Virus record (IMG/VR): IMGVR_UViG_3300017749_000006
Length of the DNA: 64,000 bases
Strand: one strand, 5' to 3'
Origin: an uncultured virus (IMG/VR IMGVR_UViG_3300017749_000006)
Lineage: Duplodnaviria > Heunggongvirae > Uroviricota > Caudoviricetes
Shown: positions 1 to 64,000 of the stretch, in pieces
How positions within the stretch are numbered: the stretch's first letter is position 1
How the letters are laid out: each line of letters starts with the position of its first letter
The notes under the pieces: generated by a model
What the model was told of the DNA's origin: nothing
Databases searched by the model: none
The model's input: only the letters and a program-made list of their open reading frames with translations
Program-made: the position numbers and the translations under genes

Positions 1-15
1 AACATAGTCTTTCAT
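1..15 (-). CDS. 5' end of an early gene running off the window (MKDYV...)
   Basis: ATG at 15 on minus strand, SD-like GGAGTGA upstream, BRE/TATA AAAAGTTTATAA at ~51-62. Confidence 0.5.
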
Positions 16-191
16 TGTATCACTCCTTATCTAGCGGTAGGGGTATACCCTTATAAACTTTTATTTGTAGTAGGTATCTTTTACTTAGTGTATTTTTTAC
101 ACCGCCCTTCCTTTAGCCCCTACTACAAATTTGTAGGAGAAGTATAAGGGCGATTTTATCAAAAATTGTCCTACAAAAATAAAGGGTAAAG

Positions 192-344
192 TTAGACCTC
201 TTTGAAGTCTACCTGTAATCCCTCATCAGTAATATTAAAACTGACATTCAATACCTTGTTCGGGTCTTTCATATTCCTCATTTTATCATCTATTAGCGTT
301 CTTAACATCATGTCAAATTCATTCATATCTTTTGGTCTTCTCAT
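192..344 (-). CDS. Small hypothetical protein, 50 aa (MRRPKDMNEF...DFKEV)
   Basis: Hand-translated open frame, GGAAGTGA upstream, coupled to the upstream ORF. Confidence 0.55.
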   Translation of the reverse strand: MRRPKDMNEFDMMLRTLIDDKMRNMKDPNKVLNVSFNITDEGLQVDFKEV

Positions 345-348
345 ATCT

Positions 349-447
349 TCACTTCCTTAGTTTTTCTATTAGAAATGTATTCTCAGCAATTTGCTTCATC
401 ATGTTACCTAATAGTTTTTCCAATTGTTTTTCTGTGTCTGCGTCCAT
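349..447 (-). CDS. Small hypothetical protein, 32 aa (MDADTEKQLEKLL...)
   Basis: Hand-translated; TATA (GTTATATA at 469-476) about 30 nt upstream, suggesting a leaderless start. Confidence 0.5.
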   Translation of the reverse strand: MDADTEKQLEKLLGNMMKQIAENTFLIEKLRK

Positions 448-976
448 GACCATCCTAGGGGGGGTAAGTATATAACATTTCGTATTCACTTAGTGTATTT
501 TTTACACTACCCCCCTCTACTACAAATTTGTAGTAGGTATAAGGCCGCAGGTCGCAAACTTTATAAGGGTATACCCCTTTGGCTTTATACACGTTTTTTT
601 GCGGTTATTTTAGTTTTTTAGCCATATTTACTACAAATAAAAGTTTATATAGCAAAAGCCCCTAGGGTATGGGCGCAAAAAAATACGCCTACTACAAATA
701 AAGTTAGTGCAAAAACTACACTAAGTGTAAAAAAGTATATCTACTACAAAAAAATACACTTACTACAAATAAAAGTATCGGGTGTAAAAAAAGCACCGAG
801 TGTTAGAAAGGCACTAGGTATTTTACAAAACATCTAATGCAAAAATTAAAGGTAGTAATAAGAGGGGTTTATATACTATGACCCTACGCCATAAGTCTAC
901 CCGAAAACTACTACTACAAATATATAGGGTACAAAAAAGAAAAGGTTCATAAGCAAACACGTTTTGGCTTGATTGT

Positions 977-1495
977 ATGTCGGGTTTAAATATTATAACC
1001 GCGAAACAAAACATTCATAAGCAAATACGTTTAGCCCTCAATATGGTAAAACCACGCCGACAATCTCTTAGATATGAGGACGGTACTTTCAAGAGTATAG
1101 ATAAAAATAAGCAAATAGCAGGTAGAAAAGGCGGACTTACTACCGGCGAATCAAAAGCCCGTTGTGGTGCTTCAAACGGCAAATATGACGCAAATAGAGA
1201 GCGTAGGCCGTGTTGTGGTGTAATCGCCACTAGAAGCCATAAAAAGACCTGTCCTAATCATAGATTATATAAATTAAATGCACTAAAAAACCTCAGAAAA
1301 GAGAGTATTATCAAGGCTAAAATAAATACAGATAATTATGTAAAAGTAAGCGGAGTTTCAATGTGGCTTCGTGGGGTTGACTCCAATTGTACAAACTGTA
1401 ATCAAAATCAAAAAGCAATTTCAGCGACATGGGTTCATGAAGATGACCTTCAAAAGAATCCGGTACGAGTTATCTGTAAAAAATGCTCTTGCTAA
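977..1495 (+). CDS. Basic Cys-rich hypothetical protein with KGG motif
   Basis: ORF track; AGRKGG motif and CxxC pairs; TTCATAAGCAAA elements precede both ATG 977 and ATG 1043. Confidence 0.5.
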   Translation: MSGLNIITAKQNIHKQIRLALNMVKPRRQSLRYEDGTFKSIDKNKQIAGRKGGLTTGESKARCGASNGKYDANRERRPCCGVIATRSHKKTCPNHRLYKLNALKNLRKESIIKAKINTDNYVKVSGVSMWLRGVDSNCTNCNQNQKAISATWVHEDDLQKNPVRVICKKCSC

Positions 1496-1885
1496 ATATA
1501 TGAAGGATATTTTTAACGGTGAAAGTATTTTTTTTATAAAATAGATTACTACAAATTTTTAATTACTACAAATAATTTATGGTTTTGGGTACTACAAATA
1601 AATAAAAAAGTAAAAATATCTACTACAAATATTATATTTATGACCACGCAAGCAAAAACTCAAATAAACGCCGAACCTCGCACTTTATACAGAAATAGGT
1701 ACATACATAGCCGCGACCCTTTCAACGACGAGTATGAACGTTTATACAGGTATTTTGAATACTCCTATACCCCCTATATATTAGAGAAAATGTGCTTGTG
1801 TTGTCATTTCCGACAGGTTTATTAACTAAGACAAAGTGGACAGGATAAGGCAAACAAGCCCGACGATAAAAAGGAGAAATATAAA

Positions 1886-2851
1886 ATGACAAGAATGATG
1901 AGACAGGAAGCATGGGGTTCTTTTGGAACTGATGCGATAGGCGAAACGGCAGACGAGGTATGTAAGAACGGTGGATTAGATTTTACCGCCGAATTACAAC
2001 CTTTATTTGATATGAGGGGTAGTCAACTTACTCATAAACAAAGAGGTGTATTTAGAACAGATACACACGATTGTTTAGGAGTTGTAGGCAAATCATATTA
2101 TGTAAAGCAACATTTAGATGTAGCACAATTAGCCCACAGATTAACACAAACAAAATTGTTAAATTGGGGTAGAGTAGGTAGCATAAATAATGGCGCAAAA
2201 GCATGGTTTAATTTAGAATTACCCGATGAAATATTGATAAATGGAAATGAGACAATTCAAACTCATTTGACTCTCATGAACTCTCATGATGGTTCAAGTG
2301 GAATTAGAGTTATTCTAGGTACATATAGAGTAGCGTGTGGAAATCAATTGAATGCTCTAGTATCTGAGGCTAAAAAAGCAGGTACATATTGGACTATTCG
2401 CCATACATCAAAAATGGATGAGGCAATTGAGCAAATGATAACAATTATAGGCATGACAAATGCACTAATGGATAATTGGGCTTCAAAAGCACAAGATATG
2501 TTATCAACAGAGATGGAAATGGCTGATAGAATTGAGTTCTACTTAGACCACCTACCTATTCAGCAAAATGACGAATTAGTATCAGAAACTAACCCTCACG
2601 GATTAGCAACAAGAGGTAGTAATATACTTGACCGCGTACTAGAATTAGAAAAAGAGCCTCAAAATCAAATAGGCGAAATGAACAATACAGTATGGCAAGC
2701 ACTTAACACAGTTACAGATTACATAGACCACGATTGGGTTACATCTAAGAATGGTATTCTTAACAAGAAAAGAGCGGAGTCAGCAATCGTAGGTACAGGC
2801 CAAAGAATCAAAGGCAAGGCATGGGAGGCGGCAGTAGAACTGCTTGCCTAA
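1886..2851 (+). CDS. DUF932 family protein (phage/plasmid early protein)
   Basis: Motifs RTDT..CLGVVG..Y, NSHDGS, RVACGN, RHT, TVWQALNTVT; AGGAG SD. Confidence 0.85.
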   Translation: MTRMMRQEAWGSFGTDAIGETADEVCKNGGLDFTAELQPLFDMRGSQLTHKQRGVFRTDTHDCLGVVGKSYYVKQHLDVAQLAHRLTQTKLLNWGRVGSINNGAKAWFNLELPDEILINGNETIQTHLTLMNSHDGSSGIRVILGTYRVACGNQLNALVSEAKKAGTYWTIRHTSKMDEAIEQMITIIGMTNALMDNWASKAQDMLSTEMEMADRIEFYLDHLPIQQNDELVSETNPHGLATRGSNILDRVLELEKEPQNQIGEMNNTVWQALNTVTDYIDHDWVTSKNGILNKKRAESAIVGTGQRIKGKAWEAAVELLA

Positions 2852-2886
2852 TCAAACTCGGTGGGGTCTTTTGTGTCCTCCAAAGT

Positions 2887-2941
2887 CGAGTATAGTAGGG
2901 TTTGACTCCATCGAGTCTTATTCATAGCCCTGCTATGCTCG
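2887..2941 (+). other. Branched RNA hairpin downstream of the DUF932 gene
   Basis: 16-bp stem 2887-2902/2926-2941 with G-U pairs, inner hairpin GACTC-CATC-GAGTC. Confidence 0.55.
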
Positions 2942-2995
2942 CACCTTGTGAGGTCATAACAATAACCTTAAAAGTAAATTAGGAGAGGAAGAAAT

Positions 2996-3166
2996 ATGGC
3001 ACTAATAACAGTAACATACCAATTAAACGTAATAGAGATAAAACCCGATGCTACATTAAAGCAACAAAAGGAATTAATAGAAAATATGCTATATGAAAAT
3101 GTGGATATAGGATTTTCTGACAAGGCTGATTTAATTTTATCAGAAATAGATATGAGTGAGGATTGA
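2996..3166 (+). CDS. Hypothetical protein, 56 aa (MALITVTYQL...)
   Basis: Hand-translated; AGGAGAGG SD. Confidence 0.6.
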   Translation: MALITVTYQLNVIEIKPDATLKQQKELIENMLYENVDIGFSDKADLILSEIDMSED

Positions 3167-3549
3167 TTATAATGAATACTTTAATAAGAAATATAGTTAC
3201 AAAAATTAATCATGAAAATTTAAGGGTTAGTTTACATCTATCTTTGATTGATTACAAAAAAAGAGGTACACCAAAATACAAATACAGTAGTATAGAGTTT
3301 TGTAAGTTTAGAAAAGAACTTAATGAACTAAAAGAAATATGTGAAATCAGAAAATGGGCAATACTAGAAGAATGGTTTATGTGGAATGTAGATTATGTTG
3401 AAGCACATGAAATCAATCGAGAATTAAATAACTATCACCGTTATTGTAAAGAGAATAATATTCAAATCAGTAGTCCTCATGTACAAGAATCTATACTAAG
3501 GGATGTGTACAACGGTTATAAAAATATAGCATTAAATTATGAGGACTGA
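3163..3549 (+). CDS. Hypothetical protein
   Basis: ORF track; operon-like packing. Confidence 0.6.
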   Translation: MIIMNTLIRNIVTKINHENLRVSLHLSLIDYKKRGTPKYKYSSIEFCKFRKELNELKEICEIRKWAILEEWFMWNVDYVEAHEINRELNNYHRYCKENNIQISSPHVQESILRDVYNGYKNIALNYED

Positions 3550-3554
3550 TTATA

Positions 3555-3716
3555 ATGGTTAAAATAGATTTTCAATTAGGTCAATGTCCTGCTTGTAGGA
3601 GTGAGGTAGTTTTACCCCTTAGAAGGTGTCTATCTTCGATGCAATTGTTCTTGTGCGATAAGTGTTGCACCTACGTCGAGAACTCAAGAGATAAGGGTGG
3701 TCTAACGCAAAAATGA
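3555..3716 (+). CDS. Small Zn-ribbon protein, 53 aa
   Basis: Hand-translated; CPAC...CDKC; GAGG SD. Confidence 0.55.
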   Translation: MVKIDFQLGQCPACRSEVVLPLRRCLSSMQLFLCDKCCTYVENSRDKGGLTQK

Positions 3717-3766
3717 TTGCGTGGTCATAACGATATGTTTAATAAGATGAGAGGAGAGGAGTAAAT

Positions 3767-4000
3767 ATGAGCAAAGTACACAAAGAAGAATACTTGATAA
3801 TATTACAAGGAGAAATGACCCCATTTCAAAGGGCAACATTATCTAAGTTAATGATGAAAAAAGCAAAACAATATAATTTAGGTATGGCAGTTAATGATTG
3901 TCTAGGTAGTGAATTAGATTGGAATGAGATGATGGATAAGAAAAATCATCCACCTATTGCAGAATTAGTATACTTTAATAAAATGACAGGAGAGGAATAA
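3767..4000 (+). CDS. Hypothetical protein
   Basis: ORF track; strong SD and upstream promoter. Confidence 0.7.
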   Translation: MSKVHKEEYLIILQGEMTPFQRATLSKLMMKKAKQYNLGMAVNDCLGSELDWNEMMDKKNHPPIAELVYFNKMTGEE

Positions 4001-4001
4001 T

Positions 4002-4265
4002 ATGAATGAAGAAGAAAATAATATAACGGTAAAAGATGATGAACTAGAAGTAATTTTAGATATAGATGTTAACAAAGAAGAAAAACAGAAAGAGGCAAAT
4101 CAAAGGGCTTATCAAATAAGATTACAAGAGAAATATAAAACAGGTAACTTAGAACAAAAAGACCTTGATGAAGACTTAGAAGACTTAGAAGATGACCCTA
4201 TATATGATAATGATGACATTATGGAAATGTTTGGAGATTTTGAAGGAGATGAATACAATGAATAA
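4002..4265 (+). CDS. Very acidic hypothetical protein
   Basis: ORF track; D/E-rich C-terminus; SD. Confidence 0.7.
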   Translation: MNEEENNITVKDDELEVILDIDVNKEEKQKEANQRAYQIRLQEKYKTGNLEQKDLDEDLEDLEDDPIYDNDDIMEMFGDFEGDEYNE

Positions 4266-4428
4266 AACTACAATGATTGATAAACTAATACAAGTTGAAA
4301 GCGAATTAAAACTAGCAATTTGGACATACAAAATGAATGAAGCCCCGTTAGTTATAATTAATGAAATGAATGAAGCATTTAATCTTATTTTACAAGCGAT
4401 AAATATATTGGAGTGGGATGAAGAATGA
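4258..4428 (+). CDS. Hypothetical protein (MNKTTMIDKL...)
   Basis: ORF track with start moved to the ATG after GGAG. Confidence 0.55.
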   Translation: MNKTTMIDKLIQVESELKLAIWTYKMNEAPLVIINEMNEAFNLILQAINILEWDEE

Positions 4429-4658
4429 ATAAAAATAGCGATTATAATACTTTAGCAGAAAGAAGAGAACAATTATTTCAAGCACAGAAAGATGATTTTA
4501 CAAACGCACTTGTGGCGGCCATAGATGCCTCAAATGCTTTAGGTCTTGACCACAGTGTAGAATTATTATTAGATAGTATGATTGATGATTTTTGTAAAGA
4601 AGAATTAAATTTTAATATTTTTACTTTTACCGCTAAAATAAGAGGTGAAAGTAAATGA
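4425..4658 (+). CDS. Hypothetical protein
   Basis: ATGA-coupled ORF. Confidence 0.6.
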   Translation: MNKNSDYNTLAERREQLFQAQKDDFTNALVAAIDASNALGLDHSVELLLDSMIDDFCKEELNFNIFTFTAKIRGESK

Positions 4659-4746
4659 ATGAATGTGAATGTACAGAAATAATGAATGAAAAATTTGGTA
4701 CATATTGTAAATGGTGTTGGGATAATTTTATAGAGGTGAAAGAAGA

Positions 4747-4929
4747 ATGAGTTTAGAAAACCATATGGTTGTAGGGCCGGATGACTTTGATGAAGTAGTA
4801 GAATGCTTTCATGTAGGAGAATGGGCAATAGACAGAATTGATTTGGCGAATGGAGAAAACGTAGTTTCAATCAGATGCGTAGATTGCGGTGCAATTTTTG
4901 AAGGTAATGTAAGCGAGGTGATTGAATGA
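4747..4929 (+). CDS. Small Zn-finger-like protein
   Basis: GAGGTGA SD; CFH...CVDCG. Confidence 0.65.
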   Translation: MSLENHMVVGPDDFDEVVECFHVGEWAIDRIDLANGENVVSIRCVDCGAIFEGNVSEVIE

Positions 4930-5210
4930 GAGACTTGAGAAAAAATATGCTTGCGTCGTCAATTAAAAAAGTTAATAAAGAAAGACAAAGAGGAGATAAT
5001 ATGATTGGAACACAATTACAGAATAAGCACAACGGTAGACGCATTACTATAACAGAAAAAATAATTTCTGATACAGGTAATATTATGTACACGGCTAATG
5101 ATGAAAAATACACAGTATTAGCAGACCATGACATGAAGCATTGGTTTGAAGTATCAACAGTAAGAGTAAACAGAAAGCCTAAGTACATGGACAAAGGAGA
5201 GGAAGAATAA
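4926..5210 (+). CDS. Hypothetical protein
   Basis: GAGGTGA SD; ATGA overlap. Confidence 0.6.
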   Translation: MRDLRKNMLASSIKKVNKERQRGDNMIGTQLQNKHNGRRITITEKIISDTGNIMYTANDEKYTVLADHDMKHWFEVSTVRVNRKPKYMDKGEEE

Positions 5211-5307
5211 TGAAAGCAGGTGTAAGAGCAAGATACTTTACTAAATTTAAAGCAAGAAAAGCATACAAAGATAATGGTAATAAACATATAAAAGGAGATG
5301 AAGAAGA

Positions 5308-6462
5308 ATGATAGAAGAAATAGAAGAAGAAACATATACTTTAGCGGTTAAACTAAAAACATTACCGCAAAAAAGAACAAAGACAAATGGAGAAATAATC
5401 CCCCCTCATGAGGTATTTAACTACAGAAGTGATTATCATACAAGTGATAGGGCAGAAGTCAGAAGGTCTTATCTAACAGAAGTACCTTCTAGTGTGTATA
5501 ATTTAGTACAAAATTTTGCGGGTTATTGGGGTGAGGCTAAACCTTTAACGGCTAACGAAATAAATTTTTATTTAGGAAAGTTTGACGATTTAAAAACAAT
5601 TGCGATTTACAAAAATCAAATAAATGTCAATACAGGAAAGCCTTATCTTATCTTTACCCATAATAATAAATATACAGGTAATTATTCCACTGTATATAAA
5701 ATGGTAAATCAATTTAATATGTACACAAGTAATCCTAATTTATTAGATAATGCTATCATCGTAGATATGGATGAGTTTATGAGATTTTATAATGATGTTA
5801 AAGATGATTGGGAAGCACAAGATAATCTAAAAGAGACAATAAGGGATGAATCATCAAAGGTAATCAGATTAATAAACAAAGATAGAGATTTAACAAAGGC
5901 TTTAGAAGAAACAAGTAAAAAATTAGAGGAATTAAATTCTTTTAACGATTATAATATTTCTCAAGAAGATATAGAAATAGTACGTTTGTACAACGATAAA
6001 GATTTTCTACGTTCTTTAGGTAATGAGTATGTTGACCATGACTATAATAAATGGGATGATTTATACCGTAAGATAGTTCGCAAACTAGAAATCTACAAAA
6101 GAGCGATTAGTAGTGATTATTATGCCTACGCAAATATGGATTTCAATATAACACTAGATTTTTACTTAAAAGTACAAAAATATATCATGCAAACTTATAG
6201 TGATTCATCATACCCATTAATAAAACACCCTAATAAGTGGAATAAAGAAAAATCTGAATATGAAACAATAGCATTGAGTGATTTACCTGCCTTAGATGAA
6301 TATTGTGCGAGAATATCGGCACTAAATACTATGAAAATAACAATAAAAAATAAAAAAGATGAGATGATAAAATATTATCTATCACGGTTAAATTACAAAT
6401 CAGATTTAATTGTTTGTGATGTCAATTCGGAAACTTTAATAACAAAGGGCGAAGAGGAATAA
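5308..6462 (+). CDS. Hypothetical protein, 384 aa, coiled-coil rich
   Basis: Long ORF with SD. Confidence 0.75.
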   Translation: MIEEIEEETYTLAVKLKTLPQKRTKTNGEIIPPHEVFNYRSDYHTSDRAEVRRSYLTEVPSSVYNLVQNFAGYWGEAKPLTANEINFYLGKFDDLKTIAIYKNQINVNTGKPYLIFTHNNKYTGNYSTVYKMVNQFNMYTSNPNLLDNAIIVDMDEFMRFYNDVKDDWEAQDNLKETIRDESSKVIRLINKDRDLTKALEETSKKLEELNSFNDYNISQEDIEIVRLYNDKDFLRSLGNEYVDHDYNKWDDLYRKIVRKLEIYKRAISSDYYAYANMDFNITLDFYLKVQKYIMQTYSDSSYPLIKHPNKWNKEKSEYETIALSDLPALDEYCARISALNTMKITIKNKKDEMIKYYLSRLNYKSDLIVCDVNSETLITKGEEE

Positions 6463-6464
6463 CT

Positions 6465-7013
6465 ATGAATATATTTTTTATAGACGAACAACCGGAAGAA
6501 GCGGCACGTAACTTGTGCCTAAAACACAAACCTAAAATGTGTGTAGAGTCAGCACAAATGATGGCATCAGCAATTTTACGCTATGGTGCTTTGCCCGATA
6601 CTTTACCACTTACAAAATCCGGTACGCACTACAAAGGTGGTTACCCACATCACCCTTCTACTGTGTGGGCAGGAGAATGCGTAGAGAATTTCCGTTGGCT
6701 TGCCCGCCATGCTATACAACAATGCTTATCATATACAGAAACATTCGGTAAAGTTCATGCGTGTGAGCAACCTATCCGTGAGATGGCAGAACATTATGTA
6801 ATTCATCATATGCCTGTCAATGGAAGCGTTACAGATATTCCTTTGGCTATGAACGAAGAGACTACACGCCATGTTCCTTTGACTCAAGCAGTTCAAGAAT
6901 ACCGTGATTACTATTACCGTAAAACTAAAGTTATGGCAGTAGAATGGTCTGACAATCAAACACCTACATGGTGGGAAGATGTGTGTGTAAGAAACGGAGG
7001 TCTTGTAATATGA
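6465..7013 (+). CDS. Pyrimidine-dimer DNA glycosylase / endonuclease V-like protein
   Basis: MNIFFID..P..AA...C.KH..KM..ESAQM, HHPSTVWA and YRDYY motifs. Confidence 0.8.
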   Translation: MNIFFIDEQPEEAARNLCLKHKPKMCVESAQMMASAILRYGALPDTLPLTKSGTHYKGGYPHHPSTVWAGECVENFRWLARHAIQQCLSYTETFGKVHACEQPIREMAEHYVIHHMPVNGSVTDIPLAMNEETTRHVPLTQAVQEYRDYYYRKTKVMAVEWSDNQTPTWWEDVCVRNGGLVI

Positions 7014-7222
7014 AAGACAATATGTATGTTTGTATAAATAGTGGTAATGGTAATAATAAATTTATCAATCTAAATAATATAGACGCTATAATAAAACATG
7101 AGAATTATGGTACGGTTGATTTTCATATGAGTGGTGGAAGCATAATTACTTTACCCTTAAAAGAATTTGAAGACCCCGATGGTATTATTTCAAAAATAAG
7201 AGAAATATATAATATGTGCTAG
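7010..7222 (+). CDS. Hypothetical protein (MKDNMYVCIN...)
   Basis: ATGA coupling; GGAGG SD. Confidence 0.55.
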   Translation: MKDNMYVCINSGNGNNKFINLNNIDAIIKHENYGTVDFHMSGGSIITLPLKEFEDPDGIISKIREIYNMC

Positions 7223-7711
7223 GTGATAAAAATGACACAACCAATAGGAGATAGGACATTTAGCGTACCTAAATACAAAGTAACAGGTTATGCTTACGAT
7301 GGTAGGATTTGTTTAGATACAGGAGACAGGTGGTTAGTTAGAATGCCTCCGAGATATTTTGACCCATACAATGACCTTGATAAAAGTGATTTAGGTAGGG
7401 CTAAAAAATATTATGATGAAAGAATGGTAGCCGCAATATTGTGGCAATCAGTAGATAGTATGACCGAAGATGAATACCAATATCGCTCACAGAAATGGAA
7501 GCCTAAAGGTGCTTATGGTATAATAAGAAAGAAAGGGCTTCGGTGGGGCATTGGTGGCAGAGCAAAGGGCAACAATAAATACACGCCTAGAGATGAGTTA
7601 GCAAGAGCAGACCCAAATAACTTTAGGCATGGTAATAAATACCCATCATCTAAATATAATCAGTGGCAAAAAGATGGGGCTAGAAAAGAAAAGGAGAGTA
7701 AAAAGAAATGA
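7223..7711 (+). CDS. Basic hypothetical protein
   Basis: ORF track; AGGTGA SD. Confidence 0.7.
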   Translation: MIKMTQPIGDRTFSVPKYKVTGYAYDGRICLDTGDRWLVRMPPRYFDPYNDLDKSDLGRAKKYYDERMVAAILWQSVDSMTEDEYQYRSQKWKPKGAYGIIRKKGLRWGIGGRAKGNNKYTPRDELARADPNNFRHGNKYPSSKYNQWQKDGARKEKESKKK

Positions 7712-8007
7712 GACATACTATAAGCAGTAAAGTAAAAAACAAAGGAACTAAAAACAGGAACAGAAGTCGTATGTTAGATGCGGTAGCAAGATACATAGAA
7801 GAAAACGGGCCGTCTACTGTGTACAGTATATCCGACGGTGCTAGATTTAAGAATGGTAGATTAATAAAAAATAATAACTCATTCAAAAGTACAGTATCTT
7901 TAGCCCTTATATTAAGTCGCGACCCTAGATTTGTTAAGGTTGAAAAATTGACAAGAGAAAATACATATTTGTGGGGTAATGCTTGCGAAGTCATTACGGA
8001 AGATTAA
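7708..8007 (+). CDS. Winged-HTH-like DNA-binding protein
   Basis: YIEENGPSTVYSI...SLALILSRDPRFVKV...YLW pattern. Confidence 0.6.
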   Translation: MRHTISSKVKNKGTKNRNRSRMLDAVARYIEENGPSTVYSISDGARFKNGRLIKNNNSFKSTVSLALILSRDPRFVKVEKLTRENTYLWGNACEVITED

Positions 8008-8026
8008 AATACATGGGGGTTATGGT

Positions 8027-8200
8027 ATGGCTATGATGAAACAAAAGTTGGTAGAAGATTACAATACAGTAAATGACTTCATAATGTACCTAGCAAATCT
8101 AGGTACTGTTGATTTAAACACATGGATTAGGCGTAGTACAGAAGAACAATTAGAGTTACTAAAAGCCTCACAGAATTATTACGGCAAGGTGAGAGAATGA
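8027..8200 (+). CDS. Hypothetical protein
   Basis: ORF track, start adjusted. Confidence 0.5.
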   Translation: MAMMKQKLVEDYNTVNDFIMYLANLGTVDLNTWIRRSTEEQLELLKASQNYYGKVRE

Positions 8201-8454
8201 GTAGGTTTAGATTAGCAAGCGTTAAACACGCGGAGTATGAGATATACAAAGGTATGCTAGTCAATCAAAGAGATGAGCCTATACAAAGAACTATGCAAAA
8301 TATCTTTGATAGAGTAGTACCTAAGAATGATGCAGTAGCATTAAAGAGATGGAATACGGCCATCAAAAATGTCAAACATCAGATGACAAATAAGTTAGAA
8401 AATAGAAGACAGTATTTACCTGTTGGGCATATTGATAGGAGTGAAGAACAATGA
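8197..8454 (+). CDS. Hypothetical protein
   Basis: AGGTGA SD; ATGA coupling. Confidence 0.65.
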   Translation: MSRFRLASVKHAEYEIYKGMLVNQRDEPIQRTMQNIFDRVVPKNDAVALKRWNTAIKNVKHQMTNKLENRRQYLPVGHIDRSEEQ

Positions 8455-8633
8455 GTAAAATAGAGGATAAAGTAATTACAATGATTCAAGAAAGGGCTAT
8501 GACAGGCGAACTAAAGTATGGTACGAATATGGAACGTAGCGATTTATCTATGAAAGAATGGCTCACACACCTTCAAGAAGAATTATTAGATGCGGCAATT
8601 TATGTACAAAAACTCAAGGAATTGATAGGATAG
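8451..8633 (+). CDS. Small MazG-like all-alpha nucleotide pyrophosphatase-type protein
   Basis: G..KYG...R.DL....WL.H.QEE..D...Y motif common in marine viruses. Confidence 0.6.
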   Translation: MSKIEDKVITMIQERAMTGELKYGTNMERSDLSMKEWLTHLQEELLDAAIYVQKLKELIG

Positions 8634-8652
8634 AAACCCTTATTAATACTAA

Positions 8653-8940
8653 ATGGTTGGTGAATATATGGTGAAAAAACACAGAGCAAGAAGACCTATC
8701 GGTGAGATAATGAGGGATAAAAAAGAACCTATGTCGGCTTATGAGATAGCAGAACAAATGATGAATAAGAAAATGAAATTCTATGCTGAAAGACCCAAAA
8801 CAATAGCACAATTATTGAAAGGGGCGAAAGGTATTACAAGGAGTAAAGTATTACGAAAGAGAGAAATTACTTCTACTATAACTACTTTGTATCACATGGA
8901 AGATTACGAAGCATATGAGAGATGGTTACATGACAGATGA
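8653..8940 (+). CDS. Winged-HTH-like protein
   Basis: PMSAYEIAEQM...TIAQLLKG pattern. Confidence 0.55.
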   Translation: MVGEYMVKKHRARRPIGEIMRDKKEPMSAYEIAEQMMNKKMKFYAERPKTIAQLLKGAKGITRSKVLRKREITSTITTLYHMEDYEAYERWLHDR

Positions 8941-9124
8941 AGAACAAATGACAACAGAAGAAATATTGAGGAGAGCGTATAAATGGTTTGGTGTAAAAGC
9001 ACCTACTAACTATACCTTTAAGATAAGAGATGATTATGTAAAAACAATGAAAGCATATGCGGCTTGGGTAAGACAGGACAAGATAACAAACTCTACATGG
9101 TGGGATGAATGGAAAATAAATTGA
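8930..9124 (+). CDS. Hypothetical protein
   Basis: ORF track, start adjusted. Confidence 0.5.
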   Translation: MTDEEQMTTEEILRRAYKWFGVKAPTNYTFKIRDDYVKTMKAYAAWVRQDKITNSTWWDEWKIN

Positions 9125-9858
9125 TAGAAGTTCCTATTAGTAAAATAAAATTAGTAGAGGCAACATCTTTTACTTATGTAGGTGAAGGTAGATACTTGAA
9201 ACAACCTAAAATAGAAATTAAATATAACGATAAAAGTTATTTTATACTTGACAGAAAAGTATGTTATAGTTTGATAAAACAATTTGAGCCTAACATTACT
9301 TGGACAGAATGGGTACAAATACAAAACTTTGAGTTGTCTTTGTTTAAAATATTAGATGATTATTTTACTGAGTATAATAATTATATAATAAAAGTATGGG
9401 TAGAAAAATATAATGAAATACAAATTATATATGACTTTGAAATGGAAGATGTGTCTTTTGGTATTATGAGGCTAAATAACCTCAAGGCTAGTATTATGTA
9501 TATGTCAATAGAAGCGCTGAAGGATTGGGCTTTACATACTGTAAGCGACAAGATAACAATAAGTAAGGGAGATAATACGATAGAGATACAAGAGTATGAA
9601 AAGTTTGTTATTATACGAGCAAGAAAATATGTCGAAAATGGTTTTGTACAAACTATGCCCGCTATAAAAATATTGGGTATTATAGAAACTATTCAATGGT
9701 ATATTGTTTATGAATCTATTATAGAGGCTAAAGAAAGTTTAGAAAAAGCAGATAAAATGCAAACAAGAAATATAGGCAGTATAAAAAATACCGCAAATAT
9801 GAAGACTAAAGAAAAAGATGACATAGAACATGAATGGTTTCTTAATTCTTTTTACTAA
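9109..9858 (+). CDS. Hypothetical protein, 249 aa
   Basis: ORF track. Confidence 0.7.
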   Translation: MENKLIEVPISKIKLVEATSFTYVGEGRYLKQPKIEIKYNDKSYFILDRKVCYSLIKQFEPNITWTEWVQIQNFELSLFKILDDYFTEYNNYIIKVWVEKYNEIQIIYDFEMEDVSFGIMRLNNLKASIMYMSIEALKDWALHTVSDKITISKGDNTIEIQEYEKFVIIRARKYVENGFVQTMPAIKILGIIETIQWYIVYESIIEAKESLEKADKMQTRNIGSIKNTANMKTKEKDDIEHEWFLNSFY

Positions 9859-9888
9859 AAAAAATATAACAAAATTAATTAATGGAGG

Positions 9889-10008
9889 GCAGTAGCACGT
9901 TTTTGATAATTCTTTAATTACTTCAATAGTATTTTAGGTAATAGTTAACTAATCTAAAAACATCTATGAAGAAATAAAAGAATTAAAGAATATTAGAGCA
10001 GTACATCG
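9889..10008 (+). other. AT-rich origin-like element A
   Basis: Two GCAGTAnnnCG boxes (9889, 9998) around an AT-rich core; homologous to the reverse complement of 58822-58944. Confidence 0.6.
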
Positions 10009-10076
10009 TTTTATTATTTCTGTGGTTGCGTGGTCTTACTGAAACAATTAAAAGCGAACAAGTATGAGGTGATAGT

Positions 10077-10460
10077 ATGGCAAGAGGTAGTGGAAGTAAA
10101 CAGTGTGTAGAATTATCATACAGATATTTAGACCAACATGAAAAAAGAGAAGCAAGTACACATGACATAATGTGGTATTTGAACAATAGAAAGGTTACAA
10201 CGGGGTGCAGAAAAACTAAACAGACATGGAGTATTCAACAAGTATCTCAAATACTTAGAAAATCGCCGTACTTTATTAAAATAGGTACTGTAAGAAGTAT
10301 AACACCTTCCGGTAGTTCTTCTACGTGTTGTGTCTATAGATGTGCGGATTTGAAACAAGTGATTGCTAAAAAGTTATCTTACAGTCATAATATTTCTACA
10401 TATAAATCTGTACCGAAATTCGCAAGAGAAGAATATGTAAAGCAGGGGGGAGTATTGTGA
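10077..10460 (+). CDS. Winged-HTH-like protein
   Basis: ASTHDIMWYLN...QVSQILRKSPYFIKIG pattern; GAGGTGA SD. Confidence 0.6.
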   Translation: MARGSGSKQCVELSYRYLDQHEKREASTHDIMWYLNNRKVTTGCRKTKQTWSIQQVSQILRKSPYFIKIGTVRSITPSGSSSTCCVYRCADLKQVIAKKLSYSHNISTYKSVPKFAREEYVKQGGVL

Positions 10461-11266
10461 TAGAGCAAAAATTGGATATAGATATAGTGTGGCTTAACGG
10501 AAGAAGACCAAAAAAAGAGCAGACTCATTTAATAGTATATCATCAAGAAGAACATGGTGCGGCCACTACTATAGCGGGTAAAGCATTAATAGGAGAAAGG
10601 CCGCCTGTTGCTTCTATATATTCTAAGCATCTAAATACTACATCTGTTAATTTTATACCCGTACCTTTTTGGCCGGAGTATAGATTATACGAAACAAGAA
10701 ACAATGACGGTAAAAGATTTTTTGTCTTGAGAATACCTACTGCTTATCCTATTGAGTTAACACAAGATAGGTATGCAAATAAAGATGTGTGGATGCACAC
10801 TTATCCTGTGGTTAGAGACATCGTAATGACTCTTAATGAATTAGGTGTAAATAAAATGTCATATATGACTACAAATCTGTTTGTTTTGCATAAAGACTTT
10901 AAAGAGTATAGTAAAGTTGCACACGGAGAGGTAGTAAGTTACAATTGGTCTACAATGAAAGAAGAAGTTACTACTCATAGTGGAAAATATCAAGAAGATA
11001 GTTTAGAGTTAGATTATATTTTAGCACCGAATGTTTGGATATGGTGTGATGTTTTCTGTAATTTTACTTCTTCCCCCCTAAAATTATCAGAAGTATTATT
11101 AGGAAGTGCTAGTGGAGAATCAGTAGATATGGACACGGCAGACGCACTTTTAAACCATATACTTTTAACATATGACTTGTCGTGTGATGAATCTGCACTA
11201 CAAAGTATAACGGAAAAACTTGTAGATATGGACAACATTAAAAACTTTGGAGGACTTGACATATGA
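10457..11266 (+). CDS. PAC2 (proteasome assembly chaperone)-family protein, divergent
   Basis: Follows the PAC2 pattern: TIAGKALI, ASIYS, P.YRLY, Y.VV..I....ELGV..M, LLG...VD...A..LL..I....L..D...L. Confidence 0.6.
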   Translation: MIEQKLDIDIVWLNGRRPKKEQTHLIVYHQEEHGAATTIAGKALIGERPPVASIYSKHLNTTSVNFIPVPFWPEYRLYETRNNDGKRFFVLRIPTAYPIELTQDRYANKDVWMHTYPVVRDIVMTLNELGVNKMSYMTTNLFVLHKDFKEYSKVAHGEVVSYNWSTMKEEVTTHSGKYQEDSLELDYILAPNVWIWCDVFCNFTSSPLKLSEVLLGSASGESVDMDTADALLNHILLTYDLSCDESALQSITEKLVDMDNIKNFGGLDI

Positions 11267-12567
11267 ATATATTTGACAACATAAAAGACTTTGCTAGAAG
11301 AAACCACTATGTAGATGTAGAGGATAAAGTACCTATATTTATCTGTAGTATTGGAGCGCATATCTTTAATGCTCTTAATAAATGTTCTAGGTGTGACTTT
11401 GACCCCGATAGCCCTTTAGTAGATGAAGAAAATGATTTCTTGATTACCAATTGTGCTTTGAGACATAACAATATGCCCTTCTATACTCCTATGTCACAGT
11501 TACCCGACACACGAATTCATCTAATGCTTCGTGGCCCTAAAGGGTCGGGTAAATCTGTATTGATTATGATGTTCTTAGCGGAAGGTACGGGATTACTACA
11601 TAGTCAGAATGCTGACTTAGGGCAAGGTATGAGAACAATGCTTGGGCCTAACTCCGTTACAGAAGCAGGTATGTTTGGTAGTGTAGACGAAGAAGGTAAT
11701 ATTATGGGCCGACCATTGGCTAGAGATTTGTGTGGTGGCTTCTTAGGATTTGAAGAGTTTTCTTCTATGTCTGATGCGTCTAAAAAAGACCACAGTATGG
11801 ATATGAAAAATCAGTTACTTACTTCCTTAGATAATGGCCGTGTACAGAAAGCCTTGAGAGCAGGATGGGTTAGTTACACTACTAGATATACAGTATGGGC
11901 AGGTACACAACCTGCTAGGTTTGAGTTAGATTCCGGTCTTGACCGTAGATTCTTTATTATAGATATAGAAATGTCACCGCAAAAAGAATTGCTTTACAAA
12001 CAAGCACAACACAAACAATCTAATATGACGGTAGAAGAAAGAACTTCTCTAGCCACATTAAGTATAGAGATTAAACAATGGATACGAGAGAGAATGATGT
12101 TAGCAGTTTCAGAACCGCCTACAGGAATTATTTTTGCCGATGATATTGGTGATTGGATTAATAGGCCGGACATACGTTCTTTTGAGGCTGACTTGTTCAG
12201 AAGATTAGCGATAGGCTATCATATGATGTTGCCAACATATAGAGGAGGGCAACCACTAATGATTACTCTTGACAATACTTTAGAGACTATACTAAATATG
12301 TCACTAGAACAACGTCGTAGAGTTATGGATGCAGATTCAGAACTTATCAGAACTACCTTTTGGATGAAAGACTTACCTAAGTCAGAATTACTCAAGGAGA
12401 TTTCCCGTATGATTACTATGGGAGATTATCAAAGTGCTAAAAGATGGGTAGTAGAAAACTTAGAAGGACAGTCTTGGTATTGTGAGTATGAACCGGAGAC
12501 TTCTAGGCGTGGTAGAAAAGGTATGCTTTGTAGGATAGGGCCAAACGCAAATACTATGGGTGAGTAA
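11263..12567 (+). CDS. MCM-like AAA+ ATPase/helicase lacking the N-terminal domain
   Basis: RIHLMLRGPKGSGKS Walker A, TEAGMFG, EEF Walker B, AGTQP sensor, LDRRF arginine finger. Confidence 0.75.
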   Translation: MNIFDNIKDFARRNHYVDVEDKVPIFICSIGAHIFNALNKCSRCDFDPDSPLVDEENDFLITNCALRHNNMPFYTPMSQLPDTRIHLMLRGPKGSGKSVLIMMFLAEGTGLLHSQNADLGQGMRTMLGPNSVTEAGMFGSVDEEGNIMGRPLARDLCGGFLGFEEFSSMSDASKKDHSMDMKNQLLTSLDNGRVQKALRAGWVSYTTRYTVWAGTQPARFELDSGLDRRFFIIDIEMSPQKELLYKQAQHKQSNMTVEERTSLATLSIEIKQWIRERMMLAVSEPPTGIIFADDIGDWINRPDIRSFEADLFRRLAIGYHMMLPTYRGGQPLMITLDNTLETILNMSLEQRRRVMDADSELIRTTFWMKDLPKSELLKEISRMITMGDYQSAKRWVVENLEGQSWYCEYEPETSRRGRKGMLCRIGPNANTMGE

Positions 12568-12846
12568 ATGGGTAGAAAATCAAAAACGACAAAGGCTTGG
12601 TGGCCCGCAGTAAGAAAATACTTACAGAATAGGAGAGATGATAAACTTCCGTTTGTCACAAGTAATGTTATTATAGCAGAAGCCTACATGATTGGTTCAT
12701 ATGGTAGTGCGGCTCAAGATAAACTATTATGTCAATCAAGAATGTGTCCTACACAAAGAGAATTATCAAGATGGTTGGCAGACCATCCCGATATTATAAG
12801 CGTTAAAAAACAAAGAGTAGAGTGGGGTTTAAAAAATGAAAACTAG
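12568..12846 (+). CDS. Winged-HTH-like protein
   Basis: CPTQRELSRWLADHPDI...VEW pattern. Confidence 0.5.
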   Translation: MGRKSKTTKAWWPAVRKYLQNRRDDKLPFVTSNVIIAEAYMIGSYGSAAQDKLLCQSRMCPTQRELSRWLADHPDIISVKKQRVEWGLKNEN

Positions 12847-13453
12847 ATTTGAAATACAACAAAGATTAAGAAATGAAAACGATATGTTTGCTATGGAAGT
12901 TCTTAGATGGGTTCTTGATGGCGGGTGTGCTTTATGCGACCACAAAAAGAAGAAAGAATTTGAAATAGAATTAAATAACGGTGATACTACTCCCGATTAT
13001 TTAGAGAGTAAATATAGTTGGTCGGAAGGTACAGTAATGAAGCACATGGAGAGTCACGTAGAGTTTGACCCCGAAGAAGCAGAACACGTAGAGGAAGCAA
13101 GAAAACAATCTATAAATACGTTAGATGCGGCAGAAGATATTGTGAATAGAATAGCATCGTACCTAGATGAGTTAGAAGAAAGAAAGGAAGCACACGGCGG
13201 TATCACTTCCGATTTCGTTGCTGATGCGGCTAAGTTAATCGGTCAAGCAAATTCAAGCCTAAAGTTAGTAGGTCAATTGAAGAAAGAGATAGGTGTAGAT
13301 TCTCAATTATTATTAGCACAATCACAAATGAATCATATGTCAAATATACTTGTAGATGTTCTTGGTACTAATCCGCAATTACTAGACCAAATAGAGTTTA
13401 GGATGGCGGCACTTAAAGCACCTGTCACAGTAGATTATGAGGTTATAGAATGA
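12836..13453 (+). CDS. Zn-finger/HTH plus coiled-coil protein (possibly terminase small subunit-like)
   Basis: CALCDH...HMESH motif followed by helical region. Confidence 0.5.
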   Translation: MKTRFEIQQRLRNENDMFAMEVLRWVLDGGCALCDHKKKKEFEIELNNGDTTPDYLESKYSWSEGTVMKHMESHVEFDPEEAEHVEEARKQSINTLDAAEDIVNRIASYLDELEERKEAHGGITSDFVADAAKLIGQANSSLKLVGQLKKEIGVDSQLLLAQSQMNHMSNILVDVLGTNPQLLDQIEFRMAALKAPVTVDYEVIE

Positions 13454-13704
13454 AGAAATGGCGCACAGGTAAAAACGTAAGTCTTTTTGCTAGACCTATC
13501 TATAAAGATGATATGCCTATTCTTATACAAGCCATGATAGATGATGGTTTGATGGGTACTATTGGAGATAGAGGTGTCTTGTGGGAATATAACGGTTATA
13601 GTATTACCCCTAAAGCGGTGCGTGATGCTTGGGGTTTAACTGCTACTCAATATAAACGAATATGTGATTATATTTATGAGCATGACCCTTTCTATACTGT
13701 ATAA
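13450..13704 (+). CDS. Hypothetical protein
   Basis: ATGA coupling. Confidence 0.6.
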   Translation: MKKWRTGKNVSLFARPIYKDDMPILIQAMIDDGLMGTIGDRGVLWEYNGYSITPKAVRDAWGLTATQYKRICDYIYEHDPFYTV

Positions 13705-13748
13705 AGTAAGTATGTTAAAAATCATGGCAAAAAATTTGGAGTGGTTAC

Positions 13749-14414
13749 ATGGGTATTGTGATTTTTACAAAAGACGACTCGCAGTTTTTAGTAGGCGACT
13801 ATGTTATAATGGTTAAAGAAATTGATACCTCTCTTAGTAATCCCGAAGTAAATTATATCTTACGAACAAATAAATTTACAGAAGCAGATGTTATCGCTTG
13901 GCTACCATATATAACCACTAAACTAATTGTATGTATAGATAAAGCACCTAAGATTACTAAAAAGACAGAAGACAATGTAATAATTGATAAGTCACTAAAG
14001 GTTGCTAGTGACCGCAAAAACTTAACTGCTATAACCTCTATAATTAATTGGTCAGATAGATTAAGAGTGTGGAAACAGATACAGACTTTACCTGTTCCCT
14101 ATGCTTTAGTGTTTTTAAAACAGAATGTAAAAGATATAGACACTTGGAGATTAATAGCACAAACTAATATGGAATTGCCCGAAGATTATACAAAGGCTAT
14201 CTTTGCTTATTCTATAACGGGTAAAAGACAGAGTGTGGCTTGGCCTAAGAAGCAAAAAGTTAAAGAGCAAGCACCACCACCTTTCCGCATGGGAGATAAG
14301 TATTGGCAAGAGATTATAACCTCTAAAGAAGTTGGTAATGAAATTAGAGAGCAAGGTATAGATTTACCTAAAGGTATGAAAAAAACAAAACAGAAGGTGA
14401 ATGAATGGGTTTAG
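13749..14414 (+). CDS. Hypothetical protein, possible degenerate RFC large subunit
   Basis: P.....FLKQN and WP..., Lys-rich tail ending in PIP-like QKVNEWV; weak similarity only. Confidence 0.4.
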   Translation: MGIVIFTKDDSQFLVGDYVIMVKEIDTSLSNPEVNYILRTNKFTEADVIAWLPYITTKLIVCIDKAPKITKKTEDNVIIDKSLKVASDRKNLTAITSIINWSDRLRVWKQIQTLPVPYALVFLKQNVKDIDTWRLIAQTNMELPEDYTKAIFAYSITGKRQSVAWPKKQKVKEQAPPPFRMGDKYWQEIITSKEVGNEIREQGIDLPKGMKKTKQKVNEWV

Positions 14415-14596
14415 CCTTCTTATGTAGTATAATATTTATAGTATTATTCGTTAGTTTCTTTATAGGTTTTTTTATTTCTTTTACTGACATATATATTGCT
14501 ATAGAAAATACACCTGCTACTGAACATCTAATCCCTACACAGGAACAACAAGATAATTCTTTTGCTTATACCGCTATGTGGTTAGATATTGATTAA
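14405..14596 (+). CDS. Small membrane protein
   Basis: N-terminal hydrophobic helix; AGGTGA SD. Confidence 0.6.
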   Translation: MGLAFLCSIIFIVLFVSFFIGFFISFTDIYIAIENTPATEHLIPTQEQQDNSFAYTAMWLDID

Positions 14597-14634
14597 TAAA
14601 ACCCTTCATATACTTTTATATATTACCAAGATAT

Positions 14635-15042
14635 ATGAGCGCGAATAACCGCCGCATTCGACGTATCATTGTAGAGATACTTTTTGAGTGTGGACAGATG
14701 ACAAAAGAAGGAATGGCAGATATGTTAGCACAACGTAAAACTGTTCGTACTGTTCCTAGCCCACATAGTTTAGCGGCCCTTATGTCTAAGAATCCACAGA
14801 TAGTAGCGACGGGTTCAGAAGCAGTAGAAAATGCCGTAGGAACTAAGGCTATGCACTTAATTTATGACATAGATAGAGAGTTAATTAAAAATAAAGATGA
14901 TATTACCTACACACGTTCTTTGACAGTTATGACTCCTAGTGAGAAAGCAAAATCTCAAAAATGTTCCTGTAGTAGAACTAGAGTCTTCCCTCCTAATAGT
15001 GATGTCTGTCTACATTGTATAAGAGAACAATCAACATCTTAA
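14635..15042 (+). CDS. Winged-HTH plus C-terminal Zn-finger protein
   Basis: PSPHSLAALMSKNPQIV and CSC...CLHC. Confidence 0.65.
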   Translation: MSANNRRIRRIIVEILFECGQMTKEGMADMLAQRKTVRTVPSPHSLAALMSKNPQIVATGSEAVENAVGTKAMHLIYDIDRELIKNKDDITYTRSLTVMTPSEKAKSQKCSCSRTRVFPPNSDVCLHCIREQSTS

Positions 15043-15083
15043 TAAGCGAATAAGTACGAAAGTAATTTAAGACGCTAAGAGTA

Positions 15084-15443
15084 TTGGTTACTATGGATAC
15101 AGACAGACTTATGTTCCATTTACTACAACAGATGCAAGCATACGGAACAGACCCACTATTAGCAGATATACTGACGGACGAGAATATTAGACAAAGCCAC
15201 CTTGTTAAAGATTGTATTGATTTTTTAACTGACATAGATATTATAGATGATTTTGTAACTAATCCCGAATTAATGATGTCAAGAGCATGGAGTTTAGATT
15301 TAGTTAGAGGTATGGGCTTAGGTGTTTTGATGGCATTAGAAACAGATAATTCTAATCCCGTTGATTTTAAAGCAGAACTAGCAGAAATGTACAAACAATT
15401 AGAATCTTTGAGAATCGAGAAGACCTTTGATTCGCTTGCGTAG
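15084..15443 (+). CDS. Hypothetical protein
   Basis: ORF track. Confidence 0.65.
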   Translation: MVTMDTDRLMFHLLQQMQAYGTDPLLADILTDENIRQSHLVKDCIDFLTDIDIIDDFVTNPELMMSRAWSLDLVRGMGLGVLMALETDNSNPVDFKAELAEMYKQLESLRIEKTFDSLA

Positions 15444-15456
15444 TCATTACATTATC

Positions 15457-15474
15457 TTTATATTCTTAGAAGTA
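15457..15474 (+). promoter_or_regulatory. TATA promoter of the TTTATA-N5-AGAAGTA class
   Basis: TTTATATTCTTAGAAGTA matches 16588, 19536 and 23906. Confidence 0.55.
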
Positions 15475-15486
15475 AGCCTTTAATTT

Positions 15487-15693
15487 GTGAGCGAGGCGAG
15501 GATAGATAAACAGGTGCTATCCCCAAACCGTAACCGATATGCACAGATAGATGTAGAGCCGTTGATGAAGGAAGGAGTAAAGACACGAAGATTAAGAGTC
15601 TCACGTTCTGATAAACAAGCCAAGAGTCATAGATGCAGAACCGTTCTGATAATACATAGAGCATTAACAAGTCGGATAAGCCAAACGTTCACA
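15487..15693 (+). ncRNA. Candidate structured RNA (or long leader) upstream of RFC
   Basis: Closing stem GTGAGCG/CGTTCAC plus several internal stems; starts 30 nt after the TATA box. Confidence 0.45.
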
Positions 15694-15709
15694 CCTATGA
15701 GGAATTAAA

Positions 15710-16582
15710 ATGAGTAAAGTATGGGCATTAAAACATAGACCATCTATAGATGATATAGTTGGTCAAGATGATATTATAAATGCTATAGGTAATGGGATGC
15801 AACATATGGTATTCTATAGTCCACAAGCAGGTACAGGTAAAACAAGTTTGGCTCATGCTCTAGCAAAGAGACATGGTAGTACCTTACATATCTTTAACGC
15901 TAGTAGTAAAAAGACTAGAGGTATAGAGTTTGTAGAAGAAGAACTTATGCCTATGTCAAGAACAGGTAATTGGAAGCAAATATTTTTATTAGACGAGGCA
16001 GACCAATTAACACCTGCCGCACAATCAGCACTAAAAGGTGTGATAGAAAACGCACACGGTTGGTTTATTCTAACTTGTAATGATTTGTCTAAAGTAAGTA
16101 TATGGTTACAATCAAGATGTAGAGTTCTTAAGTTCAACCCTATTAGTGAAGAACATATGAAACAAAGATTAATTACTATAGCGGGTAAAGAAGGCGTAGA
16201 GATAACACCTAATCATTTAGCCTTAATAATTAATAACCATAGAGGAGATTTACGAAATGCAATCAACGCATTACAGGCATATCATAATTCTCAAGACAAA
16301 CATTCCTTTGTACATTCATTAGAGAACGAGAAGTTTGATGTCCAACAATTCTTAACACTTTGTTTTAGAGAAAAAGATTTTGAAGAGTCATTAAAACTAC
16401 TAGACAAAGATAACAAAAGGGAGAGTATTAGAGCAGTATTCCGTTTTGCTATGGAGTCAAATGCTAAACCCCCAAGTAAATTAAAGGTTATAGAAGCCGC
16501 CGTCACATCCGAAAGGGATTTTATTATGGGTGTTGACGAAGATATTATACTCTCTAATTTTGTTTTAATGTGTATAAGGTAA
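15710..16582 (+). CDS. rfcS: Replication factor C small subunit (clamp loader)
   Basis: WALKHRP, GQ, GTGKTS, NAS..RGI, LDEAD, AQ.AL, SRC motif, GDLRNAINALQ. Confidence 0.92.
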   Translation: MSKVWALKHRPSIDDIVGQDDIINAIGNGMQHMVFYSPQAGTGKTSLAHALAKRHGSTLHIFNASSKKTRGIEFVEEELMPMSRTGNWKQIFLLDEADQLTPAAQSALKGVIENAHGWFILTCNDLSKVSIWLQSRCRVLKFNPISEEHMKQRLITIAGKEGVEITPNHLALIINNHRGDLRNAINALQAYHNSQDKHSFVHSLENEKFDVQQFLTLCFREKDFEESLKLLDKDNKRESIRAVFRFAMESNAKPPSKLKVIEAAVTSERDFIMGVDEDIILSNFVLMCIR

Positions 16583-16587
16583 TAATC

Positions 16588-16605
16588 TTTATAAGCAAAG
16601 AAGTA
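16588..16605 (+). promoter_or_regulatory. TATA promoter TTTATAAGCAAAGAAGTA
   Basis: Identical 18-mer at 19536. Confidence 0.65.
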
Positions 16606-16641
16606 AGACGAGAGGATATAGAAAACCAAAAGGTGATTGAA

Positions 16642-17838
16642 ATGATAGATGAAAAAATAATACAAAGAACTGCTAATACGCTGAATATAGATATAAACAC
16701 TCTCAAGAGTAGGACAGATGAAATCCTGTTGGCTCAAGGAGAGGCATGGAAAAATGCAGGTAAATCAGAACAAGATTGTTATGCCCTAGCATTAAAGGTA
16801 GCCGGTAGTAAAATTAAAAATGAAAACTCAAGACTACTACGTTCCGGTGCTTCTAAATTAGAAGGTATGTTTATATCAGTACCACGCCCTAAAGAATGGG
16901 GTAAGATACTATACAATAAAATGAAGAGTCAAATGATTAGTGCGTCAGAAGAAGTACGTCAACAATTTGTAGACAATGGAAAGATTGTACTATACAATGA
17001 TAATGGTGATGGAACTTATACTAGATATGCTAGAGAAGATTTCTTCGGTGAAGATACTACTAATGTAAATGAACTAGACAAGAACGCTATGCGTCTTGAT
17101 GGTGACTCTTACTTCTACTGTGTATGGGATAGTAACAACCCTACTTTCCCTAGTGGAGATAGAAACTTTAAATTCGGTAATGCAAGACCACAAAACGAAC
17201 AAGAAAGAACATCTATGTTCTTAGGTCGTGTAGAAGGTTCTAGTGATGAAGTAAAGATGATGACTGTAACCGCACAAGGTAAAGCGGCAGATATGCAATA
17301 CCCAACATTCACCCCTTTGACTATGGCTCTACGTGTCGGTAAAGACGGTAAGAAATGCTACGTTAAAGCAGATATGGCTAACTATACCGCAGATGCTAGT
17401 AAAGCAGAAATCTTTTCAGCCGCACCTATCATGGCTGACGGTACAGGGTTAGTACCTTCTCTGTTAGGTTCAGAAAATATGTTGTCATCATTAGATGCTC
17501 TACGTGATTACTATGACCAATTCAACGGCCAAGCCGGTTGGTGGGATAGAATAGTAGGTGTAATAGGTGAAGTAATTCATATAGACCCTAGAGATAACGG
17601 TGGTTATACTCTTGTGTGTGCTGATTTAGATATAGCATCAGTAGCACCTGTAGTAGAAGTATACGTTCCATCAGAACATGGTAGTAGAGTAGACTTTGCA
17701 GTAGGTACTAAGATATTATTAGTCGGTCAAACATGGAGAACAAGAGATACAGATGAACAAAAATTATCTGTAAACGGTTGGTATCCTTTTGACGAAGTAG
17801 AGGCTATGGAAACTGTAGACGCAGAAGGGTGGGATTAA
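16642..17838 (+). CDS. Probable ssDNA-binding (RPA/OB-fold) protein
   Basis: OB-like C-terminal strands, acidic tail ending EGWD, position in replication cluster; AGGTGA SD supports start 16642. Confidence 0.55.
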   Translation: MIDEKIIQRTANTLNIDINTLKSRTDEILLAQGEAWKNAGKSEQDCYALALKVAGSKIKNENSRLLRSGASKLEGMFISVPRPKEWGKILYNKMKSQMISASEEVRQQFVDNGKIVLYNDNGDGTYTRYAREDFFGEDTTNVNELDKNAMRLDGDSYFYCVWDSNNPTFPSGDRNFKFGNARPQNEQERTSMFLGRVEGSSDEVKMMTVTAQGKAADMQYPTFTPLTMALRVGKDGKKCYVKADMANYTADASKAEIFSAAPIMADGTGLVPSLLGSENMLSSLDALRDYYDQFNGQAGWWDRIVGVIGEVIHIDPRDNGGYTLVCADLDIASVAPVVEVYVPSEHGSRVDFAVGTKILLVGQTWRTRDTDEQKLSVNGWYPFDEVEAMETVDAEGWD

Positions 17839-18050
17839 TGCAAGCGTTGGGCAACAATGTTATTGTTGAACCAACCCCACAGTCTGATAGCGGCTTAATC
17901 ATAAATACATCTTACTCCGTTCTATCAATAGGTTCTCTAGTTCCTACACAAATAAGTGTAGGTTCTAGGGTTCTTATTGAATCAGATAGTTTAAAGACAG
18001 AAGGTATTACTAAGTATTGTAAATTCTCAGATATTATAGCGGTGATATAA
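17838..18050 (+). CDS. groES: GroES-like co-chaperonin, 70 aa
   Basis: ALGNNVIVEP, SGLII, V.SIG, VG.RV, DIIAVI; adjacent to groEL. Confidence 0.8.
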   Translation: MQALGNNVIVEPTPQSDSGLIINTSYSVLSIGSLVPTQISVGSRVLIESDSLKTEGITKYCKFSDIIAVI

Positions 18051-19556
18051 ATGAAAACATTAATAACAGGTAAAGAAGCAAGTAACAAATTACTACAAGG
18101 AGTAAACAAAGTAGCCAATGCGGTTAAAGGAACTCTAGGGCCAAACGCCCGAACTGTAATTATACAAAGAGAAGATACTTTCCCCCTTATATTAAATGAT
18201 GGAGTTACTATTGCTAAAGCAGTAAATGACCCCGACCCCTATGTACAAATGGGTATAGATTTAATTAAGGAAGTGGCATCACAAGCACAACATAAGTCCG
18301 GTGATGGTACTACTACTGCTACATTATTAGCGCAAGCCCTATGTAATATAGGGTATGATGCTATCCATAGAGGAGAAGATGCAGTAGGTTTAACTAACGC
18401 TATAAAAGAAGAGGCTGAAATTATCATAGATAAATTATTAGAAGAAGCAATTCCTGTTACTGATGACAAAGATATGTTAAAGAATGTTGCTATCATAGCA
18501 TCTAACAACGATGAAGACTTAGGTAATCTGATAGCAGAAGTTATGGACAAAGTAGGTTCGGAAGGTGCAATAGCAGTAGAGGCCGGTAGTGGTTTCGATA
18601 CTATATATAATATAGAATCCGGTCTTGAAGTACAGTCGGGTGCAGTTAGCCCTTACTTTACACAGAATTTAGTAAACTCTAATGTTTTATTAACAAGTGA
18701 CAGGTTAGATAACTTTGAAAGTTTAGTACCTGCTCTTGAACTTTCTATGAAAGCGGGTAGAGGACTAATGATTTTCTGCTCTGACTATAATCCTGCTATG
18801 TTACCTAATATACTTATTAATGTAGTACAAGGAAAGATAAGTGCCTGTATTGTAAAGACGGCAGGTATGGGTCAAGGACAACAAGATTGGTTACAGGATA
18901 TACAATCAGTGACAGGTGGACATATGTTTTCTAAGATTTTAGGTGATAATATTTTAGAGGTTAAAGAAAATCAATTAGGTTTTGTACTAAAAGCAGATTG
19001 TACTAAAGATACTACTATGTTGCTTACCGAAAAAGATACTAGGGATGAAAAACATATTGATAAATTATATCAACAATTAGATGATAGTGACAATAATTGG
19101 GAAAAGCAGACACTTACCCGTAGGATTGCACGATTAACTGACGGTGTTGCATCCATTAAAGTAGGTGCTAATACAGAAATAGAATTACGAGAGCGTAAAG
19201 AAAGAATAGATGATGCAGTAAACGCAGTTAGGGCCGCACAAAGAAACGGAGTAATTGCAGGTGGTGGTGTGTTACTTAGACATTTTGGAGAACAAAGTTC
19301 TTTAGAGATTATAAAAGAAGCATTTGTTATGCCCGAAGAAACATTACTAGATAATGCAGGGATAATGCAGTATCCTAAAATACAATACGATGAAGATGCT
19401 GACTTAGGTTTTGACATGAAAGAAAAAGGAGTCTATGACCCTGTTGATGTCACTATAAATTCTATAAGAAGTGCGGTATCTATAGCGGTATTAGTATTAT
19501 TATCAGATGCGTTAGTAGGTCTACCTGCTGACAAGTTTATAAGCAAAGAAGTATGA
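18051..19556 (+). CDS. groEL: Group I chaperonin GroEL
   Basis: AVKGTLGP, NDGVTIAK, GDGTTTAT, ERIDDAVNAVRAA, GGG, GVYDP. Confidence 0.95.
   Translation: MKTLITGKEASNKLLQGVNKVANAVKGTLGPNARTVIIQREDTFPLILNDGVTIAKAVNDPDPYVQMGIDLIKEVASQAQHKSGDGTTTATLLAQALCNIGYDAIHRGEDAVGLTNAIKEEAEIIIDKLLEEAIPVTDDKDMLKNVAIIASNNDEDLGNLIAEVMDKVGSEGAIAVEAGSGFDTIYNIESGLEVQSGAVSPYFTQNLVNSNVLLTSDRLDNFESLVPALELSMKAGRGLMIFCSDYNPAMLPNILINVVQGKISACIVKTAGMGQGQQDWLQDIQSVTGGHMFSKILGDNILEVKENQLGFVLKADCTKDTTMLLTEKDTRDEKHIDKLYQQLDDSDNNWEKQTLTRRIARLTDGVASIKVGANTEIELRERKERIDDAVNAVRAAQRNGVIAGGGVLLRHFGEQSSLEIIKEAFVMPEETLLDNAGIMQYPKIQYDEDADLGFDMKEKGVYDPVDVTINSIRSAVSIAVLVLLSDALVGLPADKFISKEV
19536..19553 (+). promoter_or_regulatory. TATA promoter, leaderless start at 19566
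   Basis: TTTATAAGCAAAGAAGTA begins 30 nt before the ATG. Confidence 0.65.
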
Positions 19557-19565
19557 GGGAATAAT

Positions 19566-20537
19566 ATGTCTTGGGGAAATCAAACAAACAACACAGTAGC
19601 CAAAAAAGAAGTAGCAAAAGCACCGACGCAATTATATGACCGCGATTATTATAGGTCGCTTTTAGATACTAAGAAAACTACATCTCAGAAATATAGAATG
19701 GCTCTTGTGGCACATGAAAACTCATGTAAAACAGGTCTTGCTCTTTCTCTATTAGAAGCAGAAATAGATAACGGTAAAACTATTACTATCTTAGATATAG
19801 ATAATTCAGCAGGTGCTACAGTAGAATATTTATACCCTAATGCGGATAACATTAGAGTTATACCTTTACTAGATGAGTCTGATGATTCTATCTATCATGA
19901 AGATAATTCTGTAAACCACATGGCTCTTATCAACAAGACAAAGTGGTTTATCAATCTTCTAGCAGAAGATATAGCAGAACAACCGGAACAACACGGTGGT
20001 ATAATTTTTGATGGTGGCTCTACATTCCTTAAATGGTGTGAGTTTGCTATGAGACAGTCTCTACTAGCAAAGGGTATCATTGAGAACGAAGATGACTCAT
20101 TTAATCAGAAAGAATGGAGAGAGCGTAACAGACTAAATCGTGACGTTCTTGATAGACTTCATGCTCTACCTGTCTCTAAAATATTCAACACCTTCCACTT
20201 GAAGGCAGTACAACAATATATGGATGACGGTACAGGTAAGAAAGTTCTTATGGCCGTTGGAGAAAGACCGGATTGGGAGAAAGGTACTATGCGTAGATTC
20301 TCTCAACAGATATTCCTATCCCGCTACATGAAGAAGGCTGACATGGCCGCCGGTGTAAAGGGTGACAAATCTCTAGCAGATGGTGAATGGGCAGTTAAGG
20401 CTACTATAGAAGAAATGAAAGGTAGTAATATGGAATATGTAGGTAGTACACATACTATTTTAAGCGTTAAAGATGCTAAAGTAAAATGGTTCGGCTTACC
20501 TTTCCTAACAGAAGGTGCTAAGAATGATAACAATTGA
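19566..20537 (+). CDS. RecA/Sak4-like (AAA_24-type) P-loop ATPase
   Basis: Degenerate Walker A AHENSCKTG, ILDIDN, IIFDGGS, W.ERN, FHLK. Confidence 0.65.
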   Translation: MSWGNQTNNTVAKKEVAKAPTQLYDRDYYRSLLDTKKTTSQKYRMALVAHENSCKTGLALSLLEAEIDNGKTITILDIDNSAGATVEYLYPNADNIRVIPLLDESDDSIYHEDNSVNHMALINKTKWFINLLAEDIAEQPEQHGGIIFDGGSTFLKWCEFAMRQSLLAKGIIENEDDSFNQKEWRERNRLNRDVLDRLHALPVSKIFNTFHLKAVQQYMDDGTGKKVLMAVGERPDWEKGTMRRFSQQIFLSRYMKKADMAAGVKGDKSLADGEWAVKATIEEMKGSNMEYVGSTHTILSVKDAKVKWFGLPFLTEGAKNDNN

Positions 20538-21360
20538 TTGTGATACTCTTAGGATTCTCTTGGAGAAAGTCAGAAGACCGCAAACTATAGCGGGTAAACA
20601 ACAAGACCAAATACATTCTTGTATTCTGACACCCGAACATAATAAAGTAAAGGTTGTTTCTTTAGTTAAGGATGGTGTAACTTCTTTAAACAGATTTACT
20701 TGTTTCGCTACTTGTAAAGTAGGCGATAAAGAAATACCAATTACTAACATTAAAGATTTTCTAGGAATATTAAAGTATCACGGCGGTTCACTATCGTTGT
20801 CTTCGGTAGGTGATAAAGTAAAGATTAAATCTAAAAGTAAACAAACTACTATTACGGGCTCTACTAAGGCTACTGCTTATCCTCATAATCCTGCTACACT
20901 AATGGAATGGACTACTAAATCTTTGGCAATATCACGCTCCTTTGTTAAGGACGATAGTGGTTATAATTATGTCTCCAAAACAAATGAGACAATAAAACCT
21001 TTCTTTAAACATATGACAGATGGAAACACTTTGTTTGAGGCTCTACGTTGCGATTCAATGAATGGTCAAAAATTTAACCGTTATACTTTTATTTTTAGTA
21101 GTAGCGGCTTTTCTGTAAAAACAGGTAAAGAATTAAAGGGTCAAACAATATACAAACTACAAAGTAATACTACTTATACCGAAGATGACTATACACAAGA
21201 ATGGGAGGCTACCTTTGAAGGAGGTCTTGAAAATTTATTTAGTCATATGAATGGTTCTGTCACACTCTATTTTTATCAGTTCCCCGAACAAGGGATTAAG
21301 ATGCTGATAGATTTAGGGTCAGAAGATTATGTCTTCCAAGCAAGTATAATAGGTGAATAA
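20524..21360 (+). CDS. Probable divergent PCNA-like sliding clamp
   Basis: Size ~278 aa, alternating beta/alpha pattern, context between RFC and PolB; no strong sequence motif. Confidence 0.5.
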   Translation: MITIDCDTLRILLEKVRRPQTIAGKQQDQIHSCILTPEHNKVKVVSLVKDGVTSLNRFTCFATCKVGDKEIPITNIKDFLGILKYHGGSLSLSSVGDKVKIKSKSKQTTITGSTKATAYPHNPATLMEWTTKSLAISRSFVKDDSGYNYVSKTNETIKPFFKHMTDGNTLFEALRCDSMNGQKFNRYTFIFSSSGFSVKTGKELKGQTIYKLQSNTTYTEDDYTQEWEATFEGGLENLFSHMNGSVTLYFYQFPEQGIKMLIDLGSEDYVFQASIIGE

Positions 21361-21685
21361 AATGATTAGTACAACAATGTATGATGAAGAATTAATAACA
21401 GACGTAATAGATACTCTAAGAGGTATGATTAATCTTGGTGTAGATGGTGATGCTATTGCACAAAATGAAAGATATAGTGTTAACATTACTTTAATAGAAA
21501 AGAATAAGCCAAAGAAATATCGCGACCCACTATGGTTACATGATGCTTATGTGGTACAAGGTAGGTCTATGCAAGACATAGGTAAAGAATTTAATATTAG
21601 TCCTACTGCTATAAACCAATGGTTAACTAAATTAGAAATACCTACAAGAGTACATAAGAGAATCCTTAACGCTAATGAGGAATAG
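21353..21685 (+). CDS. HTH DNA-binding protein
   Basis: YRD..WL...Y....RS...IG.EF.IS...I..WL.K..IPTR. Confidence 0.75.
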   Translation: MNKMISTTMYDEELITDVIDTLRGMINLGVDGDAIAQNERYSVNITLIEKNKPKKYRDPLWLHDAYVVQGRSMQDIGKEFNISPTAINQWLTKLEIPTRVHKRILNANEE

Positions 21686-21687
21686 GT

Positions 21688-23904
21688 GTGATAGTTACTC
21701 AAGGTAGAGGACGTACAGTTAATGTACGATATAGAGATGAGCAAGGTGTTCGTAAGACCGATAAACTAACTAACTATAGCCCTTATTTTTTTATAACAGA
21801 TGAAGATGCTATAGACATTTCTGCCTCTAGTAAAGAAAGTGGGTACAAAGGTGTTTATGGAGAAGACTTAACTAAGATTCTAGTATCAGACCCTAGGTTT
21901 GTATATGATTTTAAGAATCAAAACCCACATATACCTACATGGGAAGCAAATATACCTTATGTTAATAGAGTATTGGTTGATAGAGTAAACAATGGTCATG
22001 AACCTTACAAGAATTATAAGCATAGAATTTGGTATCTTGATTGCGAATGGAGTCCTGCTACTAATAAGATGAGAATTATAGTGGTTAATGATTCTTTTAC
22101 GGGTAAAGAATATGTGTGGTTTGTAGACAAAACTTTAACAGAAATAAAAATGTTTAATAAATACGGCGATTACACTTATGAAACACCTGCTATTGGCTTT
22201 CCCGACGAAAAAGATATGTTAGAGCATTTCTTAAGTCACATGAATAAACAAGACCCCGATATAATTACGGGTTGGTTTGTAGTAGGTGCTGACATAAGAA
22301 CTATTATAGAAAGATGTAGGGCTTGTAATATTAACCCTGCTCTTATGAGTCCATATAGAAGAATAAATTATACCTACAAAGATTGGGAACAACCTATTGT
22401 CGGTAGAAATTGTATAGATTTGATGATAGGCTTCTCTAAAATATGGGAAATGAAGAATGGTAAATTACCTTCTTACAAATTAGATGATGTAGCACATGAA
22501 GTTTTAGGAGAAAAGAAGATTGAGTTACCCGACGGACACGACACTTATCTTACTGACCCTCCACTGTACTTACACTACGCTAGACAAGACGTAAGATTGT
22601 TACCTAAATTAGACTCTAAAGTAAATGCGTTAGAGTATTACACATCACTACAACATATTGTACAATGTGACATACGTTCTACCCCATTTATTACAAAGAT
22701 GTTTTCTAACTTAGTATTACTAGACCCTAAGACAAATCTAAGAATACCTACTAAGCCACAGTTTGAGTACGAACCTTACATGGGGGCAGAAGTTATGGAA
22801 GTAGAACCATCTGTATATCAGAACGTAGGTATCCTAGATATTAAGGCTATGTATCACAGTAATGCTTCTCTATACAATATATCTTGGGATACTCTTGATA
22901 AAAATGGTAAAGATTGTGGTAATGGTACTAAGTTTTCAGAAGGTGATAAAGGTATTCTAGTTAGACAAATGGATTACATGACAGAAACTAGGAATATATA
23001 TAAAAAACTTATGAAATCTGACCCTAGTAACTATGATAAATGGGATACAATGCAGTTCGCTTGTAAGTCTTTAGTAGCATCTATGTATGGTGTGGCGGGA
23101 GATGCAAAATACGGCTTGTATCATCCCGATGTAGCGGCTTCAATTACTTATACTTCTAGGGCTACTCTAGGTAGGCTCAAACAGTGTGCTGAAGACAACG
23201 GTTCTAAGGTGCTTTACGGCCATACAGACAGTGTGTTTTGTGTAATAGATAGTCCACAGGCCGGAGAGGATTTGATAGCCACAATCAACGCTACAATGCA
23301 CCCTATTGAAACTGAGTTTGAGAAGTGGTGTTCGTCTATGGTTTTGATGGCTAAGAATAGATACGCCGGAAATGTTACATGGACTGATGGTCAGTTCCAC
23401 GAACCAAAAATGTATATCAAAGGTATAGAAATGAAACAATCACGTATGCCTCCTATTATGAAAGAGGTTATGGGAAATACTATACAGATGATATTAGATG
23501 GTAAAAATGAATTAGCGGTTAACGACAAACTTAAACCTATTATAACGAGCATAGTAAATGGTACTGTAGATATTAACAGTATTTGTATGAAGGGTAAATT
23601 AGATAGAAATTTAAGTGACTACAAAGTTTTATCCGGTTCTAGTGCAGGTGCGGCATGGGCTAACGAAAATCTAGGTAAGGGTTATCATAGTGGTTCTTTC
23701 TTTAAAGTTACTCTTGACGATAAAGGTAAGTATGTAGCATTTGACGAACCGGAAGATATAACGGGTATAGTAAATATAGGTTACAAAATACTATGTGAAA
23801 GATTCGTTATTAAAAAAGTAACACCATATTATGAATTGATGGGTTGGTCAACACAACCTTTGATAAACTCTATGAGGGGCTTGGGCGGACTCTCTTGGCT
23901 ATAA
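21688..23904 (+). CDS. polB: Family B DNA polymerase with 3'-5' exonuclease
   Basis: Exo DCE, TGW, YARQD; polymerase DIKAMYHS, KSLVASMYG, YGHTDS, KNRY, KGIE. Confidence 0.95.
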   Translation: MIVTQGRGRTVNVRYRDEQGVRKTDKLTNYSPYFFITDEDAIDISASSKESGYKGVYGEDLTKILVSDPRFVYDFKNQNPHIPTWEANIPYVNRVLVDRVNNGHEPYKNYKHRIWYLDCEWSPATNKMRIIVVNDSFTGKEYVWFVDKTLTEIKMFNKYGDYTYETPAIGFPDEKDMLEHFLSHMNKQDPDIITGWFVVGADIRTIIERCRACNINPALMSPYRRINYTYKDWEQPIVGRNCIDLMIGFSKIWEMKNGKLPSYKLDDVAHEVLGEKKIELPDGHDTYLTDPPLYLHYARQDVRLLPKLDSKVNALEYYTSLQHIVQCDIRSTPFITKMFSNLVLLDPKTNLRIPTKPQFEYEPYMGAEVMEVEPSVYQNVGILDIKAMYHSNASLYNISWDTLDKNGKDCGNGTKFSEGDKGILVRQMDYMTETRNIYKKLMKSDPSNYDKWDTMQFACKSLVASMYGVAGDAKYGLYHPDVAASITYTSRATLGRLKQCAEDNGSKVLYGHTDSVFCVIDSPQAGEDLIATINATMHPIETEFEKWCSSMVLMAKNRYAGNVTWTDGQFHEPKMYIKGIEMKQSRMPPIMKEVMGNTIQMILDGKNELAVNDKLKPIITSIVNGTVDINSICMKGKLDRNLSDYKVLSGSSAGAAWANENLGKGYHSGSFFKVTLDDKGKYVAFDEPEDITGIVNIGYKILCERFVIKKVTPYYELMGWSTQPLINSMRGLGGLSWL

Positions 23905-23935
23905 GTTTATAACCTAAGAAGTATGATGTAAAGTT

Positions 23936-24250
23936 ATGAGTAGAAGTAGAGCGCAAAGTGGTAAACCTACAGTAAAACAATTACAGAAAGATGTACATGA
24001 GATGAGAGGAGTAATTAATCAATTGATTAATGCTATGACATCAGATGTAGGAAGATTAAATTCTTTAGTGTTTGGCATTCTAAAAGAGAATGGGCAGATA
24101 AAAGAACAGTCTTGTCCTAAATGCTCTCAACGTATTTTAAGCCCTATACTAAAAGCCGTACCTTTAGATAAAGTATGTCCTTCATGTGGTACTGATTTAC
24201 TACAAGGGCAAACTACAATAGACCAATGGGATAGCGGAGAGGAAGAATGA
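23936..24250 (+). CDS. Coiled-coil/Zn-ribbon protein with PIP-like motif
   Basis: CPKC...CPSC and C-terminal QTTIDQW; TATA at 23906. Confidence 0.65.
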   Translation: MSRSRAQSGKPTVKQLQKDVHEMRGVINQLINAMTSDVGRLNSLVFGILKENGQIKEQSCPKCSQRILSPILKAVPLDKVCPSCGTDLLQGQTTIDQWDSGEEE

Positions 24251-25098
24251 TAGCCACTAAAGAACAAATTAGTAAATCTTCTTATAAGCCGGAAGGCGAA
24301 ATACTTAGAGTTTCTAAGTCATCTTATATGACATATAAAATGTGTCCTAGACAATTTTATTGGAGATATGTTGCAGATGTTCCCTCTACCCCACCTACTG
24401 AATCTATGATACGTGGTACTATATTACATAGTGCTATGGAAACAGGTATTTTAGGTGAACCCGAAGATATGCAAAGATTTTTAACGGCAGAAAATATGGA
24501 TACAGATATAGGTGCAGTTGCTATGACAAATTTACTACATAGGGTAGCGGCAGACTTAGGTTCTTTAGAGGTTATAGAAGCAGAAGTAAAACATCAAGTA
24601 TATGAAGAATTAGATTTGCCTAGCGGTATGACTCCTGTTATATGGGTAGGTATGATTGACGGTGTTATTAGACACCCTAACGGCGGATTAATTTTAGTAG
24701 AATTAAAAACAGGTAACATGAACATGGGCAAGTTAGGTAGAACTAGAAAAGAATTAGTATACTATGCTAGAATATTAAAATTATTAGGCTATGATGAAAT
24801 TACACATTTCTTATATATAACACCGGATTATGAAATTAAAGATAATGATAAATTACTTGATGAATATAAAAAAAGAGGGAAGACAATGTGGGTAGGTGAA
24901 ACTCACGGCTACGCTCTTTTAGAGCCTGTAACCACTCGCTCTATTAATTCCTTTGAGGCATCTTTATATGATACTATTGAATCACTCACACTCCAAGACT
25001 ACCCTATGGTGTGGAATGAATATTTCTGCCCTATGTGGTGTGACTTTCATTTAAATTGTGAGTCCGAAATGACGGGTAGTATTGAGAAATGGTTGTGA
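24247..25098 (+). CDS. Cas4/RecB-like PD-(D/E)XK exonuclease
   Basis: SKS....Y.MCPRQF, G.ILH, GMIDG, VELKTG, C-terminal C..WCDF...C cluster. Confidence 0.85.
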   Translation: MIATKEQISKSSYKPEGEILRVSKSSYMTYKMCPRQFYWRYVADVPSTPPTESMIRGTILHSAMETGILGEPEDMQRFLTAENMDTDIGAVAMTNLLHRVAADLGSLEVIEAEVKHQVYEELDLPSGMTPVIWVGMIDGVIRHPNGGLILVELKTGNMNMGKLGRTRKELVYYARILKLLGYDEITHFLYITPDYEIKDNDKLLDEYKKRGKTMWVGETHGYALLEPVTTRSINSFEASLYDTIESLTLQDYPMVWNEYFCPMWCDFHLNCESEMTGSIEKWL

Positions 25099-25242
25099 TA
25101 TAATGATACAAATAATAAATATAAAAAAAGTTACAGATAATATGCAGGTAGATTTAAATTTTAGCCCTTTAATTGAAATAGGTAGTATTACATTACTATT
25201 ATTAGGGGCATTCTTAGTATTTAAATTAAAAGTGGTGAAAGC

Positions 25243-25407
25243 ATGAAAGTTTATGCCGTGTGTGATGCTTGTGGAGAAGAAGAAGATTGGGAAGGCTTTG
25301 AAGAAATGGTTCAAGTAAATGCTCAAGTAGGTCATATGCCTAGAGTAATTTTAGTAGGCGGTTGTGCTTGCGGACACCAACAAGAAGTAGCAGATATAAC
25401 TGAGTGA
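25243..25407 (+). CDS. Small Zn-finger protein, 54 aa
   Basis: Hand-translated; CDACG...CACGH; GGTGA SD. Confidence 0.6.
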   Translation: MKVYAVCDACGEEEDWEGFEEMVQVNAQVGHMPRVILVGGCACGHQQEVADITE

Positions 25408-26423
25408 TAACCATGCTACTTAATTTTCCAAGAGAGATAGGGCTTCGCCGTCGTCAATGTGATAGTAGACAAGTCTTTGACGATTATGTTAATCGTATTA
25501 ATGGTAAGGCTTCTATCTATACTTCTTTGTATTCTTTTGAGAGAAAACACCCTACTAGAGCATGGAAGTATGATACAGATTCAGTAGTAATGGATAGAGC
25601 GTGGTGGGATTTTGACACGACAGAAGAAGAAGATATTTTTACCGTTAAAGATGATGTAAATACATTACTACAGAGAATAGAAGGTGATATAAGGGTAGTG
25701 GCTACAGGTAGAGGATTTCACGTACACCAAATATTTGACAAATCCGTTAAAGGTACTGCTATATCAAAACATGTAGATAGATACCAAAGAAAAATGGGTA
25801 AAGGATTAAAAACTCTTGATGGTGTAGGTAATCCTTTAAAACTTACAAGAGTTCCCGACACATATAATGTGACTAGAAAAAAGTGGGCAGTTAATATAGA
25901 CGTTAAAGAATTTATGAATGACCACCAAGAATATATAATCCCTAAAAAACCGGATATAAAACTTATCAAGAATGACCCGTTTAGAGGAGAGATAAGAGAT
26001 TCTTCTTTTAATATTGTCAAATGGATAGCAGAAAATCCTGCTAAACAGATGCCTATTTTACAAGCCTTTGATGGTGAGATAGGCACTATGGCACAAGTAC
26101 CAATTCCCCCTTGTTTAGACAAGGCTATGAGGCAAGAAAACCCTAGACATGATGTGAGGGTAGCCTTGACCCAACACTTAGCAGAAAGCCTACGTTGGTT
26201 CTCTAACCCTTCTACTATGACTTACCAAGAAAAAGCAAAAATAGGTGATGAGATAGCAGACTTTTATTCTACACTAGGTTGGAGAGATTATAATAAACAA
26301 ACTACAAGATTTCATATAAACAGTATATTAGATTATGAGAATACTGCTTCTTGTCATTGGTTACAGGCTAGAAATTTATGTACAGGCCCATGTTGGAATG
26401 ATGATGGCACAAGAAGAGATTAA
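25404..26423 (+). CDS. Archaeo-eukaryotic primase, PriS catalytic domain fused to PriL C-terminal Fe-S domain
   Basis: WDFD, TGRGFH, D...R.P.T.N; PPCL...H..R, SC..LQ...LC...C. Confidence 0.85.
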   Translation: MITMLLNFPREIGLRRRQCDSRQVFDDYVNRINGKASIYTSLYSFERKHPTRAWKYDTDSVVMDRAWWDFDTTEEEDIFTVKDDVNTLLQRIEGDIRVVATGRGFHVHQIFDKSVKGTAISKHVDRYQRKMGKGLKTLDGVGNPLKLTRVPDTYNVTRKKWAVNIDVKEFMNDHQEYIIPKKPDIKLIKNDPFRGEIRDSSFNIVKWIAENPAKQMPILQAFDGEIGTMAQVPIPPCLDKAMRQENPRHDVRVALTQHLAESLRWFSNPSTMTYQEKAKIGDEIADFYSTLGWRDYNKQTTRFHINSILDYENTASCHWLQARNLCTGPCWNDDGTRRD

Positions 26424-26457
26424 ACCTTTTATATAGGCTTTATAGTTACCAACAATT

Positions 26458-27183
26458 GTGTTAATCATTGATGACCGCGAGAATGAAAAAGTTAAGCAAA
26501 AACTCTTAATGAGAATGGGAGACTTCTCTAAATCTCCCGATGGTAGGGCTAAGATTAAGCGATTGAAGTCAGCAGACTATGTGATAGGCCAATGGGGTGT
26601 AGAGGCTAAGGAGATTAACGATTTGTATAGAAGTATTTTAGGTATAGGTAGAACTAGAACTATCTTAGACCAACTGAGAGACTTAGAAGAAAACTTTGAT
26701 AAGCCATTCCTTGTGGTTTACAACACCAAATTAAAACCCTACGTACATGGCAGACCTACGGCACAGAAAATGGCAATCGAGATGACAAAAATGCAAAAAG
26801 TTATTAATCAATTTAAACTTACATTCTATCAAAGGTTTCCTAATATAATGTACATGGAATTACCTAGTATGGATTCGTTTTGTGATTGGTTAGTAGTTAA
26901 TCATACACAGATGACTTTAGATGGTGGCGCACAAATTAATCGCTTACCGGATTTTGTAAGAAAAGCACACTCTGAGCCTGTATTTGATGATAGAGTAGCG
27001 GTACTAACTACTTTAGCGGGTATAACACCTGTTATGGCAGTAGATTTATTACAAAAATTTGGTAGCATTCCACAGATATTACACAGTAGAAGAACACAAA
27101 AAGCACTTATGGAAGTAGAAGGTATAGGTAGAAAAAAGGCTCAGAAAATTCTATCGTTACGAGATAAATTTAATCAAGAATAA
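26458..27183 (+). CDS. ERCC4/XPF-family nuclease with tandem HhH motifs
   Basis: IIDDRE, ADY, VEAK...DL..S, QL..L, GIG.KKA. Confidence 0.88.
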   Translation: MLIIDDRENEKVKQKLLMRMGDFSKSPDGRAKIKRLKSADYVIGQWGVEAKEINDLYRSILGIGRTRTILDQLRDLEENFDKPFLVVYNTKLKPYVHGRPTAQKMAIEMTKMQKVINQFKLTFYQRFPNIMYMELPSMDSFCDWLVVNHTQMTLDGGAQINRLPDFVRKAHSEPVFDDRVAVLTTLAGITPVMAVDLLQKFGSIPQILHSRRTQKALMEVEGIGRKKAQKILSLRDKFNQE

Positions 27184-30100
27184 GGTACAAATTCAGTAGA
27201 AGGGGAATCTGCTACTACTGCGGCTCTCCTAAAATTAACGTTAAGATTAGAAACTTGTACGCTTTGGTATTTAGCATTATCTTTTGCTTTACCACCTCTT
27301 CTACTTACTATAACCTCTATATTATTACCGGGAGTAACTACACCTGCTAAGGATTGGGTAGATATTAACTCTACATTAATTTGTTTGCCTGTAGAGACTA
27401 CTACACTATCTTGTATTCTTGTGTTTGTTTCTTTACATCTAACATCTATATCCAATACTGCTTTTTTACCTACTCCTGTACCTTCTTGTAACTGTAAACT
27501 AGCAGTTACATTTATATCATCATTAATAGCATCAGAAGGTGTAGGTACATTAAATTTAACTGCGTGCGTAGTGTCATATTTTTTCTGTTCACTACCCGAT
27601 TCTGCTAAATCTGTTACTGATTGCGTCTTCCCACTTCCGGGCAAAGCAAAAGAATCACCGTCTGTAATTGCTGAACCGGAATAAAGATGTGGTGTCAATC
27701 CACCTTGTTGTCCTCTCATAGAAGATAGTGTACTAGGTACTCTCATTTGCCCTAAAATTTGATGTCCTGTTTGTGGGGTAAACATACTACCACCCATATT
27801 CATACTACCTACTTGGTTTTGATAAAAACCTTGACTAACAGAATTAGGGGATATAAGATTAGAGTTAGGTGGAAAATCTATAAATGGATTCATACCATTA
27901 ATGTTTTGATTATCGTTTTCTGTAATATCTTCGACAATAGTTTCTGCCGGCGGCAAAGGAATGTCTACAACAGTTACACTTTCTTGGTGTGAGTTAACAG
28001 GTAAGTTATCTAGTATGTATGGTACTATACCCGAAGCAGAACGAGACTCATCTCTTTCTAATGTTAAATTAATTTTTTCTACGTTACCTGCTTTTACTGA
28101 CCAATCAATATCTTGTATAACTAAAGTTTCGTTATTTAGACTATGTGAAGCATCTGTATAAGAAACATAAGTAGCAGGAATATAAGTAAGGTCATCTACA
28201 ATATGTAATTGTGGGGCATACCATTCATTTCTATATAGTCCTATACCACCTTTAAATTCTGTATATTGTCTAGCCCCTAATGGGAAAATACTATTTGTAT
28301 TAAAAGTAGAGCCTAAATCTATCCCTGCTATATCATGGGCGTTTTTGTGTGTGTTAGTAGAACCACACCTACTTCTTACAAGGTCACGACAATATTCAGA
28401 GTTAAAAGAAAATACTATTGTTCCTGTACCATATGAAGACGGTACATCTAATTCGTAAAACCCACTATGTTTTACTTCTTGAGAAACACTACCATTAGTG
28501 GCTAAAGTAGCATTTAATCTAGCCGCCGCATTAGAGGGGGTAGTAGCAGTAGAGTTATCAAAAGAATAATCAGCCAACCAAACTTTAAAGTTTAAAGTAT
28601 TTACATCAGTATTAGTACCATCGGGTTTAAGAGATACTATAACCCTTAATTTTTCTCCTGTAGTAGCACTAACTTTAGGAGTATCCTTACTAATATGTAC
28701 AATTTGTACTGCTTTAGAAACTGACCTAGAACCATACCATGTATAGTTATCAGAAGTGCCTAATGTCGCACTATAAGAAGGCATACTACCTGTTCCTATT
28801 CTATTATATAATGTGGTAGTAGGGGCGCTACCTAGATTACCGTCAAGAGCATTAACCATACCGGGAAATAATAAGCCCCCTGTTCCTAAAATAGTCCAAC
28901 ACCAACCTGTTCCTAAACTGTCATCGTTATTTCCTTGAAACGCTATTTGTGGGTCTGAAATATATCCATATCTACCACCATCTAACATAGCATCTTTGTC
29001 ATTTACTGCTCTAATAGGGCTAATTTCTAAAAGAATATTATTTTGTTTCTTTTTTCTATAAATTTCTTTGGCTAATTGTTCTGCTTCTTTTTGTGTTCTA
29101 ACACTAGAGTTAGATTCTATAAACCAAGAAGTAGTATCAGACAAATTAGGTTTAGGGAAATCTACAAAGTCTTTGTTGTCATTATAATAAACTCTAACAT
29201 TTTCTACATTTGTGTTAGATTGTATTTCCATATTAGATAATTTTATACCTTCCCTAGTAATACTATGACCGCTATTGTATTTTGGTCTTAATTCTAATTT
29301 GTTGTCTCTACCTATTAAATATGAAAAAGAAGTTTCTAAATTATTAGTAGTTCCTACTCCCGATAGTTTCTGTATGTTTTGTATAGTGCTATATACGGTC
29401 TTATTTTGTGTATTTAATACACCGCCATAAGAATCACTTTCTGATTTAGTATCATAAGTAGTCATAAGGTTTGTAATAGGCACATTATTAATGTCAAAAA
29501 CGCATGGGTATTTAGTGTTAGACCACCAAGTATCAGCCATACCTGCTGACCATAAAGTTCTAAGTTTATCACTATTATAGAAAGTACCGTTGTTAGGAGA
29601 TTCTATAGCACCATCTATTTTCATCATTAATCTGTAAGCAAATTGTGATGCTACATTGTTATATACTTCTACTTCAATATAATCGCTATTAGATATTTGT
29701 ACTTTTGAAAAAGGAGTATCTATATTGTCAACTAAGTTAGAGTTACTTATGTGACTTCTAAACGCATTCTCTATTTCTGATGCTGACCACGTACTATCGG
29801 TAGTAATATTAGTAGCACTTTCAATAACTACTCCGGCTAATTGGGCAGGTATTGTATAAGAAGATGTAGCACTCCAACCATCAGTAATATCTTGGGCAGT
29901 AATATATTTTCTTCTTAGTCCTACAGTAGTATTTGTGAATGATTCTCCGGCTATAGCAAGCAAAGTATCTCTTGTGTTAGGGATATTGGCAAAGGGGTTA
30001 TATGGTAAATAACTAACTTTTTCTACCCACAATACTGTTTCGCTATCAACTTTTCTTATTCTGTAATAAAAGTCTTGAATAAAATGTGTAGCGTAACTTG

Positions 30101-33100
30101 TTAAAGTACCTCTTACTAACGGTTTTGTATTATTTTTAATATACATTCCTGCTTTGATACCGTCAGAAATAAAAGTAGCATCACTATCTGTTAAAACCCA
30201 ATACGAATCTCCAATAGTAGGGGTAACATAAGAGGTAAAAGCGCTTGTTTCTGCGGTATTAAGTTTATTATTCCAACTAAACATATAATTAGAATTAGAA
30301 TCATTTTTAAAACCTTTAATTCTACCTATACCGTTATCTAAAAATATAGTAACATCAGTAGGCTCTACCCAAAAGTGACCTTTAGAAATATTGCTTGCTA
30401 ATGTAGTATTGTCACCTACTATTTGAGAAGTATAGTCGTGTTTTTTATAATTAACGTCTGTGCTTAATGTAGTAGATGGAGCGTATTTATAATAATTATC
30501 TATAAGTGCTACATCACCTCTACTAATAGCATAATAATCTTCTAAATTAGTTCTACCACCTACCTCTTGATTTATACTACCATTATTTGCTAAAGTATTA
30601 AGATTAAAAAATTTAGAAGTATCTATTAATATCATAGAGCCGCCTTTTTCATGCCAATCTCTATACACACTCAAATCTGTAGAACTGCCGTAAGTTATTG
30701 CGTATTTTATACCACCATTACCACCTGTATCATTACCTAAATAAATATTATCTATAATAAAATAACCGCTATTTGAAGCGTCTGTTATTTGAAATATACC
30801 GTTGTGTCCACTTTGACTTGCATTCCATATACCTACATAATCTCCGTTAGATAAACCATGACTTGCTTTTGTTACTCTTACCTTTAAAGTACCATTACTT
30901 GTATTACCACCACCTTCGTTAAGAAGAGTACAAGTTTGTTGATTAGTATAATCAAGAGGACGGGAAAAAGGGCCATCTGTACTATCATCTAAAGTAGAAT
31001 CTACTTCCCATATATCATAATCTTCGCTTTGTTTTAATTCTGTAAATACTCTAGGATTTCCTTCTTCGTCAAGGTCATCTTCAAACAGTAATTTTAATGA
31101 ATAATTGTCCATTTTAGGAGAAACAAGACCGAAAGATTTTTTTCTTAATCCACCATCAGCATCAGCAGTACCATCATTTCTCATGTCAGCCCACAATACC
31201 CACATATGTTTATAATCGGTTCTTAAATCTAACACGCTAACCTTTGTTGCTTCTGATATTTGAGTTAAAGAGGTTTGCCAATTTTTTCCTGTTCCCGCAT
31301 GATTTAGGCTAATATACTTAACACCCGCTAAATAATATTTACTGTTGCCTGTGTCATGCCATTTATGACGATAGATAGCAAAATCATTAATCATTTTTTG
31401 TGTAGTATGTGTTGCTGATTTTACAGGTCTTTGTATTTGTATTACTCCGTGTGTAGGTGCGGCATTAAAAGATGCTTGAGTTACTTCTATTTGATTAGCG
31501 TTTGCGGCAGTAGTGCTAGGAACTACCGATGTAGTAATAGCAGAATATTTTATTTCACCAAAATGATATTGAAACCACAAAGATAAAGGTAAATCTCTCA
31601 TCCATACTGCGTGTGAAACTCTATTAGAAACATCTTCACTTGTTGGTGCGGGAGTAATAACCCCACCTGTTACTGTTGTTAAGTTTTTCCTGTCGTTACC
31701 GCTTAATAAACCATCATTATTAATCCAAGTACCATACTCTATACCAAAAACACTACCTTCATAGGGAGTATAAGTTTGTATTTGCCACAAATAAGTTGCG
31801 GTGTTAGCACCTATACCATAATTATAATTAGACGTACTATGATAATTAAAAATCTTTTTTATACTTTTAATTTCATGCCTTTCTCCTAAAAATACAAAAT
31901 GTTCTCCTGCCCTAAGATTAGGGTCTACATCTAAACAAAGAGTGAAAGTATCTGATATTGCTTCTCCACCCATAATTTCTTCAAATTGTGCGTCATCTGT
32001 TATAGCGGTAATTTTAGAAGTAACATTACCATTTCCTAAACCACTTGCTAGTGGTATTTGAGCAGTTATTCTACTGTTTATAAGATAGTTTTTGCCAAAG
32101 TTTTTAAGGTTATATGTATGTGCAGATATAGTTTGTGCTATTTCTATAGATGTTACTTCATTACCCGATACAGTAATGTCTAACTTACAACCCGAACCTG
32201 TTACATTATTAGTTCTTACTACAGTAGCCCCTGCACTATAGTTAGTATTTAAATCTGCTACAGTTAATACATTACCACTTTTACCACTGTAACTTATAGC
32301 ATCACCGTTTACAGTAATAGTACCACTATTATTAAATCCTGTAGCATCAGTTAGTGTCAGTTGTGTTTGTCCGTCAGTATAATTAGAGGCTAAAGTAGTT
32401 AAAGCGCCCGAAACAGTAGTAGCAATACTTTCATAAGTTCCGTTTGCTAAAGTGGTATTCCAAGCAGACTCTACAAAAGTTTTTACTCCGTTATTATTTG
32501 CAGTAACTACACCACCTAAGAGAGAACCTACTGTTGGTACAGAAGTATAACCATACCCCGAATCTAAAACTTCTGCCGCTATAATTTTTCCTGTATTTGG
32601 GTCAGCAACCCATTTAGCAGTAGCAGTTTCAGAAATATCTTCTCCGGTGTCTCCTATATAACTAGGCGGAGTAGATATACTTAGTGGCCCTTCATAAATA
32701 GTTGTATCAGTTCCATTATTATTTACTACAGAATAATAACCTGTAGCAAAATAATGATTTTCACCACCTTCTATTACATTAATATCTTCTAAATAATGTC
32801 TAGTAGGGTGTGTAGCCATTAAATGTATATAATTTAAAAACCTAGTATATTCCTCACTTGATGTACCTGCTAGGCTAGTTAAATAATCGCTTTGAGTCAT
32901 ATAATTAGAGTCTGTATATTCTATACTAGAGCCTATATATTTACCTGCATAAACTACACAATTACTAAGATTATGAACTAAATCATTATCAAGAATATTA
33001 CTTGCTATATCGGCAGTATTAGCGGCATCAAAAGTTACGTGTTCTTGTGTAACTCCGGCAGTAGTAACATCGTTAACTGCATTAATAACTAAAGATACGT

Positions 33101-35162
33101 CATCATAACCGCTAATACCTGTATGTTTTATAGTTACAGTTTGCCCTACACCAAAACCGGGATTTCCTGTCATGACAAAAGTTATTTTACCATTACTTTC
33201 TTCAAATATATAATCTACACCCATACCTTCATAATCATTCTCTAAACTATTTGGCCCAAAAGTATCTTCGTTATTGTATATTTGTATAGGGTGACCGGAA
33301 TGTAGTTGAGTTCTTTGGTCGCTTCTATTTTCATAAGAATCCATATGTGTTCTACCTAATGTACCTGCTAAAGTTTTTAAATTATTAGCGCCCATATTCA
33401 TAACCTCTTTCATACCTTCTGCTTCGTAGTGCCAATACAAACTACCTGTTTCGCTTGTATTTAAACCACCTTGACCTACTTCCCATAGCGGTAATTGTTT
33501 GTTTAGAATATTAAGTGAGTCTTGTGCTTCTATTTGTATTTCTCTATCTTGTAAATTTTCTTTAACGGTTAAATTAGTTATTACCCCTTTCCATATTGGT
33601 CTATCTATACGGGCAATATCTTTAGACCCTGTTTCACCTGCTCCTGCAAACACTAACATATACCATTCTTTTAAAGATTCACCACTAAACAAATTATAAA
33701 TTTGTTGGTCATATTGTGTAGTTTCAAATCCGTATTGATTATCTGAATGGTATTGTGCTTCATCTAAAAATTTTAAATTTGCGGAAGAAATACCATTATT
33801 AGTAGTATTAATATCTAATGTGGTCATAGGATTTAATTCTTTGCCGGATGGGTCGTCTGTTAATGGCCTATATACGGCGGCTCTATCTAACATTAAAGTA
33901 GTTACAGTTTTATCAGTATTAAGTGGTGGGTGAGTGTATATTTCCCAACCATACATGGCACTAGCATTTCTTGTAGCCCCAAAATTATTAGTGCTTTTCA
34001 ATACCCCATCTTGATACACTTTAAATTTTTGTGCGCCATCTGTGTAATCTATGTGTACGTCTACGTCTATCCACATACTATCCGTTGTATTGTTAATAGC
34101 AGTTTTATTACCGTCATATAACATAGGGTGTGTGTTGTAATTTGATAAATCTAAATCAAAAGAAATAGCGGGTGTTCCTGTAAGACCGTCTTCTAAAAAT
34201 GTGTTCATACCATATAAATTACCCTCAGTTAAAGTAGTAGCGGTAACGCTACCGCTAAACCCGGCTTTTATTGTTACTTTTGGTACTACTGCACCATGAC
34301 TATTTGTTGTACCATTAAACGAACGTACTGCTAATCTAAAATGTAACCAATCACCTGTATCTCTTGAGTTTAAACTACCATCGTAAATTAAAGTAGGTGT
34401 TGACGGTGTAGAATTACTACCTGTTTTATCCCAAGTTTGTACACATAAAAACGGTTGACCGGAAGGGGATTCTACAGTAGCAAAAACATTCTCAGCCGCC
34501 GTATCGCTACTTCCAAAATTTATGGTTTCTCCCATCCAATGACCTGCCAAATGCGCTTTAGCAGTTCTAGTAATGTTAGCGTGTGTACTGATAGTATTTT
34601 TTCCCGAAGTTTTGTTAGCAAAAGTAGTAGCGTCACCATATCCTACCATATCGCTTCTAGCAAAACTACTGTCTATAGTACCCGTAGGAACTATATATCT
34701 AGTAGAGGTATCGTGACCATTACAAAATAATTGGTAAGCATCATTACCATAAAGTCCTGTTGTAGAATTTGGTGTAGTTCTAAATTTATTAACATTTGTA
34801 AATCCATCGGGATATTCTAATTGTGACCTACCTTGATAAGTGTCATTTAAATTTCTAATAGGGTCGTAAGAAATCCATTCAAACAAACCTTTGTTGTGTA
34901 ATAATTTATTAGTAGCACTAGCAAAAAACTCGCCGGAAGTTAGAGTAGAATTATCCCTAACTCTATCTAAAATACACCAACGGTATCTAGGATTTAATGT
35001 AGCCTCACCATTTAAAGGATTACCAAAATGTGATTTGTACATTAAATATTCTGTTTTATTATTTGGAGAATTAGTATCTTCTGCTATGGCTCTAGCCCCT
35101 GTAAAATCATCATAATAGCCCGTAAGCCATATACCATATTTATCTTTGACACTACGAACCAT
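27174..35162 (-). CDS. Giant tail tip / baseplate hub protein, 2662 aa
   Basis: Follows the tape measure gene; beta-rich with inserted domains. Confidence 0.7.
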   Translation of the reverse strand: MVRSVKDKYGIWLTGYYDDFTGARAIAEDTNSPNNKTEYLMYKSHFGNPLNGEATLNPRYRWCILDRVRDNSTLTSGEFFASATNKLLHNKGLFEWISYDPIRNLNDTYQGRSQLEYPDGFTNVNKFRTTPNSTTGLYGNDAYQLFCNGHDTSTRYIVPTGTIDSSFARSDMVGYGDATTFANKTSGKNTISTHANITRTAKAHLAGHWMGETINFGSSDTAAENVFATVESPSGQPFLCVQTWDKTGSNSTPSTPTLIYDGSLNSRDTGDWLHFRLAVRSFNGTTNSHGAVVPKVTIKAGFSGSVTATTLTEGNLYGMNTFLEDGLTGTPAISFDLDLSNYNTHPMLYDGNKTAINNTTDSMWIDVDVHIDYTDGAQKFKVYQDGVLKSTNNFGATRNASAMYGWEIYTHPPLNTDKTVTTLMLDRAAVYRPLTDDPSGKELNPMTTLDINTTNNGISSANLKFLDEAQYHSDNQYGFETTQYDQQIYNLFSGESLKEWYMLVFAGAGETGSKDIARIDRPIWKGVITNLTVKENLQDREIQIEAQDSLNILNKQLPLWEVGQGGLNTSETGSLYWHYEAEGMKEVMNMGANNLKTLAGTLGRTHMDSYENRSDQRTQLHSGHPIQIYNNEDTFGPNSLENDYEGMGVDYIFEESNGKITFVMTGNPGFGVGQTVTIKHTGISGYDDVSLVINAVNDVTTAGVTQEHVTFDAANTADIASNILDNDLVHNLSNCVVYAGKYIGSSIEYTDSNYMTQSDYLTSLAGTSSEEYTRFLNYIHLMATHPTRHYLEDINVIEGGENHYFATGYYSVVNNNGTDTTIYEGPLSISTPPSYIGDTGEDISETATAKWVADPNTGKIIAAEVLDSGYGYTSVPTVGSLLGGVVTANNNGVKTFVESAWNTTLANGTYESIATTVSGALTTLASNYTDGQTQLTLTDATGFNNSGTITVNGDAISYSGKSGNVLTVADLNTNYSAGATVVRTNNVTGSGCKLDITVSGNEVTSIEIAQTISAHTYNLKNFGKNYLINSRITAQIPLASGLGNGNVTSKITAITDDAQFEEIMGGEAISDTFTLCLDVDPNLRAGEHFVFLGERHEIKSIKKIFNYHSTSNYNYGIGANTATYLWQIQTYTPYEGSVFGIEYGTWINNDGLLSGNDRKNLTTVTGGVITPAPTSEDVSNRVSHAVWMRDLPLSLWFQYHFGEIKYSAITTSVVPSTTAANANQIEVTQASFNAAPTHGVIQIQRPVKSATHTTQKMINDFAIYRHKWHDTGNSKYYLAGVKYISLNHAGTGKNWQTSLTQISEATKVSVLDLRTDYKHMWVLWADMRNDGTADADGGLRKKSFGLVSPKMDNYSLKLLFEDDLDEEGNPRVFTELKQSEDYDIWEVDSTLDDSTDGPFSRPLDYTNQQTCTLLNEGGGNTSNGTLKVRVTKASHGLSNGDYVGIWNASQSGHNGIFQITDASNSGYFIIDNIYLGNDTGGNGGIKYAITYGSSTDLSVYRDWHEKGGSMILIDTSKFFNLNTLANNGSINQEVGGRTNLEDYYAISRGDVALIDNYYKYAPSTTLSTDVNYKKHDYTSQIVGDNTTLASNISKGHFWVEPTDVTIFLDNGIGRIKGFKNDSNSNYMFSWNNKLNTAETSAFTSYVTPTIGDSYWVLTDSDATFISDGIKAGMYIKNNTKPLVRGTLTSYATHFIQDFYYRIRKVDSETVLWVEKVSYLPYNPFANIPNTRDTLLAIAGESFTNTTVGLRRKYITAQDITDGWSATSSYTIPAQLAGVVIESATNITTDSTWSASEIENAFRSHISNSNLVDNIDTPFSKVQISNSDYIEVEVYNNVASQFAYRLMMKIDGAIESPNNGTFYNSDKLRTLWSAGMADTWWSNTKYPCVFDINNVPITNLMTTYDTKSESDSYGGVLNTQNKTVYSTIQNIQKLSGVGTTNNLETSFSYLIGRDNKLELRPKYNSGHSITREGIKLSNMEIQSNTNVENVRVYYNDNKDFVDFPKPNLSDTTSWFIESNSSVRTQKEAEQLAKEIYRKKKQNNILLEISPIRAVNDKDAMLDGGRYGYISDPQIAFQGNNDDSLGTGWCWTILGTGGLLFPGMVNALDGNLGSAPTTTLYNRIGTGSMPSYSATLGTSDNYTWYGSRSVSKAVQIVHISKDTPKVSATTGEKLRVIVSLKPDGTNTDVNTLNFKVWLADYSFDNSTATTPSNAAARLNATLATNGSVSQEVKHSGFYELDVPSSYGTGTIVFSFNSEYCRDLVRSRCGSTNTHKNAHDIAGIDLGSTFNTNSIFPLGARQYTEFKGGIGLYRNEWYAPQLHIVDDLTYIPATYVSYTDASHSLNNETLVIQDIDWSVKAGNVEKINLTLERDESRSASGIVPYILDNLPVNSHQESVTVVDIPLPPAETIVEDITENDNQNINGMNPFIDFPPNSNLISPNSVSQGFYQNQVGSMNMGGSMFTPQTGHQILGQMRVPSTLSSMRGQQGGLTPHLYSGSAITDGDSFALPGSGKTQSVTDLAESGSEQKKYDTTHAVKFNVPTPSDAINDDINVTASLQLQEGTGVGKKAVLDIDVRCKETNTRIQDSVVVSTGKQINVELISTQSLAGVVTPGNNIEVIVSRRGGKAKDNAKYQSVQVSNLNVNFRRAAVVADSPSTEFVPYS

Positions 35163-35171
35163 ACAATAACC

Positions 35172-37697
35172 TCAAATTACCATACCGCTTGCACTACCTT
35201 TTTGTTGTATTTTTCTAATAACTTCATTTGCTATTTCATCACTTGTTAATCCTGTAAAGTTATTAGTCATAATTACTTCTGTATTTGCTACAAAATTTTC
35301 TACTCCGGTGTGCTTAACTTGTTTAACTAAATCTCCTGTTACTGCATCTGCTTTAAAACCAAAGAACATTTCTTCTCTAGCGTTGGCAAACTCTTGTGTT
35401 TTATTTTTCATAGAATCTAAACCACTAAAGTCTACATCTGAACCTACACTTAATGCCATATTTGCTTCCATGTCTGCAAACGAAGCACTTAAAGCATCTA
35501 CTGAATCGGTGTTAGAAATCATAGCATCGTCAAAGGCTTTGCTTTTAGGTAGTAACTTTTCTATCGCTAGACCTACTGCTAAAAAGACTAAACCGACACC
35601 CGAAAACACTAAAAAACTTTTAAGGCTTCTTTTGGCAAAGTTAATTGCATTAGCCAAGAATATTGTTGCTTTACCCAATGCACCTGTAGCGGCAGTATTA
35701 ACTACCTTAGAAGTAGTATCTGCGTTTATGGCAACAGTTTGTGCTATTATAGCCCCTGTAGTTATCATAGTTTCAATCATCATGAATCCCATAGTCAAAG
35801 CCATTAATATCATAGATAATCTAGCAAGGTCTATTCCCATAACTAACTTATCACCAAGTAAAGAAGATAAAGCCATAACTGATACATCTATAATCATAAA
35901 GATACCACTAATTTTCATCATAGTCATACTTAATTTCATACTGCTAGTGTTTAATGCGTTTGTAGCGTGTGTTAGTTGGTCAGTTAATATTATTTCCTGC
36001 TCAATAAGTCCTTTTCGTTGTTTTTCTAAGAAAATTAATCTTTCCTTTGATACATTTAATTTATGAACAGTAAACCCGTATTTTTTAGTGCCTTCAGTGT
36101 TTTGTTTTTGTATAAACGCTCTGTTTTTTTCTATCGAAACAAGATTTTTCATTAAGTCTGTTTGTAGTTTTATTAATTGATTTTCAGTTTTTAAATTCTC
36201 TTCATTTTGAGCGTGGTTACTTTGTTCTTTAGCAGATTTTCCTAATTGCACTCCCGACAAAGCCCTTACTATTTGAACTTGTGTTAGTAAAGCAAGGTTT
36301 GTTGCTTTTACATTTATAAAAGCAGAAAAGAAAGGGGCAAAAGTAGTTTGTAAGGCTTTACCTAAACCGAATAATTTACTTAAACCTTTTTCTGAACCAT
36401 CTAAGGCTACAATTGTATCTACTATAGTTTGATTAAATCTATTTTGTATATTTATTGCTTCTATTTGTCCGGGTATAAAAACATCACCTATTGTAGCATT
36501 AGTTAATTCTAGTTCTGCTCTAGCCCTATCTAACTTAACGGCATTACTGTCCATCATGTCTCCTAAGAAACCTACCGCTTCTCCTGCTTCTGTCATAACT
36601 GCCGCAGTTTGTTCTGTGGCTTCCATATTTAATTGCATTACTCTATCATATGCTTCCATTAATTTTATGAATCTTACATAATGTCTGTTACCTGCTACTT
36701 GTTGTGCTATAGCCTGTTTTTGACCGCTATTAAAAGTTTGCCATTTAGGATTTAGTTCCTTCATTATGTCAGACATTGGTTTAAGAGAGCCATTAGCCTC
36801 TGTTGTTGCTACACCTAAATCATTTAATGCGGTAGCCGCACCGGAAGTATCAGCACCTAATCTAGCATAAGTCATTCTTAATGCTCTACCTGCTTTTCCT
36901 TGTTCTTCACCGGCTTCAATTAAAGCGGCTGATTGTGCGGCCATCATAGCAATACTTTCACCTGCTAGGTGTGCCTGTGAAGCAAACTCATTCATAACAC
37001 CTGTAATTTTAGAAAGTGTAGCCGCCGAATGGTCTTCTACCGAGTTTAATTCGTTAAGAGTACGAGACATTTCTTTTGTGACTTGTATTCTTTTTTGTTC
37101 TACACTCATTTGATTAAATGCGGCTTGTGTAGTATCTCTAAAAGCAAAACCTGTTTGTTGTTGTAAGTTAATTAACTTTATCATAGCAGTTTCCGGTGTC
37201 ATATCACCCATCAAACCAAACGCTAAAGCCGCTTCTGTTGCTTGGGGAATTACTTCTTCACCTAATATAGAAGACAATTGTGCCATCCTAGCACCTGCTT
37301 CTAAAGATTGATTAGCAGTAAACCCAAACTGCATACCTACTTCTTGTATTTGTCTTGTAAGAGTACCTTCTGTTGCCGCACCGACACTAATAAATTTTTC
37401 AAACTGTATTGTAGCCTTTTCTAATTCTTGTGATAATGGTACAGTAGCATCTACTACGGCATTCATTTGTTGTGCTAACAAAGAACCGGCATCTTCTATA
37501 CCTGCTAAACCATCTACTACTAGACCTTGCATAATAGTCATATGTGCTGATGTATCTTTAAGCATTTTATCTGCTTGAAACGTACCTACAATATCGAAGA
37601 AAACCCTAGATGCTCCTGCTCTTAAAACAACCATAAGGACTCCCATGAGTCCTAGAATTATAGGCATAAAAGAAGTAAGAAAATCAAAGAACAACAT
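35172..37697 (-). CDS. Tail tape measure protein
   Basis: TP901-type core (AGRALR...RL, L..LGV....NG.LKPM..I..EL), TM segments, follows tail chaperones. Confidence 0.88.
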   Translation of the reverse strand: MLFFDFLTSFMPIILGLMGVLMVVLRAGASRVFFDIVGTFQADKMLKDTSAHMTIMQGLVVDGLAGIEDAGSLLAQQMNAVVDATVPLSQELEKATIQFEKFISVGAATEGTLTRQIQEVGMQFGFTANQSLEAGARMAQLSSILGEEVIPQATEAALAFGLMGDMTPETAMIKLINLQQQTGFAFRDTTQAAFNQMSVEQKRIQVTKEMSRTLNELNSVEDHSAATLSKITGVMNEFASQAHLAGESIAMMAAQSAALIEAGEEQGKAGRALRMTYARLGADTSGAATALNDLGVATTEANGSLKPMSDIMKELNPKWQTFNSGQKQAIAQQVAGNRHYVRFIKLMEAYDRVMQLNMEATEQTAAVMTEAGEAVGFLGDMMDSNAVKLDRARAELELTNATIGDVFIPGQIEAINIQNRFNQTIVDTIVALDGSEKGLSKLFGLGKALQTTFAPFFSAFINVKATNLALLTQVQIVRALSGVQLGKSAKEQSNHAQNEENLKTENQLIKLQTDLMKNLVSIEKNRAFIQKQNTEGTKKYGFTVHKLNVSKERLIFLEKQRKGLIEQEIILTDQLTHATNALNTSSMKLSMTMMKISGIFMIIDVSVMALSSLLGDKLVMGIDLARLSMILMALTMGFMMIETMITTGAIIAQTVAINADTTSKVVNTAATGALGKATIFLANAINFAKRSLKSFLVFSGVGLVFLAVGLAIEKLLPKSKAFDDAMISNTDSVDALSASFADMEANMALSVGSDVDFSGLDSMKNKTQEFANAREEMFFGFKADAVTGDLVKQVKHTGVENFVANTEVIMTNNFTGLTSDEIANEVIRKIQQKGSASGMVI

Positions 37698-38053
37698 TAC
37701 TTCTCATCTCCACTCACACGCCTTACAGGTACACCTGCTCTCTCTACGATGCTAAAGAAGTCGTCGGTGTTGCTTAAAGGTTCGTCTTGAGGTATTGTTG
37801 TATTGTTCTCTCTTGCTTTTCTTCTTTCATTTCTACGCTTAACTGCACCTGCGGCATCACTAGCCTTAGCAGAAGTAGAAGATTGTGAGTGAGCCTCACT
37901 AATAAGTGAGTTAATTTCTTGTGCTATTTCTAAATCTAATTTTAATCTATCCATGCCGTCATCGGTATCATACTTATACCATAGGTCGGAAGGTAAAACG
38001 CCCTTAAAAGCCATGCAAAGAGAGGGCGCTACTCTTGCGAAGAGTCCAAAGGG
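37697..38053 (-). CDS. Tail assembly chaperone, -1 frameshift extension (gpT-like)
   Basis: Frame open from slippery site CCCTTTG (38047-38053) into the 37697-38014 ORF. Confidence 0.75.
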   Translation of the reverse strand, partial: PFGLFARVAPSLCMAFKGVLPSDLWYKYDTDDGMDRLKLDLEIAQEINSLISEAHSQSSTSAKASDAAGAVKRRNERRKARENNTTIPQDEPLSNTDDFFSIVERAGVPVRRVSGDEK

Positions 38054-38388
38054 ATTGCGGCAGATTCATCATCTCCTCTAACCCAAGATAAAACTCTCAT
38101 AAGTTCATCACTTTCTAAGTCATCAAGGTCAATATCTTCGGGGCTAATAATACAATGTTCTAACCAAGCATCTACTTGTGCTTCTATACCTGCACCTGCT
38201 TCATCTAAAGCATCTGCAAATTCTTCATGAGTATCCATACCCCATTCTGTAGGTTCACCTTTATCTCTAAAGCCTCTAAATACTTTAGCCTGTATACTTT
38301 CTATTTTTAATTTCTTACGGCCCGATATTTGGCGTACCATAATTTTGCTACCGTCGTTTAGTTCAATTTCTTTTTGTGCTATTGGCAT
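38029..38388 (-). CDS. Tail assembly chaperone (gpG-like)
   Basis: Acidic 119-aa protein between tail tube and tape measure, ending at a slippery heptamer. Confidence 0.8.
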   Translation of the reverse strand: MPIAQKEIELNDGSKIMVRQISGRKKLKIESIQAKVFRGFRDKGEPTEWGMDTHEEFADALDEAGAGIEAQVDAWLEHCIISPEDIDLDDLESDELMRVLSWVRGDDESAAIPLDSSQE

Positions 38389-38530
38389 ATTTCTTCACTC
38401 TCTTACTCTTCTCTAATGGCACTTCGGCCTCACTTATTAGACGTACTGTACCGTCTTCGTTAATTTCCCATAACCCGATACTGTTCTTAAAGGTTTCTGT
38501 GAATTGCCTAGAAGCACCTGCCCTAGACAT
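38363..38530 (-). CDS. Hypothetical protein, 55 aa (MSRAGASRQF...)
   Basis: Hand-translated; fills the operon gap. Confidence 0.5.
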   Translation of the reverse strand: MSRAGASRQFTETFKNSIGLWEINEDGTVRLISEAEVPLEKSKRVKKYANSTKRN

Positions 38531-38541
38531 AGTAATCACGA

Positions 38542-38721
38542 TTATGCTACGTCATACCAAACAACAGTAAGTCTTCTGCCGGTAACTGATGCACTAATAA
38601 TTACGTCACTATTAGCAATAGCGGCTCTTAGTGCGGTTTGCATATCTGCCGCACTTCCTTCCATTGAGAATACTTTTAGTTTAGTTTTATCTGCTATAAC
38701 TACTCCGCCGTCATATGCCAT
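38542..38721 (-). CDS. Hypothetical protein, 59 aa (MAYDGGVVIADK...)
   Basis: Hand-translated; GAGTGA SD. Confidence 0.65.
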   Translation of the reverse strand: MAYDGGVVIADKTKLKVFSMEGSAADMQTALRAAIANSDVIISASVTGRRLTVVWYDVA

Positions 38722-38726
38722 CTAAA

Positions 38727-38816
38727 TCACTCTTCCTTCTTAGCGGCTTTTTTCTTAGCAGGTGCTTTTTTCTTTGCCGGTGCTTTTTTATCTTCTACTG
38801 TTACTGATTTTGGCAT
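38727..38816 (-). CDS. Histone H1-like Lys/Ala/Pro microprotein, 29 aa
   Basis: MPKSVTVEDKKAPAKKKAPAKKKAAKKEE; GAGGTGA SD. Confidence 0.6.
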   Translation of the reverse strand: MPKSVTVEDKKAPAKKKAPAKKKAAKKEE

Positions 38817-38827
38817 ACTTAATCACC

Positions 38828-40729
38828 TCATGCGTCGTAAGCAGTAGTTTGTACATGACTTCCACTACCTATTAATTTAGCCTCAATTGCTTTTCCTGCT
38901 CCAAGTGTAGAAGCATCATAGAAGGCTTGGAAACCTACACTCATTCTGTTTGGGTCACGACCACTTACAGAAGCAGTAGGGGCTTCAAACCTTACGTTAA
39001 AGAATTTAAATTCAAGAGAATCATTTCCATCTTCACTAGCAAATTTAATTCTAATAGCGTCTTTACCTCCGCCCGGCTGAATTTTGTGAACTGATGAACC
39101 TGTTAGTTGTGTATATGTTGGTTCGTTAATATATCCGGCAGTATCAGAATAAAGAACTTCGTTAAATTCCATAGTACCTGTTATTTCTCTCATTGTAGTA
39201 GGTGGCGCTCTTGTAAAAGACCTGTTACCTACCGCATATGCTGAATCCATATCACGGTTAATGTTTATCTCAAAAGAAATTTGTTGAACTTTGATTGTTT
39301 TATCGGGATGGTCGGCAAAAATAACTTGTGCATCAGCAAAGTGAAGTGCGTCTACTGCAAGACCCGCATAATCTACATCTGTTACTAAAGTAGTAGGAGT
39401 TTCTTCGTTTTTACCAATGAAGTCAACAGAAGCCATAACATATTCGTTTAGGTTAGCACTAAATGATAATTTAGAAGCAACCATACCTGTAAATGTGTGT
39501 TCTTTGTCTCCACGACCTACGCGCATTGTATATGATGGGTAAGCGTGTGTTGACAAAACAGGCTCATTAAAAATATGATGTCTTGCAGTACCTAATCCTA
39601 ATGTTGCCGCCGCATTACCGCCGCTTGCTAATCCACCTATTGTTGCACCACTAGCACCTGTAAAAGATACTGTTGGTACTGCACTTGCATAATTTTTACC
39701 CGGATTTACTATGTAAGCATCAGTAAGTCTGTAAGAGAACATTTCAACTCCACTATCAATATCGTTTCTATTACTTTCATCAGCCGCAAAAGTTAATTGG
39801 GTAGTTGATATAACAGTAATAGTACCGACAAAAAGACCTGCCGCAGTATATAATCTATCGCCAACATTTAGAAGTGATTGGTTAATAACTGCTACACCAC
39901 TTAATTCTACGTGGTGTTTGTTAGCGGCACTAATATTTGCCGCACCTGCACCTGCTTCTGTTCTTTTTGTAGTAATATTAGAAAAATTAGAAGCCGCAAC
40001 ATCACCATCTTCCATACTTTCTGAACTTGAAATACCTGTAGATACTAACGCTATTGTACCAACAACTTCACATGCTTCTGTATTTGTACTACCATTTGCG
40101 GCAACAGGAATTGAGAAGTTACCTGCGGTAGTGTATTTTCCACCTCTATTTGTTATAGTAATACTTTCTATAAATTTATCTCCTTCTTCTGTAGCAGGTA
40201 AGAAAGCATGTAAAATTTTACCCATAAAGTCATCCGGTTGAACTGCTAGATTAATTGTACCTTCACCGAATTGAGTATTAGTAACCGCTTTAGATGCTAC
40301 TTGTCGGCTCATATCACTTCTAGCAAGCAACTCAAAAGTTTGCTTCATTGATTCGTCATCTACTTCTCCGTATGTAATGGTGTTAGTGTCATCAAAAGTA
40401 ACAGTAAAAGCAAAATTACTTCCGCCCGATAAAGAAGAAGTAAAAGTAAAATCATTAAATACTAGATTTGATAAATCATTGTAATCTTGTCCACCTTCTG
40501 TCAAAACCATAGTTAAACCACCGCTATCGCCTGTAGTCCAAGTTCCTTTAGCATTAAAACCACCTCTTACAGTTGCGGCTTTTGTTCCTAGTGTCCACGT
40601 TCCACTTCCGTTGTTACCGTAACCGCTTCCAATTGCCGTTGTTGTTAGAGTTAATAATGCACCCGGTTCTACTCCATATTCGTCTTCTCGCTCTAAAGCG
40701 ACATATCTATTTAACCATTCTACTCCCAT
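38828..40729 (-). CDS. Major tail tube protein with inserted domains
   Basis: N-terminal YVALERE..YG, PSYTMRVG, FEININR, REITGTMEF; position upstream of the tail chaperones. Confidence 0.8.
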   Translation of the reverse strand: MGVEWLNRYVALEREDEYGVEPGALLTLTTTAIGSGYGNNGSGTWTLGTKAATVRGGFNAKGTWTTGDSGGLTMVLTEGGQDYNDLSNLVFNDFTFTSSLSGGSNFAFTVTFDDTNTITYGEVDDESMKQTFELLARSDMSRQVASKAVTNTQFGEGTINLAVQPDDFMGKILHAFLPATEEGDKFIESITITNRGGKYTTAGNFSIPVAANGSTNTEACEVVGTIALVSTGISSSESMEDGDVAASNFSNITTKRTEAGAGAANISAANKHHVELSGVAVINQSLLNVGDRLYTAAGLFVGTITVISTTQLTFAADESNRNDIDSGVEMFSYRLTDAYIVNPGKNYASAVPTVSFTGASGATIGGLASGGNAAATLGLGTARHHIFNEPVLSTHAYPSYTMRVGRGDKEHTFTGMVASKLSFSANLNEYVMASVDFIGKNEETPTTLVTDVDYAGLAVDALHFADAQVIFADHPDKTIKVQQISFEININRDMDSAYAVGNRSFTRAPPTTMREITGTMEFNEVLYSDTAGYINEPTYTQLTGSSVHKIQPGGGKDAIRIKFASEDGNDSLEFKFFNVRFEAPTASVSGRDPNRMSVGFQAFYDASTLGAGKAIEAKLIGSGSHVQTTAYDA

Positions 40730-40781
40730 AAGGATACCTCTATGTGTTCATTAATAGATGGGTGTCCTATAAATATATGCT

Positions 40782-41846
40782 TTATCTACGGGTCATTTTG
40801 ATTCTACGACGGTACGTTATTGTTAATTGGTGAGTACAAATTATCTCATCATTATCTAGTCTAGTATCTAATGTTACTTCGTGACTATCAAGACTATCTG
40901 TAGTACCATTGAGTCCTGTAGTGGTATATAATTCATCAAATATTTCTCCTAAAATATTAAGTCCTGTTAAGTATGCGTTTTCATAATTGACACCTTTTGT
41001 ACTTACAAATATTTCTACGTCGTATTGTTGTTCTATAGATGAGCCACCTAACGCAGTAAATTCGGGAGAAGTAATATTATCTACATATACATGAACATTA
41101 GGGTGACTCATAGTCCTTATATTATCGGGAGATATGTCGTAAGCAAACACAATATTTGCATCGTTTACCTGTGTTTTTAGATACGGTTTTGTACTATCTT
41201 GTAAATGCTCTACAATTGCTAAAGCCATTCTTACGTGTATATCTTGAGAAAAATCAGACGGCATAAGTTCTGTAGGAGTAAATGCTCCAAAGTGAGAATA
41301 ATAAACTGAATGCCACTTTACATTACCACTAGCGTTGCCAAAAGAAACAGTAGCAGAACTACTAGATGCGCCCGTTAAAGTTTTATAATCTATTACGGCA
41401 TCATTGTTTTCTTCTATTTCATATCGGTAACATCTAACTGCACCGCCATCTGCAAGTGTTAATCTAATCATAATAGGAATAGAATCATTCTCACTTACAT
41501 TTAAATCTAAATCACTAAAAGTAACGGTAGTAGAACCTACAATCTTTAGTCCTGTGGTAGTTCCATCTGATTTAACTTCTACTTTGTGTGTGCCGTTATC
41601 TAATGTTAGTAAAACTGCATCGTCAGCAGGTGCAGTAGTATAACTAAAACAGGCTAAAAGTGTGTAGGATTTATATGTGCTAGTATCGGGTGTGATAGCC
41701 CAAGAACCGCTTGTCATAACCCAATTACCATTTACTGTAGAACCACCACTACCACTCCAAGTATCGTTTGTATTTCCGCCGGGCAAAGCAGGATTTTGAC
41801 CTGTAAGTCTAGCATTCCAATATTGATTCTTTGTTGCTATTGCCAT
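40782..41846 (-). CDS. Tail completion/terminator protein with N-terminal beta-sandwich domain
   Basis: Synteny; C-terminal ~150 aa typical of tail terminators. Confidence 0.55.
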   Translation of the reverse strand: MAIATKNQYWNARLTGQNPALPGGNTNDTWSGSGGSTVNGNWVMTSGSWAITPDTSTYKSYTLLACFSYTTAPADDAVLLTLDNGTHKVEVKSDGTTTGLKIVGSTTVTFSDLDLNVSENDSIPIMIRLTLADGGAVRCYRYEIEENNDAVIDYKTLTGASSSSATVSFGNASGNVKWHSVYYSHFGAFTPTELMPSDFSQDIHVRMALAIVEHLQDSTKPYLKTQVNDANIVFAYDISPDNIRTMSHPNVHVYVDNITSPEFTALGGSSIEQQYDVEIFVSTKGVNYENAYLTGLNILGEIFDELYTTTGLNGTTDSLDSHEVTLDTRLDNDEIICTHQLTITYRRRIKMTRR

Positions 41847-41847
41847 A

Positions 41848-42504
41848 CTATCTTCTCTCCTTAAATAACTTATTATACTTTACCCATTGTTTTTCAAGTG
41901 CCGGCCCTAAATCTGTTTCTATTGCTTTTTTTGTAAGTTTTATTGCTTTAGGAAACATTTCCTGTTCCGGCTCTCTTCTCTTACCATAAACTTTTCCTAC
42001 TTTAAATGTTTTACCTGTACCTAATCTTCCTGTTCTTGATAAATTACCTCTCCAATAACCACCTTTGAAAAATCCTCTTATCATACCTTTAGCCTGTCCT
42101 GTTTTACCGTCCGACATATATTTTTCTTGTTTACCCTTACCTACGGCGGCGGGTGTAGGATGACCAAGTGCTAATATTTCAGAAAAATTTAAGTTTTCTG
42201 CCCTATCTGTACCAAAAGTGGGTTCTGCTCCAATATTTACAATGGCTATATTATCTTTTGAATGTCCTGTTATTTTTAAATCTACTGCGTTTGCTACTGC
42301 TCTAGCGAAACCACCTTTCTTTTTTAATCTGTTTTTCATGTTATTAACTTGGTCTTTACCTATTTTTTGTAATTCTGTACTTACAACTTGGGGTGCATCT
42401 TTACCAAATTTTTTAAGTATTTTTTTAACATCTTTATTAAATTGATGAGAGTCTAATTCTAATATAAACTCACCCGATGAAGAAGTGGAAGATGCTATTG
42501 ACAT
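41848..42504 (-). CDS. Neck/tail component (HK97 gp10-like position)
   Basis: Basic protein; synteny. Confidence 0.5.
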   Translation of the reverse strand: MSIASSTSSSGEFILELDSHQFNKDVKKILKKFGKDAPQVVSTELQKIGKDQVNNMKNRLKKKGGFARAVANAVDLKITGHSKDNIAIVNIGAEPTFGTDRAENLNFSEILALGHPTPAAVGKGKQEKYMSDGKTGQAKGMIRGFFKGGYWRGNLSRTGRLGTGKTFKVGKVYGKRREPEQEMFPKAIKLTKKAIETDLGPALEKQWVKYNKLFKERR

Positions 42505-42513
42505 ATAATCACC

Positions 42514-43038
42514 TCAATCTACCGAACCAAGATGTGCTAATCTTTTAAGATTCATTGTACCTCTATCTCTTAATGTAGCACCCGCTTTTTCGCTATTAAT
42601 TGTACCACCTTCGTCTTCCATATAATATGCCGCCGCTAAATCAGCACATATCTCACGGATAACATGAGCAAACTCTCCTTCTTGTACTGTTACATCATCA
42701 AGATGGTCAACAGAAATACCTGTTACACCTGTCAATTGATTAGTAGATTTACCTGTCCAAGCAAACGAATCACCATCTACGTTACCATTTCCGGCATCGG
42801 CAAAATCTGTACCGCTTGTTAAATTGATAGTAGTAGCCCCTGCCGCTACCGCCCCATCTAAAGTAGTTTGACCTGTTTCTCTACTTGGAGCGTTGCGACC
42901 ATAATCTCTAAATTCTTGGTCTATATCTATAGTAGCCCTGCGTATAGCAAGGGTTAATTTACTAGCCGCATTTGTTCTTTGAGCGTTATTTAAACCTAAC
43001 CTAGAACCTACATCACTTGAAGAACAATAATATACCAT
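42514..43038 (-). CDS. Head-tail adaptor with inserted beta domain
   Basis: YCS..DV...L, I..A...ID, ICADLAA.Y pattern. Confidence 0.7.
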   Translation of the reverse strand: MVYYCSSSDVGSRLGLNNAQRTNAASKLTLAIRRATIDIDQEFRDYGRNAPSRETGQTTLDGAVAAGATTINLTSGTDFADAGNGNVDGDSFAWTGKSTNQLTGVTGISVDHLDDVTVQEGEFAHVIREICADLAAAYYMEDEGGTINSEKAGATLRDRGTMNLKRLAHLGSVD

Positions 43039-43192
43039 TTATAATCACCATAACCATTATCAGCGTAAGCATACGCCTCTGTTGTTTCTTAAATGTTACT
43101 AGCGTTTCTTGAATGTTTTGGACATCTTGATGTATATAGTGTTGTTTTGAAGATATTGCATTACACCAATTACTCCATTGGCCCGCATTCAT
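43013..43192 (-). CDS. Small coiled-coil protein with C-terminal TM helix, 59 aa
   Basis: Hand-translated (MNAGQWSNW...LIMVMVIINGILLFFK). Confidence 0.55.
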   Translation of the reverse strand: MNAGQWSNWCNAISSKQHYIHQDVQNIQETLVTFKKQQRRMLTLIMVMVIINGILLFFK

Positions 43193-43194
43193 TC

Positions 43195-43548
43195 TTATTC
43201 CTCAAGTCTTGCTATAAGTTCAGCCTTGTTGCCTTTTGTAGACAAGCCTTTTTCTTTTAACATAACTCTAAGTTCTGTAACCTTGTATTTGTCATATGCG
43301 TCTGTTAGAACTTCTATTTGTTCTTCTGCTTCTTCCATTTTTTCTTCTACGTCATCAAGTACATCTAGTATTTCATCTAGCGTAATCTTACCGTCTGCTT
43401 TTAATTGCTTGTATTTTTTATATCCCCATACTGCTATACCTAAAAGCGCACCACCCGCTACTAAAATTATCTCTATGTCATCTAGCATGGATGAAGACTC
43501 GCTGATACAGTCTAAGCAATCATCTATTATTGTTGTATTATTTTCCAT
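43195..43548 (-). CDS. Membrane-anchored SAP-domain protein
   Basis: TM IILVAGGALLGIAVWGY; C-terminal KVTELRVMLKEKGLSTKGNKAELIARL matches the SAP consensus. Confidence 0.75.
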   Translation of the reverse strand: MENNTTIIDDCLDCISESSSMLDDIEIILVAGGALLGIAVWGYKKYKQLKADGKITLDEILDVLDDVEEKMEEAEEQIEVLTDAYDKYKVTELRVMLKEKGLSTKGNKAELIARLEE

Positions 43549-43552
43549 TTTA

Positions 43553-43720
43553 TCACCTATCAAATATTATTTGTTTTACTGCCGAGAAAGGAATTACTGT
43601 AAATGCTCTATCTTCACCTTCACGATATATTTTATAGCCATGAAGTGTTTCTTCAATGTTTACTTTTGTAAATGATTTTTCCGGCGGAAGATAAACTATC
43701 TTACCTAATCTCTTGACCAA
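43553..43720 (-). CDS. Small beta-rich hypothetical protein, 55 aa
   Basis: Hand-translated; TTG start after GGGTGA SD. Confidence 0.55.
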   Translation of the reverse strand: MVKRLGKIVYLPPEKSFTKVNIEETLHGYKIYREGEDRAFTVIPFSAVKQIIFDR

Positions 43721-43765
43721 TAAATCACCCCGAAGGAAGTATTGCTAGGAGCATTACTTGTAATA

Positions 43766-43972
43766 TTATTCTTCATCGGCTTTTTCTTCCTGCTTCAATT
43801 GTAAGTCTTGGTTACGAGCCGCTACTTGTTGAGATATTTCATTAATATCTCTCTTTAGGCTCAACATGACACCATCAATGTCATTTATTGCTTTCTCCAT
43901 TAAACGCAACCAAACTAATCTGTCTGACGCAATCATCCTTAACTGTTCCACTTCACTAATCTCTTCGGACAT
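43766..43972 (-). CDS. Coiled-coil hypothetical protein
   Basis: ATG 30 nt downstream of CTTATATA. Confidence 0.6.
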   Translation of the reverse strand: MSEEISEVEQLRMIASDRLVWLRLMEKAINDIDGVMLSLKRDINEISQQVAARNQDLQLKQEEKADEE

Positions 43973-44004
43973 AATAAAACCACATATAGGAGTGTATATA
44001 AGGA

Positions 44005-44232
44005 TTATGCTAACCAAGAAGGCTTTGTTGGAAAGTTAGAGTAGCAATCTGTTGGGTTGTCATACGCCGCAGGTAAATCTAACAAAGCAGTTCTATATGT
44101 TGCTAGTTCTGCCTTTTGCGAATCTGTTAATCCTGCATATATTAAAGTTAATTGGTATTTATCAACCAATCTTAATGCGCTATTTCTATCTTCCCTCAAA
44201 TAATCCCATTCTGCTTCAGTAACCATAATCAA
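44005..44232 (-). CDS. Tail fibre assembly chaperone
   Basis: W..LR..RN..L...D, YR.ALLDLP, FP.KPSW motif. Confidence 0.8.
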   Translation of the reverse strand: MIMVTEAEWDYLREDRNSALRLVDKYQLTLIYAGLTDSQKAELATYRTALLDLPAAYDNPTDCYSNFPTKPSWLA

Positions 44233-47200
44233 TCAAACTCCACGTATATAACACCTACAGTATCACCCATATCAACACTGTTGGCAGTTATTCTTTGTAT
44301 TCTAATTTCATCTAAGGCATCAAAGGTGTGGTTTACAACCATTGAACCTCTATATATTGTAGTTGAATGAGGCGCTACTGCTAAGTCCATAGCGGCACTT
44401 CCACTTACACCTGTATCATCTTTAGTTAAACCTTTACCTGCGGTAAACTCAAAAAATTCTCCCGAAGTAGTATTATCATTGTTATTATTTATTTTCCAAG
44501 TTTGTACGTTTGAACTTGTAACCGCTTGGTTTCTAGTGTTTAATGTAATATATTTTATTCTTCCCGATTTAGGCATAATGAATCCCCATTGGTTTTGAGT
44601 TGAAGGATAATCATTTGATACTGCTTTTAGATTTACTGCACCCGTACCCATATCACTTCTATTAAATACATACGGTACACAAGTGTTAAGATTATGCGGT
44701 GCAGATTGTATAGACCCGCTCGTTCCATCAATGTGCATTACATCAAGTCCGGCAGATGTGAAGGTCATCGAGTTATCTTGGATAAGGATTTGCTCATCGC
44801 TAGACCTAGCCCTTTTTAAATATAAATCTTCATTATGAGAACCTATAACTCCATTATCTACTACTATTTCTTTGTTAAAGTAATACAGACCTCTATCTGT
44901 AATAAAATGCATATAAGTAGAGTTTAGAGGGCCAACTCTTATATAACCATGCTCGGTATCAATTCTTAAAGCATCTGCTTCTTCGGAAAGTCTTACGTGG
45001 TCAGTAGCAGGTGAAGCGCCTGTACCGTTTGCTAATTGTATGCTACCCCCGTCAGCAAAATCTAATTGCCCGTCATTTAACAAAGTCATTTTTGTTGCTC
45101 CACCTGCTTGGAAAAATATGTCATCATCGGCATGGAGAACTAAATCATCATCAGCCGCTAATGTAACATCAGTACCACTTGAAGATGCTAGAATGAAAGA
45201 ATTATCTGTATCGGGGCTTAAGTAAATGTATGAGTTAGTACCTGCTTTACCGTTTCTTATTTCTTCTGCTTTTAAACCACCTGTAGTATAAATACCACCT
45301 TGACTATTTGCGTTAAATACGCTAAGGTCAAGTTCTTCTACTACCGCAAAGTTAGTCCAAGAATCTGTACTATATCCTATTATAAGGTCATAAGCATTGG
45401 CGCTTTCGGTATCTGCTAACCATGTATCAAGCAAAAGCCAAGAATTAGTATGTTCTGTCATAGTCATATAAGACTCTAAATCATTACTAGCATTAGAAAC
45501 ATAGACCTGTAGCACCGCACCGGAAAAAGTGCTACTACTTTTTATTCTTAATTTAGTAAAAGTAGGTGTACTATAAAAATTGTAAGCCAAAGCCTGTATT
45601 GATTCTCCTGCACCGAAGAAATGTGTAGCATTAAATCTAACAGTACCATGTCTACTACTTCTATTATCGTTAATTAAAAACTCTGCAAATGCTCTTTGAG
45701 CGCCCACATTACCTAAAGCATCCCTACCTGCTACATATGCTACTGTGTACCAACCAACTGCTAAATCAGTAGATTGTTGTTTACCCGTACCGTAATCTAA
45801 AGTACCGTCTTGTAGTTTTAATCCCGTACATTCTATTGTACCTACAACATCTAATTTAGATGAAGGAGAATTAGTACCTATTCCAAGATTACCCGATGAG
45901 TCGAACCTTGCTTTTTCTACTGCATTAAGTCTAAACGATATTCCATCGTAAGCAGATATAGCGAGTCCATCGGGATTAGCACCACTATGGTCTTGTACTG
46001 TAATTGAAGGTTGATTAGTGTTCAAATGTCCTTCACGGAAGTACAGACCTGCACCTGCACCTGCTTCGTATGCGTCAATCAACACACTACCCTCGACATG
46101 GAGTTTAGCATCGGGGTCTGTCGTGCCTATTCCGACTCTCATTGTGCTACCATCTAACATCAGTAAGTCATCACTAGCGGCATTCATTCTGAATCGTATG
46201 TCGCCATTGTCTGTTGCTTGGTCTATGTAAGATGCACCTGCTCTATTGAATGTTAAGGCATTATTGCCAAGTTTGGTGTAGAAAGAATCTGTGTTTAGTC
46301 CTATTTGTAGTGTGCCATTATCCACATGAAGTTTATTCTGAGGACTCGTAGTGCCTATTCCGATATTACCCGCCGGTTCAATATGAAGTCTAACTGATGC
46401 ACTTGTAGCCGGATTAGTTGTTCCGGTATTGTTAGTAGTTCCTGTTAGGAACTGTATTCCGCCACTCGTACTGATATTGTTGATAATCTGCAATTTATTA
46501 CTTGTTGCTTGGACAGCGTGTCCGGTAATATCTCCATCTTGCTTCATCCACAAGAACGGTAAGTCTGCCTCATCACTGTTATCGGTATCAGCCTCGATGA
46601 TAATTCCGGCACTACCCGATGTTCCACTTGAAACATGAAGAAGGGCATCGGGAGAAGTAGTGCCTATTCCCATTTTACCATCGTAAGAGCCTTGTGAACC
46701 ACCAAAGAAGAAATCACCATTACCAATGTTTACGTCTGCTTCTCCGTTATACGATAAGTGCAAGACAGAAGTACCCGATTCATCATAATGGAACGCTAAA
46801 TCATTCCCTACAACAATTCTTAAATCATCGTCTTGCATTAAGATGTAAGTATTGGTATCTCCGTTGTGATAGATGTAGTCATCTACACCAATACTACCTG
46901 CTACGTCTAATGTGTAGTCAGGACTTGTAGTACCTATTCCAAATTTACCTGCTGATTCATCAAAGTAAAATCCTGTTGTAGTATTAGTTCCGTATAGATG
47001 GAAGTCTCTACTTTCAGTATCTAAATTATTTATACCACCAAACGCACCAAGAGTCATGAATGAATCTTCACTAGAATCTTGGTCGCCAAAGAAAAGGAAT
47101 GAACCATTTGATTTGCCCGACATTGTTACTGAATAATTATCAGTAGTATCTTGAACTCTTATTCTTTGGTCATCAGTTCCGGCAACGTGTAAATTAACTG

Positions 47201-50200
47201 AAGGTGTAGTAGTACCTATTCCTACCTTACCGTCGTCTAGTATAGACATCCTTGTCTTAGTCTCAACCTCGTAATTGAACTCGTTTGCTTGGTAGTATGG
47301 GTCTTTCGCAAGGTATGAACCCACACCGAAATCCAATCTGTAAGCGCCGTAGCCGGAGCGAGCCACATGACTGATAGAGCCACTTACCCTACCACCCGAC
47401 CCGCTTTGGTCGTTAGCCATAAAAGCGATAATGCCTGTCTTCGGGTCATCTGAGTCTATGATGTCGCCATCGAATAGGCTCTCCCTCAGTCCAACTACGT
47501 TGGTAAAAGTATTGCTAGAAAAATCAGCAGTAAAGGAGTCATTGGTTCTATGCACATAGTAAGTGCCGCTTGACGCAAAAGTGCCTTGCGCTCCATCAAC
47601 ATTGAAAGTCGTAGGATGATTGATGATTATCGCGTTGTCATCAATGGCTATCTGAATGGAATCATCACCGCTTGATGGTATTCCGGTCAGAGTGTAATCT
47701 CCACCACCATCATCAGTCTTGCCAGTATAGGTGAACGAGTCTTGGGTTGACCTCAACTCCGCCCTACCGCTAGATGCGAAGTTAGCCGCCCCCGAACCAT
47801 TTATGGAGATGGACGTAGCACCGACTGAGGTAGCACCGTCCACATCGGCAGTATATACGTTCACGGTACTAGCGACTGATGCTCTTGGGTAATTCTCCCC
47901 ACTTTCGGATTTCTGAAGAAGTAGCGTGGTAGCGTTGGAAGCCTTGAGGTGCATTAGGTGTTGAGGTGAAGTAGTGCCTATTCCAACTCGGTCTGCTGAT
48001 GAGTCAACAAACAGGGTATCTGTATCCCAAGCCAAATCTCCTGTTCCACCAGTAAGAGCAGTTAAAGTTCCAACGCTTGTTAATGATGAAGCAGTTACTC
48101 CACTTGCTAGTGTATTTCCTGTTAACGTACTTGCCGCCGCAGTTACAGTAATAGCGGCACTACCATCAAAGTCAACACCATTAATTGCTCTAGCGGTTGC
48201 TAATTTAGTAGCAGTAGCCGCATTACCACTAACATTTCCGGTAACATCTCCTACAAAACTACCTGCATATAAAGCACCGCTTACATCTACTCTACCACCT
48301 GTTTTTATAATGAATGTATCTGTAGCCGCTCCCGATTGTAGTGTAAAGGGAGTAGTATCAGTACCGTCTGTACTTGCGCCTGTATCTACTAAAAAATCTT
48401 TAATTACTAAATCACCTTCATCGGTATATAATAAAAACTTACCGTCATTATTTTGTAGTGTTATTCCCATAGCACCTGCTAAATTAGGATTAACTAAATC
48501 TAGTCCTGCTTTTAATAAAGGACTACTTGTAAATGTTTTAACTCCCGCAATACTTTGGTCGCCTGTAGTATATACTCCGTTTGTTACAGTATCGGCATTA
48601 CCTGTTAAGTCTCCCGTAACATCTGCAACAATACCTGCCGGAACAGACATAACACCTGCGGTTGTAAGACTTACTCTTGTGTTAGTGTGTAAATTAGCAT
48701 TAGAGTTATCTTGACTTATTTTTAACTTATCGCTATCACTATTATCCACACCTATACTCCAAACAGTTCCACCTGCTTCAAAGAACATACCTGCATCTCC
48801 TGTACCCGCATTTCCAATTTTAAGAAGTGGGAAAGTGCTAGTATTGTCTTTTTGAAGATATAATTCAGCAGTACCGTGAGCCGCACCACCTATACCTACT
48901 TTGTCTGCTAATCTTGTAATAGCACTTTGATGTGCAGTAGTTACAGTAGCGGCAGTACCACTAACATTTCCGGTAACATCTCCCGTAACATCTCCGGTAA
49001 CATCTCCGGCTAAATTACCTACAAATACGTTAGTAGTTAATCTACCACTACTAGGAATATATGTTAATGTGTCGTCTGTTTTTAAGGCTTGAGAGCCGGT
49101 AGCAGAATCAGAAAAAGTAAGAAAATGACTTTCAGTTCCATTGTCAGATGCAAGAGTTGTAGTTGCCGCATTACCTGTGATATTACCTTCAAGATTCGCT
49201 ACTAACGTACCTACGGCATAACCTGTACCACTTGTATTTACTGTAGTAGTAGGTGCGGCTTGTAAATCTTTAAACAGTTTAAATTTACCGCTATCGTTTG
49301 CATCTCTAAATAATCCCGCATATAAATCTTGAGAACCGCTAGTATCATACAATCCATAAAATCCAATATCAACAGTATCAGCCCCATTATTTCCACTTGC
49401 TAATATTATTAATGGGTCTTCTACGGATAAAGTAGCAGTATTAACGGTAGTAGTATCACCATTAACAGTTAAATCTCCCGATATTGTAACATCATTACCA
49501 CTTAAAGTAATTGCAGTAGTACCATCAGATGCTTTAATGTCATTTCCACCTACTAATAAATCACCACTTGTTTTTACTATATCTTCATTCAGTAGTAAAG
49601 TTCCGGCAGATGCAGATGTAATGTAAGAGTTATTAGTTAACTGAATACTTCCCCCTTTAACTTCTAAACCACCTTCTACATCAAGACTTGTTCCTGTTAA
49701 ATTCATACCTTCTGTTAGAGTTCCATTTATTGATGTGTACCACCTTATCCTAGAGTCTTGTGTATCAGCAGTAGAAGTAAAACTTTGTTTCTTTTCTACA
49801 AGAATTTTAGCAGAATCTACTGCCGTTCCACTAGAATCTTCTAAATTAAATAAGACTGATACTGTTCCTGTTGTATCTGCGGCATCACTTTGATTTGTTA
49901 GAGTTAACGCCGTAAATTCACCATCAATATCTTTTGTAATAGTAGTATCTATTTTTAGTTGAATATTATCATGTTTGAAATCTGCTACTGATACTTCTCC
50001 ACTTGAACCTACGGTAGAACTGTTTGCACGTATTTCTATATCTCCGCTTGGCCCTCTATTGTGTAAAACAATTGTACCATTGTCTACGGACATAAAGTTC
50101 CTTTCCGTACCGGCAGTATCAGTATATGTCATCATAGGTTCTTCGGCAGATGACGCACCATTACTTGCTAGACCCCAAAAAATACTACCATTTTTTTTAA

Positions 50201-51896
50201 TAGTAAGTAATTCGTTACTTGCACCGTAAAACTTAGCAATATCACCATCTCCGTCTTGTTCTACTCTAAGTATTCCATTAGAATCATCGTTATCTTTGAA
50301 AGAGGCTAGACCTGCGGTAGTTGTAAAACCACCGGCAGTAATAGTGCCTGTTGTGGTATCGTTAGCATCATTCTTTAGGAAAGCATCATCTACATTAAAG
50401 GTAGTACCGGCTAATGAAATATTAGTACCTGCTGAATAGGTTGTGTTAGTATCTGTAGAGGATATTGTAATAGTAGAATCATCGGTTCTTACTACACTTG
50501 TAGCACCAGTACCTACAAACTTTACATCATCTGTGCTTGAATCGCTTCCTGTCAAACGTAGTTTTATACCACTTGAATCTACTACGCTAGTAGTATAAGT
50601 AGTACCTGTACCACCACCTGCACTTGCAGACCATTCAAGACCAAGACTACCATCTCCGTTAGTTTTTATTGCTAATACTTCTCCCGTACTACCTATCGCT
50701 AAAGTACCTAATGCACCGTGATGATTACCATATAAGATAGAATTTTTGTCTACAAAATTTAAGCCCGTACCACCATCGTTAACAGATAGCCTCATAGTAG
50801 TTCCTGTAGTTCTATAAACACCATCACTTATTTGTGAAAAATTCCAATCTCCTTCTACAGTAACAGGTTGTACACAATGTATTTCACTACCACTATCACT
50901 ACCGTAATCCGGCCCATATAATCTACCACCTGCTTTTATATGTAAATGCTCACAAGCAAAAGAAGTATTATCTTCTACAGTTACAAAATTCTTTTCTTCT
51001 ACAGGAGTGCCTATAATCACGTTAGTAAATTTAGATGTAAATTGGTTTTCTACGCCATAAGTTCCTGTAGTTGGAAATTTTAATGTTGTCGTAGTAGAAA
51101 CTAACTCAAAAGTAGATAACCCCATATTAAAAGTATCGGTAGTTAAAGTTAATGTACCCGTTATTTTAAAATGTTTAGATTTATCTAAAAAATTATATCT
51201 TAGTGGTAATACTTTAAATGATGTATCAATATCTAAATTTAACATATCTACACCATAAAAAACATTTGTTCTGTCTTCGTATGGTAATGCTTGTACGTTT
51301 AATATAGCGGTACTACTTGTAGTATGAAAATCCATGTTAGGATATAAACCATTTTCTAACACTAAAGGTATATTTTGTGTAGAAGGTGCAAACAAAAAAG
51401 TAACTCTTGAACGACTAAGAGCAGAATCAAAAATACCGCTAGTCATATTTGTATTAAGTTCACCATCGTTTGTACTGTCTAATTTAATATAAAGGTTATA
51501 TTCACCACTATCTGAAGTAGTAAATTTGGGTGTACCTGCAAATTTAATAGTAGAAGTGTGCGTAGCAAAAATAGTACCACTTTTTTTAATTTCTAATCCC
51601 GCTACAGTTAATAATCCACTACTACCTAATACTATAGTCTTGAGTAAACTAGCGTGATATTCTATTGTTAAACTTTTCCAATTATTAGGGGGAGAACTAT
51701 TAACATTACTCATACTACTATCTATTAGTGCATGACTACTTGCACCGGAAGTAGCGTAATTAAAAACTACATCGTCAGTACCATTTGTTAATCCGTTTAG
51801 ATTAGTAGGGTTAGTAGACCCACCACTTGTTGTTACCCAATTAGAAACAACACCTATATCTGTGCTTGTACCACCTTTCCAATATAATGTAGCCAT
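44229..51896 (-). CDS. Long tail fibre / receptor-binding protein, 2555 aa
   Basis: GIGTTSP repeats, GDVTG repeats, followed by fibre chaperone. Confidence 0.8.
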   Translation of the reverse strand: MATLYWKGGTSTDIGVVSNWVTTSGGSTNPTNLNGLTNGTDDVVFNYATSGASSHALIDSSMSNVNSSPPNNWKSLTIEYHASLLKTIVLGSSGLLTVAGLEIKKSGTIFATHTSTIKFAGTPKFTTSDSGEYNLYIKLDSTNDGELNTNMTSGIFDSALSRSRVTFLFAPSTQNIPLVLENGLYPNMDFHTTSSTAILNVQALPYEDRTNVFYGVDMLNLDIDTSFKVLPLRYNFLDKSKHFKITGTLTLTTDTFNMGLSTFELVSTTTTLKFPTTGTYGVENQFTSKFTNVIIGTPVEEKNFVTVEDNTSFACEHLHIKAGGRLYGPDYGSDSGSEIHCVQPVTVEGDWNFSQISDGVYRTTGTTMRLSVNDGGTGLNFVDKNSILYGNHHGALGTLAIGSTGEVLAIKTNGDGSLGLEWSASAGGGTGTTYTTSVVDSSGIKLRLTGSDSSTDDVKFVGTGATSVVRTDDSTITISSTDTNTTYSAGTNISLAGTTFNVDDAFLKNDANDTTTGTITAGGFTTTAGLASFKDNDDSNGILRVEQDGDGDIAKFYGASNELLTIKKNGSIFWGLASNGASSAEEPMMTYTDTAGTERNFMSVDNGTIVLHNRGPSGDIEIRANSSTVGSSGEVSVADFKHDNIQLKIDTTITKDIDGEFTALTLTNQSDAADTTGTVSVLFNLEDSSGTAVDSAKILVEKKQSFTSTADTQDSRIRWYTSINGTLTEGMNLTGTSLDVEGGLEVKGGSIQLTNNSYITSASAGTLLLNEDIVKTSGDLLVGGNDIKASDGTTAITLSGNDVTISGDLTVNGDTTTVNTATLSVEDPLIILASGNNGADTVDIGFYGLYDTSGSQDLYAGLFRDANDSGKFKLFKDLQAAPTTTVNTSGTGYAVGTLVANLEGNITGNAATTTLASDNGTESHFLTFSDSATGSQALKTDDTLTYIPSSGRLTTNVFVGNLAGDVTGDVTGDVTGNVSGTAATVTTAHQSAITRLADKVGIGGAAHGTAELYLQKDNTSTFPLLKIGNAGTGDAGMFFEAGGTVWSIGVDNSDSDKLKISQDNSNANLHTNTRVSLTTAGVMSVPAGIVADVTGDLTGNADTVTNGVYTTGDQSIAGVKTFTSSPLLKAGLDLVNPNLAGAMGITLQNNDGKFLLYTDEGDLVIKDFLVDTGASTDGTDTTPFTLQSGAATDTFIIKTGGRVDVSGALYAGSFVGDVTGNVSGNAATATKLATARAINGVDFDGSAAITVTAAASTLTGNTLASGVTASSLTSVGTLTALTGGTGDLAWDTDTLFVDSSADRVGIGTTSPQHLMHLKASNATTLLLQKSESGENYPRASVASTVNVYTADVDGATSVGATSISINGSGAANFASSGRAELRSTQDSFTYTGKTDDGGGDYTLTGIPSSGDDSIQIAIDDNAIIINHPTTFNVDGAQGTFASSGTYYVHRTNDSFTADFSSNTFTNVVGLRESLFDGDIIDSDDPKTGIIAFMANDQSGSGGRVSGSISHVARSGYGAYRLDFGVGSYLAKDPYYQANEFNYEVETKTRMSILDDGKVGIGTTTPSVNLHVAGTDDQRIRVQDTTDNYSVTMSGKSNGSFLFFGDQDSSEDSFMTLGAFGGINNLDTESRDFHLYGTNTTTGFYFDESAGKFGIGTTSPDYTLDVAGSIGVDDYIYHNGDTNTYILMQDDDLRIVVGNDLAFHYDESGTSVLHLSYNGEADVNIGNGDFFFGGSQGSYDGKMGIGTTSPDALLHVSSGTSGSAGIIIEADTDNSDEADLPFLWMKQDGDITGHAVQATSNKLQIINNISTSGGIQFLTGTTNNTGTTNPATSASVRLHIEPAGNIGIGTTSPQNKLHVDNGTLQIGLNTDSFYTKLGNNALTFNRAGASYIDQATDNGDIRFRMNAASDDLLMLDGSTMRVGIGTTDPDAKLHVEGSVLIDAYEAGAGAGLYFREGHLNTNQPSITVQDHSGANPDGLAISAYDGISFRLNAVEKARFDSSGNLGIGTNSPSSKLDVVGTIECTGLKLQDGTLDYGTGKQQSTDLAVGWYTVAYVAGRDALGNVGAQRAFAEFLINDNRSSRHGTVRFNATHFFGAGESIQALAYNFYSTPTFTKLRIKSSSTFSGAVLQVYVSNASNDLESYMTMTEHTNSWLLLDTWLADTESANAYDLIIGYSTDSWTNFAVVEELDLSVFNANSQGGIYTTGGLKAEEIRNGKAGTNSYIYLSPDTDNSFILASSSGTDVTLAADDDLVLHADDDIFFQAGGATKMTLLNDGQLDFADGGSIQLANGTGASPATDHVRLSEEADALRIDTEHGYIRVGPLNSTYMHFITDRGLYYFNKEIVVDNGVIGSHNEDLYLKRARSSDEQILIQDNSMTFTSAGLDVMHIDGTSGSIQSAPHNLNTCVPYVFNRSDMGTGAVNLKAVSNDYPSTQNQWGFIMPKSGRIKYITLNTRNQAVTSSNVQTWKINNNNDNTTSGEFFEFTAGKGLTKDDTGVSGSAAMDLAVAPHSTTIYRGSMVVNHTFDALDEIRIQRITANSVDMGDTVGVIYVEFD

Positions 51897-51906
51897 ACTC
51901 TAACCC

Positions 51907-52341
51907 CTATTCATTATAAGAGTATAGATTTCCACTTAGTTTACTTGATGTAGTACCACCTACCCTTGTTGCAGTAGACTTTACTACAAAGGCAGTAGCC
52001 CCTTTCTCCTCTATCGCTCTTAATGCTTCGCCGGCAGATTTCTCAAAAGATGATAATTGCTTGGCGAATCTTATATCCATAGTACCTTTTTCTTTTTCCG
52101 GTACTACGGCATGTACTGTATCTACTAATACACGTAGACAATCTACGCATACTAAGAATTTAATTGCTGACTCTTTAAGAGTATCTGTAGGTGCATTAGT
52201 AGTAACTCCTACATAACCTGTCATACGTGCTTTCTTTGTAACTTCAGCAGTACGAATAGTAATGTATTCTGTGATTGTACCTTCATTCAAACCTCTTGGT
52301 CTGTTAAGTAAATCTCTAATTTGACTTGTCGTTACTGCCAC
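51907..52341 (-). CDS. Head completion/connector protein
   Basis: MAVTTSQIRDLL..., synteny after capsid genes; start adjusted to GTG. Confidence 0.55.
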   Translation of the reverse strand: MAVTTSQIRDLLNRPRGLNEGTITEYITIRTAEVTKKARMTGYVGVTTNAPTDTLKESAIKFLVCVDCLRVLVDTVHAVVPEKEKGTMDIRFAKQLSSFEKSAGEALRAIEEKGATAFVVKSTATRVGGTTSSKLSGNLYSYNE

Positions 52342-52681
52342 GTTGCCACCTACTATCGTAATCCGATGGTACATCAAAGACAATAGCGTCTTTTGAAGGT
52401 TTGGTAGTTCTTCCTAACACTAATAGAATTTTAGAAGAAATCATATCTTCTGCCATTTGACTATCGGGCAACCAATATAAAATTGATTTATTTTCTAGTA
52501 GTGATATAGGGTGATTATCAAACTTAGCATTTGGATTTCTTAAAAGTCTAACGCGGTATCCTTCGTTACTACGCCAATATTTAAGTCTGTGAGATAAGTC
52601 TTTAATACTTGCTGACGCAGGTATATCTATTCCTAGTTTTCGTAACTCCTTTGTCAAGGAGGCTTTGGAAGGTGTCGCCAT
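52316..52681 (-). CDS. Protein with N-terminal HeH/LEM-like motif
   Basis: PSKASLTKELRKLGIDIPASASIKDL. Confidence 0.55.
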   Translation of the reverse strand: MATPSKASLTKELRKLGIDIPASASIKDLSHRLKYWRSNEGYRVRLLRNPNAKFDNHPISLLENKSILYWLPDSQMAEDMISSKILLVLGRTTKPSKDAIVFDVPSDYDSRWQRGSNDKSN

Positions 52682-52686
52682 ACTTC

Positions 52687-52830
52687 TCACTTCTTTGCTT
52701 TCTTAGCCGCTTTCTTTTTAGGTGCGGCTTTTTTAGGAACTATTTTAGGTTTAACTAAACGTCTTAATGTTCTTCTACCAATTTTTTCTAATTCCCAAAG
52801 ACCATCTTCATCTTCTTCAAATGTGTTCAC
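52687..52830 (-). CDS. Microprotein with H1-like tail, 47 aa
   Basis: Hand-translated ...PKKAAPKKKAAKKAKK; GAGGTG SD. Confidence 0.6.
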   Translation of the reverse strand: MNTFEEDEDGLWELEKIGRRTLRRLVKPKIVPKKAAPKKKAAKKAKK

Positions 52831-52840
52831 TTAAAACACC

Positions 52841-53263
52841 TCAAAGATGATAGTAGCCTGTAATATATACTTGACATACAGGTATATCGTTGTCACCATG
52901 TACTGTAGGAGAAATTCTTAATTTTCCACCCGCAGGTATTTCATTAGAATCGTGGTCAATTGTAGCGGCTCTAAGAACTGCTTTGTCAGCACCGTCACCA
53001 ACGGCTATAGCATCTGTTATAGCAGTACCAGTATTTTTAACTGTCATTTTATTAGCGGCGTTTCCACCATCGGCTTCAAGTATAACATGAACATCCATAA
53101 CTGTAAATTTTCTTTCCATAGTTAAATCTACGTCTGCACCTGCCGCTCCCGCCAAAGTATTGACTCTAAGCACAACAGGTATGAATCCGAAGTCTTCTCC
53201 GTCATCCATAGCCCTAACTAGGCGACCGTCCATTATTCCTTGTAATTTTCTGTTAAGAGGCAT
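52841..53263 (-). CDS. Probable capsid decoration / minor structural protein
   Basis: Directly after the major capsid gene; beta-rich. Confidence 0.5.
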   Translation of the reverse strand: MPLNRKLQGIMDGRLVRAMDDGEDFGFIPVVLRVNTLAGAAGADVDLTMERKFTVMDVHVILEADGGNAANKMTVKNTGTAITDAIAVGDGADKAVLRAATIDHDSNEIPAGGKLRISPTVHGDNDIPVCQVYITGYYHL

Positions 53264-53277
53264 CTATTTTACCCCCC

Positions 53278-54204
53278 TTAAGCCCTTACGCCTGTTAGTT
53301 TAGCAATTCTATCGTTTTTACCCGAACCTGCGCTTTGAGTATCTTGCATTTCGTGAATAACGCTTCCCATGTAGGAAGTTAATAACCAATCATATCCTAG
53401 ACCGGGAATCCTTGTCAATTCTGTCTCTACGAATCCTTCTCCATTGTATGTAAAGAATTCAGCAGTTTCAGCACCGGGAATAAGTAACAAAGCATCGTTA
53501 CCTAGAGCCGCAGAAGTATGACCTCCTGTGTGGTCGCGTGTATAGTAAACTGATAAGTTTGCTATTCTTCCCATGTGGTCGCCTAATGACTCAACTACGT
53601 TTCCGAAAAGTTGTGTGTTTAGCATTGAACTTCTTTTATCAGAAGGAAGGACTAGAGCCATTGGCTCGTTACCGGAAACTCTAGCGTTCAAGAAAATCTT
53701 GTCCATAAGTCCTAGTAAGTCTCCTTCTTCATCTGCACCTGCACTACCGAATGTTGCGGCGGCGGCACTTGATTGTCCGAATCCTGCCATAAGGTCAGTT
53801 AGGATTTTGTTGTCTATTGCATCTGCTCTAGCACGAACTATTCCTAATTGTTGCCTGTCAATGTTTTCCCATGATTCACCACGTAGACGTACTGCATCTA
53901 GGAAAGTAACTCGACCTTGACCTTTTTCTAATTTTGTTGTGTAGTTTACTGTACCAACTTTGGTTGGGTCAGCCAATGCTACATCATCTAGTGGATAAGA
54001 GAAACTTCCTCCTACTCCTGTGTACCACTTAAATTCCAACCAAGGAACTGAGCGTACACCAACAAGGTCTGTTGCTATTGCTATTGTGTTAGATTGTAAT
54101 TGGATAAAGTCTCTTAGAGTTTGCTCTAAGACCGCATCTCCTACTGAGAAAGGCCCATCAGCCGCTTCTACGTTTAATATTTGTTCTAATGTATTGTTAG
54201 CCAT
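53278..54204 (-). CDS. Major capsid protein (HK97 fold)
   Basis: ~308 aa, after protease and decoration genes; backbone helix ARADAIDNKIL; ATGA coupling gives start 54204. Confidence 0.8.
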   Translation of the reverse strand: MANNTLEQILNVEAADGPFSVGDAVLEQTLRDFIQLQSNTIAIATDLVGVRSVPWLEFKWYTGVGGSFSYPLDDVALADPTKVGTVNYTTKLEKGQGRVTFLDAVRLRGESWENIDRQQLGIVRARADAIDNKILTDLMAGFGQSSAAAATFGSAGADEEGDLLGLMDKIFLNARVSGNEPMALVLPSDKRSSMLNTQLFGNVVESLGDHMGRIANLSVYYTRDHTGGHTSAALGNDALLLIPGAETAEFFTYNGEGFVETELTRIPGLGYDWLLTSYMGSVIHEMQDTQSAGSGKNDRIAKLTGVRA

Positions 54205-54617
54205 CAAACACCAACTCCTATACAAGCCATAGGTACTAAATCACCTGCGGCAATCTCAACTCCGTGAGAGAAAAGATGACCTATCTGTTTTGCACTTCCG
54301 CTTGAAGAAGAAGACACATGACCGTCAGTCGCGCCGTTGTAGAGTGGTATTCCGAAGTCTGCATTTGCGGCGGCGATTGCCTCACACTTAACGTAGACTA
54401 TTCCCGACATTGGGTAAACTGCTACTGTTCCACCTGCGTTTTCTAAAGCACCTGCCGCATCTCTTGAAGATTCAGCCGCGCTAACTGCACATGGTTGATG
54501 CTGAACATTTGCGCAGACTATAAGCCCGCTTCCACTTGTCTGTAGTAAAAGTCCTTGTGAAGTAACTCCCCCGCTTACTGCGTGTATCGCATTTCTTGTT
54601 TCGTTTAGTGCCGCCAT
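54204..54617 (-). CDS. Head decoration/cement protein
   Basis: Gly/Ala-rich 137 aa between protease and capsid genes. Confidence 0.6.
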   Translation of the reverse strand: MAALNETRNAIHAVSGGVTSQGLLLQTSGSGLIVCANVQHQPCAVSAAESSRDAAGALENAGGTVAVYPMSGIVYVKCEAIAAANADFGIPLYNGATDGHVSSSSSGSAKQIGHLFSHGVEIAAGDLVPMACIGVGV

Positions 54618-54619
54618 AT

Positions 54620-56545
54620 TTAATTCATCTCCTTTATTTCATTGTATTTTGGTGCTTTCATAGCACTTCTCTCATCTATAGAAAGAGTACCATTCCAAGC
54701 GTTTGCCCATGCGTTCCAACATCGGGAATATAATTCTTCATCAGATTCTACCATTTTACCGTTAAGGTAGTTGGCTACTACTGATGTAGATTTTGTAGGT
54801 GTTTCAGAAGCCACTACGGGTTCTGATTTTACCTCATCCATAACTTTCGGTTCTTCAACCGGATGGGATGCTTCCCAACTTGCTATCAATGTAGTTAATG
54901 TGTCTGCCTTCAAGTCATCATGACCGGACATTCCCATCTCAGATGCTTTAGATACTAAAGCAATTCTTTCGTCTTCAATTCTTTGTGATTCTATTGCCTC
55001 AAATTCGTTGACACGACTGTTAGCCATAACTAAGTCAGCCTTCAACGCCTCGATTTCTGCGGCGTAATCAATTTCTGTATTTTCTGTTTCTTCTGTCATA
55101 GCCTTCACCTTTTCTGCTTCGCTGACTGTCTCACGGTCTGAATGACTTATAACACTTGCTACTATTTCTTCCGGTTTTTCTATTCTTTTAACAGAATCAA
55201 TAGTTGCTCTAGGATAAGCCGGCCTATATACAATCGCCAAATGGTCGAATGTAAAATCTTCTCCGAAGACTATGCCATCTTCACTAGCAGATACAGGAAT
55301 GCCCGACCCGCCAATGCTAACACCGTAATCGTCTTGCGACCACAGACCGGACTCTAAAGATGGGAATAATTCATTTCTTGTAACATGTGCTACATATCTT
55401 ACTTCATAACCGCCACCTATAGTAGCATGATAAGAAGCAGTAATAATCTTACCTACGTTTGCTTCGTCTACGCCGCCATCTGTATTGCGTGTAAATCCTG
55501 CACCCTTTTCATTTGCTTCGGGATGATTAAGTGTAACATCTGCACCTTTCATTTGATGTATTAGGTTTCTAGCACCTTCGGGTGTTAATGACCATTTGTT
55601 TTTATTCATACCTTCATGGAAAGCGACACCTCTAATTTCTATAACTGTTTCTCCTGTAGATGCTTCTACTATAGCAGATACTTCACCAATATCTAAATCT
55701 ATTGTTACTGCTATCTTTTTACATTCTCCGTCAATTAGTTCTTCGCCTATACCACATTCAGAAGCGTATTTCTTTTTCTTTTTATTGTGATAAGAAGCAT
55801 CATGGTCTTCTTCATCATGTGGTTCTTCTTGGTCTTTAAATGTATGACCTTCGTGTGCTTTCATACATTCATCTTCTGAATATCCTGCCGCTTGACATCG
55901 TGACATATATTCGTCATGAGTCTCACTAGATTTTGGTTTTGGTTCTGCCGCTTGTTTTAAAGCCTTGTCCATTGTTGGTTTTTTCATCTTGGCTTCCATA
56001 CACTCACCTTCTTCGGCGCATTTTGCTTGTGCCATACAAGAAGCACAAACATCGTAATCCGCTTCTGCTTTTTTCTTTATAGGAATGCAATTAGGAACTT
56101 TACGTCCATTTTTCATTTTCATACCGTATTGTTCATAGCCGGAAGTACATGGGTCATCTGCGTCTTTTGCTTCTACATCTTCTTCGCATCCACAACCACA
56201 TGGCGCTTCTGCTTCTACTTTCTTTGTACCTCTCCATTGTCGGCAAGACCAATATCTTGCTTTCCACTTTGGGCCGGGAGTGTCACACTTATGACGAGAA
56301 CGGAATGATTTTCTTCTAGAAGGGTCATCTCTTTTGATTTCCATGTTAGGGTCGCCAAATCTTACTATGACTACTTTACCGCTACCATTTTTTGTATATA
56401 CTCCAAATTTTTTAGATTCTCCTTTTGTTCTGAAAGGTTTATTGAGTGTTACTTTACGACCTTGATATTCTGCGGCAGATACATTTTCTTCTTCCCAATC
56501 TTCATAGGCTATTACTTCACCACTACAACCGCATCCGCAAGACAT
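54620..56545 (-). CDS. Prohead protease/scaffold with N-terminal accessory modules
   Basis: GVAFH.G.NKN.W, LNH, VSIGG, HLAIV..PAY; coiled-coil C-terminus; start inferred from TATA spacing. Confidence 0.8.
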   Translation of the reverse strand: MSCGCGCSGEVIAYEDWEEENVSAAEYQGRKVTLNKPFRTKGESKKFGVYTKNGSGKVVIVRFGDPNMEIKRDDPSRRKSFRSRHKCDTPGPKWKARYWSCRQWRGTKKVEAEAPCGCGCEEDVEAKDADDPCTSGYEQYGMKMKNGRKVPNCIPIKKKAEADYDVCASCMAQAKCAEEGECMEAKMKKPTMDKALKQAAEPKPKSSETHDEYMSRCQAAGYSEDECMKAHEGHTFKDQEEPHDEEDHDASYHNKKKKKYASECGIGEELIDGECKKIAVTIDLDIGEVSAIVEASTGETVIEIRGVAFHEGMNKNKWSLTPEGARNLIHQMKGADVTLNHPEANEKGAGFTRNTDGGVDEANVGKIITASYHATIGGGYEVRYVAHVTRNELFPSLESGLWSQDDYGVSIGGSGIPVSASEDGIVFGEDFTFDHLAIVYRPAYPRATIDSVKRIEKPEEIVASVISHSDRETVSEAEKVKAMTEETENTEIDYAAEIEALKADLVMANSRVNEFEAIESQRIEDERIALVSKASEMGMSGHDDLKADTLTTLIASWEASHPVEEPKVMDEVKSEPVVASETPTKSTSVVANYLNGKMVESDEELYSRCWNAWANAWNGTLSIDERSAMKAPKYNEIKEMN

Positions 56546-56683
56546 GAACTGTTCAGACATTTGGTGTTTTATTAAGTTATCTTTTTTTCCACCATAAGAT
56601 AATTTCATCATATATTATAATAGGAAAGTAAACTATAAGTAAAGCAAAAACTCCTAGACATAGAGTAAAATAGTCTTTATATG

Positions 56684-56926
56684 TTAGGATTGTAACCACT
56701 CCCAAAACTGCCAAAGTATTGCTAATAAAGAGGCTAAACTAATTAAAAGCATACGCACATTACCTACAAGGCTATCTAAGTCTTCCACGCAACTATCAAG
56801 TTCTTGGATGACGTTTTCTTCTTCATCGTTGTCACTATTCACACATATACATGGTCGGAGTGTCTTAGAAATATTACTTTTTCTTACCCGTTTTACCGTT
56901 AGTTTCATCGAAGTCTGCGTACTCAA
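56684..56926 (-). CDS. Small coiled-coil plus C-terminal TM protein
   Basis: ORF track; start uncertain. Confidence 0.45.
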   Translation of the reverse strand: MSTQTSMKLTVKRVRKSNISKTLRPCICVNSDNDEEENVIQELDSCVEDLDSLVGNVRMLLISLASLLAILWQFWEWLQS

Positions 56927-57329
56927 GCGCCCTGTCGCCTATTTTAGCGGTTGTATTAAACTCATCCATAGCCAATTCGTGCTTTTGTTTTAATGCTTCC
57001 ATATTTAAGTCGTGTTTAATTTTATGTTCTTCTAACATTCTTACATGAGACTTTTCTGCTTCTGTAGCATTTACACCTGCCTGTAGTTCTTCCGGTAGTA
57101 TGTTAATCTTAGCAGTTTCTTTACCCTTGAATAAATCTAGTACGTTTGTTATAATCAAAAGTGCCGGCCCACCAAGTAGACCTATTACCGTTAATTGTGA
57201 ATCTGATATATCTCTTTGTTCTACTATGCTAAAGTATGATGCAGTAGCGGCTATGACTACCCAAGCCATAACTACTCCTAAACCAAACACTAGCATTAAC
57301 TTATCGTTAGGGCCGCTAGTTTGTGACAT
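56874..57329 (-). CDS. Two-TM membrane protein
   Basis: Two hydrophobic helices; ATG 30 nt after TTGATAAA. Confidence 0.65.
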   Translation of the reverse strand: MSQTSGPNDKLMLVFGLGVVMAWVVIAATASYFSIVEQRDISDSQLTVIGLLGGPALLIITNVLDLFKGKETAKINILPEELQAGVNATEAEKSHVRMLEEHKIKHDLNMEALKQKHELAMDEFNTTAKIGDRALEYADFDETNGKTGKKK

Positions 57330-57355
57330 GATTAATAAATGTAGTGGATGATTTA

Positions 57356-58741
57356 TCAATCTTGTGCAACATCGGATGCACCGTCTTGGCTATTTTCTCT
57401 AGGAAGGTTTGTGGGTTTAGGTGCTTCTATATTTTTTCTTTCATCTCCATCTTTAGCGGGAGGTAGATTTAGCATATCTAAACTTTGATTTAATGTTAGA
57501 AGACCCGCTTCATACCCCATAGTTACTCTCTGCATAACATTTAGTGGGGTAGCACTATCCATTGTATCAAATTCTATTTTAGGTAAATCTGCTTTTTTAT
57601 GTTCTATACCAAGTAAAGTAAGATGTAAAGAAAATAATTGAGCGCAAGTTTGTTCTAAAACTCGGTGCATACGGCTAATTGCTTGTACGGCCCACATATT
57701 AGCGTTAAATGTTGCCGCAAACGTAGAACCTTTTTCTTGACCGGATGCTACTCTTGGAACTTGTAGAACTGCGGCAATATCAGCATTGATACTATCTAAA
57801 AAGTCACTACTATTAGGAAGTGCATTTTCTAAATCAACGTGATGTATTTGTACATAATGAGGAAGTACAGGCATTTGGTCGCCTCTTAACCCTTCAAACA
57901 AAGATATAACTTCTGACATAATATTCTGTAAACGGTCATGTTGTTCAGCAGGGTCTATTATATGCTCTATAGCAGATTTATCAATAGTAATATATTGTTT
58001 AGTCATACTGTCTTCAAGAGCAATACGATTATTCATAGAGTTATACTTCATACGAATTGCTTGCTTAAGAGCAGAAAAACGGGAAGCACCCCATACCCCA
58101 AAAGTGTGACGACCCTTATTATCTACAAACCAATTACTTCTATAGTCTACTTTAATATGTAATATCTCATCTACAGATATTGCTTTTTCATATGGACTTG
58201 CCTCACGTAACATATATGTAACAGGCTCTATGACAGGGTTTTCTCGGTTTGCTACAAAGTAAGAGCCTAGTCCGCCTCTACTATCTACTATATTTATTTG
58301 TACTATAGGTAAATTTTGCAGTTTAGTTATACCTACTCCTGCTTTTCCTACTATCTTATTAATATCATTACCGTATACCATAAGGTTTCTCATAGCATTA
58401 ATCATAATGTCATCAAAATCAAGAGTTTCATCTACTAAGTCTTTTATAGCATTTCTAATAGCGCCATTTTTAGCCTTGTCATAATTAATTTCAAAATTGT
58501 TGGCAGTTAATGATACTGCACGTACCGCACCATTAAGTTCGGGGTCAAGTTTTAGCATAAGGTCATACATGTCAAATTCGTTATCATAATTACTATCTTT
58601 ATTCAATCTTTCCGTATCACGAACTAAATCGGGTATGCCCGCTACCATCTTTAAACTTTTATTTGATGGTACTCTTGTGGCTTTGGCCGGCACTTCTTTA
58701 TTTCTGCCGAACATTCTATCCACTAAACTCCTCTCCGCCAT
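57356..58741 (-). CDS. Portal protein
   Basis: 461 aa; D...NGAV, LMVYGN, EILHI, WG.S, I.AVL.VP; first gene of the head module. Confidence 0.85.
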   Translation of the reverse strand: MAERSLVDRMFGRNKEVPAKATRVPSNKSLKMVAGIPDLVRDTERLNKDSNYDNEFDMYDLMLKLDPELNGAVRAVSLTANNFEINYDKAKNGAIRNAIKDLVDETLDFDDIMINAMRNLMVYGNDINKIVGKAGVGITKLQNLPIVQINIVDSRGGLGSYFVANRENPVIEPVTYMLREASPYEKAISVDEILHIKVDYRSNWFVDNKGRHTFGVWGASRFSALKQAIRMKYNSMNNRIALEDSMTKQYITIDKSAIEHIIDPAEQHDRLQNIMSEVISLFEGLRGDQMPVLPHYVQIHHVDLENALPNSSDFLDSINADIAAVLQVPRVASGQEKGSTFAATFNANMWAVQAISRMHRVLEQTCAQLFSLHLTLLGIEHKKADLPKIEFDTMDSATPLNVMQRVTMGYEAGLLTLNQSLDMLNLPPAKDGDERKNIEAPKPTNLPRENSQDGASDVAQD

Positions 58742-58821
58742 AGTATTAAAACATATAGGTGTTCCATAAACCTTTCTGTTTATTCTTTTTGTTGTTTTTT
58801 CGTTTTTTAAAAAGAATTAAT

Positions 58822-58944
58822 CGTTATACTGCGCCTTTTTTCGTTAATTCTTTTATTTCTTCTATTATGTTTGAAAATTTTAAAGGGGGGTTTCTAAAAA
58901 ATACTATTGAATTAATTAAAGAATTAATATAATCGTTATACTGC
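58822..58944 (-). other. AT-rich origin-like element B (inverted homolog of 9889-10008)
   Basis: Two GCAGTATAACG boxes on the minus strand; blocks of 28/29 and 19/19 identity to element A. Confidence 0.6.
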
Positions 58945-59034
58945 GTAGTATTAATTCTTTTTGTGGTATAAAAATCTACAAAATTAATTCATGAAAACAC
59001 AATGTTTATAGGGAATGGGTGCTTGGTTTATTGC

Positions 59035-60474
59035 ATGGGGAAGGCTACAACACGACAGATGTGGGCAAAACTTGAGCAATATATAAAGGAACATAACTTT
59101 AAATCTGATATGGATTTTGCTAGGTTTTTAAATGAGACAGAAAAAGACTCTAATAGAGGAGTGCAAGCATGGAGGGGAGTAGTGCAAAGATGGAGATATG
59201 CAAATCCACAGATACACTATAATACATGGAGTAAAGATACTTCAGATACTAAAATGGTTAATCATTATTTTGATGAAAAAGCAGATAAGTATGTATTTCA
59301 TATAAATAAAGAGATGACGGTAGTAACGGGAGAAACACACAGGGCTATGAAAAGAGCGTATAGTAGTACAGGCGGTGGTTTGACAATAGAACAAATGGCT
59401 CAAAAATTTAAGTTATCTCCTAGTTTTATAGCGGCGTATGTCAAAGTTAATTCTTGGAGTCATGCTATGGATGCTTTTACCGATGAAGAAGTACGAAAAC
59501 AAACAGAAGAAGAGTTAGTAGCAGATGCTATTAGAATTAAAAGACAAAGTGTACAAGAAAAGGTACATAAAAAATATTGGGCTGATATGCGTAAAACCGC
59601 AGAAAAACTTATCCATATAGAACACGAATGGGGTAATGAGTTTAAGGAAATTATTTCCAAAGAAAATCTTGCTCCTAAAAAAATTAAACACACTAAAATG
59701 GCTAAAACCAAATCATACGCCGTTGTCTTGTCTCCTACAGACTTACATTATGGTAAGGGTTCTTGGATTGATGAAACAGGTGAGTCTTATACATTAGAAG
59801 AAGCACGTTTTAGACTTCTTGACAGAACTGAAAATTTAATCAGTAGATTAGCAGGTAGACCCGAAAAAATTATTATTGCTACAGGTAGTGATTGGTTTCA
59901 CGTAGATAACGAACAGGGTACTACTACGGCAGGTACACCACAAGATTTAGCGGCTTCCCCTGCACAAATTCTTGTAGATGGTTGTAAATTAGCAAGAGAG
60001 CATATAGATATGCTACGAACAGTAGCGCCTATAGAAGTAGTATTTATGCGTGGTAATCATGATAGACATACTGCTTTAGCACTTATGTTATACCTAGATG
60101 CGGCATATGAAAACACAAAAGATGTTACAATAACTGTTAGCCCTAAACTTCGACAATATATTAAGTGGGGTAATAATTTACTAGGCTTTACACACGGAGA
60201 TGGTGTAAGAGGTAACGACCTTCCTGCTATTATGGCAACAGAAGAAAGAGAAGGTTGGGGTAAACATGAACACCACGTTTGGTTTCATGGGCATTTACAT
60301 CACCAACGTTTATTAGAAACTAGCGGAGTTACAATAATACAGTTACCTAGTTTAGCGGGTCATGATAGATACCATTACAGAAAAGGTTTTGTTTTGGCTA
60401 GAGCAGGTATATCTGCCCATTTAATAGATAAAGAATTAGGTTTAGTAGGTAATTTGTTTGCTCCGGTGATATAA
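59035..60474 (+). CDS. Calcineurin-like metallophosphoesterase with N-terminal HTH-like region
   Basis: DLHYG, GSDWFH, GNHD, THGD, GHLHH; TTTATAGG 30 nt upstream. Confidence 0.85.
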   Translation: MGKATTRQMWAKLEQYIKEHNFKSDMDFARFLNETEKDSNRGVQAWRGVVQRWRYANPQIHYNTWSKDTSDTKMVNHYFDEKADKYVFHINKEMTVVTGETHRAMKRAYSSTGGGLTIEQMAQKFKLSPSFIAAYVKVNSWSHAMDAFTDEEVRKQTEEELVADAIRIKRQSVQEKVHKKYWADMRKTAEKLIHIEHEWGNEFKEIISKENLAPKKIKHTKMAKTKSYAVVLSPTDLHYGKGSWIDETGESYTLEEARFRLLDRTENLISRLAGRPEKIIIATGSDWFHVDNEQGTTTAGTPQDLAASPAQILVDGCKLAREHIDMLRTVAPIEVVFMRGNHDRHTALALMLYLDAAYENTKDVTITVSPKLRQYIKWGNNLLGFTHGDGVRGNDLPAIMATEEREGWGKHEHHVWFHGHLHHQRLLETSGVTIIQLPSLAGHDRYHYRKGFVLARAGISAHLIDKELGLVGNLFAPVI

Positions 60475-60590
60475 TGTGGACTCAAGCAAAATGTGATTCG
60501 TGTGGATGGGTGGCTAAGAATATTATGACGGCTATAGCAGAAAGTGGTGAATGTCCTTATTGTGGAGAAAATAAATTGAGGCCATTATAA
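60474..60590 (+). CDS. Small Zn-ribbon protein, 38 aa
   Basis: Hand-translated CDSCG...CPYCG; TAATG coupling on both sides. Confidence 0.65.
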   Translation: MWTQAKCDSCGWVAKNIMTAIAESGECPYCGENKLRPL

Positions 60591-62098
60591 TGTCTAAGTT
60601 TAATACTGATTTTTCTATGGCTAGGTCAAGGAATGATGTAGAATACTTTTATAAGTGGCTCGGTTACACATGGGGAAATCACATCGGTGAATGGATGGAC
60701 ATGTATGGAACAAGAGGAGATGTACAAGTTCATAGGGTTTGCGTTATTGCTCCGCGTGACCATAGTAAATCAACTACTTTACGCGTTAAATTACTTCACC
60801 AATGTTTGTTTGAAAAATGGCGAGACAAGGCTTTTACGTGTTGGTTATTTTCCGCGAGCAAAGATTTAGCAGTTAGGAGATTAGAAGAAATACGAGATGA
60901 TATGAAGCGTCATCCACAATTAAGTAAATACTTAGATACAAGGAGGGGAAATAAACTTGAGTTACGTTTTACAAATGGCGCTTGGATACGTGCAACCTCG
61001 GTGGGTAGCGCTATTCGTGGAGAACACCCCGCTTGTATTGCTTTTGATGATGTCTTAGATGATAGTGGAGATAATGCTTCTTTTGCTAATACTGCTCAAT
61101 GGTTTAGAAAGAAAGTAACACCTATGTTGTCGCCGGGAACTTCTATTTATTGTGTAGGTACTCCTATGTCTATGGTAGACTTGTATCATACAGAAATGTT
61201 AGAAAACCCTGCTTGGAAATCGGGTACATGGAGTGCGGTATTAAATTGGGATGAATATAAGATAGACCCCACTAATGTAACACCTATAGAATTATGGCCG
61301 GAATATAGACCTATAGATTTCTTGTTAGAACAGAAACAGGCTATGGGAGAATTGTCTTTTATCCAAGAGTATATGTGTAAAGTTATTGATGACGAGGCTA
61401 GTGTATTTCCTAGAGCATTAACTAGAAAGAATTTACAATTAGAACGAACAATGGAGACAGAAAGAGATGACAAACATAGATACGCTATTGGTTTTGACCC
61501 TGCTCATGGTTTAGGTCAAGACTACAGTGTTATGGTATGCCTAAAGCAAGATGATGACGGCTTTATCCACTTGGTAGATATGTGGCGTAGAAATGATTTC
61601 CCACCGGACAAGCAAGCAAACATGATAATAGAATGGAGTAAAAGATATGGTACGCCACCATTTGCTATTGAAAGTGTTGGTTTTCAAAATTTGTATGAGA
61701 GTTTAATTAGTACAAAGGGGGCAGTAATAGATTATCGTGAAAGTAAGGTTAGCAACAAAACATTAAAACAAGGTTTGATGAATAGGCTACGTGTGTGGTT
61801 TGAGAGAGAGTTAGTTTACTTACCATACGGTAATGATGAAACTAGAAAACAAATCAACATATTATTAGAAGAATTAGAAAGTCACGCATGGAGAAATGGG
61901 GAAATACAAGACTTAGGTAGACATAACGACTGTGTAATGGCTCTCGCTCATGCTATAGACCAATTTTCTTATAAACAACCGGATTTTCCTGCTATATTTA
62001 GAACAATGAAGAAAGGTGAATGGACAGGTGGGGAATATAAAGTAAATCGCGGTACACAAAAAGGTTATGGTGGCCGTGTAATAAGGAGGAGAAGATAA
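60590..62098 (+). CDS. terL: Terminase large subunit
   Basis: APRDHSKST Walker A, IRGEH, FDD, VGTP, QEY, GFDPA, DYS, HNDCVMAL. Confidence 0.93.
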   Translation: MSKFNTDFSMARSRNDVEYFYKWLGYTWGNHIGEWMDMYGTRGDVQVHRVCVIAPRDHSKSTTLRVKLLHQCLFEKWRDKAFTCWLFSASKDLAVRRLEEIRDDMKRHPQLSKYLDTRRGNKLELRFTNGAWIRATSVGSAIRGEHPACIAFDDVLDDSGDNASFANTAQWFRKKVTPMLSPGTSIYCVGTPMSMVDLYHTEMLENPAWKSGTWSAVLNWDEYKIDPTNVTPIELWPEYRPIDFLLEQKQAMGELSFIQEYMCKVIDDEASVFPRALTRKNLQLERTMETERDDKHRYAIGFDPAHGLGQDYSVMVCLKQDDDGFIHLVDMWRRNDFPPDKQANMIIEWSKRYGTPPFAIESVGFQNLYESLISTKGAVIDYRESKVSNKTLKQGLMNRLRVWFERELVYLPYGNDETRKQINILLEELESHAWRNGEIQDLGRHNDCVMALAHAIDQFSYKQPDFPAIFRTMKKGEWTGGEYKVNRGTQKGYGGRVIRRRR

Positions 62099-62451
62099 TG
62101 CCTAGAGGAAGAAATGCTAACCCTAGTAGAAGAAGATACAAATACGCTACAAGTCTTGAAAAAAATGCTTTTTGGACTAAGCCCGTAGCAGAAGGCGTAA
62201 AAAAACCCGGCCCTAAGAAACGTCACCTTGTTTACAAAGAATATATTGATGAAGTTCTGAATAGTCCTTTTCTTGACGTTTGGAGAACGGGTAATGAAAT
62301 TGCCACACAAGCAACAAAGAAAGTAAGTAAATATTGGACTCCTATTAGTGTATATGTAGTAAGTAACTATATACGAATCTATGTGAAAGAAGGTAAAATC
62401 CTCAAGCGCAAACCCAATACAATTAGTAATTACGAGTACAAACGTGTATAA
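62098..62451 (+). CDS. Basic winged-HTH-like protein
   Basis: TAATG coupling to terL; WRTGNEIA...VVSNYI...YEY. Confidence 0.55.
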   Translation: MPRGRNANPSRRRYKYATSLEKNAFWTKPVAEGVKKPGPKKRHLVYKEYIDEVLNSPFLDVWRTGNEIATQATKKVSKYWTPISVYVVSNYIRIYVKEGKILKRKPNTISNYEYKRV

Positions 62452-62691
62452 ACTTATTTTGAAAAAAAATAAAAAAAATTTTGAGAAGTGGTAGCCATAG
62501 GATAATGTGGGCGCATCGTGATTTATGGCAAGCGTAAACGGTCAAAAAGCGGGTAAGCCCCTATGAAGGGCGTATAAGCGGCGTGTGTGGCTACGTTTAT
62601 ACAGTTTAGATTCATACCTACCACTCCCCAATCACAAACGGAGATAGAGGCGTTTAAACGAGTTTATTTTTTTTGAGTCGAATTTGAAAAT

Positions 62692-62722
62692 AAAAAAAGG
62701 GGAGGCCATTTCTGACCCCCCC
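62692..62722 (-). terminator. Hairpin plus U-tract terminator
   Basis: GGGGGGGTCA-GAAA-TGGCCTCCCC-T7 after gene 62741-63556. Confidence 0.7.
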
Positions 62723-62740
62723 GATTTGGTTATGTGTTGC

Positions 62741-63556
62741 TCAATTGTTGGTTGATGACTTTACTTCAAAGTCAAGATGCTTGAGTGATGTGTACTTGAC
62801 AACATCGGAGTACATTGGGTCATTGATGAAAGCAATATCCGCACATCTTACGGAGATATAACCGTCGTATGGTCGGTATGCGAAATATACGAAACAATCT
62901 CGCCATACTGCCGCTTTTCCGCCGCGTGTTGAATTTGCGATAGTGGCCTTGATTTCTTCTTGTCCTTCTTCCACACCTAGTTCAATTAGTGTATCTAATG
63001 CGTTCTGAGCAGTTACACCGGAATATTGAAGTTTCTGGGTTTTCTTACCTGTTTTTGATGAATTTTGATACCCTGCTCTCATAGTTACAGTAAGGATTGA
63101 TTCCGGCATATGTGCATCAATTCCTATTTCTTTAGGCATTAATCTTTCACCGAGTACAGTGAATTTTCCGGTATAATTTGTAGTCTCTCCGGCTCTATTA
63201 ACCCACATTCCAGAGTAAGAACCACATAGGCGGCATTCATCCGAATTAATAGGGAAATATCCATCATCACAAGATAGGCACTTTTGTCTTAATGCTTCGT
63301 GATTTTCTACGTTTTTATCAACGGTTGTGTTACTGTAAATATTTCTGATTTGTTTAGTATTGATTTGAACTGGTACTGGTCCGAGACTGGCTAAATAAGA
63401 CGTATCAAGTAATACTACTTTTTGAGATATTGAAGGGTATGAATAACCCTCTCGGCGCAAAACTTGAGCAGTTTTACGATGTTGGCTTATGATGTCCTCA
63501 GCATCATAAACGGCATCTTCTTGTAGGCTTCTAATAGAAACATATGTGTTCTCCAT
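62741..63556 (-). CDS. Early hypothetical protein with Zn-finger
   Basis: ORF track; CLSC...CRLCG; TATA ~30 nt upstream; own terminator. Confidence 0.75.
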   Translation of the reverse strand: MENTYVSIRSLQEDAVYDAEDIISQHRKTAQVLRREGYSYPSISQKVVLLDTSYLASLGPVPVQINTKQIRNIYSNTTVDKNVENHEALRQKCLSCDDGYFPINSDECRLCGSYSGMWVNRAGETTNYTGKFTVLGERLMPKEIGIDAHMPESILTVTMRAGYQNSSKTGKKTQKLQYSGVTAQNALDTLIELGVEEGQEEIKATIANSTRGGKAAVWRDCFVYFAYRPYDGYISVRCADIAFINDPMYSDVVKYTSLKHLDFEVKSSTNN

Positions 63557-63589
63557 GACTCTACGACATAGAGTAACTATATCAATACT

Positions 63590-63844
63590 TCTACAAATTT
63601 GTATAATTTAGGGGGTTTATTTGTAGTAATATACTATAACGATAATTTTTATTTGTAGTAGGTGTTATTTATTACACCTAATTACTTTTTAACACCATCT
63701 ACTACAAATTTGTGGTAGACATACAAAAATAAAAAAAAAGACAAAAAAGGAAAAGTAAAAAAACCTACTACAAATAAAAAAGTAAAAATAGAAAAACCCT
63801 ACTACAAATAAAAAGGTAAAAATAAAAAAACATCTACTACAAAT
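63590..63844. repeat. (C)TACTACAAAT repeats, right cluster
   Basis: Copies at 63619(rc), 63651(rc), 63699 (near-palindrome), 63765, 63799, 63834. Confidence 0.9.
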
Positions 63845-63860
63845 AAAAGTAAAGACCTCT

Positions 63861-63888
63861 AAAAAAAAGAGAGGGCCGAAGCCCCCTC
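63861..63888 (-). terminator. Hairpin plus U-tract terminator with UUCG loop
   Basis: GAGGGGGC-TTCG-GCCCTCTC-T8 on the minus strand. Confidence 0.75.
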
Positions 63889-63890
63889 GA

Positions 63891-64000
63891 TTAATGTTTG
63901 TTACCGTAGCGGTCTACATAAACCGCATAGCCTTGACCGTGAGCGTAGCCTCTTGGGTCATAGGATAAAGGGCAAGGGCCACTAAAACTACGCACCGAGC
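63891..64000 (-). CDS. 3' end of a gene entering from beyond the window (...GQGYAVYVDRYGNKH*)
   Basis: Open frame to TAA at 63891-63893, followed directly by a terminator. Confidence 0.55.
   Translation of the reverse strand, partial: SVRSFSGPCPLSYDPRGYAHGQGYAVYVDRYGNKH

Follow-up and report, generated by a model that had tools for sequence, protein, structure and literature searches.

The stretch of viral DNA analysed here, 64,000 nucleotides long and called the window below, carries two copies, A and B, of an intergenic element. A-type and B-type elements are members of a conserved family of imperfect palindromes of 150-200 bp, found in at least 141 related loci and occupying two to three fixed places per genome. 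The elements most likely control the replication and portal gene blocks in many related marine archaeal tailed viruses.

The two copies in the window

Copies A and B were proposed as twin inverted elements in a reading made without database searches (the sequence-only reading), and their likeness is real. Mean column identity is 80% when positions 9850-10050 (+) are aligned with 58780-58985 in reverse complement, and the pair supplies the two longest inverted repeats listed by an inverted-repeat search of the window (I1, 72 nt, 78%; I2, 69 nt, 74%). The GCAGTAnnnCG boxes lie where they had been placed, at 9889, 9998, 58822 (-) and 58934 (-), with spacings of 109 and 112 nt. This motif has six matches in the window against 0.62 expected, a number that 0 of 100 shuffles reach, and the matches outside both copies are at 16433 and 62901. 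The 29-mer TAATTCTTTAATTAnTTCAATAGTATTTT has exactly two matches at three or fewer mismatches, 9907-9935 (+) and 58898-58926 (-), where 0.00 are expected, and GAAGAAATAAAAGAATTAA is identical at 19 of 19 positions in both copies (9968-9986, +; 58844-58862, -). The offsets also agree with the earlier description, the left arm beginning 7 nt past box 1 and GAAGAAATAAAAGAATTAA lying 11 nt ahead of box 2. The match statistics of the box, the 29-mer and the 19-mer rule out chance as the cause of the twin likeness. The outer 10-mer TTAATTCTTT has eight exact matches in the window, six of them inside the two element regions, and copy B is made of two direct 43-nt units, AAAGAATTAA - box - TTAATTCTTT, 107 nt apart. 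The parts of the two copies and the genes beside them are as follows.

9842..9851, + strand: copy A outer 10-mer TTAATTCTTT, an exact match that overlaps the last codons of ORF 9109-9858
9889..9899, + strand: copy A box 1, GCAGTAGCACG, in direct orientation in this lineage
9907..9935, + strand: copy A left arm, the conserved 29-mer, 10-14% G+C, pairing with the right arm in the family palindrome
9936..9961, + strand: copy A variable core, from alignment and composition
9962..9986, + strand: copy A right arm, including GAAGAAATAAAAGAATTAA at 9968-9986
9998..10008, + strand: copy A box 2, GCAGTACATCG, reading in the sense direction of the gene that follows
10009..10022, + strand: copy A T-rich outer flank TTTTATTATTTCTG, a degenerate outer 10-mer
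10046..10053, + strand: TATA-like AATTAAAA, a putative core promoter 24-31 nt before the ATG at 10077, with the same offset in relatives
10077..10460, + strand: first gene after copy A, 127 aa, a probable winged-helix DNA-binding protein with weak wHTH signals
11263..12567, + strand: third gene after copy A, 434 aa, a predicted MCM-fold AAA+ ATPase (AF2 model and Foldseek)
58951..58960, - strand: copy B outer 10-mer AAAGAATTAA, read on the - strand, from an exact-match scan
58934..58944, - strand: copy B box 1, GCAGTATAACG, from the GCAGTAnnnCG scan
58898..58926, - strand: copy B left arm, from the 29-mer scan
58863..58897, - strand: copy B variable core with a C6 run, from sequence and composition
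58844..58862, - strand: copy B right arm GAAGAAATAAAAGAATTAA, a 19/19 match
58822..58832, - strand: copy B box 2, GCAGTATAACG, 91 nt upstream of the portal start codon
58809..58821, - strand: copy B outer flank ATTAATTCTTTTT, from sequence and the 10-mer scan
58764..58770, - strand: putative TATA-like TTTATGG, 23-29 nt upstream of the portal start codon at 58741
57356..58741, - strand: gene of the portal protein, with copy B at its head (Pfam Phage_portal, E 8e-9, a score under the curated cut-off)
58967..58974, + strand: putative TATA-like TATAAAAA ahead of the divergent gene at 59002, read from the sequence
59002..60474, + strand: divergent gene, Mre11/SbcD-like DNA repair exonuclease (PHROG 704, E 7e-62)
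60590-62098, + strand: terminase gene after the exonuclease gene (Terminase_6C)

Searching with an nhmmer profile of the family found no full copy in the window beyond A and B, both of which, being palindromic, are matched on the opposite strand too. A 99.8%-identical contig extends past the right end of the window, and in its additional 5.5 kb, which hold more iterons, two profiles found no third copy at E up to 10.

A family at fixed places in related viruses

Are the elements private to this virus? They are not, as the boxes and the element are kept in relatives, and exact-pattern scans of IMG/VR returned both near-identical and diverged copies. For the portal side, 198 relatives were found and 80 loci were examined, with portal proteins 70-100% identical; the element stands ahead of the portal gene in 76 of these, and the four loci without it all have less than 300 nt of upstream flank. 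The second set consisted of 80 loci with relatives of the 434-aa protein, 70 of them with at least 1400 nt of flank, and in 65 of the 70 the element is found ahead of the cluster of wHTH-like, 269-aa and MCM-like genes. The distance from the element to the gene of the 434-aa protein is 865-1589 nt in 63 loci and about 445 nt in two divergent loci. The five MCM-like loci without an element are the most divergent, with 59-63% identity. Copies are at the same orthologous places in viruses down to about 60-70% protein identity.

Three complete relatives extend the picture to whole genomes. G002 (71 kb) has copies A and B, and both G004 (69 kb) and G005 (72 kb, with terminal repeats) have A, B and a third copy, C. 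The gene maps of the three are alike, with A and B on opposite strands, each pointing into one convergent module. Copies cluster by position (A/A, B/B, C/C) and not by genome, so that orthologues are more alike than are two copies of one genome. It follows that the twin likeness reflects a shared constraint, that recent duplication or gene conversion behind it is ruled out, and that the copies have not been recently mobile. In cellular genomes the gapped pattern had seven matches, which we take as chance: none of the seven has the full element or the viral flanking genes, and in four of them nhmmer matched the pattern stretch only.

The palindrome and its covariation

The sequence-only reading described inverted arms flanking a variable AT-rich core. 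The inverted arms stand, and indeed the whole element is palindromic. The AT-rich core does not hold across the family: mean G+C is 38% in the core but 19-20% in the arms, and in 41 of 44 members the core exceeds the arms. The window's own copies have cores of 22% and 31% G+C and arms of 10-19%. Core length ranges from 20 to 68 nt across the family. This speaks against a central unwinding element of the AT-rich kind between the boxes.

In the A2 alignment, which holds 44 distinct sequences, column i pairs with column 199-i across 64 positions. This pairing was defined from the alignment itself because RNAalifold predicted no pairs in a consensus structure for the 44 sequences. Paired cells make up 66.1% of the total, compared with 42-48% for partners slid 1-3 columns along, a control that partly answers the bias toward a palindrome inherent in counts whose scheme was derived from the same A2 and A4 alignments. 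The covariation score is 0.159 against 0.081-0.111 for the slid partners, and 0 of 500 shuffles reach 0.159, a count that should not be read as a probability because the pairing was taken from the same alignments and the sequences are related. The A4 alignment of 56 A-type sequences repeats these results more weakly, with 60.8% paired against 41-52% slid, and covariation of 0.143 against 0.069-0.117. In addition, 28 of the 44 sequences have a small apical hairpin, AGTTnnnGTAnnnAACT, the inner bases of which change in a compensated way; this hairpin of the relatives has a 7-bp stem and a 3-nt loop and is perfectly compensated. It is absent from both window copies. The covariation of the arms and the compensated hairpin of the relatives imply that base pairing is under selection.

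Folds predicted with DNA parameters are more stable than those of dinucleotide shuffles (mean z of -2.85 and -2.26). The sense strand is the more stable in only 34/56 and 17/44 cases, that is, there is no strand preference, and in the paired arms A:C mismatches are about as widespread as G:T. This symmetry between the strands argues for a function at the level of DNA rather than RNA.

The two boxes differ in their freedom. Box 1 varies by lineage, being GCAGTA, its complement TACTGC or, in one lineage, the palindrome GCAGTACTGC, whereas box 2 is in the sense orientation in every lineage and is never flipped. The boxes, direct in the window, are inverted in many relatives. We note that the left half of the A-type element is as conserved as that of the B-type element, even though there is no divergent promoter on that side of an A-type copy.

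Polarity, spacing and promoters

Box 2 and the T-rich flank always face the downstream gene. On the portal side, the 53 distinct sequences fall into two classes by the distance from box 2 to the ATG, 40 with 89-92 nt and 13 with 99-101 nt. For A-type elements the corresponding distance is 76-80 nt in 26 of 55 and 86-89 nt in 14 of 55, the remainder being spread over 49-61 (9), 71-72 (3), 84 (1) and 92-93 nt (2). From box 1 to the exonuclease ATG, 16 of 43 sequences have 90-92 nt, six have 84-85 and seven have 79-81, with 13 at 46-64 and one at 24; the start codons on this side and on the A-type side were in part called mechanically. The main classes are ~10 nt apart, about one helical turn, and may stem from a few inherited indels rather than from many independent events. 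The ~10-nt length steps, mirrored on both sides of copy B, are what a regulator-to-promoter geometry predicts.

Little sequence is conserved from box 2 to the TATA-like box, yet the length from box to ATG is held. A TATA-like box lies about 24-31 nt ahead of each flanking start codon, downstream of the element, and across the 53 distinct portal-side sequences a TTATAA-like motif recurs at the matching offset. The element is therefore upstream of the putative core promoters and not inside them. With its polarity fixed, and its spacing to core promoter and start codon locked in length, the element appears tied to the promoters, which comes near to, but falls short of, the promoters-only outcome that the sequence-only reading had named as its refutation.

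The early region has a repeat of another kind. The motif CTACTACAAAT has 24 matches in the window against 3.2 expected, and 22 of the 24 fall at 63-1630 and 63588-63844. On the map of G004, pairs or triplets of CTACTACAAAT stand just ahead of several small early ORFs, and copy C is inside that region.

Gene context and neighbouring proteins

Genes between ~1.9 and 27.2 kb are on the + strand, those between 27.2 and 58.7 kb on the - strand, and those beyond 59.0 kb on the + strand once more. Copy A follows the stop codon of ORF 9109-9858 and precedes the ATG at 10077, and copy B (-) separates the start codons of the portal gene (58741) and the divergent exonuclease gene (59002), so that the two copies point into different long, convergent blocks of genes. 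The earlier placement of copy A at the head of the replication module was correct: the wHTH-like, 269-aa and MCM-fold genes follow it, and then those for the clamp loader, PolB and an exonuclease. Copy B likewise lies at the divergence of the portal and exonuclease-terminase genes, as claimed. Pfam recognizes a portal (weakly), a terminase, PolB and a thermosome-like chaperonin in the window, and PHROGs a clamp loader, an exonuclease and the Mre11/SbcD-like exonuclease. A search for tRNAs found none.

The sequence-only reading had spoken of an MCM-like protein, and structure prediction bears out an MCM fold for the product of 11263-12567. The AF2 model of this 434-aa protein has a pLDDT of 93.1 with a 113-sequence alignment (a model from 5 close sequences, with a pLDDT of 36, was unusable), and among the Foldseek matches listed against the PDB, through rank 41, all are MCM chains, at E ~1e-8 and TMq 0.39-0.48. 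Walker-type motifs are present. At the sequence level the protein has no Pfam or PDB match, and the GenBank phage collection holds no relative of it. Intein or homing-endonuclease domains were seen in 9 of the 16 distant homologues scanned. Among the 12 + 17 + 4 window proteins scanned with Pfam and PHROGs there is no Orc1/Cdc6 gene product, the sole ORC-CDC6 trace being a 12-bit, sub-threshold ORC-CDC6-like P-loop match in the MCM-fold protein. The nearest named relatives of PolB are those of Halorubrum tailed viruses, at 23-25% identity.

The 127-aa protein encoded at 10077 had been taken for a wHTH protein. Winged-helix signals are present, but each is weak. An Atlas search pointed, as no more than a lead, to wHTH clusters of DUF3860 (0.89-0.90). 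The sole Pfam family found among the positional orthologues is again DUF3860, with hits in 10 of the 38, a single one of which passes the cut-off; the window protein itself has no Pfam hit. A profile of the family matched the PDB weakly (E 0.13-0.23), touching small proteins, some of them named Z-DNA-binding domains, which we take to be winged-helix folds. The 269-aa protein encoded next has hypothetical relatives only.

Magroviruses, viruses of Marine Group II archaea, are described in PMC5434244 as having a head-tail module together with an archaeal-type PolB, clamp loader, MCM and chaperonin, in genomes of 65-100 kb. By the criteria given there, the window has the portal, terminase, PolB, chaperonin, clamp loader and a predicted MCM-fold protein, and the complete relatives are 69-72 kb long. 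The window is that of a head-tailed archaeal-type virus, with a gene content that fits the magrovirus description in that text (PMC5434244).

Discussion

How might the elements exert control? The answer that we prefer, tentatively, is that they are operon-head transcription control regions bound by a viral DNA-binding protein. Such an element would act as double-stranded DNA, in which the GCAGTA boxes are bracketed by inverted TTAATTCTTT/AAAGAATTAA 10-mers, and it would work from upstream, at a set and length-locked distance from the TATA-like box and first start codon of a long operon. Copy A would face the replication operon, 10077 to 27183 on the + strand, and copy B the structural operon, 58741 to 27174 on the - strand, plus the divergent exonuclease/terminase genes. 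We infer that a virus-encoded DNA-binding protein binds the elements and switches these operons together. The best candidate for the binder would be the winged-helix-like protein encoded directly after copy A; a regulator gene adjoining its own operator is a common arrangement. The small early genes would use the different repeated motif, CTACTACAAAT.

Transcription control of this kind explains the polarity, the spacing, the adjacent DNA-binding gene and the place at every major operon head, with an element ahead of the portal gene in 76/80 loci and ahead of the wHTH-like/MCM-like cluster in 65/70. Other operon heads carry CTACTACAAAT instead, the winged-helix signals of the first gene after copy A are weak but consistent, and the absence of strand bias in fold stability is in keeping with a double-stranded target. 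What is poorly explained is the need for a long palindrome with compensatory changes: at 150-200 bp, with co-varying arms, the element is far above the usual size of an archaeal operator, and the compensated small hairpin of the relatives argues for base pairing, as a cruciform or a single strand, and not for plain protein recognition. One would think, too, that an A-type left half with no divergent promoter beside it would be less conserved than its B-type counterpart, which it is not. The use of one element for both replication and structural operons would be unusual in a viral programme ordered in time. Few indels may lie behind the spacing classes, some starts were called mechanically, and the position of copy A beside the MCM-fold helicase gene fits an origin as well.

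That last point keeps alive a more doubtful reading, in which the elements are replication origins, two to three per genome. The palindrome would extrude or melt, the boxes and the phased TTC/GAA 10-mers would bind the wHTH-like and/or the 269-aa protein as initiator, the MCM-fold helicase encoded beside copy A would be loaded, and forks would run with the transcription of the two convergent operons. Origin and promoter control may coexist, as they do in polyoma- and herpesvirus origins. The cassette headed by copy A (wHTH-like, 269-aa and MCM-fold genes, then clamp loader, PolB and exonuclease) is what one might expect beside an origin, as are a palindrome with repeated boxes and very AT-rich arms (19-20% G+C), base pairing under selection in co-varying arms and compensated hairpin, and several copies per genome at conserved places. 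Copy B also coincides with the minimum of cumulative GC skew near 58.5-59 kb. The skew, however, changes sign only where the coding strand switches, at 27 kb and 58.9 kb, and not at copy A; skew and direction of transcription are confounded, and the skew therefore lends no independent support to origins. The centre of the element, its least AT-rich part in 41/44 members and 20-68 nt long, counts against a model of boxes around an unwinding core. Orc1/Cdc6 was not found among the proteins scanned, an origin does not require fixed polarity or length-locked spacing to start codons, three origins exceed the need of a ~70-kb genome, and a separate iteron-rich region of several kb is an alternative candidate for the origin. 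A fuller version, which we hold to be unlikely, is that the palindromes are the origins of a magrovirus-like, multi-origin (2-3) replicon and double as operon switches, a small winged-helix protein reading the GCAGTA boxes and phased 10-mers on an extrudable palindrome and loading a viral minimal MCM, with forks co-directional with the two convergent operons. If this were true, an abundant group of uncultured marine archaeal viruses would have its first defined origins, together with a way of loading MCM that does not depend on Orc.

Other explanations fare worse. Could the palindrome be a structured non-coding RNA gene of about 150-200 nt, folding as a long hairpin, or give a promoter-associated RNA transcribed through it? 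The greater stability of the folds over dinucleotide shuffles, the covariation of the arms with many G:T positions on the sense strand, and T-runs after box 2 would all be accommodated, but the lack of strand preference (34/56; 17/44), with A:C about as widespread as G:T, makes an RNA improbable. RNAalifold gave no consensus structure, Rfam 15 had 0 matches at the gathering score in the window and 0 at E up to 1 in 10 element loci, no dedicated promoter is evident, and the flipping of box 1 between lineages would break an RNA helix with box 2. We give equally little credence to a selfish or structural palindromic repeat (MITE-like), or an insulator or terminator between modules, acting without a specific trans-acting partner. 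It is true that the palindrome is multi-copy, that the sense strand has several T-runs, and that in three genomes the stop codon upstream of the A-type element abuts it (0-4 nt away in G002 and G005, overlapping by 24 nt in G004), compared with a distance of ~13 nt in the window. A selfish repeat would hardly keep to the same orthologous places down to about 60-70% protein identity. As to a terminator, copy B lies between divergent genes, where there is nothing to terminate, and a consensus terminator scan found none inside copy A; on these two grounds a terminator is ruled out. A packaging site is ruled out as well, copies A and C being far from the terminase gene.

The sequence-only reading had also offered inversion sites, and site-specific recombination flipping the 49-kb segment between the copies now seems very improbable. 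The copies are mutually inverted in the window and in all three complete relatives, and the 127-aa protein has a weak, sub-threshold match to the Pfam family 'Recombinase' (E 0.028), but the flanks are constant. An exonuclease gene is upstream in 74 of 80 portal loci and the copy-A flank gene in none; conversely, exonuclease/terminase is upstream in 0 of the 67 MCM-like loci (of 80) with an upstream match. Swapped flanks thus occur in no related contig (0/74 portal, 0/67 MCM-like loci), as judged from assemblies, which can hide minor isoforms. No recombinase or integrase family scored above threshold among the scanned proteins, some genomes have three copies, and orthologous copies are more alike than both copies within one genome. 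A flip would merely exchange two elements ahead of unchanged genes.

How do the elements compare with known systems? The oriS and oriL of herpes simplex virus and the core origins of polyomaviruses are viral palindromic origins between divergent promoters. The likeness lies in the imperfect palindrome, the repeated initiator boxes, the divergent genes, the several copies, some of them inverted, and the overlap of origin and promoter functions. The sequences and proteins are unrelated to those of the element, which is a candidate origin at most; moreover, the centre of the element is less AT-rich than its arms and variable in length, and box 1 changes its orientation between lineages. Archaeal chromosomal origins have inverted ORB or mini-ORB boxes around an AT-rich unwinding element, beside orc1/cdc6. 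They share with the element repeated boxes around an AT-rich stretch beside replication genes, here that of the MCM-fold helicase. They differ in that no Orc1/Cdc6 gene is among the proteins scanned here and that the GCAGTAnnnCG boxes, judged unlike ORB boxes in the sequence-only reading, are direct in the window; in addition, arm covariation makes one palindrome of the entire interval.

Viral and archaeal regulators can have repeated operators ahead of several operons, with the regulator gene alongside. Like these operator or upstream-activating arrays, the same cis-element stands at several operons, with fixed polarity and spacing to TATA and ATG, inverted half-sites, and a small winged-helix-like gene downstream of one copy. 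Unlike them, it is 150-200 bp long, palindromic throughout with compensatory changes, and about 80-90 nt from the start codon. Hairpin DNA signals are known from the early promoters of phage N4 and from single-strand origins and priming sites of plasmids and phages. They resemble the compensated hairpin of the relatives, with its 7-bp stem and 3-nt loop, and the family folds better than shuffles; the window copies, however, do not have the small hairpin, there is no strand preference, and neither a virion RNA polymerase nor a rolling-circle protein was identified.

Magrovirus-like viruses are abundant in the surface ocean and uncultured, and to our knowledge there is no experimental knowledge of how their replication is initiated or the expression of their genes timed. 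Term searches of the magrovirus papers PMC5434244 and PMC11706807 found no mention of the element family, and the matches listed by a full-text literature search showed none. The family offers a precise, widely conserved cis-target, and its candidate partners, the winged-helix-like protein and the minimal MCM, are open to expression and testing in the absence of a host. Under any of the readings, the element is a marker for where the replication and structural operons start and can aid the annotation of fragmentary viral contigs.

Variants of the palindromic element and nearby motifs

Among the 44 distinct sequences of the palindromic element family (alignment A2), 28 carry within the core a hairpin with a 7-bp stem and a GTA loop, AGTTnnnGTAnnnAACT (A2 columns 115-131), examples being the related loci L059 (863-1070) and L080 (2155-2341). 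The inner three pairs of the stem are free to vary, with complementarity kept. Copies A and B of the window both lack this hairpin. The A-type copies, which lie upstream of the wHTH-like/MCM-like cluster, have in common a motif just 3' of box 2, ACGCTTGCG (columns ~188-197 of the A-type alignment, A4), which is absent from the B-type copies upstream of the portal gene. Two window sites, one adjoining box 2 of copy A and one resembling its context:

10024-10033, + strand, GGTTGCGTGG, the window form of ACGCTTGCG, just after copy A box 2
16427-16447, + strand, ATTAGAGCAGTAnnnCGTTTT, inside the clamp-loader gene, with the context of copy A box 2

The second is placed 137 nt upstream of the next gene's start, and may be a chance occurrence or an internal site.

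We note that a 36-nt pre-gene motif, TTTATAAGCAAAGAAGTATGAGG...ATG, is repeated at four window sites, with 75-81% identity to the 19533 copy taken as reference:

10044-10079, + strand, ending at the start ATG at 10077
16585-16620, + strand, just within the 16570 ORF
19533-19568, + strand, ending at the start ATG at 19566
23903-23938, + strand, ending at the start ATG at 23936

Its end coincides with a start ATG at three of the four sites. In appearance it combines a TATA-like box with a ribosome-binding stretch, common to these sites. Over 8001-12000, AT skew falls across copy A from ~0.22 to ~0.07 and GC skew keeps its sign; the drop may be just a compositional difference between early and replication genes.

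Genes of the window

11263-12567, + strand, 434-aa protein, third gene after copy A
27174-35162, - strand, giant ORF, 2662 aa
44229-51896, - strand, giant ORF, 2555 aa
59002-60474, + strand, Mre11/SbcD-like DNA repair exonuclease (PHROG 704, E 7e-62)

The 434-aa protein has no sequence match in Pfam or PDB; its predicted structure, a confident model, matches MCM helicases, the cellular members of which are longer. Inteins or homing-endonuclease domains are present in 9 of 16 scanned distant homologues. The exonuclease gene is flanked by portal and terminase and divergent from portal, a placement that is kept in 74 of 80 related loci. The giant ORFs probably encode tail or adhesin proteins; the 2555-aa ORF contains internal repeat families D1, D2 and D7, and genes of other sizes stand in its place in relatives.

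Iteron-like motif at the window ends

The window holds 24 matches to CTACTACAAAT with at most one mismatch, where 3.2 would be expected; 22 of the 24 fall at its ends, at 63-1630 and 63588-63844. Some form a perfect palindrome, CTACTACAAATTTGTAGTAG, and three are in tandem at 63765-63844 with a spacing of 34-35 nt. In a near-identical contig the iterons run on for 5.5 kb past the window, and a stretch of ~7 kb in the complete relatives G004 and G005 is filled with the motif; on the G004 map, pairs or triplets of it sit directly upstream of several small ORFs. Either the motif belongs to early promoters or operators, or it marks an origin of the iteron type.

Follow-up and report, generated by a model that had tools for sequence, protein, structure and literature searches.

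PbaB, an archaeal PAC2-fold protein, requires its HbYX tail for 20S binding and activation and is also a holdase (PMC3605417). An MCM has been reported in all 26 magroviruses (PMC5434244), and the isolated AAA+ domain of SsoMCM is described as a helicase by itself (PMC1807962). MCM in magroviruses is known, but no paper on a viral PAC2 protein, or on an archaeal virus with a PAC2-type regulator, was found in the literature. We analysed an operon that contains both, in a magrovirus-type genome. The window, i.e. the whole stretch of 64,000 nucleotides, also encodes PolB, RFC, an ERCC4 nuclease, GroEL, portal and terminase, as described for magroviruses. Its relevant features are:

9886..10012, no strand: conserved non-coding element A, an origin-like candidate (boxes and conservation)
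10077..10460, + strand: small DUF3860-like, putative winged-helix protein, 127 aa, one of at least 5 window paralogues (profile)
10457..11266, + strand: PAC2/PbaB-fold protein, 269 aa (AF2, Foldseek, VIA, profile)
11246..11263, + strand: C-terminal FGGLDI of the 10457 product, without HbYX-type ending, overlapping the ribosome-binding region of the MCM gene
11263..12567, + strand: MCM-type AAA+ ATPase without N-terminal domain, 434 aa (fold, motifs)
11383..11466, + strand: Cys/His insertion C41-x2-C44...C64-x3-H68, a putative zinc site that the Halobaculum orthologue lacks
12568..12846, + strand: small putative wHTH-family paralogue, 92 aa, in a variable slot (profile link to the 7708 family, 97.8%)
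12836..13453, + strand: conserved 205-aa protein with invariant CxxC...HxxxH and a helical body (92/94 loci, median 62% identity)
13450..14414, + strand: two more constant genes (84 aa, 221 aa)
58819..58942, no strand: second copy of the element in opposite orientation, between divergent portal and terminase-side genes

The first-pass annotation described four tightly coupled genes (10077, 10457, 11263 and 12568) right after element A. All four ORFs are present, they are joined by ATGA/GTGA overlaps or a zero gap, and the element was confirmed; the coupled run, however, is longer than four, continuing with 12836, 13450 and 13749, which are more constant than the fourth gene. In the slot between MCM and the 12836 homologue (95 loci), the 12568 family was found in 10 cases, another paralogue in 52, nothing in 26 and something else in 7. 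The conserved unit is element-(wHTH)-PAC2-MCM-12836-13450-13749, with a variable paralogue as the fourth gene. The 10077 family lies directly upstream of the PAC2 gene in 57/76 loci. The wHTH assignment of 10077 and 12568 is modestly supported, by DUF3860 matches in 11/45 homologues of 10077 (best E 2.3e-6) and by profile-profile links among the paralogues; Z-alpha and 2od5 matches were weak (E 0.35-1.4). DUF3860 and 2od5 are presumably winged helices, and we take the 12836 product to resemble terminase small subunits. A profile match of 13749 to an RFC subunit was absent.

Element A is composed of two GCAGTA-N3-CG boxes, 109 nt apart, that flank an AT-rich core, in which inverted arms of 19 nt (9907-9925 and 9967-9985) are present. 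The box occurs in 39 of 45 non-redundant relatives, 28 of them having two boxes with a spacing of 104-163; in shuffles the figure was 2.6%. The element is found upstream of MCM in 10/11 genomes, the eleventh being cut by the contig end. In the control region between genes 13749 and 14635 the box was present in 0/66 cases, although this control is weak, since the region appears to encode a small protein. A candidate second element site is present in 4/10 other genomes, and the GC skew, which tracks gene strand, does not change at 10 kb. Of the earlier label "origin-adjacent", the upstream element is thus real and conserved, but with a second copy at 58.8 kb its origin role is only that of a candidate.

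The fold search with the 11263 product was led by MCM rows (Z 16-20), whereas ClpX, Lon and p97 reached at most 8.4. Residues 1-357 match the MCM AAA+ domain only (Z 17-20), e.g. M. acidophilum MCM 273-597. The sequence presents Walker A GPKGSGKS (91-98), Walker B FEE (163-165) where the usual MCM has DE, Q216, RR 228-229 and R305/E308, and its AAA+ fold, with Walker A/B, arginine finger and sensor II, is of the MCM type. The model has a pLDDT of 73, with residues 166-205 below 50. Among 153 full-length homologues (428-464 aa), G91, G96, K97, E164, E165, Q216, R228, R229, R305 and E308 are invariant (153/153), and at most 26 residues precede the position of the window Met1. The motor thus begins at residue 1, in agreement with the proposal that the protein starts at the AAA+ domain and lacks the N-terminal OB/Zn region. 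The Cys/His insertion noted before Walker A was likewise confirmed, being near-invariant (C41 149/153, C44 153/153, C64 150/153, H68 152/153). A C-terminal winged helix at about residues 360-426 is probable: the model shows helix-helix-strand-strand, spanned by the Cch and SaPI Rep alignments and not by the MCM rows, with a forkhead match at E 1.5 only. Pfam MCM was detected in 1/38 family members (E 0.034). A separate MCM N-terminal domain was found neither by PF17207 in the complete genomes (0/5) nor in the 43 window ORFs, in searches where Pfam misses the motor too. PDB and Pfam profiles gave no support for 9109 or 13749 as a split-off MCM N-terminus, nor did single-sequence scans for 12836. 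No other helicase candidate was seen in the 43 window ORFs scanned.

The AF2 model of the 10457 product (pLDDT 92) had PbaB (3vr0) as its top Foldseek match (E 9.8e-9). In the VIA comparison PbaB gave Z 18.6, with an rmsd of 4.3 over 228 residues and the long C-terminal helix in common; the nine best rows were all PAC2/Pba-type, and the next fold had Z 9.7. A 101-sequence family profile also ranked PbaB first in the PDB (E 0.0021). The PAC2 pattern that had been read along the length of 10457 therefore corresponds to a PAC2 alpha/beta/alpha fold over the whole chain. PF09754 (Pfam PAC2) did not match 10457, reached 1/62 members at E 0.079 and matched 0/82 distant homologues. Neither 10457 nor 11263 was named by sequence alone in Pfam, PHROGs, NCBIfam, PDB phmmer, narrow PDB profiles or a phage-collection tblastn. 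The ESM Atlas returned unnamed clusters only, and BFVD, searched with the PAC2 model, gave two unnamed viral matches and nothing else at E < 0.001. Three distant PAC2 homologues used as queries yielded zero IMG/VR loci, and the single cellular-genome match turned out to be a virus-like contig of an Opitutales MAG, without PAC2 family match.

The best explanation of these data, to which we give about an even chance, is a minimal viral helicase and a captured PbaB-like proteasome cap or holdase, i.e. two separable functions sharing an operon. It is based on the MCM fold, motifs and context together with the PAC2 fold and the tail enrichment described below. What counts against it are the rarity of Tyr in the tails, their overlap with the Shine-Dalgarno region and the missing tail of 10457 (all described below), the middling confidence of the MCM model, and the constancy of the PAC2-MCM adjacency, which a purely proteasomal role leaves unexplained. 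Of the 94 distinct MCM loci whose flanks are long enough, 85 have PAC2 adjacent or nearby, despite a PAC2 identity of 18-31%, and the stop and start codons of the two genes usually overlap; the genes are thus linked in relatives.

Such linkage would suit a 10457 product devoted to the short MCM as its partner, whether assembly chaperone, loader or surrogate N-tier raising processivity. No MCM OB domain was found by Pfam in 5/5 complete genomes, the N-terminal half of SsoMCM, supplied in trans, is reported to stimulate the AAA+ core (PMC1807962), and PAC1/PAC2 are, to go by structure titles, ring-assembly chaperones. We nevertheless regard this partnership as unlikely. In four near-complete genomes (G007-G010) the best profile probability for PAC2 was 5.1%, compared to 99.7-100% in two controls, and these genomes have kept the same short MCM together with the DNA element in front of it. 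A further genome, G011, was left out of this evidence, its contig stopping 33 nt short of the MCM match. The tree requires two changes for the PAC2 losses, a single clade not being rejected (p-AU 0.20). In addition, Halobaculum NZ_CP058532 has an orthologue of 11263 (hhalign 99.8%, E 1e-27) whose neighbours are a RadA-like ATPase, a DnaQ-like exonuclease and a primase, and no PAC2 was found in the 12 ORFs scanned at this locus. PAC2 is therefore not obligatory for the short MCM, and since the motor also occurs in related viruses lacking the chaperone, the two seem to be independent tools. PAC2 also diverges far faster than MCM across loci (median identity 31% vs 73%), its fold differs from OB/Zn, and Pba proteins assemble as tetramers or pentamers, not hexamers (PMC3605417). 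The same PAC2-less loci weaken the earlier suggestion of a PAC2 ring in place of the MCM N-tier.

Many relatives of 10457 end in MFG, MYG, MFQ, MWG or FYA. The published HbYX pattern, [LVIMGAPFYW][FY]x, which may not be that of the host, was found in 31/74 diverse PAC2-like representatives, and in 48/74 when Trp is allowed. The same pattern occurred in 13/843 tails of neighbouring genes with the same overlap types, and in 63/1484 T. acidophilum proteins (PMC3493965). When a PAC2 homologue ending in GVMYG was used as query, it overlapped the MCM start in 4/5 loci, the fifth stopping at the contig end. Strict Tyr is rare (4/74; 5/120). In one archaeal test Phe was a weaker activator (PMC3493965); no test of Trp at the HbYX position was found in the literature. 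The 10457 product and its 22-row clade do not have an HbYX-type tail.

The tail codons sit on the Shine-Dalgarno (SD) region of the MCM gene (W-G-stop = GGGG(A/T)TGA; G-V-M = GGGGTGATG), so part of the tail pattern may be RNA-level selection. The tail could then be a by-product of translational coupling, and 10457 an exapted PAC2 fold with an infection role outside proteasome and helicase. This alternative, which we consider rather unlikely, would also accommodate the 66 of 120 non-redundant homologues, 10457 among them, without the motif, and Y116 as the sole invariant residue of the family (101 sequences). However, the aromatic codon of M-F-x and M-Y-x tails falls beyond the SD, within the spacer, and codons for F, Y and W replace one another; the pattern is rare in neighbouring genes that overlap in the same way (the 13/843 above), and [ML][FY]X ends 30/74 representatives of less than 50% identity. 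In W-G-stop tails a codon test of W against R/G gave 15/15 W, of weak weight as the rows are related.

An HbYX-type PAC2 protein coupled to an AAA+ ATPase without the MCM DNA-binding tier also recalls the other earlier suggestion, that of an ATPase-PAC2 pair acting on the host proteasome, here as a viral regulatory particle that would unfold substrates and feed them to it. The PAC2 half of this claim holds in so far as the family is often HbYX-tailed, but 10457 itself is tail-less. As for the ATPase, it is nearest MCM and not PAN/Cdc48/Lon, and an HbYX-type tail was found in 0/28 non-redundant 11263 homologues. Considering also that MCM is retained where PAC2 is missing and in every case follows the DNA element, that the haloarchaeal orthologue lies among replication genes, and that the 43 window ORFs hold no second helicase candidate, such a particle is very improbable.

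Returning to the minimal helicase and captured cap or holdase, the operon would head the magrovirus replication block, with separable helicase and PAC2 functions. The 11263 product would be the viral replicative helicase, an MCM cut down to AAA+ motor and winged helix, most likely assembling into a ring on or close to the conserved element upstream, where it may be loaded. The CCCH insertion may partly stand in for the missing N-terminal zinc domain in stabilising the ring or contacting DNA. The ancestor of 10457 would be a PbaA/PbaB gene of the host. The PAC2 protein of most deep lineages, ending in hydrophobic-aromatic-X, is expected to dock as an oligomer on the host 20S alpha ring without ATP, to open or occupy its gate and, like PbaB, to hold unfolded proteins. 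In the window sub-lineage the tail is shortened; because the motif is lost there, the 10457 product is likelier to act as a holdase, or as a cap that docks less well. It would be accessory to the helicase and no structural tier of the MCM. A bolder version is possible, though short of an even chance: magroviruses captured a host proteasome cap and seize the archaeal 20S in infection, with a tail tuned from Tyr to Phe/Trp to open or block the gate, while in some tail-less lineages, including this one, the protein was retained to serve an MCM ring without N-tier as its chaperone or loader.

Proteasomes are essential to archaea. Should the tail dock, viruses abundant in the ocean would control the protein turnover of their hosts, and if the host-proteasome-takeover reading is true, the operon combines a virus-encoded regulator of the archaeal proteasome with a natural minimal MCM. 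An MCM without N-terminal tier, conserved in marine and haloarchaeal elements and with a candidate origin beside the marine MCM, offers a natural test of the need for this tier in loading and processivity.

Compared with known systems, the 10457 product shares with PbaB of Pyrococcus furiosus (PDB 3VR0; PMC3605417) the fold and the long C-terminal helix, and many viral homologues share the HbYX-type ending. It differs in being virus-encoded, at 15-16% identity, below Pfam PAC2 detection and coupled to a helicase gene; the viral tails usually have Phe or Trp instead of Tyr, 10457 has none, and its oligomer and 20S binding are hypothetical. The 11263 product resembles archaeal and eukaryotic MCM (M. 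acidophilum MCM 8Q67; SsoMCM) in the AAA+ domain from first helix to sensor II, Walker A, the arginine finger and the probable C-terminal winged helix, but lacks the N-terminal helical/Zn/OB domain, has Walker B FEE and the CCCH insertion, and is 11-17% identical. BcMCM (PMC2715239), SCCmec Cch (5DGK) and SaPIbov1 Rep (8TCH) are also MCM-type motors without standard N-terminus; in BcMCM, unlike 11263, the N-terminus is swapped for another Zn/ssDNA-binding domain, and Cch (Z 12.5) and Rep (Z 9.6) score below true MCMs against 11263. A further counterpart is HUG10_RS20505 of Halobaculum halophilum NZ_CP058532 (hypothetical protein, 394 aa), an orthologous short MCM-like protein with the same start point and a replication-gene context, without the CCCH insertion and the PAC2 neighbour. 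The magrovirus descriptions consulted (PMC5434244; ICTV Aoguangviridae, PMC10768690) make no mention of a truncated MCM, a PAC2 protein or the upstream element; with the replication module described there the present genome shares PolB, RFC, GroEL, portal, terminase, MCM and a size of ~66 kb.

The window encodes a PolB, an RFC subunit, GroEL, an ERCC4 nuclease, portal, terminase and tail proteins (ORF scan), and its PolB was closest, in a phage collection search, to the PolB of haloarchaeal tailed viruses. This gene set matches that of the magroviruses of Philosof et al. (PMC5434244) and the ICTV profile (PMC10768690), which name Poseidoniales as the magrovirus host; the host of the window is taken over from them. 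The longest contigs found to carry proteins identical to those of the window reach 66.6 kb. The GroEL gene (17829-19556) is abutted by a 73-aa ORF, GroES-like by eye. L181, a 61-kb contig of the same virus type, sits in an Opitutales MAG bin, probably through a binning error.

The first-pass annotation had described a coupled operon of wHTH, PAC2-fold, truncated MCM and wHTH genes, and the four coupled ORFs (10077, 10457, 11263 and 12568) were found in place; the gapless gene run goes on past them with 12836, 13450 and 13749. We investigated the 269-aa product of 10457, which showed no match in family libraries. Its AF2 model, built from 62 sequences, had a pLDDT of 92. Foldseek placed P. furiosus PbaB on top (E 9.8e-9), followed by other PAC2/Pba chains, and a wide VIA search gave PbaB at Z 18.6 (rmsd 4.3, 228 aligned), the best nine rows all being of the PAC2/Pba family and the next fold lying at Z 9.7. 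A PDB search with a 101-sequence profile also returned PbaB first (E 0.0021), and the PAC2 fold proposed for this protein is borne out. The family profile retrieved 95 proteins from 1.84 billion representatives. No PAC2 Pfam match was obtained for the 82 of these homologues that were scanned. Ten deep homologues that were looked up are all encoded on contigs no longer than 72 kb, which is compatible with a virus-only family. The magrovirus MCM is already published; we found no paper on magrovirus PAC2, on an archaeal-virus PAC2 or proteasome assembly chaperone, or on an archaeal-virus proteasome or HbYX tail (hydrophobic-Tyr-X, of the proteasome-docking type), and a term search of the main texts found 'proteasome' absent from PMC10160649, PMC5332604 and PMC8651126.

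The 434-aa product of 11263 starts at the AAA+ domain, as had been read from the sequence: residues 1-357 of its model (pLDDT 73) align to the MCM motor domain alone, with MCMs as best matches (Z 16-20). BchI (Z 14.9), RavA (14.7), ComM (13.6) and Cch (12.5) scored lower, and protein unfoldases were far behind (Z 8.4 or less). The homologue searches spanned about 240-760 aa, with the best 120 of each. Among the matches listed, 153 full-length homologues measured 428-464 aa with invariant ATPase residues, and the Cys/His insertion before Walker A was kept at C41 (149/153), C44 (153/153), C64 (150/153) and H68 (152/153). The Pfam MCM OB domain was detected in 0/5 complete relatives, where Pfam hardly detects the motor domain either. 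A plasmid search yielded a 394-aa orthologue in Halobaculum (NZ_CP058532) with the same start (hhalign 99.8%) and without the Cys/His insertion. Its gene neighbours encode a RadA-like ATPase, a DnaQ-like exonuclease and a primase, and the 12 nearby ORFs that were scanned include no PAC2. Therefore, the short MCM belongs to a family of wider distribution that is associated with replication genes. This locus (L187, 3897-10474), on a Halobaculum 'plasmid', is an unannotated virus-like replication cluster comprising a RadA-like ATPase, the short MCM-like protein, a DnaQ-like exonuclease, a PadR wHTH and a primase.

The proposed MCM-PAC2 linkage was examined across 100 distinct loci selected via MCM and held in most: PAC2 sits next to MCM in 76 loci and close by in 9, another 9 lack it despite at least 2.5 kb of flanking sequence, and 6 could not be assessed. 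A role of the PAC2 protein as MCM chaperone or loader, which we consider unlikely, stays in play because this tight linkage is otherwise unaccounted for; the PAC2 protein would rather be an accessory, a proteasome cap or holdase acquired by capture. Median identity to the window was 73% for MCM, 62% for 12836, 31% for PAC2 and 24% for 10077. ORF 10077 lies immediately 5' of the PAC2 gene in 57/76 loci, and the slot 3' of MCM holds the 12568 family in 10/95 loci, another paralogue in 52/95 and nothing in 26/95. Profile comparison joined 10077, 12568, 7708, 8653 and 14635 in one small-protein family, whose top outside match is DUF3860. This wHTH-like family counts at least five window paralogues (7708-8007, 8653-8940, 10077-10460, 12568-12846 and 14635-15042), and its position and copy number vary by genome. 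In locus L073, a 306-aa ORF (7070-7990) between the PAC2 and MCM genes interrupts their coupling.

Downstream, 12836-13453 encodes a strongly conserved CxxC...HxxxH protein, directly after MCM in 92/94 loci; this protein looks like a candidate terminase small subunit, although its gene is distant from the terminase gene. The conserved 221-aa product of 13749-14414 carries a penultimate aromatic residue, nearly always Trp, in 55/58 non-redundant homologues (e.g. QKVNEWV), an end that hints at clamp binding; a similar E/D-W-V/I ending occurs in some PAC2 homologues. A small hydrophobic ORF follows at 14405-14596, a slot that in relatives holds similar short membrane-type ORFs ending A-M-[FW]-L-like.

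Five MCM-family records without PAC2 were read whole; one of them (G007) has terminal repeats, and another (G011), which ends just before MCM, was left out of the count. The PAC2 profile matched 0/5 of these records and 5/5 PAC2-bearing controls, hmmsearch of all their six frames gave nothing under E 0.06, and hhalign of every 180-380-aa frame reached at most 5.1%, compared to 99.7-100% in two controls. PAC2 is dispensable in these relatives. The MCM tree needs two PAC2 state changes, but grouping the PAC2-less genomes in one clade is not rejected either.

The operon is preceded by a conserved non-coding element, present twice in the window.

9886-10012: element, two GCAGTA-N3-CG boxes flanking an AT-rich palindromic core
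58819-58942 (58.8 kb): second, inverted copy, between divergent portal and terminase-side genes, near a GC skew sign change

At least one box was present in 39/45 non-redundant relatives and two in 28/45, compared to 2.6% of shuffles; paired boxes are direct or inverted, with 104-163 nt spacing. The AT core or box pair lies 5' of MCM in 10/11 genomes, including all four PAC2-less ones, and the association of the element with MCM is therefore tighter than that of PAC2. A candidate second site exists in 4/10 other genomes. A replication origin at 9886-10012 is plausible, and the element could also be regulatory, at the operon head; GC skew is uninformative on the origin role. The element is abutted in most relatives, including several without 10077 or PAC2, by a rapidly diverging gene (9109-9858) whose 249-aa product falls in no known family and is a candidate box-binding initiator.

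PAC2 tails were counted in 74 of the 95 representatives (235-305 aa, two with aberrant ends removed), using the pattern of Forouzan et al. (PMC3493965). They were enriched in this pattern, with 31/74 matching (48/74 with Trp allowed, 4/74 with Tyr) against 13/843 distinct tails of neighbour genes. In a quick tree of 120 homologues, HbYX-type tails occur across most deep branches, and the window PAC2 falls in a 22-row clade with none. Such a tail would thus be ancestral in the viral family, on a tree with a midpoint root only, and docking was probably lost in the lineage of the window. Several points count against the docking reading: the tail codons coincide with the MCM Shine-Dalgarno region, the W-G-stop codons themselves form a Shine-Dalgarno-like word, and M. 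mazei activation is stronger with Tyr than with Phe (PMC3493965). PAC2 genes ending GVMYG directly overlap the MCM start. Human 20S tolerates Phe at the Tyr position (PMC8907193), and PbaB, a tetrameric holdase, requires HbYX for 20S binding and activation (PMC3605417). An HbYX-type tail by itself is no proof of docking, because PbaA has the motif and did not bind mature 20S (PMC3605417). HbYX tails are noted in viral proteomes generally by ProEnd (PMC11475706).

The MCM core would act as fork helicase, loading near the element. The AAA+ domain of SsoMCM alone is a helicase, stimulated in trans by the N-terminal half (PMC1807962); in BcMCM another domain stands in for the usual N-terminus (PMC2715239), whereas Thermococcales viral MCMs took the opposite course and gained an extra domain (PMC12934983).

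What the first reader, a model, noticed from the sequence alone, without database searches (positions are those of the whole stretch)
15487..15693. Candidate ~205-nt multi-stem viral ncRNA with its own promoter
Seen: a TTTATA..AGAAGTA promoter at 15457 predicts a start at 15487 (same 30-nt spacing as at 19566 and 23936), exactly where GTGAGCG (15487-93) can pair with CGTTCAC (15686-92). Nested stems: GGC/GCC, GGATAG/CTATCC (15500-22), CCGAT/GTCGG (15534/15671), GTTCTG/CAGAAC (15605/15636), GTTCT/AGAGC (15643/15658). Internal repeats: GATAAACA twice, CGTTCTGATAA twice, ATAGATGYAGARCCGTT twice. TGATGA and CTGA motifs could form L7Ae-binding kink-turns (inference). An overlapping 73-codon GTG ORF has atypical codon use. 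It may be a novel RNA, a protein sponge, or a regulatory leader for RFC.
Basis: partly seen in the sequence, partly recalled or inferred. Interest (0 to 1): 0.75.

Follow-up and report, generated by a model that had tools for sequence, protein, structure and literature searches.

The report
New structured RNA family in magroviruses
The gap in front of the clamp-loader gene of this marine archaeal virus holds a non-coding RNA that folds into a conserved knotted shape, belongs to a family found in many related viruses and matches no described RNA family, and whose job is still unknown.

Summary
The finding holds up, with corrections. Window 15487-15692 (+) is one member of a structured RNA family. 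I collected 38 distinct members from viral and metagenome contigs.

- **Fold.** The shared fold has a closing helix P1, hairpin P2, helices P3-P5 and a variable domain of 5 to about 190 nt inside P5. A pseudoknot probably joins the P2 loop to the P3/P4 junction.
- **Covariation.** 14 of 28 pairs keep pairing through changes on both sides; 0 of 500 shuffles reach this.
- **Not coding.** The 73-codon frame is open in only 5 of 26 variants.
- **No known family.** Rfam gives no credible match.
- **Promoter.** The window's promoter is real and puts the start at the first base of P1. It is really the RFC promoter: two relatives lack the RNA and have RFC directly behind the same promoter.
- **Other settings.** Elsewhere the RNA sits between, behind or in front of other replication and repair genes, mostly without its own promoter.
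- **Copy number.** There is one full-length copy in each of five genomes (one also has a short second copy), and none in two near-complete relatives.
- **Rejected.** A C/D-box or K-turn identity and an RFC-specific leader role are not supported.

Function is open. I favour a self-contained RNA acting independently of its neighbouring gene. A new self-cleaving ribozyme is the boldest reading not excluded.

The parts
15457..15474 (+). Viral promoter motif: TTTATAT box at 15457-63 and AAGTA at 15470-74. The predicted transcript start is about 15487.
   Evidence: Sequence. There are four exact copies of TTTATAnnnnnnnAAGTA in the window, two of them with an ATG at +30. The same promoter stands directly before the RFC ATG in relatives that lack the RNA. 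The start site is inferred, not measured.
15487..15493 (+). Outer P1, 5' strand (GTGAGCG). It pairs with 15686-15692.
   Evidence: Sequence. The outer flanks differ in sequence between copies but pair better than mismatched flanks: median -6.5 against -3.3 kcal/mol over 35 flank pairs, Mann-Whitney p = 2e-6.
15495..15497 (+). Inner P1, 5' strand (GGC). It pairs with GCC 15680-15682. GA at 15498-99 is the junction to P2.
   Evidence: Invariant in 38 of 38 members. In other members the three pairs next outward covary.
15500..15522 (+). Hairpin P2: GGATAG, loop ATAAACAGGTG, CTATCC.
   Evidence: 100% paired in 38 members. Three of six pairs keep pairing through changes on both sides, e.g. GC:20 / CG:17 at the closing pair. 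G-U pairs (10 cells) fit the + strand only.
15511..15515 (+). Part of the P2 loop (CAGGT), proposed to form a pseudoknot with ACCGA 15533-15537.
   Evidence: Three invariant Watson-Crick pairs (GGU with ACC). The next position changes together with its partner in two separate lineages: C to T with GA to AG or AA. Type 2 members have UUGGG/UCCAA there. Support is modest.
15528..15530 (+). P3, 5' strand (CCG). It pairs with CGG 15673-15675.
   Evidence: CCG/CGG becomes CCA/TGG in six type 1 members, and independently within type 2.
15539..15542 (+). P4, 5' strand (ATGC). It pairs with GCAT 15661-15664.
   Evidence: Invariant in type 1. It becomes TTCG/CGAA in the divergent member L166.
15544..15648 (+). 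P5 (CAGA 15544-47 with TCTG 15645-48), enclosing the variable domain 15548-15644.
Evidence: P5 covaries: ACGA/TCGT in L043, AAGA/TCTT in L138.
15649..15685 (+). Conserved 3' half: junction ATAATACATAGA, P4 3' strand, TAACAAGT, P3 3' strand, ATAA, inner P1 3' strand GCC, and AAA.
   Evidence: Nearly invariant in type 1 members. GT directly before the P3 3' strand is kept in all three types.
15686..15692 (+). Outer P1, 3' strand (CGTTCAC).
   Evidence: Sequence; flank-pairing test.
15699..15712 (+). Shine-Dalgarno-like GAGG (15699-15702) and the RFC start codon (15710-12).
   Evidence: Sequence. The stretch from the RNA's 3' flank through the SD-like GAGG to ATGAGT stands in front of a different gene in L136.
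15710..16582 (+). Gene for an RFC small-subunit-like clamp loader. It is the downstream neighbour, not part of the RNA.
   Evidence: Pfam AAA_lid_RFC1, AAA and DNA_pol3_delta2.
15487..15708 (+). 73-codon GTG ORF overlapping the RNA. It is not a gene.
   Evidence: This frame is free of stops across the core in 5 of 26 variants. The variable domain changes length by amounts that are not multiples of three.

Best explanation
**What it is (about 0.9).** Window 15487-15692 encodes a member of a previously undescribed structured RNA family of magroviruses, the viruses of marine group II archaea.
- The RNA folds into a three-way junction of P1, P2 and P3.
- P3 continues through an internal loop into P4 and P5.
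- The P2 loop probably docks on that internal loop as a pseudoknot.
- A long, locus-specific extension of P1 clamps the two ends.
- P5 carries a freely exchangeable variable domain.

**How it is made here (inferred).** It is transcribed from the TTTATAT promoter as the 5' end of the RFC transcript. In other viruses it is transcribed as a middle or 3' part of mRNAs for replication and repair genes.

**Most likely mechanism (about 0.4).** It is a self-contained RNA module whose action does not depend on which gene lies next to it. I favour a stable RNA whose invariant junction and loop nucleotides bind a host factor or a universally conserved viral factor, so that it works as a ribonucleoprotein or decoy during the early, replication phase of infection.

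The fold and the non-coding nature are shown. Transcription is weakly shown. Stability, processing and any partner are inferred.
For: **A family exists**
- The core is 98.9% identical over 188 nt in a different flank (L017), and a shortened version sits in an unrelated locus, L024.
- There are 38 distinct members.

**The fold is supported**
- On a MAFFT alignment of 26 members, 91.9% of cells pair and 8 pairs change on both sides; 3 of 500 shuffles reach that pair count and 0 of 500 reach the other four measures.
- On the 38-member alignment, which is fitted to the model, the figures are 92.1% and 14 of 28 pairs, with 0 of 500 shuffles. Sliding the partners drops pairing to 19-38%.
- G-U pairs fit only the + strand.
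- Short members fold into P1, P2, P4 and P5 on their own, with z between -2.6 and -3.2 in 4 of 7.

**It is not coding**.

**It is independent of its neighbour**
- There are at least five genomic settings: in front of RFC; between DUF932-like and Pyr_excise-like genes; between a Zn-ribbon gene and a PD-(D/E)XK nuclease gene; beside a C5 methylase gene; and among unknown ORFs.
- Some copies are followed by a run of T and a new TATA box (L047, L108), by a separate promoter-like box, or by a converging gene (L128, L138).

**It behaves as a gene, not a repeat**
- One full-length copy is found in the window and in each of four virus records (three at least 98% complete, one 84%); one record also holds a short second copy.
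- About 60 invariant positions include many unpaired ones.

**It is probably transcribed**
- Metatranscriptome contigs from two studies cover the element.
Against: - There is no direct evidence for a discrete or stable RNA. The contigs could come from contaminating DNA. Their ends coincide with points where variants diverge, so they say nothing about RNA ends.
- Most copies have no promoter or terminator of their own. That suits an element acting within the mRNA at least as well.
- No viral protein family is specific to the RNA-bearing genomes, comparing 5 with and 2 without at blastp E below 1e-5. No partner is in sight.
- The RNA is absent from two near-complete magrovirus genomes, G006 (100% complete) and G010 (97%), so it is dispensable.
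- The pseudoknot rests on three invariant pairs and few independent changes.
- Host genomes could not be searched with the model.
Confidence: 0.42

Rival explanations
1. A new class of self-cleaving ribozyme, or other self-processing element, embedded in viral mRNAs. It would cut the transcript, perhaps at the invariant GU just before the P3 3' strand, and so separate or trim cistrons.
For: - The connectivity matches the pistol ribozyme: the loop of a hairpin pairs with the junction on the left shoulders of two stacked helices, and a conserved GU lies on the right-shoulder junction (pistol architecture read as passages of PMC4604425).
- It is embedded in mRNAs at 5', middle and 3' positions, without its own promoter or terminator.
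- Unpaired junction nucleotides are conserved, and a peripheral domain is optional and variable.
- It is always co-directional with the upstream gene.
Against: - No Rfam ribozyme model matches, Pistol included.
- The right-shoulder junction is 7-8 nt here, whereas in pistol its length of 2 nt is strictly kept.
- Far more nucleotides are invariant than small ribozymes usually need.
- Cleavage cannot be tested with these tools, and the laid contigs show no joint or common end.
Confidence: 0.15
2. A cis-acting leader or intercistronic element that controls translation, stability or read-through of the gene directly downstream. It could work as a riboswitch or as a protein-bound operator.
For: - 31 of 80 RFC loci carry the RNA directly upstream of RFC on the same strand, usually ending 12-25 nt before a Shine-Dalgarno-like sequence and the ATG.
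- In the window, L136, L166/L168 and L173 it lies exactly between a promoter and the first gene.
- The downstream genes found are all DNA-metabolism genes.
- The second CC(GA) can pair either with the P2 loop or with GUCGG, so a structural switch is conceivable.
Against: - The downstream genes differ: RFC, a glycosylase, a Zn-ribbon protein, a methylase and a PC4-like protein.
- In the DUF932 setting, and in L047 and L108, a promoter-like box or a run of T plus a TATA box separates the RNA from the next gene.
- In L128 and L138 the next gene converges on it.
- The Shine-Dalgarno-like sequence is not sequestered by any conserved helix (sequence).
- Close relatives express RFC without the RNA.
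Confidence: 0.12
3. A recognition and protection structure for host RNA-processing enzymes. The long P1 clamp would mark a cut site or block exonucleases, defining the ends of mRNAs, comparable to the intercistronic RNase III sites of phage T7 (recalled, not checked in a paper).
For: - The flanks form an extended helix of locus-specific sequence in about half of the copies: 15 of 35 at -8 kcal/mol or below, against 7% of mismatched pairs.
- Its position is at gene boundaries, often 10 nt or less after a stop codon.
Against: - A processing hairpin would not need about 60 invariant nucleotides, a three-way junction and a pseudoknot.
- There is only one full-length copy per genome although there are many gene boundaries.
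- There is no regular bulge-helix-bulge geometry: the internal loops measure 1x3, 2x2, 0x2, 4x2 or are absent.
Confidence: 0.1
4. A selfish mobile DNA cassette (like a miniature transposable element), or a recombination hotspot, with no function as RNA.
For: - A nearly identical element, variable domain included, lies in unrelated flanks: window against L017, 98.9% over 188 nt while their RFC proteins are about 60% identical.
- A larger cassette with the same ends lies in front of two different genes, window against L136.
- Presence and absence alternate among close relatives.
Against: - There is one full-length copy per genome.
- Compensatory changes, including strand-specific G-U pairs, show selection on an RNA fold.
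- No target-site duplication or constant terminal inverted repeat was seen.
- The same locus holds different variable domains (L017 against L109), which fits exchange between homologous RNA genes rather than transposition.
Confidence: 0.05
5. A C/D-box-like or other L7Ae-binding K-turn small RNA.
For: The window has TGATGA at 15565-70 and CTGA at 15607 and 15646. A weak hit to a C/D snoRNA model was found: 17.6 bits against a gathering score of 45, E = 2.5.
Against: - TGATGA occurs in 2 of 38 members and RTGATGA in 0 of 38.
- It lies in the variable domain.
- The conserved CTGA is half inside helix P5.
- The size and architecture do not fit.
Confidence: 0.02
6. A small protein gene: the 73-codon GTG ORF at 15487-15708.
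For: The frame is open in the window.
Against: - The frame is open in only 5 of 26 variants, and no frame is open in all.
- Indels are not multiples of three.
- The pattern of change is pairwise compensatory, not synonymous.
Confidence: 0.01

Closest known systems
Pistol self-cleaving ribozyme, and the pseudoknot-containing hammerhead said to share its connectivity
   Same: Both have a hairpin whose loop pairs with the junction joining the left shoulders of two further helices, and a conserved GU on the right-shoulder junction. Both are embedded in transcripts of phages or viruses. Sources: passages of PMC4604425 and the abstract of PMC11300833, compared.
   Different: - No match to the Rfam Pistol model.
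- An extra closing helix P1 makes a three-way junction.
- The right-shoulder junction is 7-8 nt, not a fixed 2 nt.
- The pseudoknot has 3-5 pairs.
- The conserved nucleotides are different and far more numerous.
- Cleavage is untested.
Orphan structured RNAs of phages and marine metagenomes, such as GOLLD, ROOL and the IMES RNAs (names recalled; these families are in Rfam)
   Same: Both are found by comparative analysis, supported by covariation, located in viral intergenic regions, and of unknown function.
   Different: No sequence or structure match to any of the 4227 Rfam models. This RNA is much smaller than GOLLD or ROOL, and its carriers are viruses of archaea.
Phage HK022 put RNA, a cis-acting antiterminator (recalled; no paper read)
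   Same: Both are compact structured RNAs placed just downstream of an early promoter, co-directional with the genes that follow. In the window, L136, L166/L168 and L173 the RNA starts at the predicted transcript start.
   Different: Many copies are not near a promoter and lie at the end of a transcription unit. There is no sequence likeness. Nothing is known of such a mechanism for archaeal RNA polymerase.
Translational operators of phage replication genes, such as the T4 gene 32 leader pseudoknot (recalled; no paper read)
   Same: Both are pseudoknotted RNAs in the leader of a replication gene within a viral replication module.
   Different: The downstream gene is not constant. The RNA is also found where it cannot be a leader. 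No partner protein co-occurs with it.
Y RNAs and phi29 packaging RNA, as examples of trans-acting viral or cellular RNP RNAs (recalled; no paper read)
   Same: All are about 100-200 nt with the ends clamped in a long terminal helix, have conserved internal loops as likely protein-binding sites, and are present as one gene per genome.
   Different: There is no sequence or Rfam match. No Ro-like or other candidate partner was identified.

Membership tests
Any Rfam 15 family (4227 models) | A covariance-model match near the family's gathering score | tested here: not met
   - Window 14800-16400 gives only four chance-level hits. The only one that overlaps the element scores 17.6 bits against a gathering score of 45.
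- There are 0 hits at E of 1 or less on 8 type 1 loci.
- There are 0 hits on 5 loci that include types 1b and 2.
C/D-box small RNA / L7Ae K-turn RNA | Conserved box C (RUGAUGA) and box D (CUGA) brought together by a terminal stem | tested here: not met
   TGATGA occurs in 2 of 38 members and RTGATGA in 0 of 38. It lies in the variable domain. The conserved CUGA overlaps helix P5.
C/D-box small RNA / L7Ae K-turn RNA | Binding of L7Ae | not testable with these tools
   This needs a gel-shift or pull-down experiment.
Pistol ribozyme | Three stems, plus a pseudoknot between the first hairpin loop and the left-shoulder junction | tested here: inconclusive
   The connectivity is the same. The pseudoknot here rests on three invariant pairs and few independent changes, and an extra P1 is present.
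Pistol ribozyme | A right-shoulder junction of strictly two nucleotides (GU) holding the cleavage site | tested here: not met
   The junction is 8 nt (TAACAAGT) in type 1 and 7 nt in type 2, though it ends in an invariant GT. The pistol rule was read in PMC4604425.
Pistol ribozyme | Self-cleavage with Mg2+ | not testable with these tools
   This needs in vitro transcription and a cleavage assay.
Riboswitch or other cis-regulatory leader | Consistently placed in the 5' untranslated region of the regulated gene, with an expression platform | tested here: not met
   - Copies lie behind genes.
- Others lie in front of a separate promoter-like box or a run of T.
- Others lie in front of converging genes.
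- No conserved helix covers the Shine-Dalgarno-like sequence.
Miniature transposable element | Many copies per genome, constant terminal inverted repeats and a target-site duplication | tested here: not met
   One full-length copy is present in each of five genomes, with a short second copy in one. The flanking complementary sequences differ from locus to locus, and no duplication was seen.
tRNA / tmRNA | Cloverleaf or tmRNA structure recognised by ARAGORN | tested here: not met
   0 genes in the whole window.
Archaeal bulge-helix-bulge substrate (intron or circular-RNA precursor) | Two 3-nt bulges on opposite strands separated by a 4-bp helix, formed by the flanks | tested here: not met
   By inspection of 35 flank pairs, the internal loops vary (1x3, 2x2, 0x2, 4x2 or none) and show no regular geometry. 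The motif definition is recalled, not read in a paper.
Protein-coding gene (73 aa) | A reading frame kept open in homologues | tested here: not met
   The frame is open in 5 of 26 variants.

The most novel reading that the evidence does not exclude
The RNA is a new class of self-cleaving ribozyme carried by viruses of archaea. It would have pistol-like connectivity but its own conserved core, would cut viral mRNAs at the invariant GU in front of the P3 3' strand, and would spread between co-infecting magroviruses as an exchangeable RNA cassette.
Probability: 0.12. Interest if true: 0.9.

Novelty: categorically new. Interest (0 to 1): 0.72.

Why it matters
**Why the setting matters.** Magroviruses are thought to infect marine group II archaea, which the papers I saw describe as among the most abundant microbes of the surface ocean (abstracts listed). 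Neither these viruses nor their hosts are in culture.

**What was known.** The two magrovirus papers I searched for ncRNA-related terms report viral tRNAs but no other RNA gene:
- PMC5434244 has no occurrence of 'non-coding', 'intergenic', 'promoter' or 'repeat'; its RNA mentions are two tRNAs and an RNA polymerase.
- PMC11706807 has no occurrence of any ncRNA-related term.
- A full-text search for 'Marine Group II' together with 'structured RNA' found 0 papers.

**What this adds.**
- A compact, strongly conserved, pseudoknotted RNA held as one gene in many of these viruses points to an RNA-based step in infection that no protein annotation would reveal.
- It gives a concrete, synthesisable object about 100 nt long for biochemistry: self-cleavage, ligand binding and protein pull-down.
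- It gives a covariance model that can track these viruses in metatranscriptomes.

**Caveat on novelty.** By 'categorically new' I mean that the family matches no described RNA family. Whether its function is of a new kind is unknown.

Tried and rejected
- **Single-sequence folding of the window element.** Not significant on either strand.
- **Rfam.** Nothing credible.
- **tRNA and tmRNA scan.** Nothing.
- **Named phage records.** blastn found no match.
- **The window's own genome.** Not held. Relatives cannot be drawn for a virus record. Host (Poseidoniales) genomes could therefore not be searched with the model.
- **Pattern scan of one genome per prokaryote species.** A 19-nt pattern gave 25 hits, all in unrelated bacteria and all 16.3 bits or less with the model, so they are chance hits. 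This does not exclude a diverged host homologue.
- **Metatranscriptome contigs.**
  - Contigs from two studies cover the element.
  - Their ends (15495, 15682 and others) coincide with the points where family variants diverge, so they show no RNA ends.
  - The contigs cannot exclude contaminating DNA.
  - Lack of cover over RFC proves nothing.
- **Empty-site search for the L017 locus.** A search with its downstream flank gave the same locus plus chance hits in unrelated genes.
- **Search for a partner protein by co-occurrence.** No cluster was present in at least 4 of 5 RNA-bearing genomes and absent from both genomes without the RNA. The power is very low.
- **Bulge-helix-bulge reading of the flanks.** Rejected by inspection.
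- **Second model for types 1b and 2.** Not built, because the MAFFT alignment of the divergent types was poor. I used a transparent regular expression instead.
Full report
**Setting.** The window is part of a magrovirus-like genome. Around the finding lie genes for an RFC small-subunit-like clamp loader (15710-16582), a chaperonin, a family B DNA polymerase, a PD-(D/E)XK nuclease and an ERCC4 nuclease, all on the + strand. The finding occupies the 266-nt gap between a 119-codon ORF (15084-15443) and the RFC gene.

**Checking the observation.**
- The promoter motif TTTATAnnnnnnnAAGTA has four exact copies in the window: 15457, 16588, 19536 and 23906. With one mismatch there are 23 matches against 8.6 expected, and 0 of 100 shuffles reach 23.
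- At 19536 and 23906 an ATG follows 30 nt after the TATA start. At 15457 the same distance gives 15487, the first base of GTGAGCG.
- The direct repeats are real.
- On its own, the sequence does not fold better than shuffled versions: z = -1.47 on the + strand and 0.06 on the - strand.
- Rfam and ARAGORN find nothing.

**The gap is an insertion relative to close relatives.**
- I fetched RFC loci from viral contigs and aligned the upstream regions. L004 (RFC 89% identical) has no element: the ATG stands directly behind the same TTTATAT promoter.
- L005 (RFC 64% identical) also lacks it. L005 is the same record as L170.
- L170 even has AATTTGTGAGCGA, identical to the window's 5' flank, joined directly to the ATG.
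- L174 relates to L173 in the same way.
- So the promoter belongs to RFC, whose mRNA has little or no leader in these relatives, and the RNA sits between promoter and start codon.

**A family.**
- Pattern scans with conserved stretches found the core in many contigs. The core is window 15495-15682.
- In L017 it is 98.9% identical over 188 nt but lies in other flanks, while the RFC there is about 60% identical.
- In L024 a shortened form lies in an unrelated locus.
- The pattern scans gave 29 distinct variants.
- A survey of 80 RFC loci added six more type 1 variants and two divergent types.
- I call the divergent types 1b (L166, L168) and 2 (L167/L169, L172/L173, and a second copy in L064).
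- The alignment fitted to the model holds 38 distinct sequences. The length from GGC to GCC runs from 70 to 260 nt.

**The fold.** In window coordinates:

| Element | Position |
|---|---|
| Outer P1 | 15487-93 with 15686-92 |
| Inner P1 (GGC/GCC) | 15495-97 with 15680-82 |
| P2 hairpin | 15500-05 with 15517-22, 11-nt loop |
| P3 (CCG/CGG) | 15528-30 with 15673-75 |
| P4 (ATGC/GCAT) | 15539-42 with 15661-64 |
| P5 (CAGA/TCTG) | 15544-47 with 15645-48 |
| Variable domain | 15548-15644 |

Support for it:
- RNAalifold on a MAFFT alignment of 26 members found P1 to P4 by itself.
- Counting pairs on that alignment gave 91.9% paired cells and 8 pairs changed on both sides; 3 of 500 shuffles reach that pair count and 0 of 500 reach the other four measures. 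Sliding the partners gave 20-37% pairing.
- On the 38-member alignment, 14 of 28 pairs change on both sides, with 0 of 500 shuffles. This alignment is fitted to the model, so it leans towards the structure.
- P2 is 100% paired, with GC:20 and CG:17 at its closing pair.
- P3 changes from G-C to A-U in six type 1 members, and independently within type 2.
- P4 becomes TTCG/CGAA in L166.
- P5 becomes ACGA/TCGT or AAGA/TCTT.
- G-U pairs (10 at one P2 position, 6 at one P1 position) would be C-A mismatches on the other strand, so the RNA is read from the + strand.
- Short members fold into P1, P2, P4 and P5 unaided, with z between -2.6 and -3.2 in 4 of 7; the other three gave -0.3, -1.2 and -1.5.
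The compensatory changes and the CCAGT and CCAAT variants speak for P3. Both pairings may exist as alternatives.

**A probable pseudoknot.**
- GGU of the P2 loop can pair with ACC of the junction between P3 and P4. These three pairs are invariant.
- The next loop position, C, changes to T exactly in those members where the junction changes from GA to AG or AA. This happens in two lineages with different P2 helices.
- Type 2 has UUGGG opposite UCCAA, and type 1b has CAAGGU opposite ACCAUG.
- The sites are only 25 nt apart and could travel together by recombination, so I rate this as likely, not shown.

**Not coding.**
- The 73-codon frame is free of stops across the core in 5 of 26 variants, and no frame on either strand is open in all.
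- The variable domain takes lengths of 12, 13, 15, 16, 23, 35, 38 nt and so on, so the conserved 3' half is read in different frames.

**The variable domain and the repeats.**
- The domain inside P5 ranges from a GCAA loop (L040) to about 190 nt (L123).
- It is a mosaic of modules shared between otherwise different members.
- The window's domain looks like the L047 type with an L100-type module inserted.
- L168 lacks P5 and the domain altogether.

**Where it lies.**
- The model finds one copy in the window at 128.6 bits; the next best hit scores 13.6 bits.
- It finds one copy in each of four virus records (three at least 98% complete, one 84%). One of them also has a short type 2 copy in tandem.
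- It finds none in G006 (100% complete) or G010 (97%), nor in three partial records.
- Among 80 RFC loci, 28 have a model hit directly upstream on the RFC strand, and three more have a type 2 copy found by a regular expression. L172 has one cut by the contig end.
- All carriers have an RFC at least 58% identical to the window's. None of the more distant loci has the RNA.
- Other settings are: between DUF932-like and Pyr_excise-like genes; between a Zn-ribbon gene and a PD-(D/E)XK nuclease gene behind the polymerase; beside a C5 cytosine methylase gene; in front of a weakly PC4-like gene; and among ORFs without any Pfam match.
- The upstream gene is always on the same strand. The downstream gene usually is, but converges in L128 and L138.
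- In most settings the RNA begins 10 nt or less after a stop codon and has no promoter of its own.
- Behind it come either a Shine-Dalgarno-like sequence and an ATG, or a run of T with a new TATA box (L047, L108), or a promoter-like TTAAAAGT box 28 nt before the next ATG.
- The flanks outside GGC/GCC differ from locus to locus yet pair with each other: median -6.5 against -3.3 kcal/mol for mismatched flanks, p = 2e-6, with 15 of 35 at -8 or below against 7%.

**Exchange between viruses.**
- The near-identity of the whole element between the window and L017, variable domain included, contrasts with their diverged proteins and unrelated flanks. This points to recent transfer.
- The same locus can hold different variable domains, as in L017 against L109.
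- I therefore favour exchange between homologous RNA genes of co-infecting viruses, using the conserved core as homology arms, over transposition.
- A larger cassette, running from about 10 nt before the start site through the RNA and its 3' flank with the Shine-Dalgarno-like sequence to ATGAGT, lies in front of RFC in the window and in front of the Zn-ribbon gene in L136.
- No empty site for L017 was found.

**Transcription.**
- 18 runs on record as RNA hold some of the sampled words of the stretch; only 5 of them hold at least a quarter (0.27-0.39), and most of the rest hold 0.05-0.07.
- Contigs from four runs of two studies cover the element: 15495-15714, 15476-15675, 15495-15682 and 15568-15711.
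- This is weak support for transcription, because DNA in the libraries cannot be excluded.
- The contig ends fall where variants diverge, so they carry no information on RNA ends.

**What it is not.**
- It is not a member of any Rfam family.
- It is not a tRNA or tmRNA.
- It is not a C/D-box RNA: TGATGA occurs in 2 of 38 members.
- It is not a multi-copy mobile element.
- It is not a regular bulge-helix-bulge substrate.
- It is not a gene-specific leader.
- The closest architecture I could name is the pistol ribozyme. It has the same connectivity of hairpin loop, left-shoulder junction and GU on the right shoulder (passages of PMC4604425).
- The right-shoulder junction here is 7-8 nt rather than a fixed 2 nt, there is an extra P1, and the conserved nucleotides differ. 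It is therefore not a pistol.

**Mechanism.**
- Shown: a conserved, strand-specific RNA fold; non-coding; one full-length copy per carrying genome; dispensable; independent of the neighbouring gene.
- Inferred: transcription as part of early and replication-module mRNAs, in the window from 15487.
- My preferred reading (about 0.4) is a self-contained RNA that acts through its invariant unpaired nucleotides on a host factor or a universal viral factor. No viral protein co-occurs with it, though that rests on only 5 genomes against 2.
- The main rivals are a new self-cleaving ribozyme (0.15), a cis-acting leader (0.12) and a processing or protection structure (0.1).

**Novelty.**
- Two magrovirus papers searched for ncRNA-related terms do not mention such an RNA. 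I searched them for terms only and did not read them in full.
- The full-text searches turned up nothing that describes such an RNA; one search found 0 papers.
- Supplements were not examined.
- Rfam 15 has no such family.

Noticed in passing
window 15457, 16588, 19536, 23906 (+): There are four exact copies of TTTATAnnnnnnnAAGTA. At 19536 and 23906 the ATG of the next gene lies exactly 30 nt after the TATA start, which suggests a virus-specific promoter driving leaderless mRNAs. The copy at 16588 lies inside the listed 16570 GTG ORF, so that gene's true start may be further downstream.
   Followed up: partly
L040 about 1577-1625; also behind the RNA in L094, L128, L132, L138 (sequences): A second conserved hairpin lies 5-25 nt behind the RNA in several loci. 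It has a stem like GGGTTCT/AGAACC, a loop GCGACAAAGTGC, and then CATATGG. In L128 and L138 the next gene converges on it, so it may be a terminator or another RNA motif.
   Followed up: no
L003 about 1400-1490, and L123 about 2590-2700 (inside the variable domain): A portable module of about 90 nt (GGAGWTAAAGGGTAAGYCYATTAAAGTAATCCCG ... CATATAGATAAAAACGCAAC) lies behind the RNA in L003 but inside the RNA's variable domain in L123 and L056.
   Followed up: no
L064 2489-2801 (-), which is G004 25497-25809: A short type 2 copy (core of 70 nt) and a full type 1 copy stand in tandem, each within a repeated unit of about 190 nt that includes the same flanks.
   Followed up: partly
L041 and L095, 5-70 nt behind the RNA: There is a long inverted repeat, GGGGGAGAGAAC ... 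GTTCTCTCCCC, directly behind the RNA.
   Followed up: no
Variable domains of many members, e.g. window 15574-15583: The purine-rich motif GGRRUAAAGR recurs just inside P5. A second motif, GGUCGGWGAGAGAU, is shared by the variable domains of types 1, 1b and 2. These may be protein-binding or tertiary-contact modules.
   Followed up: no
window 27174-35162 (-) and 44229-51896 (-): There are two very long ORFs, of 2662 and 2555 codons, on the minus strand. I did not examine them.
   Followed up: no
L062 2573-2842 (+), directly behind the RNA in the L047 setting: An 89-aa ORF has a weak match to the PC4 single-stranded-DNA-binding fold, E = 2.8e-4, below Pfam's cut-off.
   Followed up: no
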